Positions 1 to 64,000 of a DNA stretch of 64,000 nucleotides are shown in pieces. The stretch spans positions 62,001 to 126,000 of the IMG/VR virus record IMGVR_UViG_3300027668_000008; one strand, written 5' to 3'. Below the pieces are notes generated by a model. That model had not been told where the DNA came from. It made no database searches and was given only the letters and a program-made list of their open reading frames with translations. Within the stretch, counting starts at the first letter, position 1. Every line of letters begins with the position of its first letter. Made by a program: the position numbers and the translations under genes.

Positions 1-551
1 CCAAACGTATTAGGTTCTTGTAAATATCCTAATTCATATACTGGACAGTCGTACATAAAGTATCTTTGCTTTTCTTCGAAGTACAATACATTAATTAAAC
101 TGTGTGGCAAGAATGTTTCTTGTTTTCTCCAAAATTCTGTATCTTCAAATACAGGTATAAAGTGTACTGGGCAATCCCATACTTGAGCCACTATACATTC
201 AATTGCATGAAAGTTATATAACGAATAGTCCATAACATTCTTTACAGTTACATTGTCATCAAACACTCTCTTTTGTGCATCTGCATACCACGGGTCTGGG
301 TGTTGTGATATACAAAGTTCACTATTAACACTGATGTTTATAGTCATTCTGTTAATACTAGTAAATGCAATTATAACTGCTTCAACATCTTCGTCTGGAT
401 AATCAAGACTTGCTTCACTTACTTGATCTGTTATTTGTCTGTTACTGGCACCAGCTCGTGCAAAGTTTTTACAGTCCTTGTCTAGTAATTCGGGCCACGG
501 TGTGTGGTCTTGCCACTTTGCAGTCCAACTGTCACCAAACGTGAATATCAT
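1..551 (-). CDS. SGNH/GDSL-like hydrolase, 3'-truncated by window edge (not in ORF track)
   Basis: Manual translation from ATG 551 (ATGA overlap with upstream stop): MIFTFGDSWTAKWQDHTPWPELLDKDCKNFARAGASN...; GDS block I and N-x-A-x-x-G-x-S-N block II. Confidence 0.7.
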   Translation of the reverse strand, partial: MIFTFGDSWTAKWQDHTPWPELLDKDCKNFARAGASNRQITDQVSEASLDYPDEDVEAVIIAFTSINRMTINISVNSELCISQHPDPWYADAQKRVFDDNVTVKNVMDYSLYNFHAIECIVAQVWDCPVHFIPVFEDTEFWRKQETFLPHSLINVLYFEEKQRYFMYDCPVYELGYLQEPNTF

Positions 552-1267
552 GTTACATACTCTGTAAAGATACTTAACCCTGTTTTTTCTTCCATACCGT
601 TTTCTAAAAAATTACTAGCACAATGTAGTCTAGCACAATCAAATATAATAGCATCACCTGGTACCCAAGGGCATTCTGATTCAATACTAAAACCTTCTAA
701 CCATTCTTGTTTCATATGTCCTGTATCTGTATTAGGTATTCTATTGTCTTGATGTAAGTTATGTACTCCGGAGTATTCAAATATAGGCTCATTGCCTTTC
801 TCATACATTTGTGCTGAATCTTTATTCTTAAAACACTTTACTGGTCTATCGAAATACATTTGATCAAATATGTAAAATTTTGCGTCATCTAACATAGGAA
901 GTTGGTATGTTGTGTATACTTTTTCTAAAGGCAATACAATACATTTACCCGGAATAATAGCATGATCTTTAGGAACATCATTATGGAGTATGTGTGGTTT
1001 CCTTACTGTAAAGTAATTACCACCGAATGGTTTAATTTTTGCATCTAGTACACTTTCAACACGTTTCATTATGTTTTGATAATGATGATCACTTTTATGA
1101 GGTAACTTACTAACAACAGGACCTGTGTTCTTAAACACCTTCTCATGGTCCGGTCTATCTTTATGTATGTTTAGTAAGTGTATTTGTTCAACTTCGGATA
1201 AGAAGTTTTTAATTGTGATTGTCGGTGAAGTGTTGTCTATTATTTGCTGTTGTCGTTCGTTGAGCAT
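548..1267 (-). CDS. 2OG-Fe(II) oxygenase-like (PhyH-like) protein
   Basis: HxD (LHND) and distal His in W-x-PGDAIIFD-x-x-RLH. Confidence 0.65.
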   Translation of the reverse strand: MLNERQQQIIDNTSPTITIKNFLSEVEQIHLLNIHKDRPDHEKVFKNTGPVVSKLPHKSDHHYQNIMKRVESVLDAKIKPFGGNYFTVRKPHILHNDVPKDHAIIPGKCIVLPLEKVYTTYQLPMLDDAKFYIFDQMYFDRPVKCFKNKDSAQMYEKGNEPIFEYSGVHNLHQDNRIPNTDTGHMKQEWLEGFSIESECPWVPGDAIIFDCARLHCASNFLENGMEEKTGLSIFTEYVT

Positions 1268-1407
1268 TGTTTACATCTACACTGTTTGCAGACTTCAATT
1301 TGTCTGTATTCTGCTGGTTGTTCGCTAGGGTAGTCTTTTTCTTCTCGCCATAACGGACTTCCACAATGGCTGTGGTGTCCACAATTTTGACAAGAATTAG
1401 AAGTCAT
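1240..1407 (-). CDS. 55-aa Cys/His-rich putative zinc-binding protein (not in ORF track)
   Basis: MTSNSCQNCGHHSHCG...IEVCKQCRCKQCSTNDNSK; fills the gap between two co-oriented genes. Confidence 0.7.
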   Translation of the reverse strand: MTSNSCQNCGHHSHCGSPLWREEKDYPSEQPAEYRQIEVCKQCRCKQCSTNDNSK

Positions 1408-1413
1408 TGTAAC

Positions 1414-4113
1414 TTATAATCCTGATAGGTATTTAATTCTATCTAACTCTACACTCTCGTTTACATCAGCGGCTAGTTTTTGCTTGTCGCCTTCGAGTTC
1501 TTTAGCAAGAGCAGGATCGGCTTTGTATTTGTCCGAACCAGATATAAATCTTTGGTATGCTATACTGTTTACTTTTTTATCAGCAAGTGTTACTAACATT
1601 TGTTCCATTTCTTTAACTCCAATTGAGTCACCTGTGTATTCTGACACTGGTCCTTCTGTTTCAGCAACACTATGGTCACCTTTTTTATTCATCATACCAA
1701 ATACTAGGTTTGTTACTTTAATCATACCTGCTTTAGTACCCATCATGCCAAGTAACTTTGCTTGGTTTTGTGGATTAATCTTATCAAATACTTGTGTAAT
1801 AGCACTTGCACTATACAAGTCTACACTCATTTGTCCGTCTGCGAACTTAACAGGCATATTTTGCTTGTCTGCAACAATCTTTCTCAATGTATCTAATGCT
1901 ACATTACTATGTGTTGCTTGTTCATCTGGACTTGCTATTTCTGTAATTTTGTTTTGTGCATAATAGTCAATTATTTCTTGTGCAGTGTCAAACGATTCTT
2001 GTCCTGCTTCGCCAGTGCTTACCCAGAAACTATCTGAACCACTATCAAAACTAGCACCGCCAATTATTTCATCATTGTACATAATATGTATGTCATCGCC
2101 ATCGTCTTTAACTACTGAATACCCGTCTGCTTGTGCAAGTACGGCATCAATTGCTTCTGACTTAATAGGTAACTCAGGATCAAATGCTTTCCATTCATCA
2201 TATGTTAGATAAATGTCTGTGTCTGGATCGTAATACTTGCCTTCTTTAGGATCGTAATAAACAACTTTACCTGAACGTGTCATAATAGGACCTTCTAGTC
2301 CATCTCTTGCTACATACTTGGAAGGCATATCTGGAAGAATTGAATATCCTTCATCTATGTCTAACCAACTTTTATATTGTGAAATTTCTTTTTCATAAGA
2401 TGCTTTACCTGTGTCATTCATCTTTGCCATCATGTACTCTGCATACTTGATAGCCGCTTTTAAATCTTCTTTTGAAGAATCTTTACTAGGATTAATAACT
2501 TCTGGTGGACTTGTGCTTTCCATAGGTTGTCCTGCCATCGGTGCACTTAATGTAAACTGTCCATGTTTAACGTTACCTTGATGTTTAAACTGTGGTCTAA
2601 TAAAAGTCATATTAAACTTATATTTCTTTGCCGCAATACTCATCTGTAGTTTGTCAACAATCTTGCCTTGTGCATTTGTGATAACAATTACTGGATCTTC
2701 AACTCCCATTAATGTATCTTTAACTGCTTCATTTAATGAAGCACTGTAGTTTTTAATACGTTCGTACATATCTTCTGGTATCTCTACATTGATATCTTCG
2801 TTCGCTTTAACATAATTCTTAATCATCTTTTGTATATCGCTACCTGCTTTTGTATATGCTTGAGCAAACTCTTTTTCACTCATGCCCATTGCATCAGCAA
2901 GTCCAGGTTCGCCGTCACCACTATACATCATCATTAAATCTTTTTCCATGTCAGACATCATACCTTCGTCTAATCCTTCTAACATTGGGTAATATTTTTT
3001 AACTATAGCATCACGTTCAGCCATTTCATCACCGAGAATATGTCCACGTTGGTTATGAGCTTTCATAATCATTTCCATACGCTCTTGTTCATTTCTAGTA
3101 CCAAACATTCTTACAAGTTCCATTGCATTTTCTGTATGCATATTATAGTGTTCGTTTTCTTCAAATTCTTTTTTGCCAAATACATAAGGTATTTTAGCAA
3201 CACCTGTAGTATCTCTTGCTTCGTTTTCAATACTTTTTAATTGAAAGTCTGATAACTCTTGCATTGTGTCAAAAGGTCCACCTACCATCTTACCATGTCT
3301 AAATGCGTAAAACTTGCCTTCTTTGTTTACTGCTGTAAGTCCGTACTTGTTCATTTCATTCATTGCTTCAACAAATACTTCTACCATGTCATCGCCATTG
3401 TTGAGTCCACCTGGTGTAACTTGTACGTTTTTCTTACCCCAAATTCTAATTGCATCTTCCGGAGACATACTAGTCTGTTTCCAACGCTTTTCTTCTTCAA
3501 CTTTTTTAGTTTTTGGATTATCGTGTGTCCAACCCATGTCTTTCATATCTAAATGGTCTTTTTCTACCTTCGCCATTTTGCCTTCACCTGTTTTAGGATC
3601 GTACATCATGTGTGGTTTATATTCTTCTTCGGCGTGCATAGCCGCCATATGTTTCTTGTACTTTGCAGTACCTTTTTTATGTGGGCTTTTGCCTTCTTCT
3701 AAATCTGCACGGCTTATAAAGTCTTGAATTACATCAGCATCTAAACTTGTTAATAGTTCGTGCATTACTTTTTCATAACCATGCTTTTCGATCATGTCGT
3801 ATACTGGTTGTGTATAATATCCGCCTGCTTCAGTTACTATATCTTCGTTAGCACGTTTCATTGCGTTTGCTACACTAGGATGTTTTGATAGACCTTTTGC
3901 TAATTTCTCAATAGTTGCATGGGCACCATCATAATTACCATCTTTGTATCTTGGATCATTTAGAATTCCAAATGCCATTTTAATCTGTTTGTCTGTAAAC
4001 TGTGGTCTCATAGCCTTTGCTTGTGCCATGTTTTCTTCGCCTGCAGTTTCGACTGACATAGGCTTACGAGCTTCTAGTATTGGTTTGTTTTTTGCTATAT
4101 CAGTTAACTTCAT
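1414..4113 (-). CDS. 899-aa mosaic putative internal head (virion) protein
   Basis: String of short modules separated by hydrophobic-x-E sites; N-term MKLTDI..ILE; C-term ELDRIKYLSGL; in a late-promoter operon. Confidence 0.6.
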   Translation of the reverse strand: MKLTDIAKNKPILEARKPMSVETAGEENMAQAKAMRPQFTDKQIKMAFGILNDPRYKDGNYDGAHATIEKLAKGLSKHPSVANAMKRANEDIVTEAGGYYTQPVYDMIEKHGYEKVMHELLTSLDADVIQDFISRADLEEGKSPHKKGTAKYKKHMAAMHAEEEYKPHMMYDPKTGEGKMAKVEKDHLDMKDMGWTHDNPKTKKVEEEKRWKQTSMSPEDAIRIWGKKNVQVTPGGLNNGDDMVEVFVEAMNEMNKYGLTAVNKEGKFYAFRHGKMVGGPFDTMQELSDFQLKSIENEARDTTGVAKIPYVFGKKEFEENEHYNMHTENAMELVRMFGTRNEQERMEMIMKAHNQRGHILGDEMAERDAIVKKYYPMLEGLDEGMMSDMEKDLMMMYSGDGEPGLADAMGMSEKEFAQAYTKAGSDIQKMIKNYVKANEDINVEIPEDMYERIKNYSASLNEAVKDTLMGVEDPVIVITNAQGKIVDKLQMSIAAKKYKFNMTFIRPQFKHQGNVKHGQFTLSAPMAGQPMESTSPPEVINPSKDSSKEDLKAAIKYAEYMMAKMNDTGKASYEKEISQYKSWLDIDEGYSILPDMPSKYVARDGLEGPIMTRSGKVVYYDPKEGKYYDPDTDIYLTYDEWKAFDPELPIKSEAIDAVLAQADGYSVVKDDGDDIHIMYNDEIIGGASFDSGSDSFWVSTGEAGQESFDTAQEIIDYYAQNKITEIASPDEQATHSNVALDTLRKIVADKQNMPVKFADGQMSVDLYSASAITQVFDKINPQNQAKLLGMMGTKAGMIKVTNLVFGMMNKKGDHSVAETEGPVSEYTGDSIGVKEMEQMLVTLADKKVNSIAYQRFISGSDKYKADPALAKELEGDKQKLAADVNESVELDRIKYLSGL

Positions 4114-4114
4114 T

Positions 4115-4798
4115 TTATTTTTCCTCTGTAGATTCTTCGGTATTAATAGCAGTATCTAAATCTGCTTTTAATTTACCTTCAGAAGCAATGTGTCCCATTG
4201 CATCGTAATGTCCTGACTCTAGTGATTCGTAAGTACTTGACAAGTTTGTCACTACGTCCATTAATCCTGTAACATCTCCGCCAATGGCTTCAATCTTTCT
4301 TGCCATTAGTCCGTCTGCTCTAAATACTTTTTCCAATGAATTAATCATTGCTTGTGCCTTTTGAAACATATTATCAACATATGCTTCTTCAGGTGTTGCT
4401 TCTGTAACAACTTGTGCTTCTTTAAACTCTTTACCTTCTTCATGCGCCGTTTGTGCAAATGCTTCTACTACTTCGTCTGCACTAGCAAAGTCATCATTGT
4501 CAATAGTGTATGCATTATCTAATCTATCATACTGTCCACTAGCAACTACTTCTTCGTCAATATGCACATCAACATTAAAATGGTCTGAATGACTTTCTGT
4601 CATAACTAATTTAATATTGCCTTTTTGTGCAAGGATACTTTCATCTGATTTTGTTTCTTTATTAAACCTATCTAATATGCCACGCATATCATCAGCAGAT
4701 TCGTTCAAACTAGTTGTGTTAGTTTGTGGTGCTACTGTATAGTTGTCTTCCGACATCTCGTTAAGTTTATTTACTAGTGTTGCAAAATCATCTGACAT
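4115..4798 (-). CDS. acidic putative internal head protein
   Basis: LNE/VTE sites; same operon as 1414-4113. Confidence 0.55.
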   Translation of the reverse strand: MSDDFATLVNKLNEMSEDNYTVAPQTNTTSLNESADDMRGILDRFNKETKSDESILAQKGNIKLVMTESHSDHFNVDVHIDEEVVASGQYDRLDNAYTIDNDDFASADEVVEAFAQTAHEEGKEFKEAQVVTEATPEEAYVDNMFQKAQAMINSLEKVFRADGLMARKIEAIGGDVTGLMDVVTNLSSTYESLESGHYDAMGHIASEGKLKADLDTAINTEESTEEK

Positions 4799-4803
4799 AT
4801 TAA

Positions 4804-5157
4804 TTACCCTTTAATTGACTCTTCTGGTTGAATTGTAACCATTTCTGGTTCTGGTGCTTGAGTTGGTTCGTCAGCAATTACATCAATGTTAAGTTCGTCA
4901 CCTTGTTCTTGGTATTCCAAGTGGTGCTTAACACTACCCATGTAGTCTGCCGCTTTTGTAATTTTTGCCTGTACCCAGCCTTCAAGGCCTTGTTCTTCGG
5001 ATACGTTTTGTAACATTTTATGAAGCTCTATTGCATACTTGGCGATTTTATATAAATCCCCTTTAGCCATGCTAACTTCGTGATCTAATTCCATTGAACG
5101 TGTGTCAGAGGACAAATCTTCGTTTAATGTTTTGTTTTTAAAGTGCTTTGCTCTCAT
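4804..5157 (-). CDS. conserved phage protein, putative virion component
   Basis: DHEVSMA...LEGWVQAKITKAADY helical motif; N-terminal ..TLNE; TAAATA promoter upstream. Confidence 0.6.
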   Translation of the reverse strand: MRAKHFKNKTLNEDLSSDTRSMELDHEVSMAKGDLYKIAKYAIELHKMLQNVSEEQGLEGWVQAKITKAADYMGSVKHHLEYQEQGDELNIDVIADEPTQAPEPEMVTIQPEESIKG

Positions 5158-5187
5158 AATAACTCCAATATGCTTTGTACTATGTTG

Positions 5188-5193
5188 TATTTA
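5188..5193 (-). promoter_or_regulatory. T4-type late promoter (TAAATA)
   Basis: TAAATA 30 nt upstream of ATG 5157, with GGAG SD between. Confidence 0.65.
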
Positions 5194-5265
5194 TTCATTT
5201 AGAACAAATAAACTATCTTATATTAAACTACAATAGGTACTAATACACTGTAGTAAACAGTGGTA

Positions 5266-5493
5266 TTAAGCAAATATTGAGCTAACTTTTTGTGTGTAAG
5301 GCTGAAATTTAGTTTTCTTTTTACCTTTTGGGGTTGTATGCCCAAATGGATCTACTGCTTTACGAGCCTTTTTAGGACTAACAAACAATGGAAATGCAAT
5401 AGCGGCTCCTGCCACGTCAGCACTACTAGTAGCACCTGGTGTTGCGTCTTCTACAACATTGTTGTCTTGTGATGTTATTTCCCAAATTTTCAT
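5266..5493 (-). CDS. small putative internal head protein
   Basis: MKIWEI..VVE then ATPGATSS; basic C-terminus. Confidence 0.6.
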   Translation of the reverse strand: MKIWEITSQDNNVVEDATPGATSSADVAGAAIAFPLFVSPKKARKAVDPFGHTTPKGKKKTKFQPYTQKVSSIFA

Positions 5494-5498
5494 ATTAG

Positions 5499-5506
5499 TA
5501 TTTATA
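5499..5506 (-). promoter_or_regulatory. T4-type late promoter TATAAATA, probably leaderless transcript
   Basis: Full T4 late consensus 5 nt before ATG 5493. Confidence 0.7.
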
Positions 5507-5508
5507 CA

Positions 5509-6276
5509 TTAATGATGTTCAGTCATAGATAGTACTTTTAAGCAGTTTTCATATGTCTTTGGAACATTCATTACTAAATGAATACTTTCATCGCCCCAAC
5601 AGGCTGTTCTGTGTGTTTTTCTTGTATCCACATAGTAACATCTTCCTGGTTCGATATCGACTCGTCTATAGTTGTGTTCCCATTCGAAACTTCCGTGTCC
5701 TGTTGTGCCACTTAAGAATCCAACAAGTCTAAAACAATCTCTGCTTAAGAATGGTGCATCTCTGTGTGGTGGGAACCAACCGCCTTTGTTTAATTTTACT
5801 AGCATTGTTCTGCCTAGCATATCAAAGGCTTTTGTGATTGGGTGTAAAGCAGTTACATTATGAAATGCTTCAGTAGGGTAATGTAAATCAATTTCGTTAA
5901 TACGTTCGCCGTCTTTTTCTCCAAGACGTTTTCTAACTTCAGGCATACTTAGACTGTCACCGACACTGTCGCCTTCAGCACCTACAAGTAATAAACCTTC
6001 TCTATTGTTAGTGATACCTTCTCTGCGTAAGTAAGGTACCCACGAATCTTTGTACTGTTTCATTTCTTCTTTGAACAGTTTTAAATCAAAGTTAATTGAT
6101 AAAGGAACAAAGTCTCCAATAGCGTCTAACTGTAACTCACACTTAATGTCCTCTAACGTCGGCTCGGGCATAATGCCTTTGTTATAATGTCCTAGGTAGT
6201 TGGGTTGATGCTTCCGTTGTGGAACCCATTCAATCTTTTTACCATCTGATGTGAAGTCGTCGTCTTTGTGTGCCAT
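5509..6276 (-). CDS. AspH-like 2OG-Fe(II) oxygenase
   Basis: GGWFPPHRD (HxD), DTRKTH distal His, IHLV strand; sigma70 promoter TTGACT-N17-TATATT at 6304-6332. Confidence 0.7.
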   Translation of the reverse strand: MAHKDDDFTSDGKKIEWVPQRKHQPNYLGHYNKGIMPEPTLEDIKCELQLDAIGDFVPLSINFDLKLFKEEMKQYKDSWVPYLRREGITNNREGLLLVGAEGDSVGDSLSMPEVRKRLGEKDGERINEIDLHYPTEAFHNVTALHPITKAFDMLGRTMLVKLNKGGWFPPHRDAPFLSRDCFRLVGFLSGTTGHGSFEWEHNYRRVDIEPGRCYYVDTRKTHRTACWGDESIHLVMNVPKTYENCLKVLSMTEHH

Positions 6277-6341
6277 ATGGATTTGTTTCCTTATTATGTT
6301 ATTAATATACTAGGGATTGGGTAGAAAGTCAAGAAGAAAGT

Positions 6342-6833
6342 TTATTTTCTTTTCATTGCGGCAAATTTATCTGCTTGTGCTTTTCTGGCGGCTTTATCTT
6401 CAGCATCCATCTTGGCAACAGCCGCGTCTTTACGCTCCTGCGACTTAGGGTCTTCTGCCTTGGCTTTCTTTTTTTGCTTAGGGATACTCTTGCCACCATT
6501 ATAAGCGCCAGCCATCGCCGCTTGGTCTGATGCACTTGATCTTGCTTCGCCTACCTGTTCGCAGTCGTTAACTGTTTTGCCTTTATTCTTGCCAGTACCC
6601 GGTTTAGTGCCAACTTTTTTATATCCTGGCCAACACTTGTCTGGTCCCGCAGTTGCTTTTGCTTCATCAACGCCTTCAGTCTTTGGTGTCCACCAACTAC
6701 CTGTTTCGTCATTGCAATCATGTCCACAGTCTGTAGTAGGTTTGTGCATTTCGTCTCCACAATCCTTACATACCATTGTTTCTTTTATATTCTTAATCTT
6801 TGCGACTTCAGATAATAGTTCTTTAATTCTCAT
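6342..6833 (-). CDS. putative internal head protein
   Basis: MRIKELLSE N-terminus; CKDC..CGHDC and CWPGYKKVGTK..GKTVNDC modules. Confidence 0.6.
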   Translation of the reverse strand: MRIKELLSEVAKIKNIKETMVCKDCGDEMHKPTTDCGHDCNDETGSWWTPKTEGVDEAKATAGPDKCWPGYKKVGTKPGTGKNKGKTVNDCEQVGEARSSASDQAAMAGAYNGGKSIPKQKKKAKAEDPKSQERKDAAVAKMDAEDKAARKAQADKFAAMKRK

Positions 6834-7125
6834 TGTTTGTATCCTCGGCTACCTTAAAATTGTAAGCAAAGTTAATTTGCTTTGCTAACTGATTGCCCCT
6901 GTCTCTTTCGGTTTTCTTAGAGCTTTTTTTTAAATGGTTTGCTTTGGCTCTAAGTCTTTTTAAATCTGTTTTACTTATCTTGTCTCCAGCGCCTTTACCT
7001 AAGTAAGCCGCCGCTTTGCGTTTTAAACTTCCTGGTCTACTTCCTGGTTTCTCTGCTCCAGTAAAGTCTTCTAATAAACTGTCTAGTTCCTCGATGACCC
7101 ATTGTACTCTGTCTTGATAATCCAT
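6823..7125 (-). CDS. basic hypothetical protein, putative head protein
   Basis: Acidic leader ending LLE followed by a K/R-rich domain. Confidence 0.55.
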   Translation of the reverse strand: MDYQDRVQWVIEELDSLLEDFTGAEKPGSRPGSLKRKAAAYLGKGAGDKISKTDLKRLRAKANHLKKSSKKTERDRGNQLAKQINFAYNFKVAEDTNNEN

Positions 7126-7145
7126 AACAAGTCTCCCTGCCCTTA

Positions 7146-9401
7146 TTATTTATTTTCAGATAACTCACTAGCATCTACTAACCAAACTTTTGCTTCACCT
7201 TGTGTGCTAATAAGTCCTATTAGTCTAGTGTTACCTGCTACTAAGTCTAAACTTCCATTAGGTTGTTTTACTACAATTGGCATTTCAACTGTACCACTGT
7301 CCATTGCTTTTCGTAGTCTTGCAACTTTGTCTGGCTCTAAGTCATCTAAACTTTCACTACCGTCAGCACCTGTGTTGCTTATTTTCTTTACACTGTCTGT
7401 TGTTAGTGTAATTACTTTGCCTGTACTTGCAAGTTCTTCCCAACCCGTTTGTCCTAGTTTATTAAAGTATGTATAACGATTTGCTTCTTCCCATTCTACA
7501 TCAAATTGTGGCTTGACATAGTTAACATCTTCTGTAAGTCCTAAATTGAATAGTTTGTTAGGGTCACTGTTTTTTGCCGCCGATTTGTGTAGTAGTGGCG
7601 GACTACCTTTGCTGTCAATACTCATACCAAGTTTTTTTGCTTGTCTCTGAATCTCGCCAGGCTTAACATCATCAGTTGTATTCTGTGATGTAATTATTCC
7701 GTTTTCATTAAGATCTGCTTCAGTTACTACTGCTTGGTCACCGTAGTGTTTAAGATATAATGTTACCAAGTTACGCCAGTCTGCACCTTTTACAGTGTTT
7801 GCCACACTTTGGGCATAGTAACCTAAACTATGGTGCAATCCTTCTTTTTCTTTACGTTGTAGGATTGAATGCAATAGTTCTACTGCATATGCATATGTTT
7901 TCGGTTTAGTTATTTTGTTAATAAATCTAGGTATAGCATCAAAGGCATCATCACGTAAGAAACTATAATCGTTATTTTCTTTTAGCTCTGGATGATATTT
8001 CATTGTAACTTTTTTAGCATCTTTCTTAATAGATATACCGTCTACTAATACTTCTACTGGATATGTTTTAAACTCGTCATACCAATACGCCATGTCGTAT
8101 CCGCCGTCTTCTAGTAACTCTATAAGTACACCTCTGTCGTAATCTTTATCTTCTGCTTTGAGAACTTTAATTTTTCCTCTAGGTAATACTAAGTCTACAC
8201 CTTCATTATCTAAAGTTGCTTCTTCAACTTTCATTAGTTTACTAATGCGTGGTTTGAATAACTTTTGATCGCCTTTGTTAGTTTTTAATACTGGTTGATT
8301 GTGATCGTCTTTATCAAAGCCTTTAACTGTTGCTTTGCGATTCTTAAACTTACCAACCATCACTTCGTCACCAACATCTATGTTAGGAAGTTTTAATGTT
8401 TCTGCTTCGCCAATATAGTCATCTAATTTATCAATAGTGTGTTGTACATTAGAGTTTTCGTGCTTAATAGCAATGCCACCTGCCGCTGTCCAACTAGCAA
8501 TATTTTTGCCATAGTCGTCTATTAAACCATTCGGAGTACCGTCTGGTTGTTTAGCATACTTGGCTTTGTTATGGTCTAGTATAATTTTTTGTGGTGGGAA
8601 AGAACTTAGGTTCTTTTTTATCCATGCCATCTTCTGTGGCTTGGAATTAGCGTCTCCCGGAAGTGGAGCACTTAATATATTATATCTACCTTTATAGGCT
8701 TTAATTGCTGACAACAGTTGCAATGCATTACTTGTTAATGGCAAGTTAACCCAAAAGTTAGGCTGTTCTTTAATTTTGTTTAATGCTGAATCAACATCTT
8801 TAATGTCTTTCCAGTTGTTTACACCTACTAGTTTAGCCCACTCACCAAAAAAGTCTGCAAGTACACCGTCCATGTCTACATATAGTTCTGCAGTTTCGTC
8901 AAGTTCTTCGAACATATTAGTTGCTTCAACTACTACGTCACCATATAACTCTTGCCATGCTTGTGTGTTATCTAATTCTTCGTCAGTCCAACTAAATTCT
9001 TCTACTGTAAACTCGGGATTACTAGTTTTAAAATTCTTCTTACGCATTACAGTCTTTGCAATTAAGTCTAGTTCATTGTTGGCACTATCCCATTGTAAAA
9101 CGAAAGGTATGTTAACATCGGTTCTCATGTCTTTCATTACTGCTTGTGCATCAGGTCCTAGTTGTGCAATCTTCTTGCCATAGTACTTGTACTCTTGCTT
9201 AAAGATTCTAATAAGTTCTGCTACGTTGATTTGTTTTTCGTTGCGACTATCATTTACTCTGTCAAGGAAGTGTCTAGTAAACTCTACGTCTACTCCAACT
9301 TTAGCAAACAAACGGTCTGCGTAATCTTCTAAGGATCGCAAATCGCCTTGTGTGACTGGTAGACTTTCGTTGCCACTTTCTCTTAACCAACTATAGGACA
9401 T
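7146..9401 (-). CDS. multidomain protein: RNase-like domain + HAD 5'(3')-deoxyribonucleotidase + SH3/KOW-like + C-terminal ParB-like domain
   Basis: FTRHFLDRVNDSRN..LIAKTVMRK; LYVDMDGVLADF..LIDD; DVGDEVMVGK; MPIVVK..LVAGNTRL. Confidence 0.65.
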   Translation of the reverse strand: MSYSWLRESGNESLPVTQGDLRSLEDYADRLFAKVGVDVEFTRHFLDRVNDSRNEKQINVAELIRIFKQEYKYYGKKIAQLGPDAQAVMKDMRTDVNIPFVLQWDSANNELDLIAKTVMRKKNFKTSNPEFTVEEFSWTDEELDNTQAWQELYGDVVVEATNMFEELDETAELYVDMDGVLADFFGEWAKLVGVNNWKDIKDVDSALNKIKEQPNFWVNLPLTSNALQLLSAIKAYKGRYNILSAPLPGDANSKPQKMAWIKKNLSSFPPQKIILDHNKAKYAKQPDGTPNGLIDDYGKNIASWTAAGGIAIKHENSNVQHTIDKLDDYIGEAETLKLPNIDVGDEVMVGKFKNRKATVKGFDKDDHNQPVLKTNKGDQKLFKPRISKLMKVEEATLDNEGVDLVLPRGKIKVLKAEDKDYDRGVLIELLEDGGYDMAYWYDEFKTYPVEVLVDGISIKKDAKKVTMKYHPELKENNDYSFLRDDAFDAIPRFINKITKPKTYAYAVELLHSILQRKEKEGLHHSLGYYAQSVANTVKGADWRNLVTLYLKHYGDQAVVTEADLNENGIITSQNTTDDVKPGEIQRQAKKLGMSIDSKGSPPLLHKSAAKNSDPNKLFNLGLTEDVNYVKPQFDVEWEEANRYTYFNKLGQTGWEELASTGKVITLTTDSVKKISNTGADGSESLDDLEPDKVARLRKAMDSGTVEMPIVVKQPNGSLDLVAGNTRLIGLISTQGEAKVWLVDASELSENK

Positions 9402-10766
9402 TTATTTTCTCTTTTGTTTTCTAATCCAAGATTCCCTTAAATCTGTTTCAAAACTATCAAATACGTTTTTAGGGATACCTTGGCTTTGTTTGCCGCCTGC
9501 ACGTCTTTTCTTTTCAATATCATCAAATGCTGTTTCCAACGATGATACCATTAGTTGCACTATTCCACTATCTAAGTGGCTTTTAATATCTTTAAAGTCA
9601 CTTGGCATACCGCCGTTAGTTAATGTAGATGCTTTACTAGCCAAATCTTTTAACTTACTGTGTACGTTTGCCATTAATGATTTAATAGTATAACGCCCAA
9701 CACCTTGAACTAGTACTTCACTGTTCATAATGTCTTCACGGTCTAATGTGTAAAGGCTTTCAACGATTGCTGTATTGTTGTGTATTTGCACTACTGATTT
9801 TAACTGTTCAAGTTTAGTATTAATTTTATTTGAATCTTCAAACGTTAACGTTTTATCTTGTTTTAAAAGTTGTACTTCTTTTATAACTGCTTCCATTCTA
9901 CTAATGAAAGGTTTTTTCTTTTTACTACTTAAACTTAATTTCTTAACATTATCAAATTCGCCACCTACAGGAACATCTTTAGTTGCATTTTGTTTAGTAA
10001 CAATGCCTGCACCTGCGGCTTCCATGCTATACTTGGTATGCAAGTCGCTAATGCTATGTTCTGGCATTTTTTCAAGTTCTTTTCTTTTTACAAACTTGCT
10101 TGGTTTAGTTTGAATTTTTAAATTTGGTAACTTTTTATCTTTTTTCCATTGTCCTGTTTCTTTACGACCTGGATTCTTAACAACAAACTCTGTAATTTTT
10201 GCTTTCATCAGTTCGTGTATCTCTGGATTGTAACTACCAAATAAATCAGTAATCATTTGTTCCTGCATATCGTCGTCTGCTTTTGCAAAGTTGCTTCTAA
10301 ATTCTGTTGCACTTTTCATTGGCTCACCTAACACTTTAAAACTTAATGTTGGTACTGATACAATATATCCGTGCTTGTCTAATGACTCCATGCCTTTGCC
10401 TGCTTTTTGAAAGTAACTTGGGCTACCATCTTTCTTAGGCTTAAATGTAAAACGTGGATCTTCAGCCATATCTTTATCACTAACAGCAAACATTAATATT
10501 GTGTTTGCTGGATCGTAGTTTGCTACTAATTCTTGTGCTTGATATGGATTCTTAGTTTGTATAATAGCACTTGCAGGAATACCTGTGTGTATCATCATCT
10601 TCTTCTTTTCTTCAAAAGTAAAAGGACTTTTAGGTGGAAGAACTTTATCGCTTGTTGCAATGAATACTTTATCCGCACCGAACTTTTTAACTAATGCGGC
10701 ATACACACTAGCATGACCCTTATGAAAGGGGTGAAATCTGCCTGGATAAACTACTAAATGATTCAT
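9402..10766 (-). CDS. HIGH-motif cytidylyltransferase-like nucleotidyltransferase with C-terminal modules
   Basis: YPGRFHPFHKGH and SATEFR motifs; late promoter at 10792-10797. Confidence 0.75.
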   Translation of the reverse strand: MNHLVVYPGRFHPFHKGHASVYAALVKKFGADKVFIATSDKVLPPKSPFTFEEKKKMMIHTGIPASAIIQTKNPYQAQELVANYDPANTILMFAVSDKDMAEDPRFTFKPKKDGSPSYFQKAGKGMESLDKHGYIVSVPTLSFKVLGEPMKSATEFRSNFAKADDDMQEQMITDLFGSYNPEIHELMKAKITEFVVKNPGRKETGQWKKDKKLPNLKIQTKPSKFVKRKELEKMPEHSISDLHTKYSMEAAGAGIVTKQNATKDVPVGGEFDNVKKLSLSSKKKKPFISRMEAVIKEVQLLKQDKTLTFEDSNKINTKLEQLKSVVQIHNNTAIVESLYTLDREDIMNSEVLVQGVGRYTIKSLMANVHSKLKDLASKASTLTNGGMPSDFKDIKSHLDSGIVQLMVSSLETAFDDIEKKRRAGGKQSQGIPKNVFDSFETDLRESWIRKQKRK

Positions 10767-10794
10767 ACTTGTGTTATTCTCCTATATAGTGTAT

Positions 10795-11490
10795 TTATGT
10801 TGTTGATGAAGAGAACGTATGATAACCACTGTGGCCCAATTTAACATCATTGTGTGCATATACTTTACCGCCCATATCTTTCCAACGTTTGCAGAAAGTA
10901 TAGTCTTCGCTAATGTAATTGCCATTTGGAAGTAGCCATGTGTCGAATAACGCATACATAAACGGCTCAAATCGCTCGTCTAAGTTGAGTTGATTGTTAT
11001 ACTTTAAGTCGTGATACCTAGTAAACATCTTTTCAATACAACTTCGTTTAATCAACATAAACCCTGTGCCTATGTCTTCAACTTCTTGTATACCTGTTTC
11101 TAGTTGTTCTTCGCCATTTATAGTATTAGTAACATACTGTATGGGATAATTCTTTTTAGGATATAAACCACCGATAACATCTTTGTTTGCAGTTAACAAA
11201 CGATACACATCAGTAACATCAAATGAAATATCTGCATCTATAAACATGAAGTGTGTTGCTTCGGGGTTTGCCATACTCTTGGCAATCAGATTGTTTCTAG
11301 CTCTAGTAACTAAACTTTCGTTGGATATTGTTTCTAATGAAAATTTTAAATTATTACCTGAGAACCCTATTACGTTTCTAACAAAACTAACAAAGAAACT
11401 TTCAAATACGGCGCCGCCATAACAGGGTACCATAAAACTTATATGACTGTTCCGGATTGCCGAAACATCATTGTCGGTGAAATCTAACAC
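10795..11490 (-). CDS. GT-A fold glycosyltransferase
   Basis: ESLVTRARN, FMFIDAD (DxD), GTGFMLI, SEDYTFC, H-x-G. Confidence 0.8.
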   Translation of the reverse strand: MLDFTDNDVSAIRNSHISFMVPCYGGAVFESFFVSFVRNVIGFSGNNLKFSLETISNESLVTRARNNLIAKSMANPEATHFMFIDADISFDVTDVYRLLTANKDVIGGLYPKKNYPIQYVTNTINGEEQLETGIQEVEDIGTGFMLIKRSCIEKMFTRYHDLKYNNQLNLDERFEPFMYALFDTWLLPNGNYISEDYTFCKRWKDMGGKVYAHNDVKLGHSGYHTFSSSTT

Positions 11491-11503
11491 GGGTGTTTAG
11501 CCT

Positions 11504-11866
11504 TTAGTAATTGAATTGTACTTTAGTAATTGAACCAGCAGTAAATGATGTAACTTTTGCTCTTAGCCAAATAAAGTTGCCAGTCATGTTTCCAGTAACG
11601 GCAGTACTTGTACCTGTCGAACCATCGCCAACTGTTATTCCAGGTATATCAAACCAATCAGTATCTGCTGGGTCTGTAGCCAATGTACCTTGGAAAGTAA
11701 TTATACCTACAAATGCATTAGGAAACACTGCGACAGTATGTAAGCCATCAGTATATCCGTAGTATCCATCACCTTCAGCCTTAATACTAAAGAAAGAAGT
11801 TGCTGAACCGTCATAATTACCGGATGCCGCACCGTGTGTTGTACTTGTGATTAATGTTGTTGTCAT
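11504..11866 (-). CDS. putative virion structural protein
   Basis: G/T/S-rich beta protein; TAAATA at 11889-11894. Confidence 0.55.
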   Translation of the reverse strand: MTTTLITSTTHGAASGNYDGSATSFFSIKAEGDGYYGYTDGLHTVAVFPNAFVGIITFQGTLATDPADTDWFDIPGITVGDGSTGTSTAVTGNMTGNFIWLRAKVTSFTAGSITKVQFNY

Positions 11867-11891
11867 GTTGTATTCCTAATTGTATAACTAT

Positions 11892-12638
11892 TTATGCTAT
11901 TCGGTAAGTGTATATCGTATTGATAACATCACCTGCTATTAAGTTAAGCATTAGAATGCTGTCATTATCTTTAGCATATATGTATTCTGGTAATGGCTTT
12001 TCCTTTAACGGGTGTCCATAATTATACATTCTTCTTGTTTCCCATGTCCAGGGCATTCTAATATCCCCTGACATTTGGTAATTTAGTAATGCATCAATAA
12101 CATCTTCTTGTACCCAGGAATACCGTGTAATACACTTTAAATTGTACACACCATATGGCAGTTTATCTGTAACAATAACGTTAGGATCTTCTGTAAGGCT
12201 TCTAGTGATTTCAACATTTTGTATACCGGTGTCTTCGGCACGTTTAACATAATCTTCACTATTAGAATAAAAGTCAACTATTGGACATTCGACTCTAACT
12301 TTACCTTGTGGATCAAAATTTTGTCTAAAAGCATATATGCTTAATAAGTACTCTACTTCTTTCTCATCAAGAACCCAATTACCACCTTTAGTAAAAAACC
12401 CTTGAGAAGTGTTTGCATACTCGAGTTCAGTGTTACGCATACGATCTAATGTATTAAGAACTTCCAAGTCGTCCTTGTAGTGATAACAACTTCGCATTAA
12501 ACTGGCTCCTCGTCTAAGACTGAACCTAATGCGATACTTAAATCGATTATAAAATAATCTCTGATTGGTACTCATACTACTACTTATCGTATTAGTAATT
12601 GTACTATACTGCTTTTGGTTTGAATTGATCCAGTACAA
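11892..12638 (-). CDS. hypothetical protein (true start may be downstream, MSTNQRL)
   Basis: Long ORF following clpA. Confidence 0.6.
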   Translation of the reverse strand: MYWINSNQKQYSTITNTISSSMSTNQRLFYNRFKYRIRFSLRRGASLMRSCYHYKDDLEVLNTLDRMRNTELEYANTSQGFFTKGGNWVLDEKEVEYLLSIYAFRQNFDPQGKVRVECPIVDFYSNSEDYVKRAEDTGIQNVEITRSLTEDPNVIVTDKLPYGVYNLKCITRYSWVQEDVIDALLNYQMSGDIRMPWTWETRRMYNYGHPLKEKPLPEYIYAKDNDSILMLNLIAGDVINTIYTYRIA

Positions 12639-14940
12639 TCAACCCGTTTGGGTCAACGCCTGGTGCTGGTGCAACTTTATCAACAATGTTATCTTCAACT
12701 TTATATTCAAAATCGAACTTGTCTTTTACAAAGTTTAACATAATTTTAGTTCCTGCAATAGGCTTGTCTTTTATAATTGCTTTGGATAACGGAATTTTAA
12801 TATCGTTTTCAATTACACGTTTCAAAGGTCTTGCACCCATCAATGGATCGTACCCACGTTTAGCAAGTTCCTCTACTGCACTTTCGCCAATAGTAATGTG
12901 CAATCCTTTTTCAATCATTAGTTCGTTTATCTCGTCAATAAACTTAATAACAATCTTACGCATAATGCCTTGATCCAGTTTATTAAACTTAATCATTCCG
13001 TCTAATCTGTTTCTAAATTCAGGAGCAAAGAACTTTTTAACTTCTTCTGTACTTGCATTGTCATTCTCTTCTGCAGAGTTAAAGCCAATACCTCGCTTCT
13101 CAGATTCTTTAGCACCTAAGTTACTTGTTAACAATATAATACAGTTTCGAGCATCTGCTCTTTTACCGTTTGTACTTGTTACAAATCCTTCGTCCATTAA
13201 CGATAGTAATACGTTAGTAACGTCAGGGTGTGCTTTCTCAATTTCATCAAACAAGATAATAGCATTAGGATTCTTTTCAACTTGGCTTACAAGTAAACCA
13301 CCACCTAAGTTACCATCTTCGTATCCTACATATCCTGGAGGTGCTCCAATAAGTCTAGCCACTGTGTGCTTCTCTTGGTACTCTCCCATATCAAATCTTA
13401 ACAATTTCATATGTAAGTTTTCACTTAATAGTTTAGCCAACTCTGTTTTACCAGTACCTGTTGGTCCTACTAGTAAGTAACTTCCGACTGGCTTACTGTG
13501 TGATTTTAATCCTGCTCTTGTTACAATTACTCTATCCATAATTGTGTCAACTGCTTTGTCTTGTCCGTATAGTTCGTGTTTAATTTTGCTTTGAATGTCG
13601 TCTAAATCTTCTTCTTCTTTGACTCCACTACTAGAACTACCTAATTGGTCTACAGGTATCTTAACTGCTTTACTTAATTCTTCAAGTATTTGTTGCTTTG
13701 TAATTTTAAAGTTACTTCTGTTTAATAACCGTTGTTTAGCACAAGCACTATCTATTAAGTCAATTGCTTTATCAGGTAAACGTTTATCAGTTTGGAACCT
13801 TACACTTAAATCAACTGCGGCATTAATTGCATCTACTGTAATTTTTGCAGTATGATACTCTTCAAAGTATTTCTTTAATCCTTTAAGGATATCTTTAGCA
13901 ACACCTGGAGTTGGTTCATCTACTGTTAGTCTGTAGAACCTTCTCATTAATGCTCTGTCTTTTTCAAAACTTGTGTTGTATTCTTCCCAGGTTGTACTTG
14001 CAATAACTCTTAGTCCTCTGGTAATATAAGGCTTAACCATTTGTGCAAAGTCAGGACCACTACCACTAGTAGCACCTGCACCTCTCATAGTATGTGCTTC
14101 ATCGATGAATACAATACTACCTTTTTTGGCTTGTAAACTTTCAAATACGTCTTTAATTTTTTCTTCGAACTCGCCTCTGTACTTACTACCTGCAACTAAT
14201 CCACCAATATCTAAACTGTAGATTGTTGCTTCTTTTAAGTACTCAGGTACTTCGCCATTAATAATTTTGTTTGCTAGTCCTTCTGCAATAGCAGTTTTAC
14301 CAACACCGGGATCGCCAACTAGTAGTACGTTACTTTTGTTTCTTTTACCTAGTATTTGACACAGTTCATCAATTTCAAACTGTCTACCGATAACAGGATC
14401 AATTTCGCCATTTTTTGCTAACTTGTTTAAGTCTACACAGAACTCATCTAATGTACGTTCTGCTTCTTCCTTATCTAATGCATCCATATGTGGATTGTCA
14501 TGTACATAAGTTTCATTAAAGAAATCAACTAATGCTTGTTTGCCAATACCAAACTTTTTGAACAAGAATACTGAATAACCTTTGTCCTCTTGACAGATAC
14601 TTAAAAAGATATCTATCGTTTGCATATGCTCTCTGCCACCAAATAGCACTTGTGTATATGCTCTGTTGAATACACGTTCTAATGCATGAGTTCTTAGAAG
14701 TTTAATCTCTTTACCTTCTGCTGTCTTTTTACCAAAGTTGTTTTCTGTAAGATACTTTACAAATGCATCATTAAGTCCTTGCCAATCTGAGCCATACTCT
14801 TCGATCATAATCCTAAAGTTTTTATAGTTGATTAACGCAAGTGATAAGTGTTCAGTTGTAACATATGTGTGTCCGTATTTTGCCGCGAACTCACTAGCCT
14901 TTTCGACTATCATTTCTATTTCTGGGTTAGGTCTTAACAT
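12604..14940 (-). CDS. clpA: ATP-dependent Clp protease ATPase subunit, ClpA-like
   Basis: Clp N-domain; GDPGVGKT/FIDEAH; GPTGTGKT/FDEIEKAH; IGF ClpP-docking loop; no ClpB middle domain. Confidence 0.92.
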   Translation of the reverse strand: MLRPNPEIEMIVEKASEFAAKYGHTYVTTEHLSLALINYKNFRIMIEEYGSDWQGLNDAFVKYLTENNFGKKTAEGKEIKLLRTHALERVFNRAYTQVLFGGREHMQTIDIFLSICQEDKGYSVFLFKKFGIGKQALVDFFNETYVHDNPHMDALDKEEAERTLDEFCVDLNKLAKNGEIDPVIGRQFEIDELCQILGKRNKSNVLLVGDPGVGKTAIAEGLANKIINGEVPEYLKEATIYSLDIGGLVAGSKYRGEFEEKIKDVFESLQAKKGSIVFIDEAHTMRGAGATSGSGPDFAQMVKPYITRGLRVIASTTWEEYNTSFEKDRALMRRFYRLTVDEPTPGVAKDILKGLKKYFEEYHTAKITVDAINAAVDLSVRFQTDKRLPDKAIDLIDSACAKQRLLNRSNFKITKQQILEELSKAVKIPVDQLGSSSSGVKEEEDLDDIQSKIKHELYGQDKAVDTIMDRVIVTRAGLKSHSKPVGSYLLVGPTGTGKTELAKLLSENLHMKLLRFDMGEYQEKHTVARLIGAPPGYVGYEDGNLGGGLLVSQVEKNPNAIILFDEIEKAHPDVTNVLLSLMDEGFVTSTNGKRADARNCIILLTSNLGAKESEKRGIGFNSAEENDNASTEEVKKFFAPEFRNRLDGMIKFNKLDQGIMRKIVIKFIDEINELMIEKGLHITIGESAVEELAKRGYDPLMGARPLKRVIENDIKIPLSKAIIKDKPIAGTKIMLNFVKDKFDFEYKVEDNIVDKVAPAPGVDPNGLIVLDQFKPKAV

Positions 14941-15400
14941 ATAATAACTCTTCCGGTATATTTGTATTGTTAACTCTTTGTTGGAACGTAATGCCTTTTA
15001 AGTGATCGTATTCATGTAAACACACTCTAGCATTTATCCCATCTAATATTTTCTTACTTTTGTTTCCTTTATGGTCTTGCCATTCTAGTTTAATCCATTC
15101 AGGTCTTTCTACTATAATGCTTTCGCCTGCAAAACTTAAACAGCCTTCGTCAAACTTACTTAATTCATCTCCCCATTCTAGTAACACAGGGTTGTAATAA
15201 GCATTATATTTTCCGTCTACAAATGATACAAACAAACTAGTATCTATTCCTACTTGATTTGCGGCTAGTCCAATACCATTTGATTCTCTCATAAATCCAA
15301 ACATAATAACAGATAAACGTTCGTTTTCTATTTTCTGTGCAAAGGTATCAAACACCACAGGTTGTGTAGTAATATTTAACAGTTCTTTTGTTAGTCTCAT
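14927..15400 (-). CDS. def: peptide deformylase
   Basis: GIGLAANQVG, EGCLS, HEYDH. Confidence 0.93.
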   Translation of the reverse strand: MRLTKELLNITTQPVVFDTFAQKIENERLSVIMFGFMRESNGIGLAANQVGIDTSLFVSFVDGKYNAYYNPVLLEWGDELSKFDEGCLSFAGESIIVERPEWIKLEWQDHKGNKSKKILDGINARVCLHEYDHLKGITFQQRVNNTNIPEELLYVKT

Positions 15401-16194
15401 AATTGTCCATTCATTATACTTAATATAACTTGTTTTTGCTGATCTGTCAAGTCCTTAGGTACATTAATATGAAGAATAATGTAGTGATGTCCTTGGTTTA
15501 TGCCCTGATGTGCTAATTTTACACGACTTTCGGGTTGTGAACCGGGTTGAATCTTGTATTTTATCTTACGTTCGTTAACAGTTGTAAGTTCTTTCTCTGT
15601 GCCTATTAATGCTTCCCATACACTTATTTCTTGCATACTGTATATGTCGTTACCTTGTCGTTCAAAACGATGATGTGGTAACTCTTTGATATTTAATAAT
15701 AGGTCACCTGGTACTGCACCTGGATTACCTTCACCTGCATATCTAATTCGTTGTCCTCTTGGTACACCTGGCGGTATATCAACTTGTATAATCTTTTCTT
15801 TGCCTGCAACTGTAACTGATATAGTTTTCTTTATACCACTAGCAATTTCCTCTAGTGTCATTGGCATTGTTAAATTAACATCTTGTCCACGGCGTCCTGC
15901 TTGTCCAGGACGTTGAAATCCTTTACCAAACATATGTGCAAACATATCTGAAATATCAGGTGCATCTTCGCCAGCGGCCCAACCCTGTTGCCAACCTTGT
16001 GGTGCAGGATTATCGTACTGTTGTCTTTTGGCAGGATCTTTAAGTGTAGAGTAGGCTTCGTTAATTGCCTTAAACTGTTCTGCATCACCACCTTTGTCCG
16101 GGTGATGAGTCATACTTAACTTTTTGTATGCCTTCTTTAACTCTGACTGTGTGGCGTTTGCGTTAACGCCTAAGGTTGTATAATAGTTACTCAT
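15397..16194 (-). CDS. DnaJ/CbpA-type co-chaperone (no zinc finger)
   Basis: J-domain HPD, G/F-rich linker, DnaJ C-terminal domain. Confidence 0.9.
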   Translation of the reverse strand: MSNYYTTLGVNANATQSELKKAYKKLSMTHHPDKGGDAEQFKAINEAYSTLKDPAKRQQYDNPAPQGWQQGWAAGEDAPDISDMFAHMFGKGFQRPGQAGRRGQDVNLTMPMTLEEIASGIKKTISVTVAGKEKIIQVDIPPGVPRGQRIRYAGEGNPGAVPGDLLLNIKELPHHRFERQGNDIYSMQEISVWEALIGTEKELTTVNERKIKYKIQPGSQPESRVKLAHQGINQGHHYIILHINVPKDLTDQQKQVILSIMNGQL

Positions 16195-16200
16195 GAATAT

Positions 16201-16229
16201 ATTATACTACATCTAGAGTAAAGATGCAA
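16201..16229 (-). promoter_or_regulatory. sigma70-like promoter of the dnaJ-def-clpA operon
   Basis: TTGCAT-N17-TATAAT; -10 ends 6 nt before ATG 16194. Confidence 0.6.
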
Positions 16230-16237
16230 GTCTTTAT

Positions 16238-16531
16238 TTAACTTTTGTTTTTGGAAGTTCCAGTGTATAAACCAAACCAAGCCGCGCCAGCACCAACTAC
16301 GATTGAAACAAGACCTGATTGTTCCATACTCGGTGCATCTAAATCCATGTACCATAATACTACTTTGTATAGTAATACTATGTATACAGTCAAAAATGCT
16401 CTTGGGAATATTCTCCAACTGTCTACTGCTTTTGCTAAAAATATTAACCATTGAAAAGGGTTCTTGCTACTGTCTACTGTTTTGGTATCAACTTCAAGTT
16501 CGATGTTGATCTTTTTTGTTTGTGAATCCAT
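16238..16531 (-). CDS. two-TM membrane protein, possible holin
   Basis: Two hydrophobic helices; near lysis genes; late promoter at 16570-16575. Confidence 0.5.
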   Translation of the reverse strand: MDSQTKKINIELEVDTKTVDSSKNPFQWLIFLAKAVDSWRIFPRAFLTVYIVLLYKVVLWYMDLDAPSMEQSGLVSIVVGAGAAWFGLYTGTSKNKS

Positions 16532-16585
16532 AGATACGATCTCCTAGTGTGTTTTCTTAACTACACTGATATTTATCGTAGATGG

Positions 16586-17305
16586 CTATTTTTTAAGGTT
16601 TCTTTCGCTATACCAACCTACTAAACTATAACGTGGTTTAGGTGCTACAAAACTAACTGGACTAACAAAATGCTTGTTAAACGACGTCTTTGACACATCT
16701 AAGAGCACTAATCTGTTGCCTGCGGGTGCTATTGTAGTGTGTACTTTGTTATGTTCATCTGTTAAACATAGTTGTCCACCCCATTCTGCTCTCCATTCTT
16801 CATTAAAGTAAAACAAAAAAGCAACTTTTCTAGTAGGATCATAATGTGGGGTGATCCAGTTATCGTAACTATAGTAACTAAATGTGGGGAATGTAGTAAA
16901 CAAGTTATCAAACTGTGTAACATTTTCTACCCATTCTTTAAACGTGCTGTCACCTTTAGTATTTCCAACATTGGATGCAAACTCATCTGTATTTTGACAT
17001 TCGAAATAACCATCTCTTCGAATCATTGCTACTCTGTGAAAATAGGAAAACTTATCATTATTAGGATTGCCATGAAGGATTTTCTGCTTTAGCAGTTCTC
17101 CTTCTGCAGGTTTTGTGGAAGGTACAGTTTCATACCAATCACCAACTCCGCCTCTGTAGTCGTATTCGAGTGTAGGTACCGATGCGTAAACTGATGTAAT
17201 GAATTCGTGTGTTAGGATGTTGTCTACGGCTAACCAGCCCTTGTTAGCGAAATGGTCTTTGTATTCTTGTTGTACCCCCGGATCATATATTCCAGGGTTA
17301 AACAT
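16586..17305 (-). CDS. prolyl-hydroxylase-like 2OG-Fe(II) oxygenase
   Basis: PHYD, W-x-x-EWGGQL, NRLVL, HFVSPV, RYSLVGW. Confidence 0.85.
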   Translation of the reverse strand: MFNPGIYDPGVQQEYKDHFANKGWLAVDNILTHEFITSVYASVPTLEYDYRGGVGDWYETVPSTKPAEGELLKQKILHGNPNNDKFSYFHRVAMIRRDGYFECQNTDEFASNVGNTKGDSTFKEWVENVTQFDNLFTTFPTFSYYSYDNWITPHYDPTRKVAFLFYFNEEWRAEWGGQLCLTDEHNKVHTTIAPAGNRLVLLDVSKTSFNKHFVSPVSFVAPKPRYSLVGWYSERNLKK

Positions 17306-17566
17306 TTATCTTCTTTTCTTTTCTAAACTTGTTAGTCTTTCTTCAATTTTATCTAGTCTAGTAGGCTGTTGTTGAAACCAAGTCCAACCCCAACGGTTTA
17401 CTAGAAAATCTACTGCACTATCGAACTTACTATATAACCAAAGTCCTATTCGTGTACTTTTGAAGTATGTTGAAAATGCTAAACCAACTATTGAACCTGC
17501 GATTGCAGTCCATATCCATAAGCGGTTTCCAAACATATCGCCAATCATTGTTGTAATATAATCCAT
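17306..17566 (-). CDS. small membrane protein
   Basis: TM helix plus basic coiled C-terminus; TAAATA at 17591-17596. Confidence 0.6.
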   Translation of the reverse strand: MDYITTMIGDMFGNRLWIWTAIAGSIVGLAFSTYFKSTRIGLWLYSKFDSAVDFLVNRWGWTWFQQQPTRLDKIEERLTSLEKKRR

Positions 17567-17596
17567 GTTGTATCCTTTATTTGTTAATATTATTTA

Positions 17597-17809
17597 TTAA
17601 AATGGACAAGACAGGATTGCTTTAGGATTAACACTAATAGTTGCATCACCTATTTCTGCAACATCTCCTTTTTTCGATGTTGTAGTTTCCGTACCATCTT
17701 CTGATGTTTCAACTTTAATCTCAGGAGTAGGGTCTAGTTTGCATTTTTTGTAGTTTACTGTACAACTGCTCATTAACATGGCTAATGCTATACACCACAT
17801 AAGTCTCAT
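17597..17809 (-). CDS. small lipoprotein
   Basis: Signal peptide with MSSC lipobox. Confidence 0.55.
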   Translation of the reverse strand: MRLMWCIALAMLMSSCTVNYKKCKLDPTPEIKVETSEDGTETTTSKKGDVAEIGDATISVNPKAILSCPF

Positions 17810-17997
17810 TACTTCGATCGAACTGAATCTATAAAACTATATACTCTACCAAATTGTTTATCAATACTGAATAAATCTTGTTGAATCATAGATACTAAAA
17901 GTTGTAATTCTATTAATGTAACTAATGTCCATGTTGCCAATCCCATTAGGATTGTACCTAGTAAGCCTATTAACATTGTATTAGTTTTTCTACTCAT
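17809..17997 (-). CDS. small membrane protein in lysis cassette
   Basis: N-terminal TM helix; translationally coupled. Confidence 0.55.
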   Translation of the reverse strand: MSRKTNTMLIGLLGTILMGLATWTLVTLIELQLLVSMIQQDLFSIDKQFGRVYSFIDSVRSK

Positions 17998-18383
17998 TAT
18001 TCCTTTTTGTTAGATTCTTCAGACTCGTAATACTTTTTATACTGTTTTATGATTGCGTCTTGTTTAATCATATAGGCTCTAATTTGTGCAAAGTTTTTAG
18101 ACAGTGCTTCGTAGCCTTCGTCAGTTAATCCGAATATAACTTGATCTGTATTCTCTTTTTCTAGTTTAGCAAATACTTCCTCTGCATTTTCACTATTAAT
18201 GATTATCCAACTTATATCATCTAATTGTGCTTGAGCAGGTGCTTCTAGATTAAGAGGTTGTCGCTTCTCTTCTACCTTAAATATTTCCAACTGTTTAACT
18301 GCTGATGAGCAACTAGTAAGGAACGTAATTAGGATTAGCGAGACTAGGACATTCACTATTGATTTGTGACTTCTTAGTAGCAT
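17997..18383 (-). CDS. outer-membrane spanin (Rz1-like lipoprotein)
   Basis: LTSC lipobox, Pro-containing segment, overlaps 3' end of i-spanin. Confidence 0.7.
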   Translation of the reverse strand: MLLRSHKSIVNVLVSLILITFLTSCSSAVKQLEIFKVEEKRQPLNLEAPAQAQLDDISWIIINSENAEEVFAKLEKENTDQVIFGLTDEGYEALSKNFAQIRAYMIKQDAIIKQYKKYYESEESNKKE

Positions 18384-18798
18384 TGATCTCTTTCTCCGTT
18401 AAGGCACTACCCATTGCTATTTCAAAACAACGTTTGCTATTAGCAGTTCCTCGATTGATTATTTTCTCTATTACTTTTGATTTCTTAACAGCAAGGTCGC
18501 CTAAATCTCTTGCTTCACCTTTGCCGTTAATTTTATTAAATTTTTGATCCAATGCAGTTAGTTCTGAATTTAGTACTTGTACCATACTTCTTAACTGTTC
18601 ATTGGCTTTATTAATGGAATTAAAATCTGCTTTCATTTGTCCAATGACTGCTTGTTGACTGTTTACACTGTCTTCCAATTTCACATTGTTGGCTTCACTT
18701 ACTGCCAAGTCTGCTTTAAGTCCTTTGACATACAAAAACCCGCCACCTGCTCCTGCAAGTACGAGTAAGAGTAGTCCGATTTTTAATCCACTAAACAT
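18313..18798 (-). CDS. inner-membrane spanin (Rz-like)
   Basis: N-terminal TM then coiled coil; directly after endolysin. Confidence 0.7.
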   Translation of the reverse strand: MFSGLKIGLLLLVLAGAGGGFLYVKGLKADLAVSEANNVKLEDSVNSQQAVIGQMKADFNSINKANEQLRSMVQVLNSELTALDQKFNKINGKGEARDLGDLAVKKSKVIEKIINRGTANSKRCFEIAMGSALTEKEINATKKSQINSECPSLANPNYVPY

Positions 18799-18802
18799 AA
18801 AT

Positions 18803-19312
18803 TTATACTAGGCTTTTAGCCAAGTCCGTTGTTTCGTTTACACGTCTTGTCCAACCTCTTCCAAATGTTGCAAAGGTACTTAACTTTTCGTAGTAACTTT
18901 GACGTGCTTCTTGGAAGTTGATAATTGTGTCTATTAGTCCGTGCTTGTCTACATACTCGTCAACACATTTAAGTGTGTTAGGACCAATGCCACCATCGGC
19001 TACTGTTCCAATCATAGTTTGTAGATATTTTGCACTACGTCCAGGACCTGCATTAACACCAAAGTCGAATACACATAAGTCTAATCCACTTGGTAAGTCA
19101 TCACCTTTAACTTTGTCCCAGTAATTCTTTTTATAAATTGGAGCAACATCTTCGACTAATAAGTCTTTCATGTCTTTGCTTCCGCCCCATTCTACATAAA
19201 CTCTTTTAGTAACACCCAAGTTAGTTTCCCCGCCTGGATCTTTAGGATGGTTTACATATCCACCTTCATGATGAAGTATAGTTTCTAAACATTTTTGATA
19301 ATTGGTTTGCAT
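18803..19312 (-). CDS. GH108 endolysin with peptidoglycan-binding domain
   Basis: HEGGYVNHPKDPGGETNLGVT; DGGIGPNT; FGRGWTRR. Confidence 0.92.
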   Translation of the reverse strand: MQTNYQKCLETILHHEGGYVNHPKDPGGETNLGVTKRVYVEWGGSKDMKDLLVEDVAPIYKKNYWDKVKGDDLPSGLDLCVFDFGVNAGPGRSAKYLQTMIGTVADGGIGPNTLKCVDEYVDKHGLIDTIINFQEARQSYYEKLSTFATFGRGWTRRVNETTDLAKSLV

Positions 19313-19329
19313 CTGGTTTTGCCTCTATT

Positions 19330-19908
19330 TTATTGTTTGGCAATACTCTGTATGAATGAGATATCTTTATCTTCAGGCGCTTTTGCGTATCGCTTACTTG
19401 GATCCAGTCCTGCCTGCATCATCATATTATCGAGTTCTTGCTCTTGCATTAATCTGTCCCTATATGCTTTTGGACTTTTAGGGATAATTTTTAAATTCTC
19501 TTCAGTAACTTCTAAAGGGTAATCGTTTTTGTAGTATGAAAACGTCCAATCCATTTTAGTTGTTAAATGATCTAAGTCGCTTAACAATTCTAATAATCTA
19601 TCTGTTACCGTAGTTCTACGATTGAATTCAACAAATACTGTAACTTTACCTTTTTCATCTGTTGCAGGACTTTCATTGGCATCTAGTACCCATTCGTATC
19701 CTGACTCAATAAAGTCTACTAAATCTTTTGCCGCTTCTTTGTGCATGGCTTTTAAACCGACCACAACGATTTGATCGTCGTCGCCCATCTTACTTTTGTA
19801 TCTGTCAATAGAGATATTAGGATCTATTAAGTCGTACAAGTCGCCTTTGCGAAGACCTTCGTTTAGTTGTTTATTCTGCTTCGGTGTTGTCATCAGTTGT
19901 TCCATCAA
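19330..19908 (-). CDS. conserved hypothetical phage protein, putative virion
   Basis: QLNE-GL leader; late operon. Confidence 0.55.
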   Translation of the reverse strand: MMEQLMTTPKQNKQLNEGLRKGDLYDLIDPNISIDRYKSKMGDDDQIVVVGLKAMHKEAAKDLVDFIESGYEWVLDANESPATDEKGKVTVFVEFNRRTTVTDRLLELLSDLDHLTTKMDWTFSYYKNDYPLEVTEENLKIIPKSPKAYRDRLMQEQELDNMMMQAGLDPSKRYAKAPEDKDISFIQSIAKQ

Positions 19909-20383
19909 AGTCTAAATCTTGTTGATATGCAGTGTTGATATCATCTAGATCAATTTTCTCACCTTCTAGTTCCATAGTACCACGATAAATGTCAGACATG
20001 ATTGTTTTTGGCATTCTAATTTCAACTAACCAAATAGGATCAGATTTCATTTTAGGATACCTGCCGCCTGGGGCCATATCTTCTGGTGCTTTAATAGTGA
20101 CTGGACTTTCTAGAATATCTTTTTTGTAACGTACTTTAATATTATAGTCTAGGAGTCTTTTTGCTCCTTGGGGCTCAGGCATCATCTTATGAGGCCACAT
20201 GAATGTACAAGTTACCCAGTGTTTATCAACCTTAGGACCCTCTACTAATTCGCCCTTCAACCAGTTTTCGTAGGCATATAAATGAACACTGTCTAAGACA
20301 CGTTCAAAGTCTACTAATGTTGTCATAAAACTCTCTGCTTGATAGAGCTTATTGACGTTTGTTACAATATTGTTTGATTTCAT
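19871..20383 (-). CDS. conserved hypothetical phage protein
   Basis: DFERVLD..NW..GELVEGP; late promoter at 20415-20420. Confidence 0.6.
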   Translation of the reverse strand: MKSNNIVTNVNKLYQAESFMTTLVDFERVLDSVHLYAYENWLKGELVEGPKVDKHWVTCTFMWPHKMMPEPQGAKRLLDYNIKVRYKKDILESPVTIKAPEDMAPGGRYPKMKSDPIWLVEIRMPKTIMSDIYRGTMELEGEKIDLDDINTAYQQDLDFDGTTDDNTEAE

Positions 20384-20532
20384 GTGTTACTTACCGTCTT
20401 TTCGTTACTCAAAGTATTTATCCTTTTCATTGGGCCTTATGTATTATTGGTTATTGTTGGATCTACAGTGTTAAATATTATTAAGTATACAACATAATTT
20501 GTATACCCTAACAGAAACTCAGGAGGTTCAAA

Positions 20533-21258
20533 TTGGGCAAACGTAGACGCAATAAAGAAGAATATATGTATATCTCACAAGATACCAACGATCAAAACCA
20601 ACGACATAAGAAAAATGTTACTATTATTCCTAGAAGTAGAACGCAAGAATCTTATGTAGATGCTTTACTCACGTCAAACAAGAGTATTGTATTTGCATCA
20701 GGTCCAGCAGGCACAGGTAAAACTATGATTGCTATGCTTTCGGCTATTAAACATTATAAACAAGGTACAATAGATAAGATTATTATGACACGTCCGGCGG
20801 TCGGTGTTGACGACGAGAGACATGGATTTTTGCCAGGCGATCTCAATCAAAAAATGGAACCGTGGACTCGTCCATTGTTCGATGTTTTACATGAATATTA
20901 CTCCCCTAAAGAAACAGCCAAGATGCTAGAAGAACAAATCATCGAAATATCACCCCTAGCATTCATGCGTGGTCGCACATTTAAAAATGCATATATCGTC
21001 GCTGACGAAATGCAAAATGCAACGCCAAATCAGATGAAGATGCTATTGACCCGTATAGGCGAAGGAAGTAAAATTGTAGTAACCGGAGATGTTAAGCAAG
21101 CCGATCGAAAGAACAAGGATAACGGACTTTTAAACTTTATGCAACTTGTACAAACGAGAGATTCAAATCATATCGAATGTGTACAGTTTTCGCATAGTGA
21201 CATAGAACGTCATCCAGCAGTTGCCGAAGTGTTAGAAATATATGGTGATGATGATTAA
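20533..21258 (+). CDS. phoH: PhoH-like ATPase
   Basis: GPAGTGKT, RPAV, GFLPG, FMRGRTF, DEMQN, TGD..QAD, RHP; AGGAGG SD before TTG. Confidence 0.95.
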   Translation: MGKRRRNKEEYMYISQDTNDQNQRHKKNVTIIPRSRTQESYVDALLTSNKSIVFASGPAGTGKTMIAMLSAIKHYKQGTIDKIIMTRPAVGVDDERHGFLPGDLNQKMEPWTRPLFDVLHEYYSPKETAKMLEEQIIEISPLAFMRGRTFKNAYIVADEMQNATPNQMKMLLTRIGEGSKIVVTGDVKQADRKNKDNGLLNFMQLVQTRDSNHIECVQFSHSDIERHPAVAEVLEIYGDDD

Positions 21259-21275
21259 AAAATAACTTATTAATT

Positions 21276-21305
21276 AAGGTGCAGTGTTCCGGACACTGCA
21301 ACCTT
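21276..21305. terminator. hairpin between convergent genes
   Basis: (aagg)TGCAGTGT-tccgg-ACACTGCA(acctt). Confidence 0.75.
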
Positions 21306-21306
21306 A

Positions 21307-21888
21307 TTAGGCTGTAACTGTGTTATAAATCTGTTCCCAATCTTTAACGATAGGGTAATTGTAGTCACCGTTCATATTATGACCATGCTCTACAAGTAAT
21401 GGTTTAAGTCCTGCTTTGGCGCCTGCTTCGGCGTTCTCAGGTTTGTCTTCAATCCACCACATCTTAGAATTCTTGTAAACAGACAATGCTTCGTCTTTGT
21501 CGTCTCCAGTTCCTAAACAAACTAATTTAGTAAATACTCCTTTACCAAATAACTTGTCTAAGTTCTTTTGCCTTAAACGTTGTGCATACTTGTCATTACT
21601 TAAAGAAGTAATACAATGGAATTCCCATCCTTCGTCTGCTAGTTTAGTAACGTACTGTACTGCATCACGTAGAGCAGGCAAAAACCCAATAGTTGCACTT
21701 TCATTAAATTGCTTAATTAGTGTCTTAACCTGAGTCTTTGGAATACCGTATCGTTCAGCCATATCGTATTTGAACTGATATCCTTTAGTAGTTTTAAATC
21801 CGTGATTTTCCATCCAACAATTGAATGCAAACTCCCAATTAAGAAGCACACCATCCGCATCTGTTAATATAATTTTTTTCAACTTCAT
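21307..21888 (-). CDS. HAD-family phosphatase/nucleotidase (T4 gp30.2-like)
   Basis: LTDADGVLL; WIEDK. Confidence 0.8.
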   Translation of the reverse strand: MKLKKIILTDADGVLLNWEFAFNCWMENHGFKTTKGYQFKYDMAERYGIPKTQVKTLIKQFNESATIGFLPALRDAVQYVTKLADEGWEFHCITSLSNDKYAQRLRQKNLDKLFGKGVFTKLVCLGTGDDKDEALSVYKNSKMWWIEDKPENAEAGAKAGLKPLLVEHGHNMNGDYNYPIVKDWEQIYNTVTA

Positions 21889-21946
21889 TCTTTCCTTATT
21901 AATTTAACTTACTATACAAGTATAACACATTACGCCGACTTGTCAA
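21889..21946 (-). promoter_or_regulatory. early sigma70 promoter with conserved leader
   Basis: TTGACA-N16-TATACT, then GTAAGTTAA..AAGGA. Confidence 0.8.
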
Positions 21947-22097
21947 CCTTTTTCTTTGGTCGTCCTTTCCAACGATTTATCTTTGTTATATCCTCTGTAC
22001 GTTCGCCTGCAGGGCATTGCGTAATCTTATTGCCCTTTGCTAACCATAGTTTTACTTGTTCGTTATAATTAACTATTTCTTCTTCAGTCATTGCCAT
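21930..22097 (-). CDS. 55-aa protein with SutA-like motif (not in ORF track)
   Basis: MAMTEEEIVNYNEQVKLWLAKGNKITQCPAGERTEDITKINRWKGRPKKKVDKSA; AAAGGA SD. Confidence 0.65.
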   Translation of the reverse strand: MAMTEEEIVNYNEQVKLWLAKGNKITQCPAGERTEDITKINRWKGRPKKKVDKSA

Positions 22098-22121
22098 ATA
22101 TGTATTCCTTTCAATGAGTGT

Positions 22122-22199
22122 ATAAAAAATGAACCTCCCAGAGACGGTACCACTCTGAGAGGCTCGGCGTAAGTTAAGAAGGAGATCGTACCGTAAACT
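22122..22199 (-). ncRNA. candidate pseudoknotted 3'UTR small RNA antisense to early-gene leaders
   Basis: ACGGUAC (22194-22188) is complementary to terminator loop GUACCGU (22150-22144); the intervening AUCUCCUUCUUAACUUAC is the complement of the early leader/SD. Confidence 0.6.
22123..22165 (-). terminator. intrinsic terminator
   Basis: 13-bp stem GAGCCUCUCAGAG/CUCUGGGAGGUUC (two G-U pairs on minus strand), then AUUUUUU. Confidence 0.85.
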
Positions 22200-22403
22200 T
22201 TATGAATCTAATTTAATAGTGTTAGCAGATGCAATGATCTCATATCGTCCTTTAACACCAATTTGTGCATCTAAGATAGTTTTCACTTTCTCTAGCATTG
22301 CACACGCCAGCATAAGGGCATCTTCGTGATTTGTTAGACTCATTATTGTTTCATCAATAGGCTCGCAAAGTTCCATCATGCGTTCTTGTACATTATCTGT
22401 CAT
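22200..22403 (-). CDS. hypothetical protein
   Basis: GAGGA SD; ATGA coupling. Confidence 0.65.
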   Translation of the reverse strand: MTDNVQERMMELCEPIDETIMSLTNHEDALMLACAMLEKVKTILDAQIGVKGRYEIIASANTIKLDS

Positions 22404-23131
22404 TTGCTTTCCTCTACTAATTTAACATAATTTAATTGAGTTTCGTTAATACCTTGATACCAACGACTACTCATTTGCTTTTTAACCTTTGCAGTGATAT
22501 TAACAGTTTTACCTACTGCATCTAAAAAGTCTTTTTGGCTCCAAAACGTAACTAGTTCATCATTGTCTGTTATTGCAACATAAATGAAACTACTGTAGTT
22601 AGAACTATAAACACCTGTTTGTAGTTCAATGTTTAGGTTAACCTTATGACCAGGCTTAGAAATATATTCGCTGTCTTCACAACGTTGTGTAATTCTAAGT
22701 TCTAAATTCTCTTTCTTAACATTACGGATATAAGTTTGTGGCATATATGCAACTAAACCAAAATCAAAATGTTGAAGTTCTCCTTTTTCAAAGGTCATAT
22801 AGATACTACTGTCAAAGCCGTTGATTTCTCCGGAAAGAACTCCCATTGCAAGAGATTCTAACCATTCAACTGCTTCAGATGTATTCTTTTCGTCTGCTTC
22901 GGTAATACGAAGTTTCTTTTCGTTCTTCTTTAAATGATTAATTACACCAAGTTCCATACCTTGCTCATTGCCAGTTAGGAATCGCATAATTTGTTTGTTT
23001 GCAACTGAATACTTTATAGTATCGTTTGCAGTCATAGATGATGTAGTGTGCTTATTATAAGACTTATTAAAACGTTGAGCCACAAATGCTAGTGTTAATA
23101 CTTTGGTAAATGTAAAAGTTTCTTTTTTCAT
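22400..23131 (-). CDS. hypothetical protein with C-terminal OB-fold-like domain
   Basis: GKTVNITAKVK..NETQLNYVK; early promoter TTGACA-N17-TATTAT at 23163-23191. Confidence 0.6.
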   Translation of the reverse strand: MKKETFTFTKVLTLAFVAQRFNKSYNKHTTSSMTANDTIKYSVANKQIMRFLTGNEQGMELGVINHLKKNEKKLRITEADEKNTSEAVEWLESLAMGVLSGEINGFDSSIYMTFEKGELQHFDFGLVAYMPQTYIRNVKKENLELRITQRCEDSEYISKPGHKVNLNIELQTGVYSSNYSSFIYVAITDNDELVTFWSQKDFLDAVGKTVNITAKVKKQMSSRWYQGINETQLNYVKLVEESK

Positions 23132-23195
23132 TTTGTATTCTCTCTATTTTTTAACTACGTTTATAATACAACAAATTAAAGGCTTTGTCAACCTT

Positions 23196-23318
23196 TTAAT
23201 TATAACTATATTTCTTAATTTTAGCAATATCGGTTTGTGTTAATCCGTGGTTGGTAATTAATTTCTGTTCAGCAGACTTATCGCCTAATAACATTTTCTT
23301 AATTAAAAGTTTTATCAT
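23196..23318 (-). CDS. 40-aa hypothetical protein (not in ORF track)
   Basis: MIKLLIKKMLLGDKSAEQKLITNHGLTQTDIAKIKKYSYN fills the gap. Confidence 0.45.
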   Translation of the reverse strand: MIKLLIKKMLLGDKSAEQKLITNHGLTQTDIAKIKKYSYN

Positions 23319-23321
23319 ATT

Positions 23322-23756
23322 CTAACTTCCTGTAACTAGTTGTAGTGTTCCATCTTCTTGCATTACAAGATCTTCGACAAAGTAGTGCCAATCATTTAAT
23401 GCTAACTTGGCTTGTTGAAAGCAGTTTTCAGCGGCTTTCCAAAGTTCACCTACTGTACCATCTTTAGTAACGGCAGTGAATGTTTGATAGGTAGTAGTTT
23501 GAAAATCATCAGACATATCTTTGATTACTTTGTATGTAACAATAAAAGGCTTATCGATAAATATTTTTTGATCCAATTGAAGAATACCACTATCTAAACT
23601 CCAAACGGTATCATAGTTTAATGAAGTTTTAAGATCATCATAATGTTCATGTTCTAGTTCAAATTGCGAAACATCTTCGAATTTTAAGGATTCGATATCA
23701 CCAAATTCATCATTAAACTTGTATTCTGGTGTTTTTTTAACTGTATCTGTAAACAT
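23322..23756 (-). CDS. hypothetical early protein
   Basis: AGGAG SD; own promoter. Confidence 0.7.
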   Translation of the reverse strand: MFTDTVKKTPEYKFNDEFGDIESLKFEDVSQFELEHEHYDDLKTSLNYDTVWSLDSGILQLDQKIFIDKPFIVTYKVIKDMSDDFQTTTYQTFTAVTKDGTVGELWKAAENCFQQAKLALNDWHYFVEDLVMQEDGTLQLVTGS

Positions 23757-23814
23757 TAGTATCTCCTGTTGTTTAACTTATACTTTATAATAGCACATCT
23801 ACAGTACTTGTCAA
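23757..23814 (-). promoter_or_regulatory. early sigma70 promoter with conserved leader
   Basis: TTGACA-N16-TATTAT; TATAAGTTAAACAACAGGAGAT. Confidence 0.85.
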
Positions 23815-23818
23815 CCTT

Positions 23819-24004
23819 TTATTTGCTATTATATGGAATAAATTTACGATAACTTTTGGACCATTGTTTCATAGGCTTTGAGAAGATAATCTCTTTAGTA
23901 GTGCCTTGTTTGATATAACCTACACACCAATTTACATCGTTGATGATATATGTATGATTCTGAACAGGTGAATCCCAAACTGTAACTTCTGTTAAGTACT
24001 TCAT
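23819..24004 (-). CDS. hypothetical early protein
   Basis: LTEVTVWD..NHTY..KSYRKF, a small phage protein pattern. Confidence 0.65.
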   Translation of the reverse strand: MKYLTEVTVWDSPVQNHTYIINDVNWCVGYIKQGTTKEIIFSKPMKQWSKSYRKFIPYNSK

Positions 24005-24005
24005 A

Positions 24006-24293
24006 TTAGTTCCCGTAAATTACATAAGTCTTGTTCTTCGTCAAGTTCCACTTCTCTAATACAGGAAGACCAAACTCATCTTCGTCTACGCAAACATATG
24101 CAACTGTCTTCTTTACAATAGCATAACGATAACCTGAGTCGCCGCCAATCTGTCCACTGCCTACCCATACTTTGTGTGGATAGTCTTCGCATAATGCCAT
24201 ACTATCATCATTAAGTGAGTATTCGAAATAGTTACCGTGATCCTTTTCAGTAAAACATCCTATTGGATCTTTAGTGTAAGTGTAGTATCCCAT
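24006..24293 (-). CDS. hypothetical early protein (start reassigned to ATG 24293)
   Basis: GGAG SD 6 nt before ATG. Confidence 0.65.
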   Translation of the reverse strand: MGYYTYTKDPIGCFTEKDHGNYFEYSLNDDSMALCEDYPHKVWVGSGQIGGDSGYRYAIVKKTVAYVCVDEDEFGLPVLEKWNLTKNKTYVIYGN

Positions 24294-24351
24294 GAGCAAC
24301 TCCGTTGTTTAACTTATACTACAAGTATAACACAACTAGCCATGTTGTCAA
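24294..24351 (-). promoter_or_regulatory. early sigma70 promoter with conserved leader
   Basis: TTGACA-N16-TATACT; TATAAGTTAAACAACGGAG. Confidence 0.85.
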
Positions 24352-24356
24352 CCGGT

Positions 24357-24482
24357 TTATAACTGATTGCCAATCTTTTCTTTAGTATATTCAGAGGCAG
24401 ACGTAATGTCTTTACCAACTCCTGCAACTGTTGAACAAGCACCTAACGTTAGGCAAACTAATAGTAATGTAAAGTATTTCAT
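24357..24482 (-). CDS. entericidin EcnA/B-like lipoprotein (not in ORF track)
   Basis: MKYFTLLLVCLTLGAC-STVAGVGKDITSASEYTKEKIGNQL; lipobox plus T-x-x-G-x-GKDI; AAGGAG SD. Confidence 0.8.
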   Translation of the reverse strand: MKYFTLLLVCLTLGACSTVAGVGKDITSASEYTKEKIGNQL

Positions 24483-24483
24483 T

Positions 24484-24630
24484 TTACTTCTCCTTGATAT
24501 AGTGATGGGGGTGAGCCTTTGGGCTCTGTTTAAAGATACTGTTCATATGTTTTTCTGCTTCTTGAACAGTATCAAATTCTGCGATGACGACCTCGTCTTC
24601 GACTTTGGGTGTGTAGATAACTTGCCACAT
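24484..24630 (-). CDS. 48-aa hypothetical protein (not in ORF track)
   Basis: MWQVIYTPKVEDEVVIAEFDTVQEAEKHMNSIFKQSPKAHPHHYIKEK; exactly fills the gap. Confidence 0.6.
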   Translation of the reverse strand: MWQVIYTPKVEDEVVIAEFDTVQEAEKHMNSIFKQSPKAHPHHYIKEK

Positions 24631-24632
24631 TT

Positions 24633-24956
24633 TTATTCTACCGGTGAAGATTGAATAAATGCTTTTTCAAGTTTCTCTTTTTGCAAGTCTCGTAGACGTT
24701 GCAATTTTTTAGCATTCTTAGGTGCTTGGACTTCCTTTTGAGCATAGTTTATTAACTGCTCTTCCTCTGGAGTAATGTCCTTTGCTTTCATACCAAACAG
24801 TTCACCAAAGTTACTTAAACGGTATCCCAGGTCAGACAGTGTATTAGCACGAACATCATCTTTTTCAATAAAGGATAAGTCCATTACATCTCTGCCAAAT
24901 GCTCTTACTTCCATTTCGTTGGAGGTTAAGTCGTAGATTGATTTAATCGGATTCAT
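24633..24956 (-). CDS. hypothetical protein
   Basis: ORF with purine-rich SD in an early operon. Confidence 0.6.
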   Translation of the reverse strand: MNPIKSIYDLTSNEMEVRAFGRDVMDLSFIEKDDVRANTLSDLGYRLSNFGELFGMKAKDITPEEEQLINYAQKEVQAPKNAKKLQRLRDLQKEKLEKAFIQSSPVE

Positions 24957-24989
24957 AGATTTCTCTCTTTCGGTTGTGATTGATTGTTA

Positions 24990-25487
24990 TTATTGTTTGA
25001 TTTCGGCGTAGTCTTCGTTCTTTGTCCAAGGTTGCTTAGACAACTTGTTCTCTTGAGCCCAACGAACAAAGAGACCAATCTCTTTACCATGTGCTTCAAT
25101 TTCCCAAGGATAGTCGTAGTAGTTTGATTCTTTTTCTTCAAACATTTTACCACACCATCGAATTTTATCTGAGGTAGCAAGGTCAACCATTTCGCCTTTA
25201 GCAAATTGTTTAACGTGTACCATTTCGTGTGCAATAGTTTCCAACATTCTACGCATTCGTAGTTTGCTGTCTGCTCTAATAGAGAATTCACGTGGTCTCC
25301 AGTTGTTGTCTTCCCAACAAGAATCACCATACACTTCCTCCTTTTTCATTAAGTTCGGAACAAGTTGAATTTCTATTTCTATGTTTTTTTGGAGTCGCTT
25401 GGACATTAACAAGTCTGCACAGAATTTTGCTATAGACTCGGTGTAAGTTCTCTGGGTTTTGAACCCGCCTGTTACTGTTACTTTCAT
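24990..25487 (-). CDS. zincin-like metallopeptidase domain protein
   Basis: AHEMVHVKQ (HExxH) and PWEIEA; promoter TTGACA-N16-TATATT at 25522-25549. Confidence 0.75.
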   Translation of the reverse strand: MKVTVTGGFKTQRTYTESIAKFCADLLMSKRLQKNIEIEIQLVPNLMKKEEVYGDSCWEDNNWRPREFSIRADSKLRMRRMLETIAHEMVHVKQFAKGEMVDLATSDKIRWCGKMFEEKESNYYDYPWEIEAHGKEIGLFVRWAQENKLSKQPWTKNEDYAEIKQ

Positions 25488-25616
25488 GTCTGTTCTCTAT
25501 TGTATTTAACATCATTTAACTAATATAACATATATGCTTAATCTGTCAACCTTTAAAAATCCTTCTAAATCAACGATTGTTAAAAATAGTAAGGAATCTT
25601 TTTTTAAGATTAATAA

Positions 25617-26081
25617 TTAAACTACCATATTATCCTTTCTTTTGCCTAGGAAGTCACCTTCCAAATACGTTTTAGCCATATGGCATAATACACACAATGT
25701 ATTAATATTATCCTGTGTATCTGCTCCACCATGACTTTTTAAGTGGATATGGTCACCATGCATTACGCCTCGCATGGCTCGATTTTGTATAAATGGGTCT
25801 TCATGGTTAAATCGTAGTGTATCTTCACGTGGATCATAACCGCAGGTTGTACATTCCCACCCTCTATAAAATGTATGTGGTCTTTCTGGCTTACCCATTC
25901 CACCATAAGCATTACATTCTAATTGATGTTCTCTGCATAGTACTTGACTACCAGGTCCTTCGAACATACTTAATTTGTTATCACAATCCTCTAACATACA
26001 ACACTTGTTCTTAAGTTGTTGTTCAGTTAGTACTGACGACGATTTAAACTTGTCTTTAGCAGGATCTCTTAACATTACCAC
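25617..26081 (-). CDS. Zn-binding HNH endonuclease-like protein
   Basis: CTTCG..DHIH..GG..NINTLCVLCHMAKT. Confidence 0.75.
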   Translation of the reverse strand: MVMLRDPAKDKFKSSSVLTEQQLKNKCCMLEDCDNKLSMFEGPGSQVLCREHQLECNAYGGMGKPERPHTFYRGWECTTCGYDPREDTLRFNHEDPFIQNRAMRGVMHGDHIHLKSHGGADTQDNINTLCVLCHMAKTYLEGDFLGKRKDNMVV

Positions 26082-27238
26082 AAGTCCTTTCCATCAACTG
26101 CAAACAAGTGTTTGTACTTTGGAGTTTTAAGTGTAGTACTTTTTTTCATTTGAGCAATAAGAAACGGAATACCAAAACGAGGTTCTGTAGTAAAACCTTT
26201 TAAACCATTTTCTGCGTATTCATCTGCGTTTGCTTGTGCATACCATGTTTCATATGATAGTTTTACTTTACTCCAGAATGAACCTGTTTCACTCCAATTT
26301 GCTTCAAAGTACTCTTTACAGAACAATGCAAAGTTTAATAGGTATTTGTCATCTACTTTAATACCATCTTTAAAACAAGCATCAAAGAATTCATATAGTA
26401 CCCTTGCTTCTTTGGCTTGTACAGGACGTTCTTCATTAATATATGTCCAATACTTTGCAAACATACGAGTAACATCAACGTCTTTACGTTTTGCTAAATT
26501 CTTTGTCATAATAGTATCTGCCAACAAAGTGAATGCACCTGCTTTGCGTTCGTCTCCAAACTTATCATGTGTAACAAACAATCCTGCTTCTTTAAGTATA
26601 TCGTTAATTTTAGCAGTGTCCTGCCAAATTTCATCATCACTTAAATCAACTTTAACACCGTATACCATTTGCTTGTAAGTATCGATAAAGTCTAGTTTCT
26701 CTTTTGCATCACCGTTAAGTAAAATAAAGTTACGTCTAATTTCCAACCTGTGTTTGATAGGATAAATGTTAACTGGGACCATTGCTTGTGCTTGTCTCTC
26801 ACCAAATACTTTTGTAAGTATAATGTAAAGTGCTATAGCAGTGTGTTGCCCGTCCCATGCAATATAGTTGTCTCCTTCTTTGTAAACTTGTATAGGCATT
26901 ACCATCGTTTGGCTAAAGTGATTTAGTATGCTTAAAACGTGACGCATATTAACAGGACGTTGCATTGTTGAGTCAATTAGTATTTTATTAAAATCTACAG
27001 GAATGGCTTCTACTAGACTTATGTCTGCAAAATCTTTCCATTTGTCCTTATTACGTCTTTTGAATTCTTCTACAACTGCTTCGAGTTGTGCTTGGAATTT
27101 AGGTGCTAGTAAGAATGCTTCGTCTATACGTTGTTGTAACGATACGAAGTGACTTTCTGTATGTTCATATTGTGCATTTACAATATCTGCGTGTGCAGTA
27201 AATGGTGTACTCATTATATTTTCCTCTGTTATCGGCAT
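26075..27238 (-). CDS. ParB/Srx-like (DGQH-type) domain protein
   Basis: IDSTMQR...WDGQHT; promoter TTGACA-N16-TATTAT at 27271-27298 with TATAAGTTAA leader. Confidence 0.65.
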   Translation of the reverse strand: MPITEENIMSTPFTAHADIVNAQYEHTESHFVSLQQRIDEAFLLAPKFQAQLEAVVEEFKRRNKDKWKDFADISLVEAIPVDFNKILIDSTMQRPVNMRHVLSILNHFSQTMVMPIQVYKEGDNYIAWDGQHTAIALYIILTKVFGERQAQAMVPVNIYPIKHRLEIRRNFILLNGDAKEKLDFIDTYKQMVYGVKVDLSDDEIWQDTAKINDILKEAGLFVTHDKFGDERKAGAFTLLADTIMTKNLAKRKDVDVTRMFAKYWTYINEERPVQAKEARVLYEFFDACFKDGIKVDDKYLLNFALFCKEYFEANWSETGSFWSKVKLSYETWYAQANADEYAENGLKGFTTEPRFGIPFLIAQMKKSTTLKTPKYKHLFAVDGKDLW

Positions 27239-27294
27239 ATCCAGCCTAAGGTTTATTAACTTATAATACTATAATAGCATCTTTACTCAAAGTG

Positions 27295-27471
27295 TCAATC
27301 GAAAAAATTACCTAATACCCAAACATACTTTGTATCAGATACTTGATCCCATCTTCCGTCTTTCCAATTTGGCCACAATATAGACCTATTAGCATCTTCC
27401 ATTACATCAAGCCCATTTTCTGCTTTTGCAGTAAACGTTTTGCCCATTGCTTCAAATATAAATGTTTTCAT
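27295..27471 (-). CDS. 58-aa hypothetical early protein (not in ORF track)
   Basis: MKTFIFEAMGKTFTAKAENG...; AAAAGGA SD; promoter TTGACA-N16-TATTAT at 27502-27529. Confidence 0.7.
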   Translation of the reverse strand: MKTFIFEAMGKTFTAKAENGLDVMEDANRSILWPNWKDGRWDQVSDTKYVWVLGNFFD

Positions 27472-27599
27472 AATGTAATCCTTTTATTTAAGTTATACTA
27501 TATAATAACACATCTAGCCATATTGTCAACCTAAAAAGACAGGGTTTTTTGCTGTTTTTAGGTAAATACACTGAAGGGCATTCATAACGAGGAAAACCG

Positions 27600-28019
27600 A
27601 TGGAATTGAAAAAAGTATTTACATGGCTCCCTATTGCCCTTGCATTAATAGGTTCTCTTTACACAGGTATAAATGTTGTATCCACATTAAACAACACTAT
27701 TGCCGCACATACTATACTTCTAAGTGAACATACTCAAAAGATTGCATCTGTTGACGAGAAGTACGGTATAGAGATAAAAAATCTAACACAAAAATACAAC
27801 GAAGCACGTGAAGAACTTGTTATACAAATGACAGATGCATTCTCACGAATTACTGAAATTAGAGTTAAAACAGAAGCCCTTAGAGATGGATCATACAAAA
27901 TGGCTAGTCAGGCAGAGCTAAGAGCATTAGAAGATAGTTATTACAAATTAAGTGATTCACTTAATCAACTCACGTATGATATTAAAGATTTAAAACGTGA
28001 ACTGACAGGTGGTTACTAA
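27600..28019 (+). CDS. membrane-anchored coiled-coil protein
   Basis: N-terminal TM; late promoter TAAATA at 27563-27568; GAGGA SD. Confidence 0.7.
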   Translation: MELKKVFTWLPIALALIGSLYTGINVVSTLNNTIAAHTILLSEHTQKIASVDEKYGIEIKNLTQKYNEAREELVIQMTDAFSRITEIRVKTEALRDGSYKMASQAELRALEDSYYKLSDSLNQLTYDIKDLKRELTGGY

Positions 28020-28540
28020 TGGAGGGTGCAAGGATGGACTTACGATTTACATTTTTACTACTGGCGGCTTTGGCTTTATTTGCATTTTTTGTTAGCCCTG
28101 CTCATGCAAGAAACGATTACTTAAACTCTGATCAACATTGTAGTGGTGCTAGATTAGAACCTTACATAGAATATTCTAAGACAGACAATAATGGTACAGG
28201 TACATCTAATAGTGGATACGACGATAACAGAGGCACTATTGGATTAAGATTAAGCATACCTTTACAAAGTACTTGTACAAAACGATACAGAGGTATTGTA
28301 ACAGAAAATGCCGCAATAAGACAGCAATTAGAATTGTTGAAAATGTGTGGTAGATACAAAGGACTTGAACTAGGACCCGACTTTAAAGAACTTAAACACA
28401 AGTGTAGTCAAGTATGGAAATCAGACGAGTTAAGAAAAAAACAAGATATTGCTGATGAAGAAGTTAAAGATAAAAGAATTAAAGAACTAGAACGCAAGTT
28501 AAAAGCAAACGAAGATAAGAAACGCAAAACACAAGATTAA
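28019..28540 (+). CDS. exported Cys-containing protein
   Basis: Signal peptide ending AHA; coupled to the upstream gene. Confidence 0.65.
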   Translation: MEGARMDLRFTFLLLAALALFAFFVSPAHARNDYLNSDQHCSGARLEPYIEYSKTDNNGTGTSNSGYDDNRGTIGLRLSIPLQSTCTKRYRGIVTENAAIRQQLELLKMCGRYKGLELGPDFKELKHKCSQVWKSDELRKKQDIADEEVKDKRIKELERKLKANEDKKRKTQD

Positions 28541-28548
28541 TAACTCAT

Positions 28549-28590
28549 AAAAAAACCCAGTACACTTAATTGTATACTGGGTTTCTTTTT
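28549..28590. terminator. bidirectional intrinsic terminator
   Basis: AAAAAAACCCAGTA..TACTGGGTTTCTTTT between convergent genes. Confidence 0.85.
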
Positions 28591-28603
28591 GGCTGTATTA
28601 TAG

Positions 28604-29209
28604 TTAGAAACTAATTGTAAGTCCTACTGCTAATTCCTTGTCTTCAAGGTCAAAGCTCTTAGAACGGTCTTCAACAATAGATGCCTTTACTGACATAGTA
28701 TCAGTCATTGCAAATGAGGCACCATATTCTAAATAAGAGTCATTACGATCAAAGTCTAATGCATCATTAGAGTCTGCTTTCCAATCAAAGCCTGCTTCTG
28801 CGAATGGAGAAATTCTACCAAACGTTTTTGTTACACCTACATAAGGTGAAGCAGTGATTGTTTCTTGTGTTAAACTATCACCCCATTTGTAAGCCAAGCC
28901 TGCACCGACATATGTATCTAACAACGGAGCAATATCAACGCCACCACCGATTGGGAAGTTTAATTGCTTACTTGCTTTTAATTGCCAGTCTGTTACACTA
29001 CCGTTTTGGAAGTATGTTACACTAGCATCTACAGGGCCAACTGTTGTACCAAAGGCAAATTGATTAGCACCTGTCTCAGGAGTCTTTACTGAGATTGAAT
29101 AGTCTTCTGAAACTGCTGTAAGTTTCATAGTACCATTATCGTAGTTTTCAGCAAATGCTGATGTTGCCATCAGTGTTAGTGCCGTTACTACTGTCATCAT
29201 TTTTTTCAT
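28604..29209 (-). CDS. outer-membrane beta-barrel protein (start reassigned to MKKMM)
   Basis: Signal peptide ..SAFA, amphipathic beta strands, C-terminal LTISF BAM-type signal; AAGGA SD. Confidence 0.7.
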   Translation of the reverse strand: MKKMMTVVTALTLMATSAFAENYDNGTMKLTAVSEDYSISVKTPETGANQFAFGTTVGPVDASVTYFQNGSVTDWQLKASKQLNFPIGGGVDIAPLLDTYVGAGLAYKWGDSLTQETITASPYVGVTKTFGRISPFAEAGFDWKADSNDALDFDRNDSYLEYGASFAMTDTMSVKASIVEDRSKSFDLEDKELAVGLTISF

Positions 29210-29270
29210 ATTGTTTCCTTTAATTATGAATAATTGCAACTCTTATGTAGAGTCACAGTAACATCACAAG

Positions 29271-29293
29271 TACAGACACCCTTCGGTGCCTGT
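29271..29293 (-). terminator. hairpin downstream of clamp loader
   Basis: ACAGGCACC-GAAG-GGUGUCUGU on minus strand; weak U-tract. Confidence 0.5.
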
Positions 29294-29323
29294 AATTGTA
29301 AATTCTATATAGGTTGTCTTAGA

Positions 29324-30241
29324 TTAAATCTGAGATAACTCAACCAATGTTGCTGAAAGATTGATCTCGGGGTCACTTACTAAACTGTGATTAACTAGTC
29401 CAGTTCGTATAGTTAAGATTGCCTTGTCTTGTCCTTCTTCGGTGTCACTCCAAAGTTCTAAGTTGTCATACATCCAACGGAATAAGTCTTCCATTTCGTC
29501 TGCTCTTACTTGGCTTGTTAATAGTTTCCTTGCTTCGCGGATCTTACCCGCTTTAAACATATCTACCATTGCAAGTTTATAATCAGCAGTAGTATTCTCA
29601 CTTTGTTTTGGGCTTTGTAGCTCACCATCGACAGTATTCATCTGACATAAGTTTAAACTCTTACGCAAGTCTGGATATGTCGCCTTAACGTAACTATCTA
29701 GTACATCTAACTCAAACTTTACGTTCTCGTCAATCATAACCTTTGCCAAACGTGCAGTAAATTCAGTTGAATCAATCTTATCTATATGAAAGCCTTGACA
29801 CCTTGAATGTAATGCAGGTATAACTCTATTAGGATAGTTACACGTTAAAATAAATCTAGCAGTACTGGCATATGTTTCCATAACACCACGTAATGCCGCT
29901 TGACCATTTGGACTAATATAGTCCGCCTCGTCTAGTAGTACAACCTTAAACTCTCCAAAAGGCATTGTTTGTACAAAGCCAGTTATTTTGTCACGGATTG
30001 TGTCTACTGAGTTTTCCCTACTAGCATTAATTTCTAAAACATCATACTCGTCGATGTTTAGTGCCTTAATAAGGATTTTTGCTAAAGTAGTTTTGCCGAC
30101 ACCAGGTGCACCACTAAAAAGTAAGTGCGGTATGGCGCCAGACAAAACCCAAGATTCAACTTGTTTCTTTTGTGCTTCGTCACGAAACACATAATTCCCT
30201 ACAGTCGAGGGTCTATATTTTTCTGTCCATAATTCTTTCAT
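29324..30241 (-). CDS. sliding clamp loader AAA+ subunit (T4 gp44/RFC-like)
   Basis: WTEKYRP, GAPGVGKT, NAS, LDEAD, SRC. Confidence 0.92.
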   Translation of the reverse strand: MKELWTEKYRPSTVGNYVFRDEAQKKQVESWVLSGAIPHLLFSGAPGVGKTTLAKILIKALNIDEYDVLEINASRENSVDTIRDKITGFVQTMPFGEFKVVLLDEADYISPNGQAALRGVMETYASTARFILTCNYPNRVIPALHSRCQGFHIDKIDSTEFTARLAKVMIDENVKFELDVLDSYVKATYPDLRKSLNLCQMNTVDGELQSPKQSENTTADYKLAMVDMFKAGKIREARKLLTSQVRADEMEDLFRWMYDNLELWSDTEEGQDKAILTIRTGLVNHSLVSDPEINLSATLVELSQI

Positions 30242-30323
30242 TTCACGCCTGTCTCATTTAAGTAGTTGAATTACAGTATATGCTATATTTGTGATGAAGT
30301 CAAGAACTATTTAAAAATCTTTA

Positions 30324-30578
30324 TTATATAGTTACTTTTTCGATTTTAGTTACTGTAAACGCTTTGTCGGTAGTATTTGGGAAGAAAGCCTGAAATTGAG
30401 CTTCATCTTCAAATATGATTGTTCTACGAACACCAGTATTACCTTGCATTTCAAAGTTAATTGAAGTACAACCTGGGTTAGTACTACCACAAGGTCCGTG
30501 TTCTGACATGAACTGTACCGTGTTGTCGTATGTGTTTGCGTTGTTAGTTACTAAGTCTGCTATATGTCTTATTGCCAT
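30324..30578 (-). CDS. hypothetical protein
   Basis: AGGAG SD. Confidence 0.6.
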   Translation of the reverse strand: MAIRHIADLVTNNANTYDNTVQFMSEHGPCGSTNPGCTSINFEMQGNTGVRRTIIFEDEAQFQAFFPNTTDKAFTVTKIEKVTI

Positions 30579-30652
30579 GATATTATTCTCCTAAGATCCT
30601 TCTAGTATTTCTACCTCGAGGCGTATAGTTTATTGTACTAAATTGTACAGTG

Positions 30653-31084
30653 TTATTTATCAAAAGCCTTTAATGCATCTGAAACTTTACCAGGTCGTTT
30701 AGCAGGCATACTATCAGTATGACTTGAATGATCACTTTGATCTGTATCTGATACTAGCAGTAGTGCGTCTGGATCTACTCTACGAATTTTAAATTGCTCG
30801 CCGTTGGGTAATTCGACCATTACGCCACGTGTCCATCTACCATGTTCAACATATACCCATTGACCAGGCTTTAAGTTGTCTTTGTTTTTAGGACCTACTG
30901 CATAAATTTCAGCCCAACGTGGTCGAACGCCTTCTGATTTTCCGTCATCACTTCGTAGGATAATACCGCCTTGTGTTTTGCGTTCTTCGAAGTTCATATC
31001 TTTAACTAGTACGTTTTCATGTAATGCCCTTACGGACTCTATCTTATATACGCCTTGGTATGATGGTGCGTGATTTACTTGCAT
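30653..31084 (-). CDS. GroES-like co-chaperonin (start reassigned to MQVNH)
   Basis: RALHENVLV..KTQGGIIL..YAVGP..LKPG. Confidence 0.85.
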   Translation of the reverse strand: MQVNHAPSYQGVYKIESVRALHENVLVKDMNFEERKTQGGIILRSDDGKSEGVRPRWAEIYAVGPKNKDNLKPGQWVYVEHGRWTRGVMVELPNGEQFKIRRVDPDALLLVSDTDQSDHSSHTDSMPAKRPGKVSDALKAFDK

Positions 31085-31085
31085 A

Positions 31086-31613
31086 TTATATTCTTTTAAT
31101 CCCTTTTTTGGATCTTGCTTTTTGTTTCGGAGTTTGCTCCATCGGAACACTCACTGATTTAGTCGAAGCAAGTGCATCTGCAATACCTTTAGTAGACGTC
31201 TTTTCAACATCTTCAGGTCTTACAAAGTTACCATCTTCGTCTTCTACCCAATCGTCTTCAGACGCTGGTTCATCTAATGGTCCTGTCGGATCATCTTCGA
31301 TTATTTTGTTTGCTTCTGGTGTTGGTGCTGGTGGAATTTCTTCTTGCGGCTGTTGAGAAACAGGAGCAATATTTTCGCCCTCAATGTTAGGATCTCTAGG
31401 CATACCTGTATCTTCTGGTATAACAGATCCTTTAACGTCATAATGTTCTTTCATAACGTCATCTCTAGTTTTAAGAATTTTTCCGCCTGGGCCTAATTGG
31501 TCGCCACGTGCATTTACACGCATATTGCCAACTGCGATAATCGTTTCATTTTTTAAACCTAATGTTTCGATATCAACCATTTTGCCATTTGCAGTTCTGT
31601 ATGACTTTGCCAT
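31086..31613 (-). CDS. conserved hypothetical phage protein
   Basis: YRTANGK..AVGNMRVNARGD; late promoter at 31642-31647. Confidence 0.65.
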   Translation of the reverse strand: MAKSYRTANGKMVDIETLGLKNETIIAVGNMRVNARGDQLGPGGKILKTRDDVMKEHYDVKGSVIPEDTGMPRDPNIEGENIAPVSQQPQEEIPPAPTPEANKIIEDDPTGPLDEPASEDDWVEDEDGNFVRPEDVEKTSTKGIADALASTKSVSVPMEQTPKQKARSKKGIKRI

Positions 31614-31644
31614 ATTTTTATCTCCAATTATATACTACTATTAT

Positions 31645-32169
31645 TTATCTAAGGAACTCACCTACGTCTAAATCATAGTACATACTATTAACTTTGTGGA
31701 CGCCTAGTTTGTATAAAACAAAACTTGATACACTGGAACCACGTCCTAATCCCATTACTGTATTGTTTTTTCTCATAGTTTCAACAAAATACTTTAAAAA
31801 TCTTAATAAGTTTAGTAAATTACGTTCTTGAAACATTAGTAGTTCTGTACCAACTCTTTGTAGTTCAGCATCATTATCACACTGTACTAATAACCATTCA
31901 CATATATCGAACTCTGCATATTCTTTTGGCATATTCCAAATGCTTTGATTCTCTTTATCAAAATCTTCTATAGATATCTTAGGAGGTTCAATGCTATGTA
32001 ATCGCGGACCTTCACTATAAAGTTTATCCGCACTATTATTATAAGTATCCGGATCAGTTACATTGAACTTGCCAATGTCTAGTTTAGGATTCTTATATAA
32101 TGCTTCAAATAACTCTAATTCGTTATGGTAAACAATACCGTATTCGTCTGTGTGCATACTTCTTTCCAT
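31645..32169 (-). CDS. stand-alone fragment of DNA polymerase III alpha (DnaE-like)
   Basis: RVGTEL..GLGRGSSVSSFVLYKLGV..V..YDL..EFLR resembles DnaE GRGSAAGSLVAY.LGIT.DP..LLFERFL. Confidence 0.75.
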   Translation of the reverse strand: MERSMHTDEYGIVYHNELELFEALYKNPKLDIGKFNVTDPDTYNNSADKLYSEGPRLHSIEPPKISIEDFDKENQSIWNMPKEYAEFDICEWLLVQCDNDAELQRVGTELLMFQERNLLNLLRFLKYFVETMRKNNTVMGLGRGSSVSSFVLYKLGVHKVNSMYYDLDVGEFLR

Positions 32170-32199
32170 GTAATACTAGTATTATACAGTATTTAGGTA

Positions 32200-32442
32200 C
32201 TACTTGTCAAGTATATTTTGTTTATCTTTTGCTTCTTGTTTTTCGGCTTGTAATTGGGTCTGTCTGTTCCAACGCCTAGATTGTTCTTCATTTGCTTCAG
32301 CCAACATAACGTTTAACTGCAATATTGCTTGTGTATTGCCAATACTCATAAAGAACTTCATACGACTGTGCAGTTGACTCACACGTTCAACTAAATCGTC
32401 TTCTTTTAATTTAGATAGGTCATCACCTCTAGGATCAAACAT
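32200..32442 (-). CDS. hypothetical protein
   Basis: Coupled downstream of rpiB. Confidence 0.6.
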   Translation of the reverse strand: MFDPRGDDLSKLKEDDLVERVSQLHSRMKFFMSIGNTQAILQLNVMLAEANEEQSRRWNRQTQLQAEKQEAKDKQNILDK

Positions 32443-32896
32443 TTCGTAGTTTTCCTATTCTTTTTTCGTGTCTACCGCCTTCAAATTTTGTTGTAAAGAA
32501 TGCTTTAATCATGTCTTTAACATCTGTAATTTTAACAAAATCTGAACCTAAACACAATACATTTATATCATTGTGCTCACGAGCCATTTGGACTTCTCTA
32601 ATATTTCTACAGTTAGCCGCTCTAATGTGCGGATATCTGTTTGCGGCAATAGTTACACCAAATCCTGAACCACAAATTATGATTCCATGGGATTGGTATT
32701 CTAAGTTATTTGCAACTTCATGTACTATATCGGGATAATCTACAGACTTGTCATCATATGCTCCAACATCTGCTAATACACTAATGTTGAATAATGTAAC
32801 TTCTTCTTCTTTGTTTGGTGCTACATATTGATATATGAAGTTTTTAAGTTTTACACCTCTGTGGTCACTTCCCATTGATAAACTAACATCTTGCAT
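32435..32896 (-). CDS. rpiB: ribose-5-phosphate isomerase B
   Basis: GSDHRG, DYP, ICGSGFG, AREHND.NVLCLG, FEGGRH. Confidence 0.92.
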   Translation of the reverse strand: MQDVSLSMGSDHRGVKLKNFIYQYVAPNKEEEVTLFNISVLADVGAYDDKSVDYPDIVHEVANNLEYQSHGIIICGSGFGVTIAANRYPHIRAANCRNIREVQMAREHNDINVLCLGSDFVKITDVKDMIKAFFTTKFEGGRHEKRIGKLRNV

Positions 32897-32913
32897 AATA
32901 GTATTTACTCCTT

Positions 32914-34152
32914 TTAAAAGTAACGTTGTATTCCACCTTCTCTGACTGTATCTAGTGTTAAGCAGTGTAAACCGCCGTCCCAGAAGTTTCTGTGTCTAAA
33001 ACGACAGTAGATTGGTTCTATATTGTGTTGTTTTAACTTGTCATGTACTTGTTTTTGATAATTCATTGATAATATAGTGTTTTGATTAACACTTAACATA
33101 TTAACTTCAAATTGTGTTTCTTCTGAATATCCAGTCCAAGTACTTAACCATTGTTCAATAAAACTTGTATATCCTGGATTATCTTTAGCATCGGGCGTCC
33201 ACCATTTTCCATCAGTTATGTGCTTTTGTTGTTGCCAACTGCCATACTCTGAATCCATAGTTTTCTCTTTACCTGTACCAATTTGTAAAACTTCCCAACC
33301 CGGTAATGTTTCTTTAAAATCATCTTTGTTTAAATACGAAGCGGCAATAACAAGACCAGGCTTTGGTAAATTAAACGTTGCATCACTATGTCCGCCATTG
33401 GCAGTATTAGTACGTTTAAACTCTGGATACAATTCCACCATAGCGTCATCTAAATTTTCAACATCTTTTGTGTCGATAATTAAAGTGTCGCCTACTCGTG
33501 TTACTGTTGGTGCCCAGAACCCCCAAGTATAACTCATTGCTTTAATGTATTCAGGATCATTAGTAAATGTACCTTCTGGTATACTTGGATCAAACCATTC
33601 TGCTTTATATGTTGTATCGTATTCAACATAAGACTTTCTAGGTATTAATGGTCCTCTAAATTTTCTTTTCTTTGGATCAACTGTTAATCTCAAATCTAAG
33701 CAATCTGGATTAATAAAGTTTTGCCCACTTGTTGTCATAAACTTATGAAACTCTGGATACTGTTGTGTTAACAATATCTTTTTACCCATTGTTATAAGAT
33801 AATCTCTAGGCATTAATGCAGGTTTAGGAATTCCGTTAAATGCAGACTTCGTATCTTCGTAGTATTCCATAATATTGTCATACCCAACACCATGTGTGCT
33901 AGTGTCTGCCAATGTTGCGGCTTGTGTTAAATTAGGGTGTAAACGAACAACGTCAACTCCAAGGTCTTCTAACGTCTTTTGGATATTGTCTAAATCTTCA
34001 TGTGTTTCGTATAATAGTTTTTGCAGTAAATCTCTTAACTTGTGATCTTTAATGTCTTCAAAAAACTCTGGCTTATACACGTTACCAAGTACTACTTGTT
34101 TTAATGGATCCCATCCATTGTATGCATTTGCTTCGTTAATTCTATATGTCAT
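32914..34152 (-). CDS. amidinotransferase (pentein superfamily)
   Basis: NGWDPLKQVVLG, PRD, GHSD, VNML, GGLHCLTLD (catalytic Cys). Confidence 0.85.
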   Translation of the reverse strand: MTYRINEANAYNGWDPLKQVVLGNVYKPEFFEDIKDHKLRDLLQKLLYETHEDLDNIQKTLEDLGVDVVRLHPNLTQAATLADTSTHGVGYDNIMEYYEDTKSAFNGIPKPALMPRDYLITMGKKILLTQQYPEFHKFMTTSGQNFINPDCLDLRLTVDPKKRKFRGPLIPRKSYVEYDTTYKAEWFDPSIPEGTFTNDPEYIKAMSYTWGFWAPTVTRVGDTLIIDTKDVENLDDAMVELYPEFKRTNTANGGHSDATFNLPKPGLVIAASYLNKDDFKETLPGWEVLQIGTGKEKTMDSEYGSWQQQKHITDGKWWTPDAKDNPGYTSFIEQWLSTWTGYSEETQFEVNMLSVNQNTILSMNYQKQVHDKLKQHNIEPIYCRFRHRNFWDGGLHCLTLDTVREGGIQRYF

Positions 34153-34153
34153 T

Positions 34154-34576
34154 TTATAAAGGTCCTAATACCTCAAATCCTTCTATTTGTTTCTTATACG
34201 AATGTGCTTCACCTAGGTACATATACTTAAAACCTAAATCTCTGTATATTGCACATTCACTTCTTAAACTCTTTAAGCCTAAAAATAGTTTAGGATTTTT
34301 ATAATCCCAAGCAAACTGTAGTGCTTCTACATTTTCTTTATCTTGTCTGATAATAATACTAAATGCTACTAACTTGTCGTTATCATAATAGCCTATAACA
34401 TCATTGTTAGTATAATCACTTTCGAAGATAGGCATAACACTTTTAAACTTCTTGTACCTACAGTACTTTTTGTAGATTTCGTTTAATTCTGGTATATTAA
34501 CTGATTTGAGAATTTTGTAGTTGTCCATTGGACTATAATTACACTTGGATAAATCAACACGGGCATATACTGACAT
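34154..34576 (-). CDS. Ate1/Bpt C-terminal-like (GNAT-fold aminoacyl-tRNA transferase-like) protein
   Basis: YKKYCRYK, GYYDNDKLVAFS, WDY..PKLFLG..SL, FKYMYLG..YK. Confidence 0.6.
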   Translation of the reverse strand: MSVYARVDLSKCNYSPMDNYKILKSVNIPELNEIYKKYCRYKKFKSVMPIFESDYTNNDVIGYYDNDKLVAFSIIIRQDKENVEALQFAWDYKNPKLFLGLKSLRSECAIYRDLGFKYMYLGEAHSYKKQIEGFEVLGPL

Positions 34577-34602
34577 AGTTACTACTCCTGATTATTAAGT
34601 AG

Positions 34603-34608
34603 TATTTA
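34603..34608 (-). promoter_or_regulatory. late promoter for the Ate1-like + amidinotransferase unit
   Basis: TAAATA overlapping the upstream stop, followed by AGGAG SD. Confidence 0.6.
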
Positions 34609-35088
34609 TGGTTTTTCCGTTCTCCAAGAGACCACATCATCATAGTTCTCTTTTGACCAGTTATCGTAATATCCTTGTTTATCAAGGTGTTTACTTGCAT
34701 TATTTAATTTGCTTAATCTTTGTACTAGTATTAATATCGCTTTACCGAAGTTCATGTGTACTCCGTTAACAATTTCTTCATCTAACGGGTGATCTTCTAG
34801 TGCTACAACATCTTTCTTCATAGCAATTAAATTAAACTGCTTTACTAATAAAGATAATTCGCTTGGTGTGAATGTGTTTGTGTCTGCATACAATACAACA
34901 ACTTCGTACTTGTCGTCCCATTCTATTAAGTCAATTAATGTAGAAGCAGTCGTAACCGCATCTACTTTAGTATACTGGATTTTATCTACTGCCATAGCCT
35001 GTTTAGCAAATGGGCAAGGCACTGTGCCTATTGTTTCGTTATGCACAGAAACAAAATTTAAAATCCATGTTTTAATTTCTTCAATCAC
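34606..35088 (-). CDS. CPF-motif protein (DUF1415/DUF6875-like)
   Basis: WILNFV..PCPFAKQA; DHP. Confidence 0.5.
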   Translation of the reverse strand: MIEEIKTWILNFVSVHNETIGTVPCPFAKQAMAVDKIQYTKVDAVTTASTLIDLIEWDDKYEVVVLYADTNTFTPSELSLLVKQFNLIAMKKDVVALEDHPLDEEIVNGVHMNFGKAILILVQRLSKLNNASKHLDKQGYYDNWSKENYDDVVSWRTEKP

Positions 35089-35492
35089 AAATCGCCGTCT
35101 TGCCTATTCTCTGAATAGTGAACATCGAATTCACCGCCTGGATAACGTGCTTTAAGTTTGTTTACATTTTCTGCAACTACTTCATTAGGGTCAATACCCA
35201 ATGCCCTGCAACTATTAATCCAATACCAAATAATATCACCAAGTTCTCGTTTAGCATGAAAGATAGTTTCATTATCCAACGGTTTACCTTGAAATATACA
35301 TTTTTTAACAATTTCTGCAAACTCTCCTCCTTCGCTCGCCATTCCAATCGAGCCTGTTAATAGTAATGCCATGTTAACACCACTGTCTTTTTCTAGTTTC
35401 TCTAACTGTGAAGTTAGTCCACCAGTTTCGTTACTTTGTAAAGAAGTTACCTTCTCTACGAATTCTTGATATTTATTTAGGTCTACCTGCAT
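35085..35492 (-). CDS. mazG: MazG-like nucleotide pyrophosphohydrolase
   Basis: SEGGEFAEIVKK, ELGDIIWY, N..KL..RYP. Confidence 0.88.
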   Translation of the reverse strand: MQVDLNKYQEFVEKVTSLQSNETGGLTSQLEKLEKDSGVNMALLLTGSIGMASEGGEFAEIVKKCIFQGKPLDNETIFHAKRELGDIIWYWINSCRALGIDPNEVVAENVNKLKARYPGGEFDVHYSENRQDGDL

Positions 35493-36459
35493 TAACTACT
35501 CCGTTTTTTAGTGTGGTATTGAACAATGAAGAAACACTTTCTTCATTTGTTATTCTTCTGATTGCTTCGCCGAACAAAGCACCCGTTGATAATTGAATTG
35601 TTTTCTTACACTCGTCGGGGCAACGCCACTCGATTGAATCTGTAATTACTAAACTGTCTAAACAACTGTTTTCTACTTTTTTACAAGCGTCATGTGTTAA
35701 TACACCGTGTGTTATGTATGCTCTAACAGATAATGCTCCTTGATCCATAATTACTTGTGCGGCATTACATAATGTTCCACCGCTATCAATAATGTCATCT
35801 ACTAATATTGCGTGTTTGCCTTCTACATCTCCTATTAGTCCCATTACTTCGCTTTCGCCTGCTTTGGGTCTACGTTTGTCTACAATAGCAATATCACCAT
35901 TAAACATTTCTGCAAATTTTCTAGCTCGTACTGTACCACCAGCATCCGGTGAAACAAATACAGTTTCAATAAATGTGTTGTCGTACATACCAAGTCTACG
36001 TTTGATATCTTTTGCAAATACAATACGACTTGTTAAGTCATCTACAGGAATATCAAAAAATCCTTGTATCTGTCCTGCGTGTAAGTCCATTGTAAGAACT
36101 CTGTCTGCACCTGATTCTGTAATTAAGTTTGCTACTAGTTTTGCCGTGATAGGAGTACGTGAAGCACTCTTACGGTCTTGTCTGGCATAGCCAAAGTAAG
36201 GAATAACTGCGGTAATACGTTTAGCACTACTACGTTTTGCGGCATCAATCATAACCATTAATTCCATAAGGTTATCATTAACTGGTGAACTTGTAGATTG
36301 GATAATAAAGACGTCTTCTCCTCTGAGATTTTCTAAAAACTCAACACTACATTCGCCGTCAGCGAATTTAGATATTTTAGAGGGAACAATGTTAGTGAAG
36401 CAATGTTCAGCAACTGCGTTAGCGAGTTCCTGATTGCTATTTCCTGCGATGATTTTCAT
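35473..36459 (-). CDS. prs: ribose-phosphate pyrophosphokinase
   Basis: FADGE, PYFGYARQDRK, DLHAGQIQGFF, VSPDAGG, VDDIIDSGGT; promoter TTGACT-N17-TATAAT at 36488-36516. Confidence 0.96.
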   Translation of the reverse strand: MKIIAGNSNQELANAVAEHCFTNIVPSKISKFADGECSVEFLENLRGEDVFIIQSTSSPVNDNLMELMVMIDAAKRSSAKRITAVIPYFGYARQDRKSASRTPITAKLVANLITESGADRVLTMDLHAGQIQGFFDIPVDDLTSRIVFAKDIKRRLGMYDNTFIETVFVSPDAGGTVRARKFAEMFNGDIAIVDKRRPKAGESEVMGLIGDVEGKHAILVDDIIDSGGTLCNAAQVIMDQGALSVRAYITHGVLTHDACKKVENSCLDSLVITDSIEWRCPDECKKTIQLSTGALFGEAIRRITNEESVSSLFNTTLKNGVVNAGRPK

Positions 36460-36534
36460 TGAAACTCCGTTGGTATATTATATTCTAATTATAATACAAA
36501 CGTAGAGTGAAGTCAAGTAAATTCTAAAAAAGAA

Positions 36535-37266
36535 TTACCAAGATAATGCTGTTCTTGTCCAAATTGCAGTACTGCCGTCGTAGTCTGCTATACATACATA
36601 TAGGTAACTGGCATCGTATGCCACCATGCCTGCAGTATGTCCTGCTACGCCAACATTTGTTGCTGGTGTTAATGCAACTACACCTTTTGCAACCTGTGGG
36701 CCACTCAATAATTGAACTGTAATAGTTGAACCATTGTCATCTGAAGAAAAACGTAACAAGTGATTACCTGTTGCACTGAATGTGACTACGTTTGAGGCGT
36801 ATCCTTGTAAAGCGTCTGTTCCATGTGATACAGTCGCTGGTAAAGTTAAAGTATGTGCAACACTTGAGATGTTAATCATAACATCTACTTCGGCATATTT
36901 GCCTGTTGCGGGCCAGTTACTAAAACCTTGTGTTACACTACCACTAGTTGTAAGTGTTTGGTAACCACCGCTTTGATAGTTAACAGTAAAAGTCCCTGTT
37001 ACAGTACCAATTGCGTTTTTAGTTCTAACTGCTCTGTTTAACTCAACGTTATATATAGTGTTTCCACCCATATCATTATCAAGTGATGTACCTGTTAATG
37101 CGGATTTTAAAACTACTTTTGTTTGTAAGTCTTCAATCTCAGTTTTAGCATAACCTAGGTTAGTCTTTACGTTAGTAAAGTTGTCTCTAAATCCTTGTGA
37201 ACTGTTATCCTGTCCTGCGACTGGAAACGTACCGTCTATATTTGTTGTATTAATCGAACTAGCCAT
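36535..37266 (-). CDS. virion structural/fibre protein
   Basis: FPVAGQDNSSQGFRDNF; C-terminal D..YLYVC..W.R.AL.W module; late promoter at 37303-37308. Confidence 0.7.
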   Translation of the reverse strand: MASSINTTNIDGTFPVAGQDNSSQGFRDNFTNVKTNLGYAKTEIEDLQTKVVLKSALTGTSLDNDMGGNTIYNVELNRAVRTKNAIGTVTGTFTVNYQSGGYQTLTTSGSVTQGFSNWPATGKYAEVDVMINISSVAHTLTLPATVSHGTDALQGYASNVVTFSATGNHLLRFSSDDNGSTITVQLLSGPQVAKGVVALTPATNVGVAGHTAGMVAYDASYLYVCIADYDGSTAIWTRTALSW

Positions 37267-37320
37267 ATTTTTTTAACTCCAGTATTACTTTATGTTGTAA
37301 TATATTTATTTATCATTTAT

Positions 37321-39639
37321 TTAAGGTAAGTCTATTATCTGAACTCTTGGGAATTTAATATAATGATTACCTTCGGTAATATCTGTGCGTCTTACGTCGA
37401 TATTAGGGAAAAATCTTGTATTTGTACTATCTACACTAGTTGTAGTCGAATCAAACGTTGTTTCTCCACCTACTAACCATGCTGTTGGACTACTAGTTTT
37501 ATCGTAGTTTTTACTAAAGTATTGGTCAACTACATATCTATCTACTGTAAAATCAATCTTGTTTAAGTCAACACCATCGTTAATACTTAGGTAATAAAGA
37601 ATACGTTTACCTGCACCTGGTTTCAAATATGCAATAACACACGCACTAGTGAATCCTAAAATGGTTCCATCATCTTGTACACTAGTCATCCAACGTGGAA
37701 GTGTTCTACTATCCTGGATACCTAGTTTATCTTCAACACGTTTTTTCATACGACTTAAACTTGCTGGATATAAAATTTTGTTATTGTTTGCACTTGCTCT
37801 TAATGTAGAGTTTTCAATGTGTGCAGACTCATCAGCAGTAATAGGGTTATTAATACTTGAGTATTTAATTTCTAAGTTACTAGTTGTTAACGTTGTTCCT
37901 GCTGGAGCGTCGAATTTGTCTAGTACTTCAACATACACAACATCATATATATGATTGTTATCGTTGTCAGTTGCTTTTGCAGTTTTAAAGTCACCAAAAC
38001 GTAAATTTATGTTATGATGGTTTCTATAAACACTTTCAAAGTACTTGCTCAATGTGTTTGCTGGTAGTCCTGGTAAAAACAACATTCTTGGGTATGCTTG
38101 TCTACCAAAGTAAATGTCTCTTGCTCTGTATAAATCTTCGTCTGGGATATCCTGTCTATTATAGATAACATTTTCCCATATGTTTCTATCAGTTTGTGTA
38201 GGCAATAAGTCGATATATAAGTCTTCATAAGGAGCACTATACTCGTTCTTAACTACAACACTAAATGTTCTAGTATTGTACAATGTACCTGTATTATCTC
38301 TTGCCTTAATTGTAAAATTATATGTTCCATCAACTGTAGTTGTTGCTGAACTAGTTACCACATCTAATTTTGTTGTTCCTGAGTCCATTTGGAATGTTTT
38401 AAAACTTGCTCTGCCTTCTAATTCTCCAGTGGAGTTTAGTAGTAGTCCTTGTGGCAGTTTACTACCTGCTTGTAGTTCGTATATAAGTTTTGTATTGTTC
38501 TTACTACTTGCATTTACATACAATGTACTAACTGCACCGGCTTGTAATATGCCTAAATTTTTAACAGTATTCCAAGTAATATCTAAATCTTTATTAGTTA
38601 TTAATTGCATTGTAAACGTATGTGTATCACTAAAGTTAGCCGCATCGCTTGTTCTTGCCGCTTTAACTGTAAATGAATAATCTTGTATAACTTTGTTTAA
38701 GTATGGAAGTTTACCATGTATCCAACCTGTTCCAGAATCAATAGTTAATCCCGATGGTGTTGCTCCACTTTCAATACTGTATGTAATATCGGCGCCACTG
38801 TAGTCAATAGCATCTACTTTAAAACTAAACATATTGTCGTGCAAGAATGTTCCAATTTTAGTTGCACTGTGTCTAATAATTGGACCATATGCACTACTTG
38901 TATCTGATTGGATTAAGTTGTCATCTTTATCAGCAGTAATTGTGTTACTATCTGCTTTTAAATCAAATGCACCATATACATATATACTAAATTCCTTAAC
39001 GATAAATGCTTTACCGTCACTTGCTCTAACAACAAAGTGATGTCTTTTACTGTAACTACCAACACCTGTACCAAAGTCGAATATAACTGTATCAAATGCT
39101 GAAGTATCAAAACTTCCTGCTTCACTTGATCCGTCTACTAACTGTGGTTGAATAAATCCGTTAACATAACCATCGGTTGTCAACTTTGTTCCAACAGGCA
39201 ATGTACCACTTAACAATTCGTATGTTAGTGTATCTTCACTATCGCTGTCATTTACTATAATCTTTTTATTAATATACTGGAAATCTATAAAGTCACCTAA
39301 ATCTGATGCACTTTCCCATACTGGAACGTCTTGTCCTGTAACGATTAATTGGAATGTTTTGTCGTTAACAATACCGGTTGAATCTTTTGCTCTAATAGTG
39401 AACTTGCTGGCAACATCTCTGCTTACTTCCACAGGTACGCCTTGGATAACCTTTCTAGGGTTACCAAATAATGTACCATTACTTGCTAGTTCGATACCGT
39501 CAGGTAATGTTCCAGAAACAACTGAATACGCAATAACACCCGAAGACGGGTCTCTTGCGTCTAAAGAGAATCTGTAGAATTGACCTTCTTGTATTACGCC
39601 TAGGTTACTTGTGGTTGTGTACCAAACTGGTGCCGCCAT
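37321..39639 (-). CDS. Ig/cadherin-like repeat baseplate/structural protein
   Basis: Repeated Y.L.SG.LP.G..L...G.I.G and F...A.D motifs; late promoter at 39664-39669. Confidence 0.75.
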   Translation of the reverse strand: MAAPVWYTTTSNLGVIQEGQFYRFSLDARDPSSGVIAYSVVSGTLPDGIELASNGTLFGNPRKVIQGVPVEVSRDVASKFTIRAKDSTGIVNDKTFQLIVTGQDVPVWESASDLGDFIDFQYINKKIIVNDSDSEDTLTYELLSGTLPVGTKLTTDGYVNGFIQPQLVDGSSEAGSFDTSAFDTVIFDFGTGVGSYSKRHHFVVRASDGKAFIVKEFSIYVYGAFDLKADSNTITADKDDNLIQSDTSSAYGPIIRHSATKIGTFLHDNMFSFKVDAIDYSGADITYSIESGATPSGLTIDSGTGWIHGKLPYLNKVIQDYSFTVKAARTSDAANFSDTHTFTMQLITNKDLDITWNTVKNLGILQAGAVSTLYVNASSKNNTKLIYELQAGSKLPQGLLLNSTGELEGRASFKTFQMDSGTTKLDVVTSSATTTVDGTYNFTIKARDNTGTLYNTRTFSVVVKNEYSAPYEDLYIDLLPTQTDRNIWENVIYNRQDIPDEDLYRARDIYFGRQAYPRMLFLPGLPANTLSKYFESVYRNHHNINLRFGDFKTAKATDNDNNHIYDVVYVEVLDKFDAPAGTTLTTSNLEIKYSSINNPITADESAHIENSTLRASANNNKILYPASLSRMKKRVEDKLGIQDSRTLPRWMTSVQDDGTILGFTSACVIAYLKPGAGKRILYYLSINDGVDLNKIDFTVDRYVVDQYFSKNYDKTSSPTAWLVGGETTFDSTTTSVDSTNTRFFPNIDVRRTDITEGNHYIKFPRVQIIDLP

Positions 39640-39673
39640 TAAATTATCCTTTAATTACACTAGTATTTATATA

Positions 39674-40633
39674 CTATAGTGCCGCTATTCTCGTCTGAAA
39701 ATCAGCGAAGTCTGTACTTGCCGCGACAGTTGATTTTAACGTTGCTAAAGTAATTGTGATATCAGTTACTAATGCTACTGTACCGTTTTCGTCTTTAAAT
39801 GTAATTGTTCTATCAGCAGTTGGGTCTGTAACTGTTAATGTTGTTTCAAAATCATCAGCAGTTGCACCTTCAAATGTTAACTGGTTCTGTACTATAACAT
39901 CAGTTGTTTCTAATGTAGTAGTTGTACCTTGTACAACTAAATTACCCGCTACGTTTAAGTTTTGAACGTTTGTGGCACCTGTTGCAGTTATGTTAACACT
40001 AGTTGTGTCAGTGTTATTAATGTCTGCTGTCATTGTACTTGTCATAACACCAGTAAATGTACCACTAATACTACCACTAGCATCTACGTTTACTACGTTA
40101 AGAGCTCCCCAACGATTAGTTCCTCCGCCAAGGTTTTGTGTAGTACTTACTGGTAAAAAGTCTGTGCTTGATTTTGCATTAAATGTAATAGTGTTTGATG
40201 CACTGGCACCAAGTGTTGTATTACCTACTACAAAACTACCAGCAGTCATTGTTCCGGAACTCGTAATATCACCTGTTACGTCAAGTGCTACTGTTGGAGC
40301 ATTATTTTTAATACCAACAAAACCATTGCTTCCTTTAACATATAAAACGTTACTTGCTAAGTCTGTGTTAATAGTAAAGTTATAATTACCGTTGTTTGGA
40401 TTAATAATTGTATCGCCGGTTACTTTAAAAGCACCTGAATCTGCAGGATTCATGATAACATCAGTTGTTCCTGCGATACTGTCAGCAGTAATATTTAAAT
40501 TACTATTAACTGCATCATATGTCCACACATCGTCGAAGTTTAAATTGATTTTTTCAAATGCCGCACGAAGTAAGTCGCCTGTACCGTCGTCTGCGTTTGT
40601 ACCAATGTTAATTACTCTTTTAGTTCCAGCCAT
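39674..40633 (-). CDS. baseplate/tail-fibre protein with gp9/gp10-like N-terminus
   Basis: INIGTNADDGTGDLLRAAFEKIN.NF. Confidence 0.75.
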   Translation of the reverse strand: MAGTKRVINIGTNADDGTGDLLRAAFEKINLNFDDVWTYDAVNSNLNITADSIAGTTDVIMNPADSGAFKVTGDTIINPNNGNYNFTINTDLASNVLYVKGSNGFVGIKNNAPTVALDVTGDITSSGTMTAGSFVVGNTTLGASASNTITFNAKSSTDFLPVSTTQNLGGGTNRWGALNVVNVDASGSISGTFTGVMTSTMTADINNTDTTSVNITATGATNVQNLNVAGNLVVQGTTTTLETTDVIVQNQLTFEGATADDFETTLTVTDPTADRTITFKDENGTVALVTDITITLATLKSTVAASTDFADFQTRIAAL

Positions 40634-40646
40634 AATCTATCTCCTA

Positions 40647-41345
40647 TTACCAAGTTGCTATTGCTACACGTTTCCATATTGCCGCTGAACCTGGACTTAC
40701 CCAAGTAGCAGTACAATAATAGATGTAACTTGCATCTGCAGATATATCGCCTATCAAATCGCCTGAAGCGCCTGCATTTGTTGTTGGAGTATGCACTGTA
40801 GAAATGTTGATTCTGTCGCCAGTTGCTGTTAGTTTAGTACCAAAGATACTACGCCAAGCATTTGCTGACGTTCCTAAATCTCTTGTGTTTGTTGTATCAC
40901 TTAAAATGTGTCCAGTAACATTAACTTCGCCACCACCTGGTACTAAATTAATATCATTAGTTGTTGTTGTAAGTGTAGACGTTGTTCCGTTTACTGCTAT
41001 GTCGCCCATAACGACTGTAGTACCGTTGTCAACGATTGAACTTATTGCCACGTTACCACTTGCATCAAACTTTAAGATTGCATTGTCAGTATGTGACGTA
41101 AATTGTAAATTTTTGGAAGTGTCTATTACGATTGCACCAGTACCATTCGGACTTAATAAAATATTTCCGTTAGTATCGTCGGTTCCAATAGTATTACCTG
41201 TAAAACTAATATTACTTAAACTTGATCCGCCTAATTCTGTATAGACTTCAACGAAGTTTTCGTTAATTTTAGTAAAGGCAGTTCTTAAAGGATCACCGGC
41301 ACCATCATTTGCACTGCTTCCAATGTTAATTGCTTGTTTTGCCAT
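40647..41345 (-). CDS. baseplate/tail-fibre protein with gp9/gp10-like N-terminus
   Basis: INIGSSANDGAGDPLRTAFTKINENF; same C-terminal module as 36535-37266; late promoter at 41380-41385. Confidence 0.75.
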   Translation of the reverse strand: MAKQAINIGSSANDGAGDPLRTAFTKINENFVEVYTELGGSSLSNISFTGNTIGTDDTNGNILLSPNGTGAIVIDTSKNLQFTSHTDNAILKFDASGNVAISSIVDNGTTVVMGDIAVNGTTSTLTTTTNDINLVPGGGEVNVTGHILSDTTNTRDLGTSANAWRSIFGTKLTATGDRINISTVHTPTTNAGASGDLIGDISADASYIYYCTATWVSPGSAAIWKRVAIATW

Positions 41346-41429
41346 TGTTATAACTCCTGCAGATTATATTGTGTACTACTATTTATCCTCTACAATTGGT
41401 AACCGAACGCTAATAACATAAATACTTGT

Positions 41430-41708
41430 ATGTATTTAGGATATACATATATCAAACAATGGCATCAACGACTGCAAAAAGCAACACATCGTCGACTGCA
41501 AGTATTCGCATTAATATGTGATAATTGCCAAAATATGATTCTTAAAAGTTCAAGCGAACTTAATAAGAGTCAAAGAAATGGTTATGTCAAACATTACTGC
41601 GGTTCGTGTGGAGACGTTTATAAACTTGCACAAAAAGATAGTGCATTAAGAAAAAGGACATTAAAACATGACGCAAGTTCAACGGTATCTATTAGTAGTT
41701 TACGTTAG
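41430..41708 (+). CDS. putative zinc-binding protein
   Basis: CDNC..HYCGSC; TAAATA 5 nt before ATG. Confidence 0.6.
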   Translation: MYLGYTYIKQWHQRLQKATHRRLQVFALICDNCQNMILKSSSELNKSQRNGYVKHYCGSCGDVYKLAQKDSALRKRTLKHDASSTVSISSLR

Positions 41709-42765
41709 TCTTTTCGTTTTTGTAGGAGCAAGTATACAACCTGCTCATAGTGGTCTTGCGAATATCGATAATAATCTAAAATCAACAGTTCTAGTTTCAA
41801 TTAAAAACGTAAAACCTTTATTAGACGAAACAACTAATAACACTGCTCCGGTTCCAATGCCGGAAAGTGGTGGATTGGGATCAGGTATTATTGTGTCCCC
41901 ACAAGGACATATTATTACTAACTACCATGTTATAGAAAAAGGGAATACAATTTCAGTATGGATGCATGATGACAAATCCATGACTGAATACGAAGCAACA
42001 ATCGTGGGCTACGATAAATTATCGGATATTGCAGTAATAAAAATCGACTTACCAGAAGATTATATTTTTCGCTACATCGAGTGGGGAAAAGAACCTGATT
42101 TTGGTGACGACATTTATGTCATTGGTCATCCGCAAGGTATGATTTGGAGTGTTAGCAAAGGTGTTGTTAGCAATCCGAAACGTTTCGTATCTTCGCCGTG
42201 GCAACGGCTGATCCAATCCGATGCATTAATAATGCCTGGCAATAGTGGAGGTCCACTATTTGATAATAAAGGTAATTTAATAGGCATCAATACACTAATG
42301 ATTCTAAGTCGAGATCCAAATGCCAAGACGCAAGCCTGGGCAATGAGTATTCACGTTGATGATGTAAGATGGGTCTATGACAGGATAATTTCGTACGGGG
42401 AAGTACGAAGACCGGCTTTAAACATCGAAGTTGATTTCGACGTTGATAAGAAGTTGGTTAAAATAAAAGCCTCGCCTGACAGTAATCTATATAAAGCAGG
42501 AATGATTGAAGAATCATACCTAACAGAGATAGATGGTGTTAAGGTACAAGAGTATGGCGACATCTTTAAGTATCTAAAAACAAAGTTAGATGGAGATGCC
42601 GTTACGGTAAAGGTGGTTACAATAGAATCGGGAGAAGTGTTAACCCTAGAGTTTGTTCTAGGTAGTTGGAAGGACATGGAAGAAAAGATGTCTCAGTCAG
42701 TGGAAATGGAAGTGGAACCAAAAGAAAAGGAGGATACACCTATGCGTATTCCTCCTCCTAAGTAA
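41668..42765 (+). CDS. HtrA/DegP-like serine protease
   Basis: Signal peptide; GSG, TNYHV, DIAV, GNSGGPL; degenerate PDZ-like C-terminus. Confidence 0.92.
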   Translation: MTQVQRYLLVVYVSLFVFVGASIQPAHSGLANIDNNLKSTVLVSIKNVKPLLDETTNNTAPVPMPESGGLGSGIIVSPQGHIITNYHVIEKGNTISVWMHDDKSMTEYEATIVGYDKLSDIAVIKIDLPEDYIFRYIEWGKEPDFGDDIYVIGHPQGMIWSVSKGVVSNPKRFVSSPWQRLIQSDALIMPGNSGGPLFDNKGNLIGINTLMILSRDPNAKTQAWAMSIHVDDVRWVYDRIISYGEVRRPALNIEVDFDVDKKLVKIKASPDSNLYKAGMIEESYLTEIDGVKVQEYGDIFKYLKTKLDGDAVTVKVVTIESGEVLTLEFVLGSWKDMEEKMSQSVEMEVEPKEKEDTPMRIPPPK

Positions 42766-43191
42766 TTAGAATCCTACGGATTCTCCACAACCACACGAAG
42801 AAGTTGCTTGGGGGTTTTCTACAACAATTTGAGAACCTCCAAAGCCTTCTTGTAAATCAATAGTTGTACCCATAATATAAAATAAACTTGTCTTATCTAT
42901 AATAAGATTCTTTTCTTCATTAAGTTTAATAACTTCATCAGCAGGATCAATTTTATCTGTTTCGATAGAATCCCACTTATATTTAAAACCTGCACAACCG
43001 CCGCCTTGTACACCAAAGTATACATTAGTTGCGTTTTGTTTATCAGCAGTTTTAATTAAAAATTCTTTTGCGGCTTCTGTAATAGCCGGTATCATACTAA
43101 ACTTTTGTACAGCCGGTTTATCAGTAGCAATGTTTTTACCTAAATCTGGTGGTGTTGGTAACGTATTCGTCTTCATGTTCGTCCTCTCCAA
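42766..43191 (-). CDS. A-type Fe-S carrier (HesB/IscA/ErpA family)
   Basis: GGGCAGFKY; NP..SSCGCGES. Confidence 0.92.
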   Translation of the reverse strand: MERTNMKTNTLPTPPDLGKNIATDKPAVQKFSMIPAITEAAKEFLIKTADKQNATNVYFGVQGGGCAGFKYKWDSIETDKIDPADEVIKLNEEKNLIIDKTSLFYIMGTTIDLQEGFGGSQIVVENPQATSSCGCGESVGF

Positions 43192-43558
43192 GGTTTAATG
43201 TGAAACGTGCTATCTCACTCATTTGATCCGGGTTAAAAGTAGGTTCAAATGTCATTTCCACATCTACTTCATTAATTCCTGGTACTTTCAATAATGCGTC
43301 TTTTACCCATTCTGGCATTTCGCCTGCTACTGGGCAAAAAGGACTTGTTAATGTCATAACAGTCTTACATTTACCGTCTACTATATCGCAATGGTAAATT
43401 AGTCCTAACTCAAATATATTTATATGAATATCTGGATCATTAACAGTTCGTAATTGTTCTCTAACATCATCTAATTTTACATTTGTATCTGTAATACTAA
43501 AATCAAAACTACCTTCGCTATTAGAACTTCTGTTAAAGTCTTGTATTGCTACTGTCAT
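43136..43558 (-). CDS. SufT/MIP18 (DUF59) Fe-S assembly protein (start reassigned to MTVAI)
   Basis: V.DPDI.INI.ELGLIY; MTLTSPFCP. Confidence 0.88.
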   Translation of the reverse strand: MTVAIQDFNRSSNSEGSFDFSITDTNVKLDDVREQLRTVNDPDIHINIFELGLIYHCDIVDGKCKTVMTLTSPFCPVAGEMPEWVKDALLKVPGINEVDVEMTFEPTFNPDQMSEIARFTLNLGEDEHEDEYVTNTTRFR

Positions 43559-43842
43559 ATCCTTATTAAAATCTTTCCGTCTGGAGCATTGTCCAAATCT
43601 AATTGACAACCTAGTCTTTGCCCAGGTCTTCCTTCTAAGTCAAGCATATCTTGTTCTTCTTGACTTGGTTCTTTAAAATATTGTTCACCTTCTAACACTG
43701 TGCAACAACATGAACCACAGGCTACTGAACCTCCGCAAGTTCCCCAATCGACATCGTCGTATAGAGCAATCATTACATTGTCCGTGCCTGTGTATTCTCG
43801 TTGAATCTTCTTGCCTTTATACAAGGCTGTTAGAATTGGCAT
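43555..43842 (-). CDS. fdx: 2Fe-2S ferredoxin (ISC/adrenodoxin type)
   Basis: CGGSVACGSC, EE.DMLD, RLGCQ. Confidence 0.85.
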   Translation of the reverse strand: MPILTALYKGKKIQREYTGTDNVMIALYDDVDWGTCGGSVACGSCCCTVLEGEQYFKEPSQEEQDMLDLEGRPGQRLGCQLDLDNAPDGKILIRI

Positions 43843-43848
43843 TAATGA

Positions 43849-44010
43849 CTAACCTTTTTTATAGATTTGCCATGCGCCAAAGATAATTGCGGCATAAGCC
43901 GCCATACTAGCAAACGGTCCTGCAATTAGGACAACTACACCTATTGCGACTAGTGCCGCACCTGAATGTGATGTTCGTTCTTTTATTCTGTCTTTAATCC
44001 AATTTGTCAT
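43849..44010 (-). CDS. 53-aa two-TM membrane protein (not in ORF track)
   Basis: MTNWIKDRIKERTSHSGAALVAIGVVVLIAGPFASMAAYAAIIFGAWQIYKKG; AAGGAG SD. Confidence 0.7.
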   Translation of the reverse strand: MTNWIKDRIKERTSHSGAALVAIGVVVLIAGPFASMAAYAAIIFGAWQIYKKG

Positions 44011-44063
44011 ATTTGACTCCTTTTCTTTTTGTTATAATAGTGATAGAGAAAATTCGTTTTCCT

Positions 44064-44291
44064 TTATCCTTCTTTATGCCTAAAGATTATTCGTCCTTTG
44101 TTCATATCATAGACGCTTATCTCTAGGTCTACTTTATCCTGTAGCAAAACTTTAATGTTATTTTTTCGCATCTTTCCATTTAGGTGAGCGACTACGGATG
44201 TATCGTGTCCTTCGACTTTGACTTTGAATTGTGCATTTGGTAGTACTTGTGTCACTACGCCCTGCACGTTAATGGTGCCGTCTTTTGCCAT
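44064..44291 (-). CDS. infA: translation initiation factor IF-1
   Basis: MAK..I.V.G.V...LPNA.F.V...AH..GKMRKN.I.VL..D.V....YD..KGRI.FR. Confidence 0.95.
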   Translation of the reverse strand: MAKDGTINVQGVVTQVLPNAQFKVKVEGHDTSVVAHLNGKMRKNNIKVLLQDKVDLEISVYDMNKGRIIFRHKEG

Positions 44292-44309
44292 TGTGTATTA
44301 TTTACCTGT

Positions 44310-44741
44310 TTATCGCCTCATTTGAGCCAGCTCAACTGCTTCGTCTTCGCTGAATACGGGCACTAGATTGCTCTTATGCATAGTTGCTATGCCTAAAAGT
44401 TTCCTTTCACCGCTATAAACCATAACTTCTTTTCTTAAAGCAGGTCCTCCAATATTATTACCTAAACTTGGATAAACCTTTCCTTCACGTACCTTTGGAG
44501 GTTCGTAGGTTTTAGCAGTTGTCTTTACTTTTGGTGCTTTATAAGTACCATTTACATATGCACAAAAGTCTTCAAACTTTTCAAACTGTGCTGAATGTAT
44601 GTGTCGTCTACGACAATCTTTATTATGTGCTTTCCACTGTCTTACAAGATTTTCTTGTTGTGAAACACTTAAATTTTTTTGTTTCTTTTTACGATTATAT
44701 TTCGTTGTGGTCATATATGGACCTACTAAATGCATTGTCAT
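44310..44741 (-). CDS. conserved hypothetical phage protein
   Basis: C-terminal GIATMHKSNLVPVF..MRR. Confidence 0.65.
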   Translation of the reverse strand: MTMHLVGPYMTTTKYNRKKKQKNLSVSQQENLVRQWKAHNKDCRRRHIHSAQFEKFEDFCAYVNGTYKAPKVKTTAKTYEPPKVREGKVYPSLGNNIGGPALRKEVMVYSGERKLLGIATMHKSNLVPVFSEDEAVELAQMRR

Positions 44742-44742
44742 A

Positions 44743-45756
44743 TTATCTTGTCCTATTCATTACTTTAGTTTTATTGATACAAAACTTATTACACACTACA
44801 GACTCTCTATTGTCTATAATGCTGGATAGTCTTTTATTATACCACGAATTGGATAGAATGTCAAGTAGTTTGTTTTCATATATGTTGTTAACCTGTGGAT
44901 CAAATCCAGGCATATCGAACGGTTCTGCTTTGGCTTGTGGTGCTCTAGTGGCTGTCCAACAACAAGGCCAAACTGTTCCCCATGGATCTATTTGTATTCT
45001 CATGTCTTGATACCATATACACGGAGTATCTAGTTCTGCTTGTTCCGGTATATATGTTGTTTTATACTTGTCTTCTTTAAGTATTATGCTCTTACGTTTA
45101 AAGTTTTTAACTTTATCGTGTGATATTTTATAACTCTTATCATACACTTCTAATGTCTCATTCTTAGCAAAACTAGGTCGAATCCAGTGGCTACAACACC
45201 CCAAATCCGTCGCTAGTTGGGTAATAGCGTCTAACTGCTCCACATTGTAGTCGAAAGCAGTAGTAACAATTTCGGCATTTCCGCCTACATCATTAAATGC
45301 TTTAACGTTTTCACATATCTTTTTGAAACTTGTATTACGTCTATATAAATGGTGAGTATCTTCTAATCCATCTATTGCAAACTCAATCTTATGTGATTTA
45401 GCACGTTGTAATACTTTAGATAGTTTTTCCCACCATTTAGTATCACGCATACTTCCGTTTGTAGCAATGCCAATAGATGCTTCTGGGTGGTGTGTTACAA
45501 TGCTTTCACAAATGGCAATAAGTTCAGGGTGCATACACGCATCTCCCCAAACTCCATTAAAATGAATTTTTTTGAATAGTGATCCTTTTGTATCTTTGGA
45601 CATAACTCTGTCCCATACTTTTGGATCTATATGGTTAAGTTGTAAATGAGGTATTGTGTCTCCGCCGTCTATGTTTCTTACACAACTGACACACTTTGCG
45701 TTACAATAACTAGTAGGGTCTACTTGAATGAATTGTACACGTTTTGACCATTGCAT
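44743..45756 (-). CDS. radical SAM protein with SPASM/Twitch-like C-terminus
   Basis: CNAKCVSC (CxxxCxxC); TNG; C..IDPWG.V.PCC..C..FC. Confidence 0.88.
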   Translation of the reverse strand: MQWSKRVQFIQVDPTSYCNAKCVSCVRNIDGGDTIPHLQLNHIDPKVWDRVMSKDTKGSLFKKIHFNGVWGDACMHPELIAICESIVTHHPEASIGIATNGSMRDTKWWEKLSKVLQRAKSHKIEFAIDGLEDTHHLYRRNTSFKKICENVKAFNDVGGNAEIVTTAFDYNVEQLDAITQLATDLGCCSHWIRPSFAKNETLEVYDKSYKISHDKVKNFKRKSIILKEDKYKTTYIPEQAELDTPCIWYQDMRIQIDPWGTVWPCCWTATRAPQAKAEPFDMPGFDPQVNNIYENKLLDILSNSWYNKRLSSIIDNRESVVCNKFCINKTKVMNRTR

Positions 45757-46038
45757 TTACTTAACTTCATTCCACTCTTTTTCTTCTACTTCTTTATCTT
45801 TGGATTTGGATTTGGTCTTATCCACACCTGATCCCAGAGTGTCCCAAAATTTCTCTAATACCATTAGTGGTGGATTCACTTTCTTGCTCCCTATCGTGCA
45901 ACCCATCAGCATACAGATTAATACTACTAAAAATGCTCCTTTTATAAAAGCCATCCAGTACATTGCATAATGAGATATGTTCAATATTAATCGAAGCCTC
46001 TCACAATAATCTTTATGCCAGTCTATAATTTTATTCAT
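45757..46038 (-). CDS. hypothetical membrane/lipoprotein
   Basis: Hydrophobic segment ending LMGC. Confidence 0.5.
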   Translation of the reverse strand: MNKIIDWHKDYCERLRLILNISHYAMYWMAFIKGAFLVVLICMLMGCTIGSKKVNPPLMVLEKFWDTLGSGVDKTKSKSKDKEVEEKEWNEVK

Positions 46039-46040
46039 AG

Positions 46041-46229
46041 TTATTTGATTGGCTGTTTAAGTTCCTTGTTACCTTCTCTTACTGCTTTTGCAAGTTCCGG
46101 ATCTTTTTCAAGTTCTTTACGCATTTTCTTTGCTAACTTATAAGCCTTACGAGCATTTTCTCTACGTTCTGCTCTACTTTCGTTATTTTCACTTCGCGAC
46201 TGTAAAAAGTCGCCTACTTTATTAAACAT
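46041..46229 (-). CDS. hypothetical protein
   Basis: Tightly packed ORF. Confidence 0.55.
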   Translation of the reverse strand: MFNKVGDFLQSRSENNESRAERRENARKAYKLAKKMRKELEKDPELAKAVREGNKELKQPIK

Positions 46230-46231
46230 AT

Positions 46232-46468
46232 TTATCTCACTTTAACGTATAAAGGATCGGCTTCGCCTTCTGGCGTAGGTTCCTGATATTGTTGGATCAC
46301 TTGGTCGAGCAAGGCTTTTGTATCGTGCTTACCTTCATCTAACTGATTAATGGCATCACCTACATTTTTTGCTATTCCACTTCTGACCATTCTAGTTAAT
46401 ACTAGTATAAGTTCACTTTTATTATAACCTGTTGTATCAATAGTATCTTGAGTGTGGTTTCTTCCCAT
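46232..46468 (-). CDS. hypothetical protein (start reassigned to MGRNH)
   Basis: AAGGA SD; promoter TTGACA-N16-TATACT at 46506-46533. Confidence 0.6.
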   Translation of the reverse strand: MGRNHTQDTIDTTGYNKSELILVLTRMVRSGIAKNVGDAINQLDEGKHDTKALLDQVIQQYQEPTPEGEADPLYVKVR

Positions 46469-46543
46469 AATGTGTCCTTCTGTTTTATTGTTATAATTAT
46501 ACTTTAGTATAGCACATTTACACTTGTTGTCAAGCACTTATTT

Positions 46544-46617
46544 TGGCTGGGATACAAGGATTCGAACCTCGATTGACTGGATCAAAACCAGTTGTCCTAC
46601 CATTAGACGATATCCCA
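46544..46617 (-). tRNA. tRNA-Gln(TTG)
   Basis: TGGGATA/TATCCCA acceptor, ACTGG-TTTTGAT-CCAGT anticodon arm, GGTTCGAATCC, encoded CCA. Confidence 0.95.
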
Positions 46618-46638
46618 ACGTTTTTGTTAATTTCTGGG

Positions 46639-46724
46639 TGGTGCGAATGGAGGGACTCGAACCCACACACCTTAAAGATAACGGATTTTAAGTCCGTTGC
46701 GTCTACCTATTCCGCCACACTCGC
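46639..46724 (-). tRNA. tRNA-Leu(TAA)
   Basis: GCGAGTG/CATTCGC acceptor, ACGGA-CTTAAAA-TCCGT, long variable arm, encoded CCA. Confidence 0.95.
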
Positions 46725-46726
46725 TT

Positions 46727-46908
46727 TTACTCACCCAAATTCGCTTTTCTTTTTAAGTCGTTTACTCTATCAACTAACCAACCAATAGCAGTATGTATAT
46801 GTCCAGTATCATGTTCTCTTATACAACTCTTGGCATATTTTATTTCTTCGTTTAGTATGCGAATCTTTGTTGTTGTATCAAAGATGTTTTCTTTTTCTTT
46901 CTTCATAA
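46727..46908 (-). CDS. small hypothetical protein between tRNAs (start about MKKEKEN; coordinate approximate)
   Basis: The track ORF's 5' part overlaps tRNA-Trp; the downstream part ..HDTGHIHTAI.WL looks coding. Confidence 0.55.
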
Positions 46909-46920
46909 TTTCCCCAACGT

Positions 46921-46995
46921 TGGCATAGGTGTACGGATTCGAACCGCAAATTTTGGATTTGGAATCCAACGTGTTACCGTTAACACCACACCCAT
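46921..46995 (-). tRNA. tRNA-Trp(CCA)
   Basis: ATGGGTG/CACCTAT acceptor, TTGGA-TTCCAAA-TCCAA, GGTTCGAATCC, encoded CCA. Confidence 0.93.
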
Positions 46996-47016
46996 ATTAT
47001 TCAACGTTTATAATGT

Positions 47017-47045
47017 ATAATAACAAAGATACTTGCTAGTGTCAA
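47017..47045 (-). promoter_or_regulatory. sigma70 promoter of tRNA cluster
   Basis: TTGACA-N17-TATTAT. Confidence 0.75.
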
Positions 47046-47052
47046 CACCTAT

Positions 47053-47688
47053 TTACTCTAAAGGTAAAATAAAATTACCTTTTTTGTGTTTTTCTATTAA
47101 GTCATTGTATGTTTCTCCGTTTGTTCGAAAACGTAAAACAACTCTGTAACCTTTCATCTCCTCAACACTGTGAATAACTTTACCTGTTACAAGTGTTGGG
47201 TGTTCTGTACTGTAGTAAACTTTATAAATTTCTTTGCCAGGGTTACGAAAGTCGTCACCTTCTGAAAATGTTAAAGGTTCACCGCCATCATCTGGAATAA
47301 TTGGTAACATAATACTTACTTCTACTTCTTGATCAATATGAGGTACAAACGAAAAGCCTGGTTCATATGCTAATATTTGTACATCAGTAACTCCTAATGG
47401 AACCTTAAAGTTAAACTGTTTAATAAACTTTTGTATAACAGGATAATCTATTAACTCTTTACCTTCGAAGTTAGGAGCATACACTTGCCTAAACTTGTCT
47501 GTAAGTGTTTTACGATACGGATTATCTTTGTTGTACTTCTTTTTGAATTCGTTCCACGGTAAGTGACAACTGTCGTCGAACTGTTTGTAGAATTTTATTA
47601 ATTCTTGTTTATCCCACACAACACCTTCCAACACACAATGGTGTTCTGCTTCTGATGTGCCTTTGTATACTATACTGTCCATTCCCAA
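47053..47688 (-). CDS. 2OG-Fe(II) oxygenase-like protein
   Basis: PHID, IHSV, RVVLR; paralog of 60575-61207. Confidence 0.7.
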   Translation of the reverse strand: MGMDSIVYKGTSEAEHHCVLEGVVWDKQELIKFYKQFDDSCHLPWNEFKKKYNKDNPYRKTLTDKFRQVYAPNFEGKELIDYPVIQKFIKQFNFKVPLGVTDVQILAYEPGFSFVPHIDQEVEVSIMLPIIPDDGGEPLTFSEGDDFRNPGKEIYKVYYSTEHPTLVTGKVIHSVEEMKGYRVVLRFRTNGETYNDLIEKHKKGNFILPLE

Positions 47689-48215
47689 TAAAGCCTTTCC
47701 TGTCCTCTGTTACCAACTGTGTCTTCTCTAGTTTCCCAGATGGTTTTATATATAGTTCTAGGTCCATCTACGAATGTAAAATTAAACTCTTTAGCAAATT
47801 GTTTTACTTTTTCAACATTCCATGGATAATATAACCTATGTGTATGTTCGCACATAACTCTAAAGAATATATGACCACCAGGTTTAGTTACACGTTTTAC
47901 TTGTGCTAACTGTTTTCTAATTAAGTCTTCTTTACCAAAATTAATACTTCCTAGTGCAAGACAAACATCAACACTGTTATCTGCAAACGTTAAGTTTTCT
48001 ATTTCTATAATTATGTCTGCTTCTGGTGTTGCTATGTCTATACCAATTAAATTGTCTATTCTTGTTTTGTATAAATTTGCACCACAGCCTAAGTCTAATA
48101 CTTTTGAAGGCTTTAATGAGTTTACTTTTTCGATTAAAGGTTCAGCACAATCGGGCCATCTGTACAAGTCTGTACTACCTTCTTTAAATATTGATGTTAC
48201 TGTATCTTGCATCAT
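47670..48215 (-). CDS. class I SAM-dependent methyltransferase
   Basis: VLDLGCG, GID, F.DNSVD, RVTKPGG. Confidence 0.88.
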   Translation of the reverse strand: MMQDTVTSIFKEGSTDLYRWPDCAEPLIEKVNSLKPSKVLDLGCGANLYKTRIDNLIGIDIATPEADIIIEIENLTFADNSVDVCLALGSINFGKEDLIRKQLAQVKRVTKPGGHIFFRVMCEHTHRLYYPWNVEKVKQFAKEFNFTFVDGPRTIYKTIWETREDTVGNRGQERLYWEWTV

Positions 48216-49008
48216 TTAAAAATTCTCTAGTTTTATCTGTTACTATGCCTGTTATATTTAACACGGGTCTTGGGCTGTGTCCGTAATTACAAGTTCCATG
48301 TGGAACATCTCTCCAGGGCCATGTAATACAATCACCACGTTTCCACTTTATTAATAGATTACCTAATTGAAATATCTGTCCTTGTCGTTGATCATCTAAA
48401 AATATCATTGTTCTCATTACTTTGCGTTGATCCAAGTCTCCCTTATCAGCATTATCATATTCTTGTCTGGATTTTTTAAGTACTCCACCAAAGTTATCTA
48501 AATGCCAATAAAAACATTGTCCAGGCTTTTGTACATCAAACTTTACTACACCCGGCTTTTCAAAACCAAATGCATCTACAATGTATTGTAAACTATCTTT
48601 TAATTTAGGGTGTAATGTTCTGTTAGCAATAGTGTATCCACCATCTATATCATAACCCCATTTTTTAAAGTCGTTTTCTTCCCAGTCGTTTGTCGTGTCT
48701 TTTCTTGTTTGTTTACGAAACTTAAAGTCTGCTGGTTTTGTTTCTGCACTTAATTCTGCAACTGCTTGATCCCAGTCACCACTAAAGTTTCCAACAGGTA
48801 TTACTGGTGGGCAATCGCCATCTAATTCTGCAATATCATCTCTCGATTCATCGAAATGATATCTACTTGTTGCTTTACAAAAATCGTATAAACTATTATA
48901 ACCATCTTTACTTACAGGTGGTTGTGTTTTTAGTTTTTCCCACATCGACAATGGGTCTCTACTAAATTCTAAATCATAAAATTGCATTAATATTCTCCAA
49001 AGGCCCAA
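48184..49008 (-). CDS. 2OG-Fe(II)/cupin oxygenase-like protein
   Basis: QKPGQ..WHLD; WKRGD; PHGTCN.G..PR. Confidence 0.65.
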   Translation of the reverse strand: MGLWRILMQFYDLEFSRDPLSMWEKLKTQPPVSKDGYNSLYDFCKATSRYHFDESRDDIAELDGDCPPVIPVGNFSGDWDQAVAELSAETKPADFKFRKQTRKDTTNDWEENDFKKWGYDIDGGYTIANRTLHPKLKDSLQYIVDAFGFEKPGVVKFDVQKPGQCFYWHLDNFGGVLKKSRQEYDNADKGDLDQRKVMRTMIFLDDQRQGQIFQLGNLLIKWKRGDCITWPWRDVPHGTCNYGHSPRPVLNITGIVTDKTREFLNDARYSNINI

Positions 49009-49574
49009 TGCCTTTCTTTACACCACCAACATTCTTTGCATGGTCTCGGTGGCTGTGTTGCTTCGCAACTTATAGTTAACGGAAAAAGTGTTTCAAGTAA
49101 GTTGTACTCTTTGTAACGTTTAGCAATGTCTTTTTTATCTAAGTCTGCTAAAGGTCTATACATAGTTAAACCGTTTTTAGTTGTAACTACTTTTTCTAGT
49201 TTTTGATTGCGTGTTTCGTCTGATCCTTCTCCAAGATACTCGGAAGGGTTTCGAGTAAAGCCGTTTATGTAACAATCTAAATTGTGGAATTCTGCAAACT
49301 TTTTTCGTAACTTGTCACGTTTTGCTTTTCCTTCGGCTCTATCTTTAAAAGTATATATTGCATATGCTTTAATATTACTTATCTTTAATTCGTTTAGTAT
49401 TTTGTCAACATTGTCTAAATGATATTGCCCATCATCTAATCTTGAACCTACATACAAGTATAATTCACTGTTAGGGTGTGTTTTAGATATTTGATACAAC
49501 ATAAGTGAACTGTCAGCACCTCCGCTAAACAATACACCAATCTTGTTATGTTGTGGTATTACACTCGTTTCCAT
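48987..49574 (-). CDS. QueC-like PP-loop ATPase with Zn site
   Basis: LFSGGADS; T.SC..PCKECWWC.ER. Confidence 0.75.
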   Translation of the reverse strand: METSVIPQHNKIGVLFSGGADSSLMLYQISKTHPNSELYLYVGSRLDDGQYHLDNVDKILNELKISNIKAYAIYTFKDRAEGKAKRDKLRKKFAEFHNLDCYINGFTRNPSEYLGEGSDETRNQKLEKVVTTKNGLTMYRPLADLDKKDIAKRYKEYNLLETLFPLTISCEATQPPRPCKECWWCKERHWAFGEY

Positions 49575-50692
49575 AATTTTGCTCTTGAATCGCCACCGTC
49601 TTTCAACATTATTGAAGCGGCTTTAGTACTAGTTCCATTAAATGTATGGCAACAATGATCTGACCCATACACTAGTAGTTTAGGATTATATGATTCTAAG
49701 GTTTTCATAAACCGTTTTACATTTGTATAACTTTGTTGGCTAGTTTTGTTAACATTTGCTGGTTGTCTCTTTAATGCACCATTATACCAGAATACACTAA
49801 AGTCATATGCTTCATGTTCGTCTAATATTCGTTTGAGTGCAGTATGATCACCTAAATTACAAACATAAAAATTGTGTTTACACTTCTTATACGTTGTCCA
49901 ATGTGTTATCCATTCATCATGTGTCCATTTTTTGTTCATATGGTCCAATACTTCATGTGTAGGCTTGTGTCCACGTTGAAATTGTTTACCATTAAAGGTA
50001 CTTAATAGTGGAAACTTCTCATATAAATGGTCCAACCAGGATAGATAATCTTCCCCGTCCCAATTAGCAATAGTATACTTTCGAACTGCTATACTGCTTT
50101 TGCTTATATCAATATGGTTAACAATAGTATCTTCAGTAAAGCCACCATCTTCTAAAATATAGTTAATATAGAAGCCGGAGCTCACTGTCATTGCCCATTG
50201 TATAGGTGTAATACGCCCGTACACGGGCTTTGGTATCTCATTATGCACAACATATGCCAGATTTGAGTTCTTTAAAACCATGTCTATTGCACTATCGTGA
50301 GTAGCACTAAAAGTATCTGCATTTGAAGGATCAACTACAGGAAAGTCATAAGATAGTTCAAGTTTTGTATTATTGTGTGTGCCACTTGGATTATAAATTG
50401 TAATATCTGGGCCTATATCATACCAACGAAATTTTCCAATCTGTGGTTCAATCACTCTTTGGAAATACGAATAAGGAAATATAACTCCAGCCGTAACTAC
50501 GATTGTCATATCATAATCTATGAAATGTTCATAGTTTAGATTAGTAGTTTCAAAGAAATGCCAATCAGCATTTTCTTCAAAACGGTCTGCCATACAGTAA
50601 TCAAAATTTAATTTTGTGTAATTGGTGGCGACCTGATAAAACCATGTAGGAAGTTGATCTTCTTTTACATGATTAATGACAAAAGCCTTCAT
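49559..50692 (-). CDS. hypothetical protein, first gene of late modification operon
   Basis: 377-aa ORF; TAAATA at 50717-50722. Confidence 0.65.
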   Translation of the reverse strand: MKAFVINHVKEDQLPTWFYQVATNYTKLNFDYCMADRFEENADWHFFETTNLNYEHFIDYDMTIVVTAGVIFPYSYFQRVIEPQIGKFRWYDIGPDITIYNPSGTHNNTKLELSYDFPVVDPSNADTFSATHDSAIDMVLKNSNLAYVVHNEIPKPVYGRITPIQWAMTVSSGFYINYILEDGGFTEDTIVNHIDISKSSIAVRKYTIANWDGEDYLSWLDHLYEKFPLLSTFNGKQFQRGHKPTHEVLDHMNKKWTHDEWITHWTTYKKCKHNFYVCNLGDHTALKRILDEHEAYDFSVFWYNGALKRQPANVNKTSQQSYTNVKRFMKTLESYNPKLLVYGSDHCCHTFNGTSTKAASIMLKDGGDSRAKLWKRV

Positions 50693-50729
50693 TTTTTCAC
50701 CTTAGGATTATATTAGTATTTATTCACCC

Positions 50730-50762
50730 AAAAAGGCGATGACACAATTAAGTATCACCGCC
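50730..50762 (-). terminator. intrinsic terminator after tRNA-Arg
   Basis: GGCGGUGA..UCAUCGCC followed by UUUUU. Confidence 0.7.
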
Positions 50763-50769
50763 TACGCAT

Positions 50770-50846
50770 TGGCCTGCCCTAGAGGATTCGAACCTCTGAC
50801 CTAGTGCTTAGAAGGCACTTGCTCTATCCAACTGAGCTAAGGGCAG
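50770..50846 (-). tRNA. tRNA-Arg(TCT)
   Basis: CTGCCCT/AGGGCAG acceptor, AGTGC-CTTCTAA-GCACT, GGTTCGAATCC, encoded CCA. Confidence 0.96.
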
Positions 50847-50855
50847 TAAGTAATT

Positions 50856-51476
50856 CTATAGTTTGTTCAAGTCTTTAAGAGCGTCTGCTTCTAACTTCTT
50901 CTTGAACTCATTTGCTTCTTGTGTTGCCTTATATTCCAAGACATCGTTCGTACCATTTATTGGATACTCAAGAAGTACATATGCTCTAACCTTGCCAGAT
51001 TCTAGTTCCAGAACTTTGTGCTTAACCTTATAGCCAGCAACGTTAACACCATCGATGATGTTTTGTGTTGCTTGTGTGTTTACTTCAGACCCTTGAGTCT
51101 TTACACTATTAGATTTTTGAGAAAGTTCGCCTTGCAGTCTGTCTGCTAACATAACTTTTGCTCTCAAAATAGCAAGATCCAAACTGTATTGTGGATCCTC
51201 TGAAATACCAGTACCAGCGGCATAAACGGCATAATCGCTTGTTGGTGTTTTCAAATACCATTTAGGCATATCGTCGAGTTGATCCTCAAGTACCTTCATT
51301 TTGGCTTTTTCGTTTTCCTTTTGCAATTTAGCAAGGGACTCTGGACTTCCAGGAGTCATTGTGCTACAAGCCGAAAGAAACACTACACCTACTAACGCAA
51401 TTATTGTTGTTGCTTTGTTCATATTTTCCTCTTTACCAGTTTTCGATTGAAATCCATTGTCCAGGACCAATCTCAC
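50856..51476 (-). CDS. LPP20-like lipoprotein (likely start MNKAT)
   Basis: LSAC lipobox; P.WY..P; A...AK..LA. Confidence 0.65.
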   Translation of the reverse strand: MRLVLDNGFQSKTGKEENMNKATTIIALVGVVFLSACSTMTPGSPESLAKLQKENEKAKMKVLEDQLDDMPKWYLKTPTSDYAVYAAGTGISEDPQYSLDLAILRAKVMLADRLQGELSQKSNSVKTQGSEVNTQATQNIIDGVNVAGYKVKHKVLELESGKVRAYVLLEYPINGTNDVLEYKATQEANEFKKKLEADALKDLNKL

Positions 51477-52026
51477 AAGCGGGTTGACTTACATTATACA
51501 ACTTACCGGCTTGCTCGATAGTTTGCATGAAATACTTACATCTAAAACCTTTGTAAGTAAATTCTGGTTCGTAACCTGTTTTTTGTGTATAATCACTATT
51601 GTCATCACACACCATGTGTTGGTTACTAATAATTGTTTCAGCACCTGCAATACGCACTACTTCTTGTTGTGCATTTTCCAATGCTTGGTTACAAACAAAG
51701 TTTTTGTTTGTATGTCCATCTGCTTTACCATAAGCAGGATACCATTGTCCATTAATTAAAGCATTAAACATTACACTACATTGTAAAGTACCATCATTAT
51801 TTGGTATAACACTTTTTGTAACACTGTCATACTGCTTTATCTCTGTTACACTAATTGTTTCTGTTGCAGATATTATGTTGCAACGTTCTTTTGCGTAACT
51901 AGTACCCGATAGGCACAGTAGGCCAACAATGCTCACGAATTTGATCTTGTTTAAAATCGATGACTGCATTTCGTAATCCACTCCTTGTTGTGTATGCCCA
52001 TTTTGTTTTCCCTGTAAAACTTGCAT
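51433..52026 (-). CDS. exported Cys-rich protein (likely start downstream of the track start)
   Basis: Signal-like segment ending SYA; six Cys in the mature part. Confidence 0.55.
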   Translation of the reverse strand: MQVLQGKQNGHTQQGVDYEMQSSILNKIKFVSIVGLLCLSGTSYAKERCNIISATETISVTEIKQYDSVTKSVIPNNDGTLQCSVMFNALINGQWYPAYGKADGHTNKNFVCNQALENAQQEVVRIAGAETIISNQHMVCDDNSDYTQKTGYEPEFTYKGFRCKYFMQTIEQAGKLYNVSQPACEIGPGQWISIENW

Positions 52027-52264
52027 ATATTTGTCCAGCTCTAGTATTACTATACACGGAAGATGTTAGTTTGTCAACCTTTCCGCTTTTTTCACTTTCG
52101 AGCCAATCATATTGGGCTTTTGCTATCTTACAGTCAATCACTAGGTGATTAATTCTTTCAAAATTCATATCTGCCGTACTAGTACGGTGAATACTCGTAG
52201 GTTGTGTAGTTGCCGAACAGGCGCCTAGATTAATTGCTACAAATACTAGTAATAGGTATTTCAC
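51899..52264 (-). CDS. lipoprotein
   Basis: MKYLLLVFVAINLGAC lipobox. Confidence 0.6.
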   Translation of the reverse strand: MKYLLLVFVAINLGACSATTQPTSIHRTSTADMNFERINHLVIDCKIAKAQYDWLESEKSGKVDKLTSSVYSNTRAGQIYASFTGKTKWAYTTRSGLRNAVIDFKQDQIREHCWPTVPIGY

Positions 52265-52445
52265 TCTTTTTTCCAGTTCTGTTATCGATTAATTTAAAGT
52301 CTAAATTAGTCCAGTTATACGTTTTGTTATCTACGATATCATATTCGACTTGTACTGTAAACTTCGAAGAGTCTACATCTCGTTGAACACTTGCTTGTAA
52401 TTGTTTTGCCGCAAACATTCCTTTAACGTCTATTACGTTATCCAT
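52230..52445 (-). CDS. hypothetical protein
   Basis: Coupled ORF. Confidence 0.5.
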   Translation of the reverse strand: MDNVIDVKGMFAAKQLQASVQRDVDSSKFTVQVEYDIVDNKTYNWTNLDFKLIDNRTGKKSEIPITSICSN

Positions 52446-52702
52446 TATGCTTCGTCCATTTTCTGATCCACTAAATCAATTAGTAAATCTGTGTGTTTAA
52501 TTTGTTCTGAAAAATTATTGTAATCATGAACCAATTCTTCAATAAGTTCCATTACTCCTGGAGTAATTTGATAATCTGGTCTCTCGCCATTCATTTGAAC
52601 TATTGCAGATAAAGTTCCTATTCCCCGGTGGGCAACAGTTGTTCTTTGTTCGCAGAGTTTCTTCATTTGTACGAGATAATTTTCTCTGGCTTTATTTTTC
52701 AT
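52445..52702 (-). CDS. hypothetical protein
   Basis: Coupled ORF. Confidence 0.55.
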   Translation of the reverse strand: MKNKARENYLVQMKKLCEQRTTVAHRGIGTLSAIVQMNGERPDYQITPGVMELIEELVHDYNNFSEQIKHTDLLIDLVDQKMDEA

Positions 52703-52869
52703 ACTAATTCGAATTCCAGTTGTTTTTCAAACTCTTTGAATTGACTTTCTTTAGCAACAACCATGTTTTGCAACATTGTAATACCTTGTCGCTTTTCATC
52801 ACTTGCACCTTCTTGAAGAAGTGTTATTGCCGTATTCAAATCTTCGATATCATTTAAGACTTCGTTCAT
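52699..52869 (-). CDS. 56-aa hypothetical protein (not in ORF track)
   Basis: MNEVLNDIEDLNTAITLLQEGASDEKR..; start/stop overlaps on both sides. Confidence 0.65.
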   Translation of the reverse strand: MNEVLNDIEDLNTAITLLQEGASDEKRQGITMLQNMVVAKESQFKEFEKQLEFELV

Positions 52870-53081
52870 TAAATGTGTCCTTCCATAGTATAAGTTGCAT
52901 TAAGTTTGTTAATAATTCCATTACCAGCATCTTGTACCCAACAATTCTCAGGATTCATATCCATCCAATTTTTAACTTTGAATGATTTGTCTACAAGTTG
53001 TTCTGGTGTATAACGACATACACGTTCACGAAGATAGTTTGTATCAATCCAACTATTTTTTGATTGTTTATTTGTTATCAT
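52869..53081 (-). CDS. hypothetical protein
   Basis: Coupled ORF. Confidence 0.55.
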   Translation of the reverse strand: MITNKQSKNSWIDTNYLRERVCRYTPEQLVDKSFKVKNWMDMNPENCWVQDAGNGIINKLNATYTMEGHI

Positions 53082-53085
53082 ATTA

Positions 53086-53229
53086 TTACCCTTTTATCTT
53101 ATCAAATGCATTAGTTACAAAATCAAACACACCAGTAACATCAAAGTCATTACTGAACTGCTCCCAGCCATTCCCAATCATAGGATATACTGCTAAAAAT
53201 ATTGCAATTAAAATAGCAAGTCTAATCAT
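53086..53229 (-). CDS. 47-aa membrane protein (not in ORF track)
   Basis: MIRLAILIAIFLAVYPMIGNGWEQF..; TAATG coupling. Confidence 0.6.
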   Translation of the reverse strand: MIRLAILIAIFLAVYPMIGNGWEQFSNDFDVTGVFDFVTNAFDKIKG

Positions 53230-53525
53230 TATGCCTCTACCTTCCCTACAATCATTGAATTGTAGATTTTAGTTATCTGGTATTGACTACCTGCTCCTGT
53301 GGTTTTAAGTTCACAAGTCTTTTTGTTAAGTTTAGTAATCGTTCCAGTTTTAACAACACCACGGTTTTCCCATTGTACAGTGTCGCCTTTCTTAACCATT
53401 CGTCCAATGCGATTGGCAATAAAAGTTTGTTGACTTTTCCATGCTTGTGCAAGTTCATTTAAATCTGTTTGTGTTCGAATTGCTCGTATGGCTTGGATTG
53501 CCATTTCTAATTCTTTAGTTTGCAT
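53229..53525 (-). CDS. hypothetical protein, SH3/KOW-like C-terminus
   Basis: KKGDTVQW..GTITKLNKKT. Confidence 0.6.
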   Translation of the reverse strand: MQTKELEMAIQAIRAIRTQTDLNELAQAWKSQQTFIANRIGRMVKKGDTVQWENRGVVKTGTITKLNKKTCELKTTGAGSQYQITKIYNSMIVGKVEA

Positions 53526-53839
53526 TATACTTGCTCCACAATTTGTATAGGATCTTTACCAGTTACTGTAAACATCTTAATTATTAAACTGTCAACTGCT
53601 GACTCTGTTAGAAATCCTTTTACTGTATTACCATCTTCAGTGATACCAGGCATCTCAACCATCAAGTTGTCTTTGTAGCAACCAATTTCATATAAACCCA
53701 TCTTGCTACCATACGAACCAGTATGCTTAACAATACTCATTTCGTAGTCCCCAAAACCTAACCTAACTTGGAAAGGATCTGGGTCTCCATAGAATTGCAA
53801 CGATGTTGCAGTGTTTATATAATTTGCTAACTTACTCAT
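53525..53839 (-). CDS. conserved hypothetical phage protein
   Basis: Y..SIV..SYG..GLYEI..V.GFLT. Confidence 0.65.
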   Translation of the reverse strand: MSKLANYINTATSLQFYGDPDPFQVRLGFGDYEMSIVKHTGSYGSKMGLYEIGCYKDNLMVEMPGITEDGNTVKGFLTESAVDSLIIKMFTVTGKDPIQIVEQV

Positions 53840-54216
53840 TAGTCTGCTCTTCCTACTCCGTATGCTTTAAGTCCGAAACTTTGTAGTACATTAGCAACTG
53901 CGTTAACACATTCTTCTTTGATATCCAAAGATTGTGTATGCCTAAATGGATGATCTTTTGGCATTACTGCATAATATGAAAACGACCAACCCTTAGGATA
54001 ACCGTTCCTACCAATTTCGTTTTGTTTAAGAAACTTAACAAAATGTCCTCTTGCAGGATAAATGTTTACACTACCAAAACCACAGTACATAGGTTCACCA
54101 TGTTTTGCCGTAAAGGCATCAACTGCGGCTATACCAGCCTTACAGGCTTCGTCCCAAATAATTTGAGGATCTGCACATTCACCATTAAATTTAACTAATT
54201 CTTCTGATTTCATCAT
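53839..54216 (-). CDS. conserved hypothetical early phage protein
   Basis: CGF..V..QS..KE..A.VL...G..A...RAD. Confidence 0.65.
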   Translation of the reverse strand: MMKSEELVKFNGECADPQIIWDEACKAGIAAVDAFTAKHGEPMYCGFGSVNIYPARGHFVKFLKQNEIGRNGYPKGWSFSYYAVMPKDHPFRHTQSLDIKEECVNAVANVLQSFGLKAYGVGRAD

Positions 54217-54280
54217 ATCTTGTATCTCCTTATTTGTTTAACTTATAGTATTATTATAACATCTTACGTCTATCTGTCAA
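54217..54280 (-). promoter_or_regulatory. early sigma70 promoter with conserved leader
   Basis: TTGACA-N16-TATAAT; TATAAGTTAAACAAATAAGGAGAT. Confidence 0.88.
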
Positions 54281-54283
54281 GCC

Positions 54284-54565
54284 CTAATGTAACACTGTTT
54301 CTTCTACGTCTGGACTCATAAACGCATCTAAATAGTCTGGATTGCTAGTTTGCAATGTAACTACTGGACCAAAATACCTTTCAAACTCTTTTATTAAGTT
54401 TATGTAATCTCCTTCGGTCATTTTCTTTTCAATTTTAGTAAAATCAAGTCCTGCTTGTTTACACAAGTCTTTTGCAACACCAAGTAAATAAAATGCATTA
54501 CCATTTGGGCCATCAAGGTCAATAACTAGATTTTCAACTGCTTCTGGTTTCTTTTCTATTGTCAT
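54284..54565 (-). CDS. conserved hypothetical early phage protein
   Basis: IDLDGPNGNAFYLLG..M..GDY..L...F..YFG. Confidence 0.7.
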   Translation of the reverse strand: MTIEKKPEAVENLVIDLDGPNGNAFYLLGVAKDLCKQAGLDFTKIEKKMTEGDYINLIKEFERYFGPVVTLQTSNPDYLDAFMSPDVEETVLH

Positions 54566-54624
54566 TTTTTGCTCCTTTTGTTTAACTTATATTACTAGTA
54601 TAGCACCTTTGCTCTATCTGTCAA
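54566..54624 (-). promoter_or_regulatory. early sigma70 promoter with conserved leader
   Basis: TTGACA-N16-TATACT; TATAAGTTAAACAAAAGGAG. Confidence 0.88.
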
Positions 54625-54637
54625 GACCCTAAATGCA

Positions 54638-55318
54638 CTATTTTCCATAAAATTTTACCAATATTTCTTCAATCTTTTTGGCTTTATTCTTAACTAATTT
54701 AGTGTATATTGGGTTAGTACTCCACTTGTCCAATTGGTCAATTTGTGCATCTAAATCGATTACTCCAGACTCTATTTGTTGGTCTCTTAGAGTGCGAAAT
54801 CCGTCGTATGCTGGGTGTGTATTAATAGTAGTAATCATATCAAGCACACTATCGCATTTAGTTTTATACACTTTTACACCGAATTTTGCATTAGGTAAAT
54901 CCAACGGTTTTAGTTGCGGAACCTTTGAATCCCATGTTCTTATACCAAATAAATTATTACCTTGTAAAGCGAATCTGCTTTTGCCGTGTCCTGTTTCTAG
55001 TACAGCCATTGCCACAATTATATCTCTGTGTACTCTTTGTTTTTGTGTTAATGTTAGGTTATGGAAACTAATACACTTGCCCACTGCTATTATAAATTCT
55101 GTATTGCTACTGTACACTATTTCTGGTGCTTGGTATCCGTATGATTTCCATTCATTAATCATCTGAGTTTCAGTGAATGTAGTAACTCGTTTAACTACCC
55201 AACTGTTTGGATAAAATGTTCCTACTGCATATACAGAGGAAGAAAAGACCATAAGATAAAGTGTCCACAATGTCCACTTTTTAATTTTCCTAAGAACTGC
55301 CTTTGTGTGGTTATCCAT
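54638..55318 (-). CDS. membrane-anchored glucosaminidase (GH73/Bax-like)
   Basis: A.AVLETG.GKSRFA..GNNLFGI; N.HPAY..FR; WST.P.Y. Confidence 0.85.
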   Translation of the reverse strand: MDNHTKAVLRKIKKWTLWTLYLMVFSSSVYAVGTFYPNSWVVKRVTTFTETQMINEWKSYGYQAPEIVYSSNTEFIIAVGKCISFHNLTLTQKQRVHRDIIVAMAVLETGHGKSRFALQGNNLFGIRTWDSKVPQLKPLDLPNAKFGVKVYKTKCDSVLDMITTINTHPAYDGFRTLRDQQIESGVIDLDAQIDQLDKWSTNPIYTKLVKNKAKKIEEILVKFYGK

Positions 55319-55321
55319 ATA

Positions 55322-55744
55322 TTACTCCGGTGATGTTACCATCTGTTCTACCCTATTTGTGGGTTGAGAGGTTTCTTCTGCATAGGTATCGATTACAACT
55401 GAACCATCTTCTTCTGCATATTCATCATCTTCATCATATGCAACTTTTCCTAAGAAAGTCGTAGTATCCGAATCTGTATAATTTGCATCTACTACAGTTG
55501 TTTCAACTCCGCCAGTTGCTTCTGCAAGGCTCGAGTTAACGTTATCGTAATCTATTCCACCGCCATCTAAAAATAACTTATCGGCGTCATCACTGTCATT
55601 TGCTAGAACGTGTTGTTCTATCATAACTGTGTAATAAGTTTTTTTAGAGTAAAGGTTTTTGCCTAAATCTTCTTTAGTAAAAAAGACATCTGTGTCTATA
55701 CTCATATTATTTCTCCTGTTCGTTAATTGCGTTTTGTAAAGCAC
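55322..55744 (-). CDS. highly acidic hypothetical protein (likely start MSIDT)
   Basis: AGGAG SD before MSIDT. Confidence 0.6.
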   Translation of the reverse strand: MLYKTQLTNRRNNMSIDTDVFFTKEDLGKNLYSKKTYYTVMIEQHVLANDSDDADKLFLDGGGIDYDNVNSSLAEATGGVETTVVDANYTDSDTTTFLGKVAYDEDDEYAEEDGSVVIDTYAEETSQPTNRVEQMVTSPE

Positions 55745-55937
55745 CGTTCAATAGACCGATAACATTATCTCTTAATTCATTTGAGTTATCTCTATATCCT
55801 TGATATTCGCCTATCGCTGGTTTCATAATACTCTGGTCCCAGAACACTTCATCTTGTAACTGCTTAACTGATATTGAAATATAAACTAGCAATATTAAAA
55901 TTGCCATCTTTATTAGTGTATCAATTGTGCTTGTCAT
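55707..55937 (-). CDS. small membrane protein
   Basis: TM helix; AAGGAG SD. Confidence 0.6.
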   Translation of the reverse strand: MTSTIDTLIKMAILILLVYISISVKQLQDEVFWDQSIMKPAIGEYQGYRDNSNELRDNVIGLLNGALQNAINEQEK

Positions 55938-55957
55938 TTTACTCCTTTGTTAGATTG

Positions 55958-56278
55958 TTAATTTCCGTTTGCATCAAAGTCATTGTACAATGTATATTTT
56001 GCAGTTAATTCTTCGCCTGCTTTAATTGGCTTTATTGTTTGCAAATATTTTACAGGTAATTGATGCCAAAATCCTTTTACATTTTTACAATTAGGATCAT
56101 CTGCATGATTGTAAAAAGCACCTAAGGCAGTTCTTATGCTACCATGTGGAAAGTTTTTATCTAATATATGCACTATGCCTAGTATCGTCCATGCTTCAAA
56201 GTCTTTTGTAGCAAACAAGCCTAAGCCTTGTACTCCTGATTTTTTAATTGTTAGTCCGTCTGGAAGTGGTTTATACAT
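55958..56278 (-). CDS. SET-domain protein
   Basis: GLGLFATKD, FYNH..PN, IKAGEELT..Y. Confidence 0.88.
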   Translation of the reverse strand: MYKPLPDGLTIKKSGVQGLGLFATKDFEAWTILGIVHILDKNFPHGSIRTALGAFYNHADDPNCKNVKGFWHQLPVKYLQTIKPIKAGEELTAKYTLYNDFDANGN

Positions 56279-56538
56279 TAGTTGTTCCCCTTTGGTATTG
56301 TTGGTAACGGATTAGCATTTAGGTTCCCCTGAGTATTACTGCCCCTTGCTATATCCTTAATAATTTGGGCACCTTCTTCGTGTGCCGAATCTCCCCAGGT
56401 TCCGTCTTTTGTTTTTTCACTAATTTGGTAAATTACTTTACCAGTAGTTAAAATATCTTTACCAGTAACTGCGCCAGTTTCTGCAACACCAACTACTGTA
56501 AACCATATTGCTCCGAATATACTTGTAATGCTACCCAT
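56278..56538 (-). CDS. hypothetical protein
   Basis: Coupled ORF. Confidence 0.55.
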   Translation of the reverse strand: MGSITSIFGAIWFTVVGVAETGAVTGKDILTTGKVIYQISEKTKDGTWGDSAHEEGAQIIKDIARGSNTQGNLNANPLPTIPKGNN

Positions 56539-56744
56539 TATTTTACACTCCTTTTATGATTCCAGATGTTATTGTTAAACACTTGTATCAACCTAGATAC
56601 TTCTACTTCGTGTTTATTGCCATGCTTGTCTTTGAACTGTACCTTTAAATTATTTGCCGGTCTGATTATAGTGTTATGTTCGTCCACTACTACTGCGTCA
56701 TCTGTAGTACTTCTATAATCATGCGAACTATATTGTTTTGGCAT
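56538..56744 (-). CDS. hypothetical protein
   Basis: Coupled ORF. Confidence 0.55.
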   Translation of the reverse strand: MPKQYSSHDYRSTTDDAVVVDEHNTIIRPANNLKVQFKDKHGNKHEVEVSRLIQVFNNNIWNHKRSVK

Positions 56745-57076
56745 TAAGCAACCTCACTTTCATTATCGATGTCTGCCATAATTTCTGCATCTGTCCAATT
56801 AGTAAGGTCAATGCTTCTAGCATAACCTTTAGAATACCTGTCCGCCATTATATAGTAATGATCGGTTTCTAGCATATACCTGTCAAACTGCTTTGGAGTG
56901 TATACATCATAACTTGCCCAATGCATTGGGTCAGTAACTAAATGACCTATCCATAGACCCTTAGTTTCTGCCATTTTCTTATCGGCATCTTTGTTCATTG
57001 CTTCAATGTGCTTAACAAGAGCAAGTTCGTTTTCTCTTAAAACGTTGTATTGTTTTGGTGTAACCATTTTATACAT
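56744..57076 (-). CDS. hypothetical early protein
   Basis: First gene after promoter cassette. Confidence 0.65.
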   Translation of the reverse strand: MYKMVTPKQYNVLRENELALVKHIEAMNKDADKKMAETKGLWIGHLVTDPMHWASYDVYTPKQFDRYMLETDHYYIMADRYSKGYARSIDLTNWTDAEIMADIDNESEVA

Positions 57077-57129
57077 CTCCTTTTGTTTAACTTATAGTAT
57101 TATAATAACACATATTGCTTATCTGTCAA
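57077..57129 (-). promoter_or_regulatory. early sigma70 promoter with conserved leader
   Basis: TTGACA-N16-TATTAT; TATAAGTTAAACAAAAGGAGAT. Confidence 0.88.
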
Positions 57130-57133
57130 CCAT

Positions 57134-57161
57134 AAAAAAAGCCTTATTAATAAGGCTTTTT
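57134..57161 (-). terminator. intrinsic terminator
   Basis: AAAAGCCTTATT/AATAAGGCTTTT palindrome with a T-tract on minus strand. Confidence 0.75.
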
Positions 57162-57197
57162 AGTATTCTTTTAGTAAAATATAGTTGTTTTCGAACA

Positions 57198-57329
57198 TTA
57201 TTGTATTAGTTTTACCAATATAATTACCTGAAGCCCTAGAATTATAATAGGAACTATGGTTCTAATTAATTCCATAGTATGATTATACTCGTCGAGTTTT
57301 CTTTCTAATTTATTTCTCTTTTTTTTCAT
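57198..57329 (-). CDS. 43-aa membrane protein (not in ORF track)
   Basis: MKKKRNKLERKLDEYNHTMELIRTIVPIIILGLQVIILVKLIQ; AAGGA SD. Confidence 0.6.
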   Translation of the reverse strand: MKKKRNKLERKLDEYNHTMELIRTIVPIIILGLQVIILVKLIQ

Positions 57330-57445
57330 ATTTCCTTGTTAAAATTATGCACACCCTGATACGCAAAACATCAGCATATCTGGATCAATTTCTGTTAAAA
57401 TAATGTTAATTACAAATAATATACCATAAATTTCTAAGCCAGTCA

Positions 57446-57649
57446 TTACCAGTCTCCTATAAGTCCTTTTTCAACTCCTTTGATGTGTTTACATTTAACA
57501 TATGCAGGACAGTTACATTCAAATCCTCTGTCTAACATAACAACTGTATACTCATCGCCCTTTGACCCAATCACGGGCCACTCAAATCCTACTAGATGAT
57601 GACCTTCTGTGTTTATTTCAGTCATCTCGTTTTCCAATACCATAATCAA
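57446..57649 (-). CDS. SWIM-type zinc finger protein
   Basis: GSKG..Y.V..CNCP..CKHI. Confidence 0.75.
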   Translation of the reverse strand: MIMVLENEMTEINTEGHHLVGFEWPVIGSKGDEYTVVMLDRGFECNCPAYVKCKHIKGVEKGLIGDW

Positions 57650-58736
57650 TAACTACAGGAAACCTAGGAACTCCGTCATTTGATAACTCAAAATATCTAC
57701 AAGTTACCCAAGTAGGCTTTTCTGTACTTTCCCATAATGCTTTCAATTGTGCTTGTGAACCTCGCACTCCTGAACTAAACTGCTTACCGTCGGATAATAC
57801 AAGAACAAACTTTTTAGCATAACCTGACCAGTTACCCTGTCCTTCTACTACTTCTACTACTGAATATTCTTCAGTAATAAACTCTTTCCGTTTTAGTAAA
57901 TTTTTACTTCTTTTACATTCATAAGCACTATCTTGACGAACCATTTGACCTTCGTAACCCGCCTGTGTGTATTCACCATATAACTTATCAATATCTTCTG
58001 TACTGTCTGCTTTGTCAGTTGGAACAAGTACAATTTGATTACCTGAAACATTATCTGCTAACCACTTACTACGTTGAGTAAAGGTCATACTAGGATTGTT
58101 TTTATCAAACATATCGTAGATATGATATTGTACTTTCTCACTTGCTTCAGCGATCTCTTCTGGTCGACACTTTACTTTACGAACTAAACTAACAATCTTT
58201 TGAAAGTCTGCTTTTAGTTCATGATTATAAAGTTCTCCATCAAGTACAATACTTGGGTTAGACTTAATTAGTTCACTTAAACTCTCCATAACGTGCGGAC
58301 AACTGTTAATAGGTTTACCACCACGTGTATGCATACCATTTGTATCAGTGACACAACGGATACCATCTAACTTAGGTTGTGTGTATCCACTTGTTACAGG
58401 AGTTTTTGTAAAATCGTGTGCCAACATAGGCTTAAATAATTCGTAACTATCTACATCATCTACGTTTTCAAAATACTCTTTGTCTGCTTTTTTAGTCCAT
58501 TCACTTTTGGCTTCTGCAAGAGCTTGACTTTGTGAAGTAGTAGAATTTGCTCTACCTGTATTTTTAGCAACTGATATATTCCATGCACCTGTAATTTTTT
58601 GACCATCAACTAAACCTGAAATGGTCCTAATACCTGCTACATCTTCGGAATCGTAACCATGCTCGATAGTCCAAATTCTTAATTTACCTTTAGTATCTCT
58701 TTTGTATAGACTTGCTAAACTAGTAATATTCTTCAT
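57618..58736 (-). CDS. ATP-dependent DNA ligase
   Basis: PMLA, QPKLDGIR, LDGELY, EGQMVR, LLKRK, PRFP. Confidence 0.93.
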   Translation of the reverse strand: MKNITSLASLYKRDTKGKLRIWTIEHGYDSEDVAGIRTISGLVDGQKITGAWNISVAKNTGRANSTTSQSQALAEAKSEWTKKADKEYFENVDDVDSYELFKPMLAHDFTKTPVTSGYTQPKLDGIRCVTDTNGMHTRGGKPINSCPHVMESLSELIKSNPSIVLDGELYNHELKADFQKIVSLVRKVKCRPEEIAEASEKVQYHIYDMFDKNNPSMTFTQRSKWLADNVSGNQIVLVPTDKADSTEDIDKLYGEYTQAGYEGQMVRQDSAYECKRSKNLLKRKEFITEEYSVVEVVEGQGNWSGYAKKFVLVLSDGKQFSSGVRGSQAQLKALWESTEKPTWVTCRYFELSNDGVPRFPVVIDYGIGKRDD

Positions 58737-59071
58737 TATTTGCTATCCCTTTCGTCAACCATTTTACGAATTATTGCCATATAGTTCTCATTAGTAGGTT
58801 CCATGCCATATTGCTTACACAATTTCTTTGCTTGTGGAGTAACAAAACCTTTAGATTCTAGTATTGTTAACGGACTTTCACCTGCTTTATATCTAGCAAA
58901 ATACTCATCAGTAGTAAAGTTTTTAATAAGAAAAGACTTAAATGCACCTGCAAATTTAACATATTTAAACCTAGCAACAAACTCATTGTTACCATAATGT
59001 TGTGTACTATCGTTGTTATACGTTAAGTACATTCCGTCATAATTAAAATTGTCTTTTACAAATGTTGTCAT
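58736..59071 (-). CDS. conserved hypothetical early protein
   Basis: FVARFKY..FKSFLIKNFT..EYF. Confidence 0.65.
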   Translation of the reverse strand: MTTFVKDNFNYDGMYLTYNNDSTQHYGNNEFVARFKYVKFAGAFKSFLIKNFTTDEYFARYKAGESPLTILESKGFVTPQAKKLCKQYGMEPTNENYMAIIRKMVDERDSK

Positions 59072-59130
59072 TTAGTATCTCCTTTTGTTTAACTTATACT
59101 TTATAATAGCACATCTAGCCTGTTTGTCAA
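59072..59130 (-). promoter_or_regulatory. early sigma70 promoter with conserved leader
   Basis: TTGACA-N16-TATTAT; TATAAGTTAAACAAAAGGAGAT. Confidence 0.88.
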
Positions 59131-59170
59131 CCTTTTATTTTAGTGCTATTATATTGGCTTTTTTGTTAAC

Positions 59171-59593
59171 TTACTCACTAATTATAGCATCTTTCATCGC
59201 TTTGTCAACCATTTCTTGGTCGTCTTCGACTTCATCATATGCCATCTTTTTCTTTAAAAGCGAAGTATCTGTAGCACTTAAACGGACATCACTATCACTA
59301 TTAAACATTGCTTGTTCTAATAAGAACATCTGTTCTAACCCATCATTGTTCCATATTGTGTTTAATAGTTCATTAACTTTTTCTATATCCATTCGACGAA
59401 GACGATACTGTTGAAAATGTCGTTGCAAGTATGCATGGAACACTTCCGGAATCTTCTTGTAATCACTAAATGCAAATGTACCCTTAAATCCTGCAGGGTG
59501 GTGGATGTTGTTAAGCAAATGTGGTTGATTGTAGTAATCAATCTTTGTTTGTACACAATCATCTAAACTACGTTCATATACTGTAATACCCAT
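59171..59593 (-). CDS. hypothetical protein
   Basis: Promoter TTGACG-N18-TATAAT at 59630-59659; AAGGA SD. Confidence 0.6.
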   Translation of the reverse strand: MGITVYERSLDDCVQTKIDYYNQPHLLNNIHHPAGFKGTFAFSDYKKIPEVFHAYLQRHFQQYRLRRMDIEKVNELLNTIWNNDGLEQMFLLEQAMFNSDSDVRLSATDTSLLKKKMAYDEVEDDQEMVDKAMKDAIISE

Positions 59594-59680
59594 AATACCT
59601 TTCCTTTAGTTTTTCTTAATTACGAAACAATTATAACACAAAATAAACCCACCCGTCAACCTTTTTGGGTAAATAATTGT

Positions 59681-59881
59681 ATGAGATATAGTCATAAGAA
59701 TATTGTACTTGAGTACGCAACTACAAGATCAAGGTTATATATCGATGATAGATTGGTGTTTTTAGGTTCCGGGCTTATTGCTATAAAAATGTTTATAGAA
59801 CAATCGGGAAATAATCCTGCGGTTATAGAACGTTTTAAGGCTCAATTATTTTACCCAACAAACGCTCGTTCTAATGTATAA
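59681..59881 (+). CDS. hypothetical late protein, probably leaderless
   Basis: TAAATA at 59670-59675, 5 nt before ATG. Confidence 0.5.
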   Translation: MRYSHKNIVLEYATTRSRLYIDDRLVFLGSGLIAIKMFIEQSGNNPAVIERFKAQLFYPTNARSNV

Positions 59882-60573
59882 GATCCTGCAGAACGATTGT
59901 TCCCTTCAGTGTAACCTTTGTCTTCTAAACGTTGTTTCATTTCTAAGTTAAAATCCATGCTACCACATATCATAACTTTATCAGTTTTTGGAGTAATGTC
60001 GTCCCATATACCGGCGTCAATGTATTTGGTAATTCGTCCTTGGTTCTTAAATTCTTCTCTAGTTACTGTTGGGAAATATGTAATGTCTTGTTCTTCTAAG
60101 AATGTGTTATATGATCTCAAATCTTGTACAAGTGGAACAGTCCAATACACTGATATACTATCAAAGTAATCATATGTTGTTGGGTCTCTTAATAAACTAA
60201 TAAACGGAGCAATGCCTGTACCAGTTGCAACTAAATGCAAATTGCCTCCTAGTTCTAAATTATTAAGTGTAAGAGTGCCAGTGGGTTTTTCACCTACTAT
60301 TAATTCATCATCTACTTTAATATCTTTTAGTCTACTAGTTAATGGACCATCTTCTACTTTAATACTGTAGAATTCTAAAAACTCATCATACGGTCCACTA
60401 GTAAAACTGTATGCTCTCATTATAGGTTTATTTTTTTGTAGTTTTTTTGACCAGTTATCTAATCCAATCATAGTAAACTCACCCGCAACAAATCTGTATG
60501 TTGGTGGTCTTTCTAATTTTATTTTAAATAGTTTATCAGTGTAATGTGTAACTTCTATGACTTTTAAATTCAT
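59851..60573 (-). CDS. fpr: ferredoxin/flavodoxin-NADP+ reductase
   Basis: GEFTMIGL, RAYS, GPLTSRL, TGTGIAPF, MICGS, ERAFVG. Confidence 0.93.
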   Translation of the reverse strand: MNLKVIEVTHYTDKLFKIKLERPPTYRFVAGEFTMIGLDNWSKKLQKNKPIMRAYSFTSGPYDEFLEFYSIKVEDGPLTSRLKDIKVDDELIVGEKPTGTLTLNNLELGGNLHLVATGTGIAPFISLLRDPTTYDYFDSISVYWTVPLVQDLRSYNTFLEEQDITYFPTVTREEFKNQGRITKYIDAGIWDDITPKTDKVMICGSMDFNLEMKQRLEDKGYTEGNNRSAGSYTLERAFVG

Positions 60574-60574
60574 A

Positions 60575-61207
60575 TTATTTTACAAATGTTCCTTGCTTTA
60601 ATTTTCCTACAACAGAGTCATATGTTTCACCTAAACATTTTAGTCTAAGAATTACACGTTCTGAGGTTATCTCTGGAACACCGTGTACTGCCATTCCGTT
60701 AAACATAGTAGGGTGTTCTAGACTATAATGATGTAAGTAATCTATATCATTATCGTCCCAACCGTATTTCTTTTCGTAGTTGATATTTCTTTCTGGTTCA
60801 ATACCTTCTCTACTAAAGAAACTAATAGGAGTAATGTCTTTTACAGGTAATATTGGAAACATAATAGCACAATTCATAAAATGATCAGTATGTGGGTGAA
60901 ACTTGTAACCAACATCATAATGTAGTATATCAATATGGTCTGGATCAGGATATTCGCCCCAATTAAACTTATCTACTAAATCTCTAACAACAGGAAAGTC
61001 TAACAAAGACATATCGTTCTTTTTCCTTATTGCTATTGTATTCATTCCTTGCCGACCTTTAAATTCTCTTTTAGTACCTCTTGCTAGATACTGCATATAA
61101 TCACCAAAGTTTTCTATAAGGTGTCTATGCTCTTCAAATAAATCTTCCAAGGCTTGTCGGTCATAAGTTACTTCATCTATTTCTGTGTGAAACTTGCCTT
61201 GTATCAT
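60575..61207 (-). CDS. 2OG-Fe(II) oxygenase-like protein
   Basis: PHTD, VHGV, RVILR. Confidence 0.7.
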   Translation of the reverse strand: MIQGKFHTEIDEVTYDRQALEDLFEEHRHLIENFGDYMQYLARGTKREFKGRQGMNTIAIRKKNDMSLLDFPVVRDLVDKFNWGEYPDPDHIDILHYDVGYKFHPHTDHFMNCAIMFPILPVKDITPISFFSREGIEPERNINYEKKYGWDDNDIDYLHHYSLEHPTMFNGMAVHGVPEITSERVILRLKCLGETYDSVVGKLKQGTFVK

Positions 61208-61210
61208 TTT

Positions 61211-61570
61211 TTAAATGTATCCTATTAATGTAACTATAACAAAGTAATTTATATAATGTAATGCTTGGTCAATAGTTTGTAATCCCCAAAACATTTTGCC
61301 ATTTTTAATTACTTTGTACTTGTTTAATATTATGTGTTTTAACCAATCTATTATACAATGTGTAGTGTAATCAAACATTGATAATAGTAATGCATATTTG
61401 ATATCTATAAAGAATAGTAATATGATTAGTGTTGCTACTGCATGGTCAATACAGTGTCTATGTAAACCTCGATTAAATAAGTTGCTCTTATCTGCGGATG
61501 GTCGTGTTGACTGCATGAATAAGTCACAAAATGTGTGCTTAATCAGAAGTAAAATAAAGACGGATGTCAT
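61211..61570 (-). CDS. DUF3307-like membrane protein
   Basis: KH..CD..Q, H..DH, H..ID..K, DQALH. Confidence 0.75.
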   Translation of the reverse strand: MTSVFILLLIKHTFCDLFMQSTRPSADKSNLFNRGLHRHCIDHAVATLIILLFFIDIKYALLLSMFDYTTHCIIDWLKHIILNKYKVIKNGKMFWGLQTIDQALHYINYFVIVTLIGYI

Positions 61571-61602
61571 ATGTTTCTCGATGTGTAAAGGACAATTAGT
61601 GG

Positions 61603-61717
61603 GTTGGAGAGAGAGTATTCAAATCCGTTAACACGTGAACTAATAATTAGTTTTTTCAAATCCGACCAATAAATTTAGTAATAGATATTACTAGGGAAAT
61701 TAGCACTTCCCTCCAAC
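61603..61717 (-). ncRNA. candidate structured RNA downstream of late promoter
   Basis: Closing stem GUUGGAG/CUCCAAC, three internal hairpins, duplicated CGGAUUUGAA; TAAATA at 61725-61730. Confidence 0.55.
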
Positions 61718-61723
61718 GTACAA

Positions 61724-62131
61724 CTATTTATCTAATACAATGAATACGCCTTGGTCTAAGGTAAAAATGTCAAACCCCCACCCTGTAATGCTTTGCCTGC
61801 CACCACCGACAGTTTTGTCGTCTACCATCTTCTCATCACTTACTGTACTACTATAATGCCATAGACCGTCTTTTTCCACCATAGCAAACTGCATACCTTC
61901 AACCATGTCAGCATTCATACTATATAAGGACCCACTATCCTTATCCCAATATATGCCAAAATACCCACGATGATCGTCAAGTCTAGGCTTGGACTTGTAA
62001 AAAATGTCAACAGGCACGTCAGGCTTATCGAGCTCAGTAGTGCAAATGTATCGTACTTCGCCTCCGGTTTCGACTCCATAATATTTCTCCACTTGATCAG
62101 TATCAGTTAAAGGTTCGTGATTAATCTTCAT
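61724..62131 (-). CDS. conserved hypothetical phage protein
   Basis: Y.CTT..PVDIFY..YFG..YS..GGR. Confidence 0.65.
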   Translation of the reverse strand: MKINHEPLTDTDQVEKYYGVETGGEVRYICTTELDKPDVPVDIFYKSKPRLDDHRGYFGIYWDKDSGSLYSMNADMVEGMQFAMVEKDGLWHYSSTVSDEKMVDDKTVGGGRQSITGWGFDIFTLDQGVFIVLDK

Positions 62132-62318
62132 TATTCTCTTTATCTATTTTATCCACTGTTTGATGTATTCTGTCATCTGTTATATCAATAACACCAGATT
62201 GTTGTAATACGTCTAATGTCGTAGTAACACCGTGTTCTACTCCTGCTTTCCAATTATAATAAGCACAAGCACCTGTAAAGATTATAAACGCACTGCAATG
62301 CCAAACTGTTAATACCAT
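62121..62318 (-). CDS. small membrane protein
   Basis: TM helix then G...G...TLD.L. Confidence 0.55.
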   Translation of the reverse strand: MVLTVWHCSAFIIFTGACAYYNWKAGVEHGVTTTLDVLQQSGVIDITDDRIHQTVDKIDKENNED

Positions 62319-62329
62319 AACATTACCTC

Positions 62330-63358
62330 TTAATTGTTAAAAGATTCAAAGAATTTTATACTTGCTAAATTCTTTGCTTTTGATTCTACCATAATATCTG
62401 CAAACTCATTAAATGTGGATGCCCAAGTATTTACCGCATTATTCCACATAAAGTCACTATGTCCACGCATCTTGCCTTTTTTGTAACCTTGTTCTAATAA
62501 TAATTCCTTATCAGGTAATGTGTTAACATCGTGGTCTATAAGATAGTCAAGTCTACTTACTGAATAATGCATTGCAGGACGTAAGCCACGCCAACTATCT
62601 ATTACGCCTTTAAATCTATCATCGGAGGGTTGTATGTATTCACCACTTTTGACCCAGTGATGGTGTATGTCAAGTACGAGTGCGAGGTGCTTGCCAAGTT
62701 CGAGACTGTCTTCGATGCCCCACGAGTTTTCGTCGTTTTCAATGGTAATAACATTTCTCGCCTCTTTAGAAAGTCTTGGGAGGACATTAATGATACCGGT
62801 TGGACCTTGTCTACCTGATATATGGACATTGCATTTGAAGTCTTGGAACTCCTTGCCGTAGCCCATGAATTTGATGCAATCAACATGATATTCGAACTCC
62901 TCTATACTACGTTCTACAACTTCGGGCCTATCACTTGCTAATACAACAAATTGACCAGGGTGCATACTAAGACGTACATCATGTTGTCTGGCAATGTCGC
63001 CTACTTTAATTAAGTTGTCTTCTAAATATTTTTGTACATATGCTTGTTGCCAAAAGTAACGCCAACTAGGTTCTGTGTATGCTGGTAGCAAGTCACTGCC
63101 TAGTCTAAGCATTCTTAGTTCTGGTTGTAATGTACTTACATAGGTAATAAGATTTTTGTACGATTCAATATTATGAACCATAATATCCCAAAGTCGTTGT
63201 TCAGCAACTTCTTTAGTTTGCCTATTAAGCCATGAGATTGTTGTCGACCTACTGTTGTAAGGACGTTGCAGTTCTTCTAATACTTTTTTATTTTGGGTTT
63301 GATCTGCTACCATGTACTTACAAGCGAAACCAACTCTTTTTATATCTTGATTAAACAT
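62330..63358 (-). CDS. uvsE: UV damage endonuclease
   Basis: GFACK, RLGSD, RLSMHPGQF, IENDE, LDIHHH, HSD, MVESK.K. Confidence 0.93.
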   Translation of the reverse strand: MFNQDIKRVGFACKYMVADQTQNKKVLEELQRPYNSRSTTISWLNRQTKEVAEQRLWDIMVHNIESYKNLITYVSTLQPELRMLRLGSDLLPAYTEPSWRYFWQQAYVQKYLEDNLIKVGDIARQHDVRLSMHPGQFVVLASDRPEVVERSIEEFEYHVDCIKFMGYGKEFQDFKCNVHISGRQGPTGIINVLPRLSKEARNVITIENDENSWGIEDSLELGKHLALVLDIHHHWVKSGEYIQPSDDRFKGVIDSWRGLRPAMHYSVSRLDYLIDHDVNTLPDKELLLEQGYKKGKMRGHSDFMWNNAVNTWASTFNEFADIMVESKAKNLASIKFFESFNN

Positions 63359-63407
63359 AATATCCTATACATTAAACTAAACATAACACTATGTTAGCAC
63401 AATTATA

Positions 63408-64000
63408 TTATGTTGTCAACAGTTGATTTTCTAAGTTTTCGTAAGTATCGGCATACGCATTTGGGTGATTTAAAAGACTGTCCGGTGTCCAGTCATTAAC
63501 AAATATAAACTTAACATCGTTGAAGTGTTCAATAATGTGTCCTATTTGTTGGACATCATATCCCATGTCACGTTGCTTTGCAGTTTCTTTTGGATTGTTT
63601 TGTGATCCTGAATAGATACAATTAATTGCACCAAAAGGATTTTTCATTGATCGTTCGCCAGAACCAATAAAATCATAACCAATAATAGTTACAATTTCAT
63701 TTTCTAATGCGGCAAGTAGTATTGCATAAGAACCGGATGTCCAATTCTTTTCTTCATCTTTTTCGTGTGTAATAGTGTAAGGTATTTCTGGTAATACTTG
63801 TAAGTATGGATTCTTAACAATGTTGATTAAGTCAGTTGTTGTAAACAAGTAGGACTTTTTTTGTAAATTGTGTTCCACTGCTTCTTGTAAATGATGTAAC
63901 TTATTACAAACTATATTCTCTACAACAAAGTCTCTGTGAATACTGTTACACCCATATGTAATACCTCTGCCAAAAAGTTTTCGTAAATCAAAATCTTTCC
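63408..64000 (-). CDS. hypothetical protein (DUF115/MptE-like fold suspected), 5'-truncated by window edge
   Basis: Frame stays open upstream of track start (..DLRKLFGRGITYGCNSIHRDF..); W.SG..A; IIGYD. Confidence 0.55.
   Translation of the reverse strand, partial: KDFDLRKLFGRGITYGCNSIHRDFVVENIVCNKLHHLQEAVEHNLQKKSYLFTTTDLINIVKNPYLQVLPEIPYTITHEKDEEKNWTSGSYAILLAALENEIVTIIGYDFIGSGERSMKNPFGAINCIYSGSQNNPKETAKQRDMGYDVQQIGHIIEHFNDVKFIFVNDWTPDSLLNHPNAYADTYENLENQLLTT

What the first reader, a model, noticed from the sequence alone, without database searches (positions are those of the whole stretch)
1414..10766. Cluster of putative capsid-packaged polyproteins cut into modules at hydrophobic-x-E sites
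Seen: consecutive late genes start with short leaders ending in (L/I/V)-x-E (ILE, LNE, LNE, VVE, LSE, LLE, LRE). The 899-aa protein is a chain of unrelated 20-70-aa modules bounded by such sites (VTE, LEE, VEE, LDE, LNE, IDE, ITE, VAE, VSE, VNE) and ends ELDRIKYLSGL. Known: T4 prohead protease gp21 cuts after (L/I)-x-E and removes the ~10-aa capsid-targeting leader of internal proteins. Inference: the phage packages polyproteins that mature in the head into dozens of small effectors injected with the DNA, a possible reservoir of anti-defence or takeover proteins.
Basis: partly seen in the sequence, partly recalled or inferred. Interest (0 to 1): 0.68.

Follow-up and report, generated by a model that had tools for sequence, protein, structure and literature searches.

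The report
Leader-tagged modular head proteins, jumbo phage
A 307-kb marine T4-like phage carries a late-gene cluster of proteins with short T4-style capsid-targeting leaders, two of them long chains of shuffled modules joined at glutamate residues, so they are probably packaged in the head and trimmed by the head protease, though no experiment shows this yet.

Summary
The window belongs to a 306,714-bp T4-like jumbo phage that encodes a gp21-type (S77) prohead protease. In 1414-10766, seven of nine minus-strand genes start with 8-19-residue leaders ending in hydrophobic-x-Glu, and late-promoter-like ATAAATA motifs precede four transcription units.

In this genome alone the signal is modest (permutation p = 0.035). 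Relatives make it convincing. The leader M-[KR]-x-[KR]-[DEQ]-[ILF]-x-E recurs across related marine contigs and in cultured phages (Melnitz, immuto), in front of unrelated domains.

The count of [LIV]xE sites inside the 899-aa protein is at chance (13 against 12.5). Their positions are not. This protein and the 751-aa protein are mosaics whose modules appear in other orders, or alone, in homologues. Module edges fall after Glu (74% of 155 leader-anchored internal junctions, Asp 3%) and sit in AlphaFold confidence dips.

Homologues of the 751-aa protein add ParB, GNAT, CCA-type nucleotidyltransferase, lysozyme and SOD domains, like "polyvalent proteins". A cyanophage protein of the same module network was detected in purified virions.

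Packaging and leader removal are likely. Cleavage between modules is plausible but unproven. An anti-defence role is speculative. I class this as a new variant of known kinds.

The parts
1414..4113 (-). 899-aa mosaic protein: a 14-residue leader followed by about 15 modules. Module edges fall after residues 14, 95, 140, 162, 207, 253, 296, 379/383, 462, 532, 588, 653, 725 and 835.
   Evidence: The homologues are mosaics with permuted modules. Module gains and losses among relatives about 70-95% identical are bounded by Glu. The AF2 model has mean pLDDT 50.8 and pTM 0.26, with confident blocks separated by dips at these edges.
4072..4113 (-). Leader MKLTDIAKNKPILE of the 899-aa protein, a putative capsid-targeting propeptide cut after Glu14
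   Evidence: The leader is conserved in P0002-P0007.
2155..2349 (-). OCRE-like beta module (residues 589-653, GYSILPDM...). It follows an N-terminal leader directly in many homologues.
   Evidence: Pfam OCRE E = 3e-5 on this segment, just below the curated cut-off, and phrog_13298 E = 1.5e-11. Glu precedes it in 46 of 52 internal contexts. pLDDT is 73-87.
2350..2727 (-). Two modules (residues 463-532 and 533-588) that are present or absent as whole units in near-identical relatives
   Evidence: In alignment A1, P0003/P0005/P0007 join SLNE directly to GYSILP, and P0006/P0008 join QPME directly to GYSILP.
4115..4798 (-). 227-aa acidic protein with leader MSDDFATLVNKLNE (nt 4757-4798)
   Evidence: Its C-terminal part matches modules inside P0104/P0116.
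4804..5157 (-). 117-aa protein with leader MRAKHFKNKTLNE (nt 5119-5157). Its module is widespread and occurs inside long mosaic proteins elsewhere.
   Evidence: 432 relatives were found in IMG/VR. The module sits inside P0048, P0098 and P0110, in P0098 and P0110 behind a retained internal leader MKIENIK.NQINE. It also matches cyanophage S-SM2 gp109.
5188..5194 (-). Late-promoter-like ATAAATA, 37 nt upstream of the 117-aa gene start (motif start to ATG)
5266..5493 (-). 75-aa basic protein (mature pI 10.2) with leader MKIWEITSQDNNVVE (nt 5449-5493)
5499..5506 (-). TATAAATA, an exact T4 late-promoter consensus, just upstream of the 75-aa gene
5509..6276 (-). 255-aa cupin-like protein with no leader, probably an early gene embedded in the cluster and not part of the system
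   Evidence: Weak Cupin_2 match. TTGACT-17-TATATT lies at 6332-6304.
6342..6833 (-). 163-aa basic protein with leader MRIKELLSE (nt 6807-6833) and a Cys-rich module shared with mosaic proteins
6823..7125 (-). 100-aa basic protein (mature pI 10.2) with a 19-residue leader ending in LLE (nt 7069-7125)
   Evidence: ATAAATA at 7147-7153 lies 28 nt upstream.
7146..9401 (-). 751-aa mosaic protein: leader MSYSWLRE (nt 9378-9401), then an N-terminal domain (residues 9-135), NT5C (170-332), a KOW-like module, further modules, and a ParB/Srx-like C-terminal domain (625-751)
   Evidence: Pfam and PHROGs matches. The main homology breakpoints at 135, 165/169, 332, 431, 566 and 624 all fall at [LIVMF]xE sites, with weaker clusters at 339 and 401/403 that do not. 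Homologues fuse many other enzyme domains.
8406..8894 (-). NT5C 5'(3')-deoxyribonucleotidase domain (residues 170-332), preceded by ...NMFEELDE|
   Evidence: PF06941 E = 2e-5 and phrog_2643 E = 1e-21. In Melnitz and immuto it is a separate gene with its own leader.
7149..7529 (-). ParB/Srx-like domain (residues 625-751), appended after LTE. It is absent from the 542-aa near-identical variants.
   Evidence: AF2 pLDDT 93.8. All listed Foldseek hits (45 rows) are ParB/Noc/KorB/sulfiredoxin-type or uncharacterised proteins, with probability mostly 0.6-0.97 and E = 0.02-0.35. PF02195 matches 6 of 19 family members weakly.
9402..10766 (-). 454-aa cytidylyltransferase-like protein (domain at nt 10467-10751) with no leader in this genome. 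Homologues carry MKLLELLE or MRIKE-type leaders.
   Evidence: PF01467 E = 1e-7. ATAAATA at 10792-10798 lies upstream.

Best explanation
The cluster encodes internal head proteins of a T4-like jumbo phage.

Proposed mechanism (inferred unless marked otherwise).
- Each protein is made late in infection.
- A short N-terminal capsid-targeting leader (consensus M-[KR]-x-[KR]-[DEQ]-[ILF]-x-E) carries it into the prohead core.
- The phage's gp21-type, Glu-specific prohead protease removes the leader. The protease gene itself is shown to be present.
- The two long proteins (899 and 751 aa) are fusions of the same kind of cassette that occurs elsewhere as small stand-alone genes with leaders.
- Their modules are joined at Glu residues that the protease probably also cuts. 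The head would then hold a mix of small basic or acidic peptides, small folded domains and enzymes (5'-nucleotidase, ParB/Srx-like).
- These products would leave the head with the DNA at infection.
- Because every cassette carries its own Glu joint, cassettes can be gained, lost and reordered without harming their neighbours. This would explain the extreme mosaicism seen in relatives.

My separate estimates are about 0.7 for packaging with leader removal, about 0.5 for cleavage between modules, and about 0.3 for an anti-defence or takeover role.
For: Protease and timing.
- A Peptidase_S77 / head maturation protease is encoded in the genome.
- The capsid protein propeptide ends in HLSE|A.
- ATAAATA occurs only 77 times in the genome, and 44 ORFs have it within 60 nt upstream of their start. 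These include the portal gene and large, mostly unannotated ORFs near the head module, plus four units of this cluster.

Leader conservation.
- 49 of 76 distinct N-termini of 899-aa homologues and 36 of 64 of 751-aa homologues have a [LIVM]xE leader in front of unrelated domains.
- Of 866 ORFs in 80 related loci, 124 match the leader pattern. Positions 3-6, which the pattern did not constrain, are conserved.
- In the short leader class, Glu ends the pattern 71 times and Asp 11 times.
- The same leaders occur in cultured phages: Melnitz, immuto next to the terminase and portal genes, and S-SM2 gp108, MKTLKQFLKE.
- The 71-aa gene at the gp67 position starts MDLNDLFE.

Module joints.
- Sequences that follow a leader in one protein are preceded by Glu in 74% of 155 internal contexts in other proteins, against 3% for Asp. 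Glu is the majority in 8 of 11 module families.
- Whole-module gains and losses among close relatives are bounded by Glu.
- All six main breakpoints of the 751-aa protein fall at [LIVMF]xE sites.
- Retained internal leaders are visible in some homologues.
- AF2 confidence dips coincide with the joints.

Virion evidence.
- T4-GC119 was detected in purified S-SM1 virions with 13 peptides (PMC3037559 Suppl. Table 8). It shares modules at 83-95% identity with homologues of the 899-aa protein.

Background from T4.
- The protease cuts after L/I-X-E, leaders of 10-19 residues target internal proteins to the head, and Asp at P1 blocks processing (PMC9026906).
Against: - No virion proteomics or N-terminal data exist for this phage or for any close relative.
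- In this genome alone the leader pattern is only modestly above chance. The strict pattern matches about as often when another residue replaces Glu.
- The number of [LIV]xE sites in the 899-aa protein is at chance.
- P3 at internal joints is hydrophobic in only about 47% of cases.
- One module family (FDKKDF) is mostly preceded by Tyr, not Glu.
- An automated census of indel edges was noisy: Glu was the last shared residue in only 10 of 66 cases.
- The S-SM1 virion protein has no typical leader, and it links to the window's proteins only through shared modules in third proteins.
- The cluster lies about 165 kb from the head genes.
- The OCRE-like module is a stand-alone gene in an early-looking region of KVP40-like phages.
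Confidence: 0.55

Rival explanations
1. The proteins are packaged multidomain ('polyvalent') proteins that lose only the N-terminal leader and stay intact internally. On this view the Glu at the joints is left over from fusions between genes that each had a leader, or is simply a favoured linker residue.
For: - Retained internal leaders show that fusion of leader-bearing genes does happen.
- P3 at the joints is often not L/I/V.
- The site count is at chance.
- Many polyvalent proteins, such as the N4 virion RNA polymerase, are delivered uncut (PMC5512222).
Against: - Glu is kept at 74% of joints against 3% for Asp, across unrelated module families and with changing upstream neighbours. That points to ongoing selection for a Glu-specific function.
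- Most joints have no other remnant of a leader.
- The modules include 22-45-residue disordered stretches that make little sense as domains of a single protein.
Confidence: 0.2
2. The proteins are structural core, inner-body or DNA-condensing components of a large capsid, analogous to T4 gp22/gp67/gp68 or the phiKZ inner body. They would be cut up and partly expelled during maturation and would have no role inside the host.
For: - Several products are very basic (pI 9-10) or very acidic.
- Much of the 899-aa protein is predicted disordered.
- T4 core proteins and phiKZ inner-body proteins are cut at several Glu sites (PMC9026906).
- The gp67-position gene has the same class of leader.
Against: - Core proteins are normally conserved and lie next to the head genes. 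These proteins are hypervariable, shuffled and located elsewhere.
- Enzyme domains (NT5C, ParB-like, GNAT, CCA-type nucleotidyltransferase, lysozyme, SOD) in the family fit payloads better than scaffolds.
Confidence: 0.12
3. The proteins are not in the virion at all. The N-terminal motif would serve another purpose (translation efficiency, localisation or turnover), and the proteins would act inside the cell late in infection.
For: - MK/MR starts are common in AT-rich genomes.
- The strict pattern is not Glu-specific across this genome.
- The cluster is far from the head module.
- NT5C and nucleotidyltransferases are ordinary phage metabolic genes.
Against: - The motif is conserved at the protein level, with a hydrophobic P3 and Glu rather than Asp at P1, at variable distances from Met.
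- It co-occurs with a Glu-specific head protease.
- In immuto and S-SM2 the genes lie beside the terminase and portal genes.
- A family member was detected in virions.
Confidence: 0.08

Closest known systems
T4 internal proteins IPI/IPII/IPIII and Alt, targeted by the capsid-targeting sequence and processed by gp21
   Same: Both have a short N-terminal leader ending in hydrophobic-x-Glu, a gp21-type protease in the genome, late genes, diverse and fast-evolving payloads, and several small basic products. One leader elsewhere in this genome (MKTFKQYLME) and one in S-SM2 (MKTLKQFLKE) closely resemble T4's MKTYQEFIAE.
   Different: There is no sequence homology to the T4 internal proteins. The most common leader here is 8-9 residues rather than 10-19. 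The payloads include long multi-module chains and enzymes. The internal joints do not follow a strict L/I at P3. Nothing has been shown experimentally.
Polyvalent proteins of phages and conjugative elements (Iyer et al. 2017, PMC5512222)
   Same: Both combine many unrelated domains in one polypeptide with free mix-and-match between relatives. The domain repertoires overlap (ParB/Srx-like, lysozyme/SLT, GNAT, nucleotidyltransferases, HD/RelA-SpoT-like). Both lie in a late-gene context and are predicted to be delivered with the DNA.
   Different: No zincin-like MPTase, MuF or LPD hallmark domain was detected here. Processing would be done by the capsid protease acting in trans at Glu joints, not by a built-in peptidase. 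Many of the modules are 20-80-residue peptides rather than enzyme domains.
Inner-body and ejection proteins of phiKZ, 201phi2-1 and SPN3US, cut by a gp21-related protease
   Same: Both involve a jumbo phage, a distant gp21-type protease, cleavage after Glu at short motifs, several cuts per protein, and a large mass of internal protein.
   Different: The motif there is S/A/G-x-E, whereas here P3 is mostly V/L/I/M or variable. No homology was tested or seen. This phage belongs to the T4/PA5oct-like lineage by its capsid protein, not to the phiKZ lineage.
T4 prohead core proteins gp22, gp67 and gp68
   Same: They are cut by gp21 at several Glu sites into small peptides, some of which remain in the head.
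   Different: They are conserved, essential for assembly and encoded in the head module. The proteins here are hypervariable and encoded elsewhere.
Cyanophage gene cluster T4-GC119 (S-SM1 gp115, S-SM2 gp109)
   Same: It belongs to the same module network. Its gene length varies tenfold between cyanophages (276-2985 nt). It was detected in purified S-SM1 virions.
   Different: It has been annotated only as a hypothetical or structural protein. It has no typical leader in S-SM1 or S-SM2. It lies between the small and large terminase genes.

Membership tests
T4-type internal proteins (leader-targeted, gp21-processed) | N-terminal propeptide of about 10-19 residues ending in L/I-x-Glu | tested here: met
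   Seven of nine genes have leaders of 8-19 residues ending in ILE, LNE, LNE, VVE, LSE, LLE or LRE. One has V at P3.
T4-type internal proteins (leader-targeted, gp21-processed) | The genome encodes a gp21-type (S77) prohead protease | tested here: met
   PF03420 scores 99 bits, above the cut-off. phrog_207 head maturation protease matches at E = 1e-59.
T4-type internal proteins (leader-targeted, gp21-processed) | Late expression | tested here: inconclusive
   Late-promoter-like ATAAATA motifs precede four units of the cluster and, elsewhere, the portal gene and large ORFs near the head module. Transcription was not measured.
T4-type internal proteins (leader-targeted, gp21-processed) | Sequence homology to T4 IPI, IPII, IPIII or Alt | tested here: not met
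   Pfam and PHROGs scans gave no such match. The T4 internal proteins are themselves unrelated to one another, so this feature defines the family only weakly.
T4-type internal proteins (leader-targeted, gp21-processed) | Presence in the virion, removal of the leader, ejection into the host | not testable with these tools
   The only evidence is indirect: T4-GC119 was detected in S-SM1 virions (PMC3037559 Suppl. Table 8).
Polyvalent proteins (Iyer et al. 2017) | Two to fifteen unrelated domains in one polypeptide, with combinatorial architectures among relatives | tested here: met
   Modules are permuted in homologues of the 899-aa protein. Homologues of the 751-aa protein add ParB, PolyA_pol/CCA, GNAT, sigma70_r4, GH19/LysM/SLT, SOD, HD_4 and CTP_transf domains.
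Polyvalent proteins (Iyer et al. 2017) | Hallmark domains: zincin-like MPTase, MuF, LPDs, DdrB-like ParB | tested here: inconclusive
   No MPTase, MuF or LPD was found in the window's proteins. LPD3 matched one of 19 members at E = 0.14. A ParB/Srx-like fold is supported by a confident model with weak but concordant structural and Pfam matches. Its DdrB-type subfamily was not tested.
Polyvalent proteins (Iyer et al. 2017) | Association with late or packaging genes | tested here: met
   Late-promoter-like motifs occur in this cluster. The equivalent genes lie next to the terminase and portal genes in immuto and S-SM2.
phiKZ-type inner-body or ejection proteins | Cleavage motif S/A/G-x-Glu | tested here: not met
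   P3 at the leaders is L/I/V/M/F. At internal joints V, L, M and I are the most enriched residues.
phiKZ-type inner-body or ejection proteins | Homology to phiKZ or SPN3US inner-body proteins | not tested
   tblastn against the phage collection returned no phiKZ-like records for the 899-aa or 751-aa proteins. No profile search was made.

The most novel reading that the evidence does not exclude
Marine T4-like and jumbo phages may maintain a combinatorial payload system. It would consist of a shared pool of dozens of small cassettes, each ending in a Glu site for the capsid protease. The cassettes would be expressed either singly behind a universal 8-10-residue capsid-targeting leader or strung together as polyproteins. 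The head protease would then release a phage-specific cocktail of peptides and enzymes that is injected with the DNA. On this view the protease site, not the gene, is the unit of exchange, and these loci would be a large, unexplored source of first-minute takeover and anti-defence factors in ocean phages.
Probability: 0.35. Interest if true: 0.8.

Novelty: new variant of a known kind. Interest (0 to 1): 0.6.

Why it matters
Injected head proteins act before any phage gene is expressed. T4 IPI, for example, blocks a restriction system. Outside T4 and the phiKZ-like phages such proteins are almost unknown.

If the reading holds, three things follow:
- A simple sequence rule (leader plus Glu joints) would identify the injected proteome of a very abundant group of ocean phages, with hundreds of related contigs already in hand.
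- It would explain why these loci are so mosaic.
- It would show that a capsid protease can define exchangeable cassettes, much as in the polyproteins of RNA viruses.

The idea is directly testable, because Melnitz, immuto and S-SM1/S-SM2 are in culture and carry leader-bearing clusters or module-network members.

Tried and rejected
- Megablast of 12 kb against the phage collection found no match.
- Foldseek of the whole 899-aa model against the PDB gave nothing below E = 0.7. The model is mostly low-confidence, so this says nothing either way.
- Complex prediction of the protease with residues 1-60 of the 117-aa protein returned 'no answer' (score 0.01). It is not evidence for or against binding.
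- MAFFT alignments of homologue fragments to the full-length proteins (A2, A4) misplaced most C-terminal fragments. A filtered alignment (A3) was used for the 899-aa fold. The full 751-aa protein was not folded, and only its C-terminal domain was (A5).
- An automated census of large indel edges between pairs at least 80% identical was too noisy to use. Glu was the last shared residue in 10 of 66 cases, because one to four residues after the joint are often shared as well.
- HSP-end statistics gave only a 2.4-fold Glu enrichment, and Asp was also enriched 1.6-fold.
- Pfam did not detect ParB in the query's own C-terminus.
- The ending ELDRIKYLSGL is just the conserved end of the last module and is not a general C-terminal signal: 13 of 118 distinct C-termini are of similar type.
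- The PA5oct virion proteome was considered as a test. No homologues of the cluster proteins were found in PA5oct-like records, and the paper does not discuss processing.
- The Melnitz paper does not mention these genes.
- Plus-strand ORFs in the region are short shadows of the minus-strand genes and were not pursued.

Full report
**What the window is.** The window is bases 62001-126000 of a 306,714-bp IMG/VR virus record. The genome has a T4-type head module with portal, a Peptidase_S77/gp21 protease (99 bits; phrog_207 E = 1e-59), a scaffold-like protein and a gp23-type capsid protein. The capsid protein is 61-65% identical to those of PA5oct-like jumbo phages. Its N-terminus reads ...KRHLSE|AATSG at the place where T4 gp23 is cut.

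**Genes in the flagged region.** Region 1414-10766 holds nine minus-strand genes, of 899, 227, 117, 75, 255, 163, 100, 751 and 454 aa.

**The observation: leaders.** The 255-aa cupin-like gene and the 454-aa cytidylyltransferase-like gene do not. Two more leader-bearing genes lie just left of the window (MRAKDFLIE, MKYTELLPISE). Others lie at genome 159-165 kb and at 197.9 kb (MKTFKQYLME, close to T4's MKTYQEFIAE).

Within this genome the statistics are modest:
- Seven hits in an eight-gene window gives permutation p = 0.035.
- A stricter pattern gives Fisher p = 6e-6 for genes 91-103, but that window was chosen after the fact. Genome-wide, the pattern matches about as often when another residue replaces Glu.

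**The observation: internal sites.** The count of internal [LIV]xE sites in the 899-aa protein is at chance, 13 against 12.5 +/- 3.1.

**Late genes.**
- ATAAATA occurs only 77 times on both strands of this AT-rich genome.
- Forty-four ORFs have it within 60 nt upstream of their start, usually 27-40 nt away. These include the portal gene and large, mostly unannotated ORFs near the head module.
- In the window it is depleted (22 against 35 expected) and 20 of the 22 copies lie on the coding strand.
- It precedes the 454-aa, 100-aa, 75-aa (full TATAAATA) and 117-aa genes, which are enough to drive the whole cluster.
- The 255-aa gene instead has TTGACT-17-TATATT.

**Comparative evidence for the leader.**
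- Homologues of the 899-aa protein (295 at E <= 1e-3) and of the 751-aa protein (964) very often begin with an 8-11-residue leader. It is followed directly by quite different sequences. Examples are MRLHNIRE|GYSILP, MRLSNIEE|GNSPHKKG, MKLLELLE|..YPGRFHPFH, MRINEVDE|..YLDMDGVLADFF and MKLTQLIE|EKERPYVV.
- In 80 related IMG/VR loci, 124 of 866 distinct ORFs match the leader pattern.
- Positions the pattern left free are conserved: hydrophobic at 3, K/R at 4, and D/E/Q at 5 in over 90%.
- In the short class, Glu ends the pattern 71 times against 11 for Asp.
- The cultured OM43 phage Melnitz has a cluster with MKKFSEIIE before the nucleotidyltransferase and MKSIVEVTSINE before NT5C.
- Flavobacterium phage immuto has such a cluster next to the terminase and portal genes.
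- T4 capsid-targeting leaders are 10-19 residues long, gp21 cuts after L/I-X-E, and Asp at P1 blocks processing (PMC9026906).

**Modules and joints.** Homologues share only pieces of the 899-aa protein, often in a different order. P0010, for example, aligns q25-90, q249-391, q588-653, q720-829 and q836-899 at permuted positions.

Among relatives about 70-95% identical, whole modules are gained, lost or replaced exactly after Glu: after residues 95, 140, 162, 207, 253, 462, 532 and 588. One instance is SLNE|GYSILP in P0003 against SLNE|[126 residues]IDE|GYSILP here.

The cleanest test defines a module start independently, as the residue that follows a leader in some protein.
- When the same sequence occurs inside another protein (155 distinct upstream contexts), the preceding residue is Glu in 74% (9.9 times background) and Asp in 3%.
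- P3 is V/L/I/M in 44%, and P1' is Gly in 60%.
- By family, Glu is the majority in 8 of 11 module families. The FDKKDF family is an exception.

In the 751-aa protein the main homology breakpoints (135, 165/169, 332, 431, 566, 624) all coincide with [LIVMF]xE sites. Weaker end clusters at 339 and 401/403 do not. Near-identical 542-aa variants end just before this protein's LTE|ParB-like domain.

Some homologues keep a whole internal leader (...SENTE|MKIENIKENQINE|GVLDD...). This shows that long proteins arise by fusing leader-bearing genes.

The small proteins of this cluster (117, 163, 227 and 454 aa) share modules with the long mosaics.

**Structure.**
- AF2 on the 899-aa protein (82-row alignment) gives mean pLDDT 50.8 and pTM 0.26.
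- Confident blocks lie at 37-89, 210-250, 260-293, 311-382, 538-585 and 592-645.
- Every dip between blocks contains a Glu joint (95, 207, 253, 296, 383, 532, 588, 653). About 60% of residues are low-confidence, so this is supportive rather than decisive.
- The C-terminal module of the 751-aa protein folds confidently (pLDDT 93.8). All listed Foldseek hits are ParB, Noc, KorB, sulfiredoxin-type or uncharacterised proteins, at weak E-values of 0.02-0.35. This agrees with weak PF02195 matches in 6 of 19 relatives.

**Function and kinship.** Precomputed Pfam domains in homologues of the 751-aa protein include NT5C, ParB, PolyA_pol/CCA, GNAT, sigma70_r4, GH19/LysM/SLT, Cu/Zn SOD, HD_4 and CTP_transf. 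This resembles the polyvalent proteins of Iyer et al. (PMC5512222), but their hallmark MPTase and LPD domains are missing. The mature products here range from very basic (pI 10.2) to very acidic, as in T4 heads.

**Experimental link.**
- The 117-aa protein matches S-SM2 gp109, which belongs to cyanophage gene cluster T4-GC119.
- That cluster is listed as 'Structural protein, Y, 13' in the S-SM1 virion proteome, and its gene length varies from 276 to 2985 nt (PMC3037559 Suppl. Table 8 and file S3).
- S-SM1 gp115 shares a module at 83-95% identity with more than a dozen homologues of the 899-aa protein. It has no direct match to the window's proteins and no typical leader.

**Conclusion.**
- The leaders, the late timing, the protease and the modular, Glu-jointed build are well supported.
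- Packaging and leader removal are likely.
- Cleavage between modules is plausible, mainly because Glu is strongly preferred over Asp at the joints.
- An anti-defence role is only a guess based on the domain content.
- This is a new variant of known kinds (T4 internal proteins, polyvalent proteins, multiply cleaved inner-body proteins).

Noticed in passing
window 12604-16194 (-): Three proteostasis genes lie in a row right next to the cluster: a ClpA/ClpB-like double AAA+ protein (778 aa), a peptide deformylase (157 aa) and a full DnaJ (265 aa, J domain plus C-terminal domain).
   Followed up: partly
window 5509-6276 (-), promoter 6332-6304: A 255-aa cupin-like gene with a sigma70-type promoter (TTGACT-17-TATATT) sits inside an otherwise late, leader-bearing cluster. 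It looks like an early gene inserted there.
   Followed up: partly
genome 236318-236533 (L003:10319-10534, -): The 71-aa gene between the portal and protease genes, at the position of T4 gp67, starts MDLNDLFE. This is the same 8-residue leader class as the cluster proteins. It matches only phrog_13986, of unknown function.
   Followed up: partly
genome 159166-165205 and 197861-198406: Further candidate leader-bearing late genes lie outside the window: MKASDFITE, MRISDLFE, MKLNELNDLTE and MKTFKQYLME. The last has an upstream ATAAATA and resembles the T4 leader MKTYQEFIAE.
   Followed up: no
L004 (genome 59888-61832), just left of the window: The cluster extends beyond the window. A 354-aa gene (MRAKDFLIE, with a late motif upstream) and a 191-aa gene (MKYTELLPISE) lie there. 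The 191-aa protein shares a module with P0129.
   Followed up: partly
L086 (S-SM2 91376-93927) and L088 (S-SM1 98536-100023): Cyanophage gene cluster T4-GC119, lying after the small terminase gene (and before the large one in S-SM2), is a mosaic protein from the same module pool and a mass-spectrometry-detected virion protein in S-SM1. The neighbouring S-SM2 gp108 starts MKTLKQFLKE.
   Followed up: partly
L005 (Vibrio phage ValKK3 42580-42831): In KVP40-like phages the OCRE-like module is a stand-alone 83-aa protein starting MKSFNDFF...VKLQE, next to a nucleotidyltransferase and a Dda-like helicase.
   Followed up: no
window 46544-50846 (-): Four tRNA genes: Gln-TTG, Leu-TAA, Trp-CCA and Arg-TCT.
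   Followed up: no
window 1240-1407 (-): A 55-aa Cys/His-rich ORF (CQNCGHHSHC...CKQCRCKQC) lies directly downstream of the 899-aa gene. It overlaps the start of the next gene by 28 nt and was not examined.
   Followed up: no
whole genome: ATAAATA is strongly depleted (77 copies in 307 kb on both strands) except upstream of ORF starts on the coding strand. It therefore serves as a usable late-promoter marker for this phage.
   Followed up: partly

What the first reader, a model, noticed from the sequence alone, without database searches (positions are those of the whole stretch)
22122..22199. Pseudoknotted small RNA whose loop is antisense to the shared leader and SD of the phage's early mRNAs
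Seen (minus strand): right after the stop of ORF 22200-22403 the RNA reads AGUUU-ACGGUAC-G-AUCUCCUU-C-UUAACUUAC-GCC-[GAGCCUCUCAGAG-UG-GUACCGU-CUCUGGGAGGUUC]-AUUUUUU. The bracket is a 13-bp terminator stem; its two G-U pairs fix the orientation. ACGGUAC can pair 7/7 with the terminator loop. This gives an H-type pseudoknot whose 22-nt loop 1 is left single-stranded. That loop is the reverse complement of the leader in front of many early genes: UAAGUUAA-ACAA-AAGGAGAU at ~59077-59096 and ~57074-57094 (8+8 bp around a 4x1 internal loop). Close variants occur at ~54224, ~54572, ~23761, ~24299 and ~21904. It is the only copy of the motif I found in inverted orientation, and it has neither promoter nor usable start codon. 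Inference: a 3'UTR-derived, nuclease-protected multi-target antisense RNA that occludes the 5' end and SD of a whole class of early transcripts, acting as a negative-feedback or early shut-off switch. Alternative: pairing controls read-through into the SutA-like gene 21930-22097. I know of no described phage system like this.
Basis: partly seen in the sequence, partly recalled or inferred. Interest (0 to 1): 0.88.

Follow-up and report, generated by a model that had tools for sequence, protein, structure and literature searches.

The report
Conserved anti-leader RNA element in phage
An uncultured marine jumbo phage and its relatives keep, unchanged, a short structured RNA at the end of one early gene that is the mirror image of the leader and ribosome-binding site shared by about twenty early genes, so it probably controls those messages by pairing, but no experiment shows this yet.

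Summary
The sequence is as described. Seven distinct versions from related marine phages show a real, selected RNA element. The hairpin keeps pairing through compensatory changes (5 of its 9 outer pairs), and its G-U pairs fit only the minus strand. The stretch ACGGUAC-G-AUCUCCUU-(C or UG)-UUAACUUAC and the loop heptamer GUACCGU never change, although the flanking proteins are only 41-62% identical. The shared early leader is also real: 20 of 33 strict sigma-70-type promoters in the 306-kb genome are followed by TAAGTTAA and usually a strong SD. Leader genes are strongly enriched among predicted targets. More distant relatives lack both leader and element.

The pseudoknot stem is invariant, so it is neither proven nor refuted. 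The U-tract is missing in two versions, so the hairpin is not always a terminator. No discrete small RNA could be shown. "SutA-like" has no support. The element always follows a 243-aa OB-fold gene that has its own leader, so pairing within that one mRNA (icaR-like) is a serious alternative to trans action. No Rfam family matches.

Best reading: an anti-leader regulatory RNA, acting in cis, in trans or both. I rate this as a new variant of a known kind.

The parts
22188..22194 (-). ACGGUAC, the 5' strand of the proposed pseudoknot stem S1
   Evidence: Read. Invariant in 7 distinct versions. 7/7 complementary to the loop; duplex -9.0 kcal/mol.
22179..22186 (-). AUCUCCUU, the anti-Shine-Dalgarno block (complement of AAGGAGAU)
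   Evidence: Invariant in 7/7 versions. AGGAG is followed by AU in 8/13 leader genes against 6/65 other genes.
22169..22177 (-). UUAACUUAC, the complement of the 5'-terminal leader octamer (G)UAAGUUAA
   Evidence: Invariant in 7/7 versions. The spacer before it is C, or UG in L134 and L144.
22131..22165 (-). Hairpin: 13-bp stem (22165-22153 with 22143-22131) and loop UG+GUACCGU (22152-22144)
   Evidence: Folded. The 9 outer pairs are 100% paired in 7 versions, 5 of them with changes on both sides, 0/500 shuffles as good. G-U pairs are valid only on the minus strand. The loop heptamer is invariant.
22124..22130 (-). A+U6 tract, which makes the hairpin an intrinsic terminator in this phage
   Evidence: Read. 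A U-tract is also present in L134 and L144, shorter (U4) in L052 and L136, and absent in the L119 and L131 types.
22400..23131 (-). 243-aa early gene whose 3' end carries the element in every relative; C-terminal OB-fold
   Evidence: Homologs are 41-57% identical. The model has a C-terminal 5-strand barrel with weak SSB-like Foldseek hits, best E 6e-3. It belongs to a large phage family of unknown function.
23151..23191 (-). Own promoter (TTGACA 23191-23186, TATTAT 23168-23163) and degenerate own leader GUAGUUAA (23158-23151) of the 243-aa gene
   Evidence: All seven versions have a promoter and leader at this position.
22200..22403 (-). 67-aa ORF inserted between the 243-aa gene and the element; found only in this lineage
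   Evidence: Absent from L052, L119, L131, L136, L134 and L144. Present in TARA contigs L127 and L128.
21930..22097 (-). 55-aa basic protein gene downstream, with no leader of its own
   Evidence: Conserved in 5 versions. Replaced by a different, promoter-bearing gene in L134 and L144. No SutA or other family hit.
59077..59096 (-). Early leader UAAGUUAA-ACAA-AAGGAGAU (predicted target, 8+8 bp)
   Evidence: Duplex -15.3 kcal/mol.
57075..57094 (-). Early leader, same sequence (predicted target)
   Evidence: Duplex -15.4 kcal/mol.
54224..54245 (-). Early leader with a 6-nt spacer (predicted target)
   Evidence: Duplex -14.0 kcal/mol.
54570..54589 (-). Early leader ending AAGGAGCA (weaker predicted target)
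   Evidence: Duplex -11.7 kcal/mol.
23761..23780 (-). Early leader UAAGUUAA-ACAAC-AGGAGAU of the gene cluster upstream of the 243-aa gene
   Evidence: Duplex -14.3 kcal/mol.
24300..24316 (-). Early leader variant (UAAGUUAA-ACAAC-GGAG)
   Evidence: Duplex -9.9 kcal/mol.
21890..21911 (-). Early leader of the HAD/NT5C-like gene just downstream (GUAAGUUAA, weak SD)
   Evidence: Duplex -10.6 kcal/mol.

Best explanation
The element is a conserved, structured RNA at the 3' end of the early transcription unit for a 243-aa OB-fold protein. It has three parts. The first is an invariant, mostly unpaired stretch with two blocks antisense to the shared early leader: one matches the 5'-terminal octamer UAAGUUAA and the other the SD AAGGAGAU. 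The second is a stable hairpin, which is a terminator in this phage. The third is a heptamer in the hairpin loop that can pair with the heptamer just 5' of the antisense stretch; that would give a pseudoknot (kissing-loop geometry) that frames the antisense stretch.

The most likely mechanism is RNA-RNA pairing with leaders that covers the SD and the 5' end. This would lower translation, and possibly change decay, of leader-bearing early mRNAs. It would act first on the element's own mRNA in cis and probably on the other roughly 20 early mRNAs in trans, giving negative feedback or early shut-off.

Shown here: the hairpin, the invariance, the complementarity, the existence of the leader class and the co-occurrence of leader and element. 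Inferred: the transcription start inside or next to TAAGTTAA, the pseudoknot, the pairing in vivo, the direction of the effect, and whether a processed small RNA exists.
For: The hairpin covaries: 5 of its 9 outer pairs change on both sides, all cells are paired, and 0/500 shuffles do as well. The 26-31 nt antisense stretch is identical in six versions and differs only in its spacer in L134 and L144. Meanwhile the neighbouring proteins are 41-62% identical. In L136 the element is the longest exact match to the window in the whole 4.2-kb locus.

All variation falls in the linkers (spacer C/UG; 3' linker GCC/AC/A/GCCC). None falls in the 24 positions proposed to pair.

The leader class is real: 20 of 33 strict promoters carry it. 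Among 440 translation-initiation regions, leader genes take 12 of the top 21 places (Mann-Whitney p = 1.4e-8). Ten of 17 leader regions reach -13 kcal/mol or better, against a mean of 0.35 and a maximum of 7 for 200 shuffled seeds. In leader genes the SD extends to AGGAGAU, beyond what 16S pairing needs: 8/13 against 6/65 (p = 1e-4).

The four more distant homolog contexts (L145, L147, L148, L150) have neither element nor TAAGTTAA leader, while every element-bearing locus has leaders.

For trans action: own leaders drift (AAAA, GAAG, AAAG, UUAA after UUAA) while the element stays frozen, as expected under a multi-target constraint.

For cis action: an own promoter and leader sit directly upstream in 7/7 versions. 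The own leader is the best local partner in 5/7. The UG spacer of L134 and L144 makes 13 contiguous complementary bases with their own leader.

The 121-nt region occurs in contigs of marine metatranscriptome runs.
Against: There is no direct evidence of pairing, of a discrete RNA or of any effect. The four RNA runs that were laid have no contig over 21976-22242, and DNA carry-over in RNA libraries cannot be excluded.

Stem S1 and both antisense blocks are invariant, so nothing covaries between the element and the leaders except one spacer change between two clades. That pattern also fits recognition by a protein.

Individual leader duplexes (-14 to -17 kcal/mol, with a 4x1 internal loop) do not stand out against all genome windows.

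One RNA copy from one early promoter would have to titrate about 20 equally strong transcripts. That needs accumulation, which is unproven.

In the window phage the own leader is a poor match (-7.4 kcal/mol). The predicted 5'-3' pairing of the full-length mRNA is not above shuffles there: 14 bp against a mean of 9.

Co-occurrence of leader and element needs only one evolutionary event.
Confidence: 0.45

Rival explanations
1. Cis-only 5'-3' UTR pairing. The element pairs only with the leader of its own roughly 0.8-1.0 kb mRNA, as in icaR of S. aureus. This would auto-limit translation of the 243-aa OB-fold protein or set the lifetime of that mRNA. Complementarity to other early leaders would then be a by-product of their common sequence.
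For: An own promoter and leader lie directly upstream in 7/7 versions. The own leader is the best local duplex partner in 5/7. L134 and L144 have 13 contiguous complementary bases with their own leader. Full-length folds place 13-18 leader:element pairs in the MFE in 7/7, clearly above shuffles in L131 and L134. The icaR and hbs precedents are PMC3868564 and PMC5737220.
Against: Own leaders diverge (UAGUUAA instead of UAAGUUAA; weak SD in the window) while the element does not follow them. In the window the own-leader duplex is only -7.4 kcal/mol, and the fold signal is no better than shuffles. A purely two-partner interaction should be free to co-evolve rather than stay frozen at 100% identity.
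Confidence: 0.2
2. Protein-binding RNA. The invariant stretch and the invariant loop would be the recognition site of a phage or host protein, for example the OB-fold product of the upstream gene or the basic 55-aa protein (operator, decoy or processing site). Under this reading the resemblance to an inverted leader reflects origin, not function.
For: Invariance without covariation is typical of protein sites. The upstream gene product has an SSB-like OB fold. T4 gp32, an OB-fold single-strand-binding protein, autoregulates through an mRNA pseudoknot (textbook knowledge, not tested here).
Against: This does not explain why both blocks are antisense to the two functional parts of the leader, in the correct antiparallel order. 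It also does not explain why leader-gene SDs are extended to match, or why element and leader co-occur. The Foldseek matches are weak: none reaches E <= 0.001.
Confidence: 0.12
3. An ordinary terminator or mRNA-stabilising 3' hairpin next to a fossil inverted copy of a leader, with no regulatory pairing.
For: This phage has a strong hairpin plus U6. 3' hairpins protect mRNA in general (general knowledge, not tested here).
Against: A fossil would decay. Instead 26-31 nt and the loop are identical across lineages with 41-57% protein identity, while the stem sequence turns over. The U-tract is missing in two versions.
Confidence: 0.05
4. The element controls read-through or translation of the downstream 55-aa gene.
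For: The hairpin lies 8-18 nt before the SD of the 55-aa gene in five versions. That gene has no promoter of its own.
Against: In L134 and L144 the downstream gene is unrelated and has its own promoter and leader, yet the element is kept. The anti-SD block matches the GAAAGGAA SD of the 55-aa gene in only 5 bases (read).
Confidence: 0.05
5. A double-stranded DNA site, for example an operator-like site for a protein that recognises TAAGTTAA at early promoters and acts here as a roadblock.
For: TAAGTTAA sits at the start point of 20 promoters and could be a DNA signal.
Against: The adjacent hairpin covaries and has G-U pairs valid on one strand only, which indicates RNA. A DNA site does not need the anti-SD block or the loop heptamer. 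The spacing between the two blocks differs from that in leaders.
Confidence: 0.04

Closest known systems
icaR mRNA 5'-3' UTR interaction of Staphylococcus aureus (PMC3868564); also the hbs 5'/3'-UTR interaction of B. subtilis (PMC5737220)
   Same: A pyrimidine-rich anti-SD motif in the 3' UTR is complementary to the SD region of the same mRNA. In icaR this pairing controls translation.
   Different: Here the 3' element also matches the 5'-terminal octamer. It is framed by a possible pseudoknot. The same leader is carried by about 20 other transcripts, so trans action is possible. There is no sequence relationship, and nothing has been tested experimentally.
c4 antisense RNA of phages P1/P7 (Rfam C4, RF01695) and sar RNA of P22 (from my own knowledge)
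   Same: Small phage antisense RNAs whose exposed short segments pair with an mRNA region that includes the ribosome-binding site. c4 is cut out of the same transcript as its target.
   Different: c4 and sar each control one gene (ant). Here a whole promoter class shares the target. No Rfam family matches the region even at E <= 10. A discrete processed RNA has not been shown.
3'UTR-derived, terminator-sharing sRNAs of enterobacteria such as CpxQ and SroC (from my own knowledge)
   Same: A conserved single-stranded seed lies immediately upstream of the mRNA's terminator hairpin.
   Different: The U-tail is absent in two versions. Dependence on Hfq and RNase E is unknown. The target set is the phage's own early regulon.
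T4 RegB endoribonuclease (review PMC3014915, listed)
   Same: The proposed functional outcome is the same: early mRNAs are switched off as a class through their SD sequence (GGAG).
   Different: RegB is a protein nuclease. Here the proposed effector is an antisense RNA.
Lambda sib retroregulation and the T4 gene 32 mRNA pseudoknot (from my own knowledge)
   Same: Both are phage cis-RNA structures that control a neighbouring gene: a 3' hairpin for sib, and an mRNA pseudoknot for the OB-fold protein gp32.
   Different: sib works through RNase III cutting of a read-through hairpin. The gp32 pseudoknot is 5' and is bound by the protein. Neither is antisense to a leader.

Membership tests
Any Rfam 15 family | Score at or above the family's gathering threshold | tested here: not met
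   Only four tRNAs in the window reach threshold. In 22050-22300 at E <= 10 there are only chance-level hits of 12-18 bits.
Intrinsic (rho-independent) terminator | G+C-rich stem-loop | tested here: met
   13-bp stem, -23 to -25 kcal/mol, conserved by covariation.
Intrinsic (rho-independent) terminator | U-tract directly after the stem | tested here: inconclusive
   U6 in the window and L144, U5 in L134, U4 in L052 and L136, none in the L119 and L131 types. The feature is met in this phage but not across the clade.
H-type pseudoknot | A second stem between a hairpin loop and a flanking strand | tested here: met
   ACGGUAC and GUACCGU are complementary 7/7 in all seven versions; duplex -9.0 kcal/mol.
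H-type pseudoknot | Evidence that the second stem forms (covariation or probing) | tested here: inconclusive
   All 7 pairs never vary. Steric feasibility is my inference: a 2-nt linker across the deep groove of a 7-bp helix, as in kissing loops. No probing data exist.
Trans-acting antisense sRNA | Complementarity to the target's translation-initiation region above background | tested here: met
   Leader genes take 12 of the top 21 of 440 initiation regions. Shuffled seeds reach at most 7 leader hits against 10 observed. The feature is not met against all genome windows.
Trans-acting antisense sRNA | A discrete, accumulating small RNA species | tested here: inconclusive
   Only assembled metatranscriptome contigs were available. 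None covers the element in runs X1-X4. Runs X6 and X9 hold the whole 121 nt. No ends or strand could be read.
5'-3' UTR interaction of one mRNA (icaR type) | A 3' UTR segment complementary to the SD region of the same transcript | tested here: met
   An own leader lies directly upstream in 7/7. Duplex -11 to -18 kcal/mol in the six relatives, only -7.4 in the window.
5'-3' UTR interaction of one mRNA (icaR type) | The pairing shown to affect translation or RNase III cleavage | not testable with these tools
   This needs reporters or RNA analysis in cells.
Programmed read-through or frameshift stimulator | An open, conserved reading frame through the structure | tested here: not met
   In the window the stretch from the stop to the 55-aa ATG is open and in frame. 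In relatives the frame relative to the element differs and stop codons occur in it (my reading of the sequences).

The most novel reading that the evidence does not exclude
A single structured RNA, released from or carried on the 3' end of one early mRNA, pairs with the common 5' leader and SD of the phage's whole sigma-70-dependent early gene class and switches that class off. This would be an RNA-based equivalent of T4 RegB, and the first regulon-wide antisense shut-off switch described in a virulent phage.
Probability: 0.3. Interest if true: 0.85.

Novelty: new variant of a known kind. Interest (0 to 1): 0.62.

Why it matters
If the pairing is real, it would show that a large virulent phage can time or limit its early programme with one antisense RNA aimed at a leader shared by about twenty transcripts. 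That job is otherwise known only from proteins, such as RegB and transcription shut-off factors. It would also give a compact, portable leader/anti-leader pair for synthetic control of many genes at once. And it would add a new structured RNA family, absent from Rfam, found so far only in uncultured marine jumbo phages. Even the cis-only version would be a clear phage example of 5'-3' UTR communication in a bacterial-type mRNA.

Tried and rejected
1. DNA and protein searches of GenBank phages with the locus found nothing. The ClpA-like gene is only about 40% identical to jumbo-phage homologs, so there is no cultured relative.

2. The loose pattern of the two blocks with a 0-5 nt gap hits more than 116 unrelated viral contigs. 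Matches in bacterial and archaeal genomes and in six further viral contigs score only 13-19 bits with the model, against 83-96 bits for true copies. They are chance matches.

3. Metatranscriptome contigs were laid on 20800-25200. Cover is fragmentary at 2-7x and none lies on the element, so they say nothing about a small RNA.

4. Read-through or frameshifting was rejected because of inconsistent frames and stop codons in relatives.

5. A plus-strand gene start was rejected. There is no promoter, and the 4-codon ORF is not conserved.

6. Full-length mRNA folding predicts 5'-3' pairing in 7/7 versions. Shuffling shows that pyrimidine/purine composition alone gives much of this in the window and in L052.

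7. A possible extra 5-bp helix (RRGUU with AACUU) is 94% paired but shows only one-sided changes, so it remains undecided.

8. Function of the 243-aa protein: the only finding is a weak SSB-like OB fold. No family hits in Pfam, NCBIfam or PHROGs name a function.

Full report
CONTEXT. The window is bases 62001-126000 of a 306,714-base IMG/VR record (36% G+C, estimated 87% complete) from a marine metagenome. It is a jumbo phage without cultured close relatives: DNA and protein searches of GenBank phages with the locus find nothing, and its ClpA-like gene is about 40% identical to homologs in various jumbo phages. Genes here run mainly on the minus strand.

In order: ACGGUAC (22194-22188), G, AUCUCCUU (22186-22179), C, UUAACUUAC (22177-22169), GCC, a 13-bp stem (22165-22153 with 22143-22131, two G-U pairs), the loop UG+GUACCGU (22152-22144), then A+U6 (22130-22124). 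RNAfold gives the hairpin -25.5 kcal/mol, z = -3.1. The consensus terminator scan missed it only because its loop limit is 8 nt. The loop heptamer is the exact complement of ACGGUAC.

THE LEADER IS REAL. Minus-strand promoters of the form TTGACA-N13-TGnTAnnnT are followed after 6-8 nt by TAAGTTAA, and usually by a strong SD that is often AAGGAGAT. In the whole genome, 20 of 33 strict promoters carry this leader. The distance from the -10 hexamer implies that transcripts start at or next to UAAGUUAA; this is inferred, not measured. The spacing between the octamer and the SD varies, so these are two separate signals.

THE INVERTED COPY IS UNIQUE. A covariance model of the element finds one copy in the genome. 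The other plus-strand TAAGTTAA sites have no SD complement beside them.

RELATIVES. Pattern and protein searches recovered the same locus from other marine samples. Besides near-identical copies (L002/L120, L127, L128), there are six further distinct versions: L052; L119 (also L130 and L140); L121 (= L131); L136-L139; L134/L135; and L144. The flanking 243-aa protein is 41-57% identical to the window's, and the 55-aa protein 53-62%.

CONSERVATION PATTERN. ACGGUAC-G-AUCUCCUU-C-UUAACUUAC is identical in all versions, except that the spacer C is UG in L134 and L144. The linker to the stem varies (GCC, AC, A, GCCC). The stem sequence turns over but stays paired. On a model-based alignment the 9 outer pairs are 100% paired, and 5 of them have changes on both sides; no shuffle of 500 does as well, and slid controls collapse. 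G-U pairs occur at conserved positions, so the structure exists only on the minus-strand transcript. The loop keeps GUACCGU in every version. In L136 the element is the longest exact match to the window in the whole locus. This is a selected RNA element, not a chance terminator.

WHAT THE COMPARISON DOES NOT SHOW. The seven pairs of the proposed pseudoknot stem never vary. That is neutral evidence. The complementarity itself is unlikely by chance (about 0.002, my arithmetic) and is a tidy explanation for an invariant loop on a variable stem. The topology is sterically possible if the loop helix stacks on the stem as in kissing loops, with the 2-nt linker crossing the deep groove (my inference). 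The U-tract is absent in the L119 and L131 types, so the hairpin is not a terminator everywhere. A possible weak 5-bp helix between the bases before ACGGUAC and AACUU remains undecided.

GENOMIC ASSOCIATION. The element always follows the 243-aa gene within 0-9 nt of its stop codon. In the window lineage alone, a 67-aa ORF is inserted in between, and its stop lies 5 nt before the element. In L134 and L144 the downstream gene is unrelated to the 55-aa gene and has its own promoter and leader. The element therefore belongs to the upstream unit and is not a leader of the 55-aa gene. Every version has a promoter and leader directly in front of the 243-aa gene. In the window these are TTGACA 23191-23186, TATTAT 23168-23163 and GUAGUUAA 23158-23151.

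THE 243-AA PROTEIN. It belongs to a large phage family of unknown function: 1069 representatives at E <= 0.001. Its model has a C-terminal five-strand barrel with weak SSB-like matches, best E 6e-3. 'SutA-like' for the 55-aa protein has no support.

TARGETS. I tested the conserved 19-nt seed against 440 predicted translation-initiation regions. Leader genes take 12 of the top 21 places (p = 1.4e-8). Ten of 17 leader regions reach -13 kcal/mol or better, while 200 shuffled seeds give a mean of 0.35 and at most 7. In a scan of every window of both strands, however, leaders (about -17 kcal/mol) are not the top hits, so the signal is a class effect at initiation regions. In leader genes AGGAG is followed by AU in 8 of 13 cases, against 6 of 65 elsewhere (p = 1e-4). 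That extends the match to the element beyond what pairing with 16S rRNA needs. Either selection for pairing or common descent of promoter cassettes could explain this.

CO-OCCURRENCE. Four more distant homolog contexts (L145, L147, L148, L150) have no intergenic gap after the gene, no element, and no TAAGTTAA leader behind their similar promoters. All element-bearing loci have leaders. This agrees with a functional link, but it needs only one evolutionary event.

CIS OR TRANS. The own leader is the best local partner in 5 of 7 versions. In L134 and L144 the UG spacer creates 13 contiguous complementary bases with their own leader GUAAGUUAACAAA. Folding the whole mRNA puts 13-18 leader:element pairs into the MFE in all seven. 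Shuffling the element shows that composition alone gives a mean of 9 pairs in the window and 6.6 in L052, but only about 2 in L131 and L134. On the other side, own leaders in the window clade have drifted (UAGUUAA; AAAA, GAAG, AAAG or UUAA after it; a weak SD in the window, duplex -7.4 kcal/mol), while the element stayed frozen and still matches the consensus of the other early leaders 8+8. That is what a multi-target constraint predicts. I therefore rate pairing with leaders as the best explanation. Cis action on the element's own mRNA is likely, trans action on the class is probable, and neither is proven.

TRANSCRIPTION DATA. Marine metatranscriptome runs hold parts of the locus. Contigs of the four best runs are fragmentary (2-7x) and none covers 21976-22242. 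Contigs carry no strand or end information, and DNA carry-over is possible. So there is no evidence for or against a discrete small RNA.

KNOWN SYSTEMS. No Rfam family matches. In mechanism the nearest are three: the icaR and hbs 5'-3' UTR interactions; the phage antisense RNAs c4 (P1/P7) and sar (P22); and terminator-sharing 3'UTR-derived sRNAs. T4 RegB is the functional analogue for class-wide inactivation of early mRNAs through the SD. The element is not a member of any of these families. It would be a new variant of the base-pairing regulatory RNA theme, unusual in aiming at a leader shared by a whole promoter class.

VERDICT. I rate interest at 0.62.

Noticed in passing
window 21919-21946 (minus strand), overlapping the end of ORF 21930-22097: The -35 TTGACA of the next early promoter lies inside the last codons (K-V-D-K) of the 55-aa gene. 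The peptide end KKVDK and the promoter are both conserved in relatives, so one stretch serves as coding sequence and promoter.
   Followed up: partly
G000:C1:130170-130230, minus strand (just beyond the window's right end): A strict early-type promoter is followed at the start point by TTAACTTAC, which is the anti-leader orientation. About 45 nt further on lies ATAAGTTAT before a gene start. The two could pair within that 5' UTR.
   Followed up: partly
window 16531-16570 (minus strand), initiation region of the 97-aa ORF 16238-16531: This is the best predicted partner of the element among all initiation regions (-20.4 kcal/mol). It contains GUAGUUAAGAA and AGGAGAUCGUA; the latter matches the element across the anti-SD block and into ACGGUAC. 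No clear promoter lies upstream.
   Followed up: partly
window 22200-22403 (minus strand): The 67-aa ORF is present only in the window lineage and in TARA contigs L127 and L128. It is inserted exactly between the 243-aa gene and the element, and its start overlaps the lengthened end of the 243-aa gene (ATGA).
   Followed up: partly
window 22166-22190 (plus strand): The plus-strand reading TTAAGAAGGAGAT is, as far as I recall, identical to the core of the T7 gene 10 / pET ribosome-binding site. On the minus strand, GAUC-UCUCCUU loosely resembles the 3' end of 16S rRNA (GAUCACCUCCUUA). Both comparisons come from memory and were not tested.
   Followed up: no
window 46547-46995 and 50773-50846 (minus strand): Four tRNA genes were found by the Rfam scan.
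   Followed up: no
window 24357-24482 (minus strand): A 41-aa ORF has a lipoprotein-type signal (LGAC) and resembles small entericidin-like lipoproteins by eye. It is conserved in relatives directly upstream of the promoter of the 243-aa gene.
   Followed up: no
window 23756-23824 and 59060-59130: Metatranscriptome contigs that lie on promoter/leader region 23756-23824 with 6 mismatches continue into the gene behind the promoter at 59130. The promoter-leader cassettes are therefore close paralogs that can mislead read mapping.
   Followed up: no

What the first reader, a model, noticed from the sequence alone, without database searches (positions are those of the whole stretch)
32914..35088. 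Late Ate1/Bpt-like transferase + amidinotransferase unit, next to a CPF-motif protein
Seen: a late promoter (34603-08) drives a minimal 140-aa Ate1-C-like protein and, 1 nt later, a pentein amidinotransferase with intact His/Cys motifs; a PCPFA protein lies upstream. Known: Ate1/Bpt transfer amino acids from aminoacyl-tRNA, and amidinotransferases move the amidino group of Arg. The phage also carries tRNA-Arg and tRNA-Leu. Inference: an arginine-centred pathway that aminoacylates or amidinates a virion protein, glycan or DNA base late in infection.
Basis: partly seen in the sequence, partly recalled or inferred. Interest (0 to 1): 0.6.

Follow-up and report, generated by a model that had tools for sequence, protein, structure and literature searches.

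The report
Phage haem-oxygenase, tRNA-transferase, amidinotransferase module
Three adjacent genes of a marine jumbo phage belong to a gene module found almost only in viruses and not described before: a small haem-enzyme-like protein, a stripped-down aminoacyl-tRNA transferase and an amidinotransferase, which probably build or decorate an arginine-derived compound whose target is unknown.

Summary
On the minus strand lie a 160-aa 'PCPFA' protein (34606-35088), a 140-aa protein that passes Pfam's ATE_C threshold (34154-34576), and, 1 nt later, a 412-aa amidinotransferase relative with intact His/Asp/Cys (32914-34152). A late-promoter-like CATAAATA precedes the 140-aa gene.

In 89 related viral loci the constant partner of the ATE_C-like gene is the PCPFA protein (83/89). 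Next comes a virus-specific DUF6614 gene (72/89), which this genome lacks. The amidinotransferase is optional (34/89) but lies beside the module in nearly every locus that has it, in several gene orders.

Natural fusions support coupling: ATE_C::DUF6614, PCPFA::amidinotransferase and radical-SAM::PCPFA.

The PCPFA protein is most likely a miniature thiolate-haem enzyme of the P422/DUF6875-YqcI/YcgG kind. Its best fold match is AglA, an arginine-guanidine N-hydroxylase.

The ATE_C-like protein keeps Ate1's donor-pocket residues, including the Glu that binds arginine. It lacks the ATE_N domain.

The closest precedent is AglC (Arg-tRNA-dependent ligase) followed by AglA in argolaphos biosynthesis. 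An arginine-centred tailoring pathway is therefore plausible, but the acceptor is unknown. Nothing supports virion, glycan or DNA as the target.

The parts
36488..36516 (-). Sigma-70-like promoter (TTGACT-17-TATAAT) upstream of prs. It could drive prs-mazG-CPF160 and read through into the module.
   Evidence: Consensus scan, 11 of 12 matches. A pattern match only.
35473..36459 (-). Ribose-phosphate pyrophosphokinase (PRPP synthetase), a neighbour in this lineage only.
   Evidence: Pfam Pribosyltran_N 3.6e-52 and Pribosyl_synth 7.5e-27.
35085..35492 (-). MazG-like NTP pyrophosphohydrolase. It lies upstream of the module in the window's clade (L007, L010, L011).
   Evidence: Pfam MazG 5.2e-08, PHROG 229 at 7e-47. 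Synteny.
34606..35088 (-). CPF160, a 160-aa protein with invariant Cys25-Pro26 (motif GxVPCPFA) and His100. It is probably a miniature thiolate-haem enzyme related to P422/DUF6875, DUF1415 and YqcI/YcgG. It is the constant partner of the ATE_C-like gene.
   Evidence: DUF6875 and DUF1415 each hit 19 of 26 family members, best E 2e-5. AglA (9ub3) is the top fold match in Foldseek (TMq 0.50) and in VIA-align (Z 5.9, 142 of 160 residues, the only hit at Z>=5). Language-model neighbours are DUF1415/DUF6875 clusters. Cys, Pro and His stay invariant down to 25% identity. It is adjacent to ATE_C in 83 of 89 loci.
34603..34610 (-). T4-type late-promoter-like motif CATAAATA. It overlaps the CPF160 stop codon, 27 nt before the ATG of the ATE_C-like gene.
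   Evidence: The motif is enriched upstream of genes, 34 of 381 against 1.6 expected. It is conserved in the same spacer in L007, L010 and L011. Function not shown.
34154..34576 (-). ATEC, a 140-aa single-lobe GNAT of the Ate1/Bpt C-terminal (ATE_C) type. It is presumably an aminoacyl-tRNA-dependent transferase with an acidic donor pocket. There is no ATE_N domain.
   Evidence: Pfam ATE_C 26.4 bits, above the cut-off of 25, with 27 of 27 members matching. NCBIfam bacterial arginyltransferase 2e-4 over residues 58-137. Ate1 is the best PDB sequence hit. The confident model (pLDDT 91) best matches MprF-C, Ate1, FemX and Sba18 in Foldseek. Mapped onto klAte1, W90, S103, E107 and Y127-K128 align with W260, S273, E277 and Y303-K304.
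32914..34152 (-). AMT, a 412-aa divergent member of the AGAT/SxtG/StrB1/HsvA amidinotransferase group (pentein fold). The PRD, HxD and C-terminal Cys motifs are intact. It is an optional member of the module.
   Evidence: PDB profile search gives SxtG 7.9e-20, AGAT 5e-18, StrB1 3e-17 and HsvA 2e-13. Invariant residues are listed. It is present in 34 of 89 loci, beside the module in nearly all of them (L023's copy is about 5 kb away), in at least 4 arrangements. It occurs fused to CPF in P0491.
32435..32896 (-). Ribose-5-phosphate isomerase B, a downstream neighbour in this lineage only.
   Evidence: Pfam LacAB_rpiB 9.7e-43. Present only in L009 and L010 among relatives.
43603..43785 (-). [2Fe-2S] ferredoxin gene (matched segment). 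A possible electron donor if CPF160 is a haem mono-oxygenase. The link is conjectural.
   Evidence: Pfam Fer2 26.5 bits, above the cut-off, at G000:105603-105785.
59953..60234 (-). FNR-like oxidoreductase gene (matched segment of a 242-aa frame). A possible reductase partner. The link is conjectural.
   Evidence: Pfam NAD_binding_1 29.6 bits, above the cut-off, at G000:121953-122234. A NAD_binding_1 gene also lies 6 kb upstream of the module in L007.
It is one of 8 phage tRNAs, and nothing shows a specific link to the module.
   Evidence: ARAGORN.

Best explanation
The three genes are this phage's version of a conserved enzyme module found almost only in viruses: CPF160, then ATEC, then optionally DUF6614 and/or AMT.

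Shown here:
- The genes travel together across unrelated genomic backbones, in shuffled orders and as natural fusions.
- ATEC belongs by sequence to the Ate1/Bpt C-terminal family. It keeps residues that align, in a weak HMMER alignment, with the klAte1 residues shown by mutagenesis to bind the arginyl moiety and the tRNA 3' end (Trp, Ser, Glu, Tyr-Lys).
- AMT keeps the amidinotransferase catalytic residues.
- CPF160 resembles thiolate-haem oxygenases of the P422/YqcI-YcgG kind in fold, in weak profile hits and in its Cys-Pro motif.

Inferred mechanism:
1. ATEC takes a basic aminoacyl group, most likely arginine, from aminoacyl-tRNA and ligates it to an amine acceptor.
2. CPF160, with a ferredoxin-type electron donor, oxygenates or N-hydroxylates the product, most plausibly on its guanidine. 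This repeats the AglC then AglA steps of argolaphos biosynthesis.
3. Where present, as here, AMT makes or re-uses the guanidino group by amidino transfer from arginine.

The acceptor and the biological role of the product (metabolite, antimetabolite or macromolecular adduct) are not known. In this phage the module can be transcribed from an upstream sigma-70-like promoter. ATEC and AMT can also be transcribed from a late-type promoter.
For: Linkage:
- Across 89 loci, CPF is present in 83, DUF6614 in 72 and AMT in 34.
- CPF is present in 34 of 34 dereplicated groups that have enough flanking sequence.
- At least 8 different genomic backbones carry the module, and AMT occupies at least 4 positions relative to it.
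- Fusions occur: P0009 ATE_C+DUF6614, P0491 CPF::AMT (context) and P0434 rSAM-SPASM::CPF.

ATEC. The klAte1 pocket residues come from PMC9351520, mapped through the alignments.

CPF.
- The haem ligand of AglA is Cys44, and the fold is a four-stranded sandwich (PMC12866846).
- The P422 haem motif is RxGxVCP (bioRxiv 10.64898/2025.12.11.692455).

Precedent: AMPn-Arg is made by AglC with ArgRS, tRNA and Arg, and is then hydroxylated by AglA. The argolaphos cluster carries GNAT-type aminoacyl-tRNA ligases (PMC8976061).

AMT.

Possible redox partners are encoded in the window.

Pieces identical to all three genes occur in contigs from marine RNA libraries.
Against: - No biochemical evidence exists for any member.
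- CPF160 is 20-140 residues shorter than characterised P422/YqcI enzymes. It lacks the conserved Arg of RxGxVCP. It misses the Pfam thresholds (15-17 bits against about 25), and its fold match is only Z 5.9. Haem binding is therefore unproven.
- Fold alone does not separate ATEC from acetyl-CoA GNATs. VipF, FemX and MprF tie at Z about 14.
- ATEC lacks ATE_N, which in Ate1 supplies acceptor recognition and the basic tRNA-binding helix.
- Two of the six mapped Ate1 residues are Bpt-like (A85, M119).
- Most module-bearing phages lack AMT, and this phage lacks DUF6614, so no single fixed pathway fits all of them.
- CPF-like genes also occur alone in cyanophages and podophages.
- The complex prediction for AMT with CPF gave no verdict.
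Confidence: 0.42

Rival explanations
1. Protein or peptide modification. ATEC adds an amino acid to the N-terminus or a side chain of a phage or host protein or peptide, as Ate1 and Bpt do. CPF160 and AMT then modify peptidyl residues. The system would be like a RiPP or pearlin pathway, or an N-degron pathway that alters stability or function. DUF6614 might be an adaptor or a scaffold.
For: - Peptide N-terminal aminoacylation is the native chemistry of ATE_C enzymes.
- A radical-SAM/SPASM domain, typical of peptide maturases, is fused to CPF in P0434.
- Such genes flank the module in L001 and L014.
- A distant AMT relative in cyanophage S-SCSM2R was found in the virion proteome.
Against: - ATEC has no ATE_N domain, so it lacks the Arg80 pocket that reads acidic N-termini.
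- No conserved candidate substrate gene accompanies the module in all clades.
- This genome has more than 13 rSAM paralogues far from the module, so adjacency to rSAM genes elsewhere may be incidental.
- DUF6614 is absent from this genome.
Confidence: 0.2
2. Nucleotide or DNA-base hypermodification. The module builds or decorates a non-canonical base or nucleotide that is fed through PRPP-dependent salvage into phage DNA.
For: Nucleotide-metabolism neighbours recur next to the module:
- Prs, MazG and RpiB in this window.
- A phosphoribosyltransferase and a PNP_UDP_1 phosphorylase directly after DUF6614 in another clade.
- A QueC-like gene near the module in L001.
Against: - These neighbours are specific to single lineages: Prs and RpiB occur only in L009 and L010, and the PRTase/PNP pair in one closely related clade.
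- They are common auxiliary metabolic genes in hyperplastic islands.
- To my knowledge, no known DNA-modification pathway uses an ATE_C, pentein or P422-type enzyme.
- No glycosylase, transglycosylase or base-swapping enzyme is linked to the module.
Confidence: 0.12
3. ATEC is an ordinary acyl-CoA-dependent GNAT. It would, for example, acetylate an amine or guanidino compound made by AMT. The ATE_C similarity would then reflect only shared GNAT ancestry.
For: - In the exhaustive structure search the acetyl-CoA enzyme VipF ties for first place (Z 14.1), and many acetyltransferases score Z 11-13.
- The Pfam ATE_C score is only just above threshold.
Against: - All 27 family members hit ATE_C, and only one hits an acetyltransferase family, weakly.
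- The only PDB sequence hits at or below E 0.3 are arginyltransferases, and the NCBIfam hits are arginyltransferase models.
- The Ate1 donor and tRNA residues, including the YK pair, are invariant.
- Reading the sequence, I found no Q/RxxGxG/A CoA-pyrophosphate motif after strand 4 (the sequence there is NPKLFLGLKS).
- The top Foldseek hits are aminoacyl-tRNA-dependent enzymes.
Confidence: 0.12
4. The three genes are unrelated auxiliary genes that merely sit together in a variable island.
For: The region is an island of metabolic genes (Prs, MazG, RpiB), and its gene content varies between relatives.
Against: - The CPF-ATEC adjacency holds in 83 of 89 loci across different backbones.
- The two genes overlap or abut in 68 of 75 same-strand pairs.
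- AMT stays beside the module in several orders and on either strand.
- Three kinds of natural fusion exist.
Confidence: 0.03

Closest known systems
AglC and AglA of argolaphos biosynthesis (Streptomyces monomycini)
   Same: A tRNA-dependent arginine ligase acts first: AglC needs ArgRS, tRNA and Arg. A small thiolate-haem 'sandwich' enzyme then N-hydroxylates the guanidine of the arginyl conjugate. AglA is the best structural match of CPF160.
   Different: - CPF160 is about 80 residues shorter than AglA and shares no detectable sequence similarity with it.
- ATEC is an ATE_C-type single GNAT lobe. Its relation to AglC was not tested, because no AglC sequence was on hand.
- The phage module has no phosphonate genes.
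- It adds DUF6614 and/or an amidinotransferase, and it is viral.
Ate1 / Bpt aminoacyl-tRNA-protein transferases (ATE_N + ATE_C)
   Same: - The Pfam ATE_C match is above threshold.
- The GNAT fold is shared.
- Residues equivalent to klAte1 Trp260, Ser273, Glu277 and Tyr303-Lys304 are conserved. The acidic residue at the Glu277 position suggests a basic aminoacyl donor.
   Different: - ATEC has 140 aa, against about 240 for Bpt and about 500 for Ate1.
- There is no ATE_N domain, so no Arg80 acceptor pocket and no basic alpha-3 tRNA helix. None is found elsewhere in the genome.
- Six residues are deleted before the YK pair.
- Two pocket positions are Bpt-like.
Cytochrome P422 (DUF6875) and DUF1415
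   Same: - Weak but consistent profile hits occur in 19 of 26 members.
- The Gly-x-Val-(Pro)-Cys-Pro motif resembles the P422 haem motif RxGxVCP.
- Both have a four-stranded sandwich with flanking helices.
   Different: - The scores fall below Pfam thresholds.
- The motif's Arg is missing and an extra Pro is present.
- CPF160 has 150-170 aa against 180-300.
- The P422 substrate-binding motifs (SBR1-3) are not recognisable.
- P422 enzymes act on tryptophan.
AGAT / SxtG / StrB1 / HsvA amidinotransferases
   Same: The profile match runs along the whole length. The PRD, HxD and C-terminal GG(F/L)HC motifs are conserved.
   Different: - No Pfam family is hit.
- There is a large insertion between the PRD and HxD blocks, and there are Trp-rich inserts.
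- It is not clear that the triad Asp aligns.
- The acceptor is unknown.
FemX, MprF C-domain, Sba18/Sbb17 (aminoacyl-tRNA-dependent GNAT ligases)
   Same: These are the best or joint-best structural matches of the ATEC model. They show that such GNATs can acylate sugars, lipids and small molecules as well as proteins.
   Different: All of them have two GNAT lobes in one chain, whereas ATEC has one. A second lobe would have to come from a homodimer or a partner protein, which was not tested.

Membership tests
Pfam ATE_C (PF04377), C-terminal domain of Ate1/Bpt | Score at or above the curated gathering threshold. | tested here: met
   26.4 bits against 25. 25.8 bits in the genome scan. 27 of 27 family members match.
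Ate1/Bpt aminoacyl-tRNA-protein transferase (full enzyme) | An N-terminal ATE_N domain that recognises acidic N-termini and binds tRNA. | tested here: not met
   The protein is 140 aa and begins within the GNAT lobe. The ATE_N scan of the whole genome found only a spurious hit that runs through stop codons.
Ate1/Bpt aminoacyl-tRNA-protein transferase (full enzyme) | Conserved donor-pocket and tRNA-end residues (klAte1 S255, W260, S273, E277, Y289, Y303-K304). | tested here: met
   W90, S103, E107 and Y127-K128 are invariant or nearly so and align to W260, S273, E277 and Y303-K304. A85 and M119 are Bpt-like. This rests on weak HMMER alignments.
Ate1/Bpt aminoacyl-tRNA-protein transferase (full enzyme) | Transfer of an amino acid from aminoacyl-tRNA. 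| not testable with these tools
   Needs an enzyme assay.
Acetyl-CoA-dependent GNAT | A Q/RxxGxG/A pyrophosphate-binding motif after strand 4. | tested here: inconclusive
   Reading the sequence, I found no such motif at NPKLFLGLKS. Fold matches to acetyltransferases are nevertheless as strong as those to FemX and MprF.
Cytochrome P422 / DUF6875 (PF21780) | Pfam score at or above threshold. | tested here: not met
   The window protein scores 15.1 bits against 24.5 and 14.2 bits in the genome scan. 19 of 26 relatives hit it, best E 2e-5.
Cytochrome P422 / DUF6875 (PF21780) | Haem-binding motif RxGxVCP with the axial Cys. | tested here: inconclusive
   GxVPCP is present and Cys-Pro is invariant, but the Arg is absent and a Pro is inserted (motif taken).
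YqcI/YcgG haem N-hydroxylases (AglA, DcsA, GntA) | The sandwich fold, with a thiolate ligand near the N-terminus. | tested here: inconclusive
   AglA is the top hit in two aligners (TMq 0.50; Z 5.9 over 142 residues, model 1-160 against chain 24-224), which places Cys25 near Cys44. No residue-level superposition was available. Pfam YqcI_YcgG hits only 1 of 26 members, at E 0.054.
YqcI/YcgG haem N-hydroxylases (AglA, DcsA, GntA) | Haem binding and oxygenase activity. | not testable with these tools
   Needs spectroscopy and an assay.
Amidinotransferases of the AGAT/StrB1 type (pentein fold) | Catalytic Cys near the C-terminus, the His-x-Asp block and the substrate-binding PRD. | tested here: met
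   C397, H255, D257 and R116-D117 are invariant in 24 sequences and align to the corresponding blocks of SxtG and AGAT.
Amidinotransferases of the AGAT/StrB1 type (pentein fold) | Recognition by a curated family model. | tested here: not met
   No amidinotransferase family is hit in Pfam or NCBIfam. Recognition rests on PDB sequence and profile hits.
CPF-ATEC-DUF6614(-AMT) viral module (defined here) | CPF adjacent to ATEC. | tested here: met
   A 29-nt spacer separates them in the window. The adjacency holds in 83 of 89 loci.
CPF-ATEC-DUF6614(-AMT) viral module (defined here) | A DUF6614 gene next to ATEC. | tested here: not met
   There is no DUF6614 anywhere in the 306.7-kb record. The sister lineage L011 has it between ATEC and AMT. 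The record is estimated to be 87% complete.

The most novel reading that the evidence does not exclude
Hundreds of large uncultured phages from the sea and from other sampled environments carry a self-contained pathway that depends on aminoacyl-tRNA and resembles natural-product biosynthesis. Its parts are a minimal Ate1-type ligase, a new miniature class of thiolate-haem oxygenase, DUF6614 and sometimes an amidinotransferase. During infection it would make an N-oxygenated arginine or guanidine derivative. That product could be an antimetabolite, a signal or NO-type donor, or a covalent adduct. This would be a previously unrecognised way for viruses to draw on the host's charged-tRNA pool for chemistry other than translation.
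Probability: 0.3. Interest if true: 0.85.

Novelty: new variant of a known kind. Interest (0 to 1): 0.62.

Why it matters
Each enzyme superfamily is known, but this four-part combination has not been described as far as I could find. It is almost confined to viruses. More than 519 IMG/VR contigs carry it, against only 3 loci, all in MAGs, among 185,579 species genomes. No ATE_C-like relative was found by tblastn in any cultured-phage record.

If the inference holds, it would be a widespread phage-borne pathway that uses aminoacyl-tRNA for non-ribosomal chemistry. It would also give a new minimal scaffold for thiolate-haem oxygenases and for Ate1-type transferases.

It would assign a testable function to three 'hypothetical' viral families: the CPF family, which also occurs alone in cultured cyanophages such as S-PM2, the ATE_C-only family, and DUF6614.

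Tried and rejected
- Complex prediction of AMT with CPF160 gave no verdict (score 0.00). It is evidence neither for nor against binding.
- The PDB profile hits of the CPF family to mitofusin-1 (E 0.003) were rejected as spurious, because they do not cover the invariant Cys/His pattern and the fold is unrelated.
- DUF6614 gave no informative match in a PDB profile search or in Pfam beyond its own family. The atlas search found only viral DUF6614 clusters.
- One preprint predicts DUF6614 for an anti-Druantia ORF of phage DruSM1. I did not verify this and do not rely on it.
- PADLOC gave no hit for any module protein.
- The ATE_N scan of the genome gave only a hit through stop codons.
- I tested whether the 221-aa gene upstream of ATEC in L001 is a CPF homologue. 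It is not (23% identity). The real CPF lies downstream in that locus.
- I considered a split Ate1, in which the 'PCPFA' protein would stand in for ATE_N with its Cys motif. I rejected it because the model's fold matches AglA and the profile hits are to DUF6875 and DUF1415.
- tblastn of ATEC against cultured phages found nothing.
- Dereplicating at 90% ATEC identity lumped loci with and without AMT, so the dereplicated AMT count (21 of 34) is an overestimate. The raw count is 34 of 89.
- One locus (L058) looked as if it lacked DUF6614, but this was an artefact of my ORF filter. tblastn finds the gene there.
- The RNA-library evidence comes from assembled contigs, which cannot show strand, transcript ends or absence of DNA.
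Full report
WHAT IS THERE

The window is bases 62001-126000 of a single 306,714-bp viral record. CheckV estimates the record to be 87% complete. GC content is about 35%, and most genes are on the minus strand.

The phage is marine. Near-identical sequence occurs in DNA runs of at least 9 marine or seawater studies.

By its clamp loader, the closest cultured relatives are the Pseudomonas jumbo phages of the PA5oct group (56.6% identity), followed by Agrobacterium phage Atu_ph07.

In the region of the finding the minus strand carries, in order of transcription:

| Gene | Coordinates | Note |
|---|---|---|
| prs | 35473-36459 | PRPP synthetase |
| mazG | 35085-35492 | |
| CPF160 | 34606-35088 | 160 aa, motif V-P-C-P-F-A |
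| ATEC | 34154-34576 | 140 aa |
| AMT | 32914-34152 | 412 aa, starts one base after the ATEC stop |
| rpiB | 32435-32896 | |

THE THREE PROTEINS

ATEC. It passes Pfam's curated threshold for ATE_C (26.4 bits against 25). All 27 aligned relatives hit that family, best E 6.6e-7. NCBIfam's bacterial arginyltransferase models align to residues 58-137.

A family profile finds only arginyltransferases at or below E 0.3 in the PDB. The predicted structure is confident (pLDDT 91) and is a single GNAT lobe.

- Foldseek ranks first the aminoacyl-tRNA-dependent enzymes MprF C-domain, Ate1, FemX and Sba18/Sbb17.
- The exhaustive aligner ties VipF (acetyl-CoA), FemX and MprF at Z about 14.

Fold alone therefore does not decide the donor.

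The residues say more. I used the HMMER alignment to klAte1, where chain numbering equals the paper's numbering plus 4, checked on five residues. I combined it with the mutagenesis in PMC9351520.

| klAte1 residue | Role | ATEC residue |
|---|---|---|
| Trp260 | tRNA 3' end | W90 (invariant) |
| Ser273 | donor pocket | S103 (nearly invariant) |
| Glu277 | charge that binds the arginyl side chain; Gln in Leu-specific Bpt | E107 (invariant) |
| Tyr303-Lys304 | | Y127-K128 (invariant) |
| Ser255 | donor pocket | A85 (Bpt-like) |
| Tyr289 | donor pocket | M119 (Bpt-like) |

There is no ATE_N domain, either in the protein or elsewhere in the genome. The acceptor-recognition half of Ate1/Bpt is therefore missing.

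AMT. Pfam does not recognise it. The single sequence does hit HsvA, SxtG, AGAT and StrB1 at the C-terminus. A 24-sequence profile matches them along the whole length: SxtG 7.9e-20, AGAT 5e-18, StrB1 3e-17 and HsvA 2e-13. Invariant residues are R116-D117 (PRD), H255-x-D257 and C397. It is a divergent amidinotransferase with its catalytic residues intact.

CPF160.
- Nineteen of 26 family members hit both DUF6875 and DUF1415, best E 2e-5 and 1e-4. One hits YqcI_YcgG.
- The language-model search places the protein next to DUF1415/DUF6875 clusters.
- The model (pLDDT 84) has as its best solved match AglA of Streptomyces monomycini, in two independent aligners. Foldseek gives TMq 0.50 over about 185 columns. 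VIA-align gives Z 5.9 over 142 of 160 residues, the only chain at Z>=5, with model 1-160 against chain 24-224.

AglA is a YqcI/YcgG-family thiolate-haem enzyme with a four-stranded 'sandwich' fold. Cys44 ligates its haem, and it N-hydroxylates the guanidine of an arginyl conjugate (PMC12866846).

DUF6875 has been renamed cytochrome P422. It is a thiolate-haem family with the same kind of sandwich fold and a haem motif RxGxVCP (bioRxiv 10.64898/2025.12.11.692455). CPF160 has G-x-V-P-C-P.

Cys25, Pro26 and His100 remain invariant down to 25% identity. That holds in fused forms and in stand-alone homologues from cultured marine phages: S-PM2 p080, Syn1, S-RIM44, HMO-2011 gp66 and CRP-345.

I therefore read CPF160 as a miniature member of this haem-thiolate superfamily. 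Several caveats apply. Its scores are below Pfam thresholds. The motif's Arg is absent. It is 20-140 residues shorter than characterised members. The fold Z-score is modest.

ATEC relatives are abundant:
- 443 clusters at 90% identity;
- more than 519 IMG/VR contigs;
- no ATE_C-like hit by tblastn in any cultured-phage record;
- only 3 loci, all in MAGs, among 185,579 species genomes.

In 89 loci, including the window, I clustered all ORFs within 6 kb of ATEC.

| Partner | Loci with it (of 89) |
|---|---|
| CPF | 83 |
| DUF6614 (about 110 aa, virus-specific) | 72 |
| AMT | 34 |

Every other family tracks one particular genomic backbone. Among 34 dereplicated groups with enough flanking sequence, CPF is present in all 34. 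CPF and ATEC overlap or lie within 15 nt of each other in 68 of 75 same-strand pairs.

The module sits in at least eight different contexts: between gp47 and gp46 homologues, next to a T4-type baseplate gene, after a helicase, after PutA and MazG, and others. AMT appears between ATEC and DUF6614, after DUF6614, before ATEC, or on the opposite strand.

Natural fusions join the parts:
- ATE_C+DUF6614 in P0009;
- CPF::AMT in P0491, E 2e-57 to the window's AMT. That locus also has a separate CPF and an ATEC gene just upstream;
- radical-SAM/SPASM::CPF in P0434.

However, CPF160 is the obligatory partner and AMT is an accessory. This genome lacks DUF6614 altogether, although the sister lineage L011 has it between ATEC and AMT.

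EXPRESSION SIGNALS

The motif ATAAATA lies within 40 nt upstream of 34 of 381 genes, against 1.6 expected. For TATAAATA the figures are 10 against 0.5.

The copy before ATEC, CATAAATACTAC, resembles the one before the 772-aa gene at 37321-39639 (not annotated here), TATAAATACTAG. The motif is conserved in the 25-29-nt CPF-ATEC spacer of L007, L010 and L011. A late-type promoter is therefore credible.

A near-consensus sigma-70-like promoter also precedes prs (36516-36488). No terminator-like site was found on the minus strand between it and ATEC.

Marine RNA-library contigs with no differences cover pieces of AMT, ATEC, mazG and prs, and a CPF piece has 3 differences. One contig spans 34481-34631, across the spacer. 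These are contigs, and DNA carry-over cannot be excluded.

MECHANISM

The best precedent for a tRNA-dependent ligase paired with a small thiolate-haem enzyme is argolaphos biosynthesis. AglC, supplied with ArgRS, tRNA, ATP and arginine, ligates arginine to aminomethylphosphonate. AglA then hydroxylates the N-epsilon of that arginyl conjugate, and it is inactive on free arginine. The argolaphos cluster carries GNAT-superfamily aminoacyl-tRNA ligases.

By analogy I propose three steps:
1. ATEC ligates a basic amino acid, probably arginine given E107, from aminoacyl-tRNA to an amine.
2. CPF160 oxygenates the product.
3. AMT makes or recycles a guanidino group.

The window also encodes a [2Fe-2S] ferredoxin and an FNR-like protein that could supply electrons, but such genes are common in marine phages.

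The steps shown are gene linkage, family membership and residue conservation. The steps inferred are the donor, haem binding, the order of reactions and every aspect of the acceptor.

The rivals are peptide or protein modification, nucleotide or DNA modification, an acyl-CoA GNAT, and chance adjacency. Each is weighed in the Rival explanations section. Nothing found here points specifically to a virion protein, a glycan or a DNA base.

One side note: a distant AMT relative in cyanophage S-SCSM2R (ORF266) was detected in that phage's virion proteome. It lies beside KdsA/KdsB and 2OG oxygenases.

VERDICT

The finding is better described as a widespread, undescribed viral enzyme module built from known superfamilies.

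I rate it a new variant of a known kind, with moderately high interest. The function remains an inference that a few standard biochemical experiments could settle.

Noticed in passing
G000:C1:1200-18000 and 290500-305100; window 45199-45741: The phage carries at least 13 radical-SAM/SPASM paralogues. They are concentrated at both ends of the contig, probably as one large cluster on a permuted genome. One copy lies in the window (tblastn). Related genes flank the module in L001 and L014, and one is fused to CPF in P0434.
   Followed up: partly
window 48999-49544 (-): A homologue (27.6% identity, E 4e-15) of the 220-aa gene that has a faint QueC hit in L001. It lies among the phage tRNA genes.
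   Followed up: no
G000:C1:150442-150775 (-), outside the window: ARAGORN calls a tmRNA-like gene with tag peptide ANNNYQPEMALAA.
   Followed up: no
window 31645-32169 (-) and 32181-32210 (-): A 174-aa stand-alone fragment related to the DNA polymerase III alpha NTPase region (Pfam 2.3e-08, PHROG 'DNA polymerase' 5.6e-40). A perfect TTGACA-18-TATAAT promoter-like site precedes it. The same small gene follows the module in L007 and L011.
   Followed up: no
L099:2492-2956 (S-PM2 p080); L100:2483-3010 (HMO-2011 gp66): Stand-alone CPF-like 'hypothetical proteins' occur in cultured cyanomyoviruses and in marine podoviruses. The same Cys-Pro and His are invariant. These proteins could be used to test haem binding.
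   Followed up: partly
L101:2656-3549 (S-SCSM2R_266): A shorter amidinotransferase relative (31.8% identity to AMT residues 214-405) lies next to KdsA/KdsB and 2OG-Fe(II) oxygenases. The published study found it in the virion proteome.
   Followed up: partly
L093:2844-5496: One metagenomic contig has two CPF copies: a free one before ATEC, and a second fused to the N-terminus of AMT.
   Followed up: yes
L071:2507-3049; L085:10758-11282: In one T4-like clade a phosphoribosyltransferase and a short PNP_UDP_1 phosphorylase follow DUF6614 directly. This echoes Prs, RpiB and MazG around the module in the window.
   Followed up: partly
L007:4082-6928: A full-length PutA (proline dehydrogenase plus aldehyde dehydrogenase, 948 aa) is encoded just upstream of MazG and the module in a related marine phage. 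An FNR-like gene and a glutaredoxin gene lie nearby.
   Followed up: no
L090, L091 (Haliscomenobacter MAG contigs of 148 and 183 kb): The only 'bacterial genome' hits for ATEC are large contigs in Bacteroidota MAGs. They are probably mis-binned phage contigs, or they may hint at hosts for some clades.
   Followed up: no
window 30653-31150 (-): A GroES/Cpn10-like gene is conserved a few kb downstream of the module in the window's clade. Pfam gives a weak Cpn10 hit on the L007 homologue.
   Followed up: no
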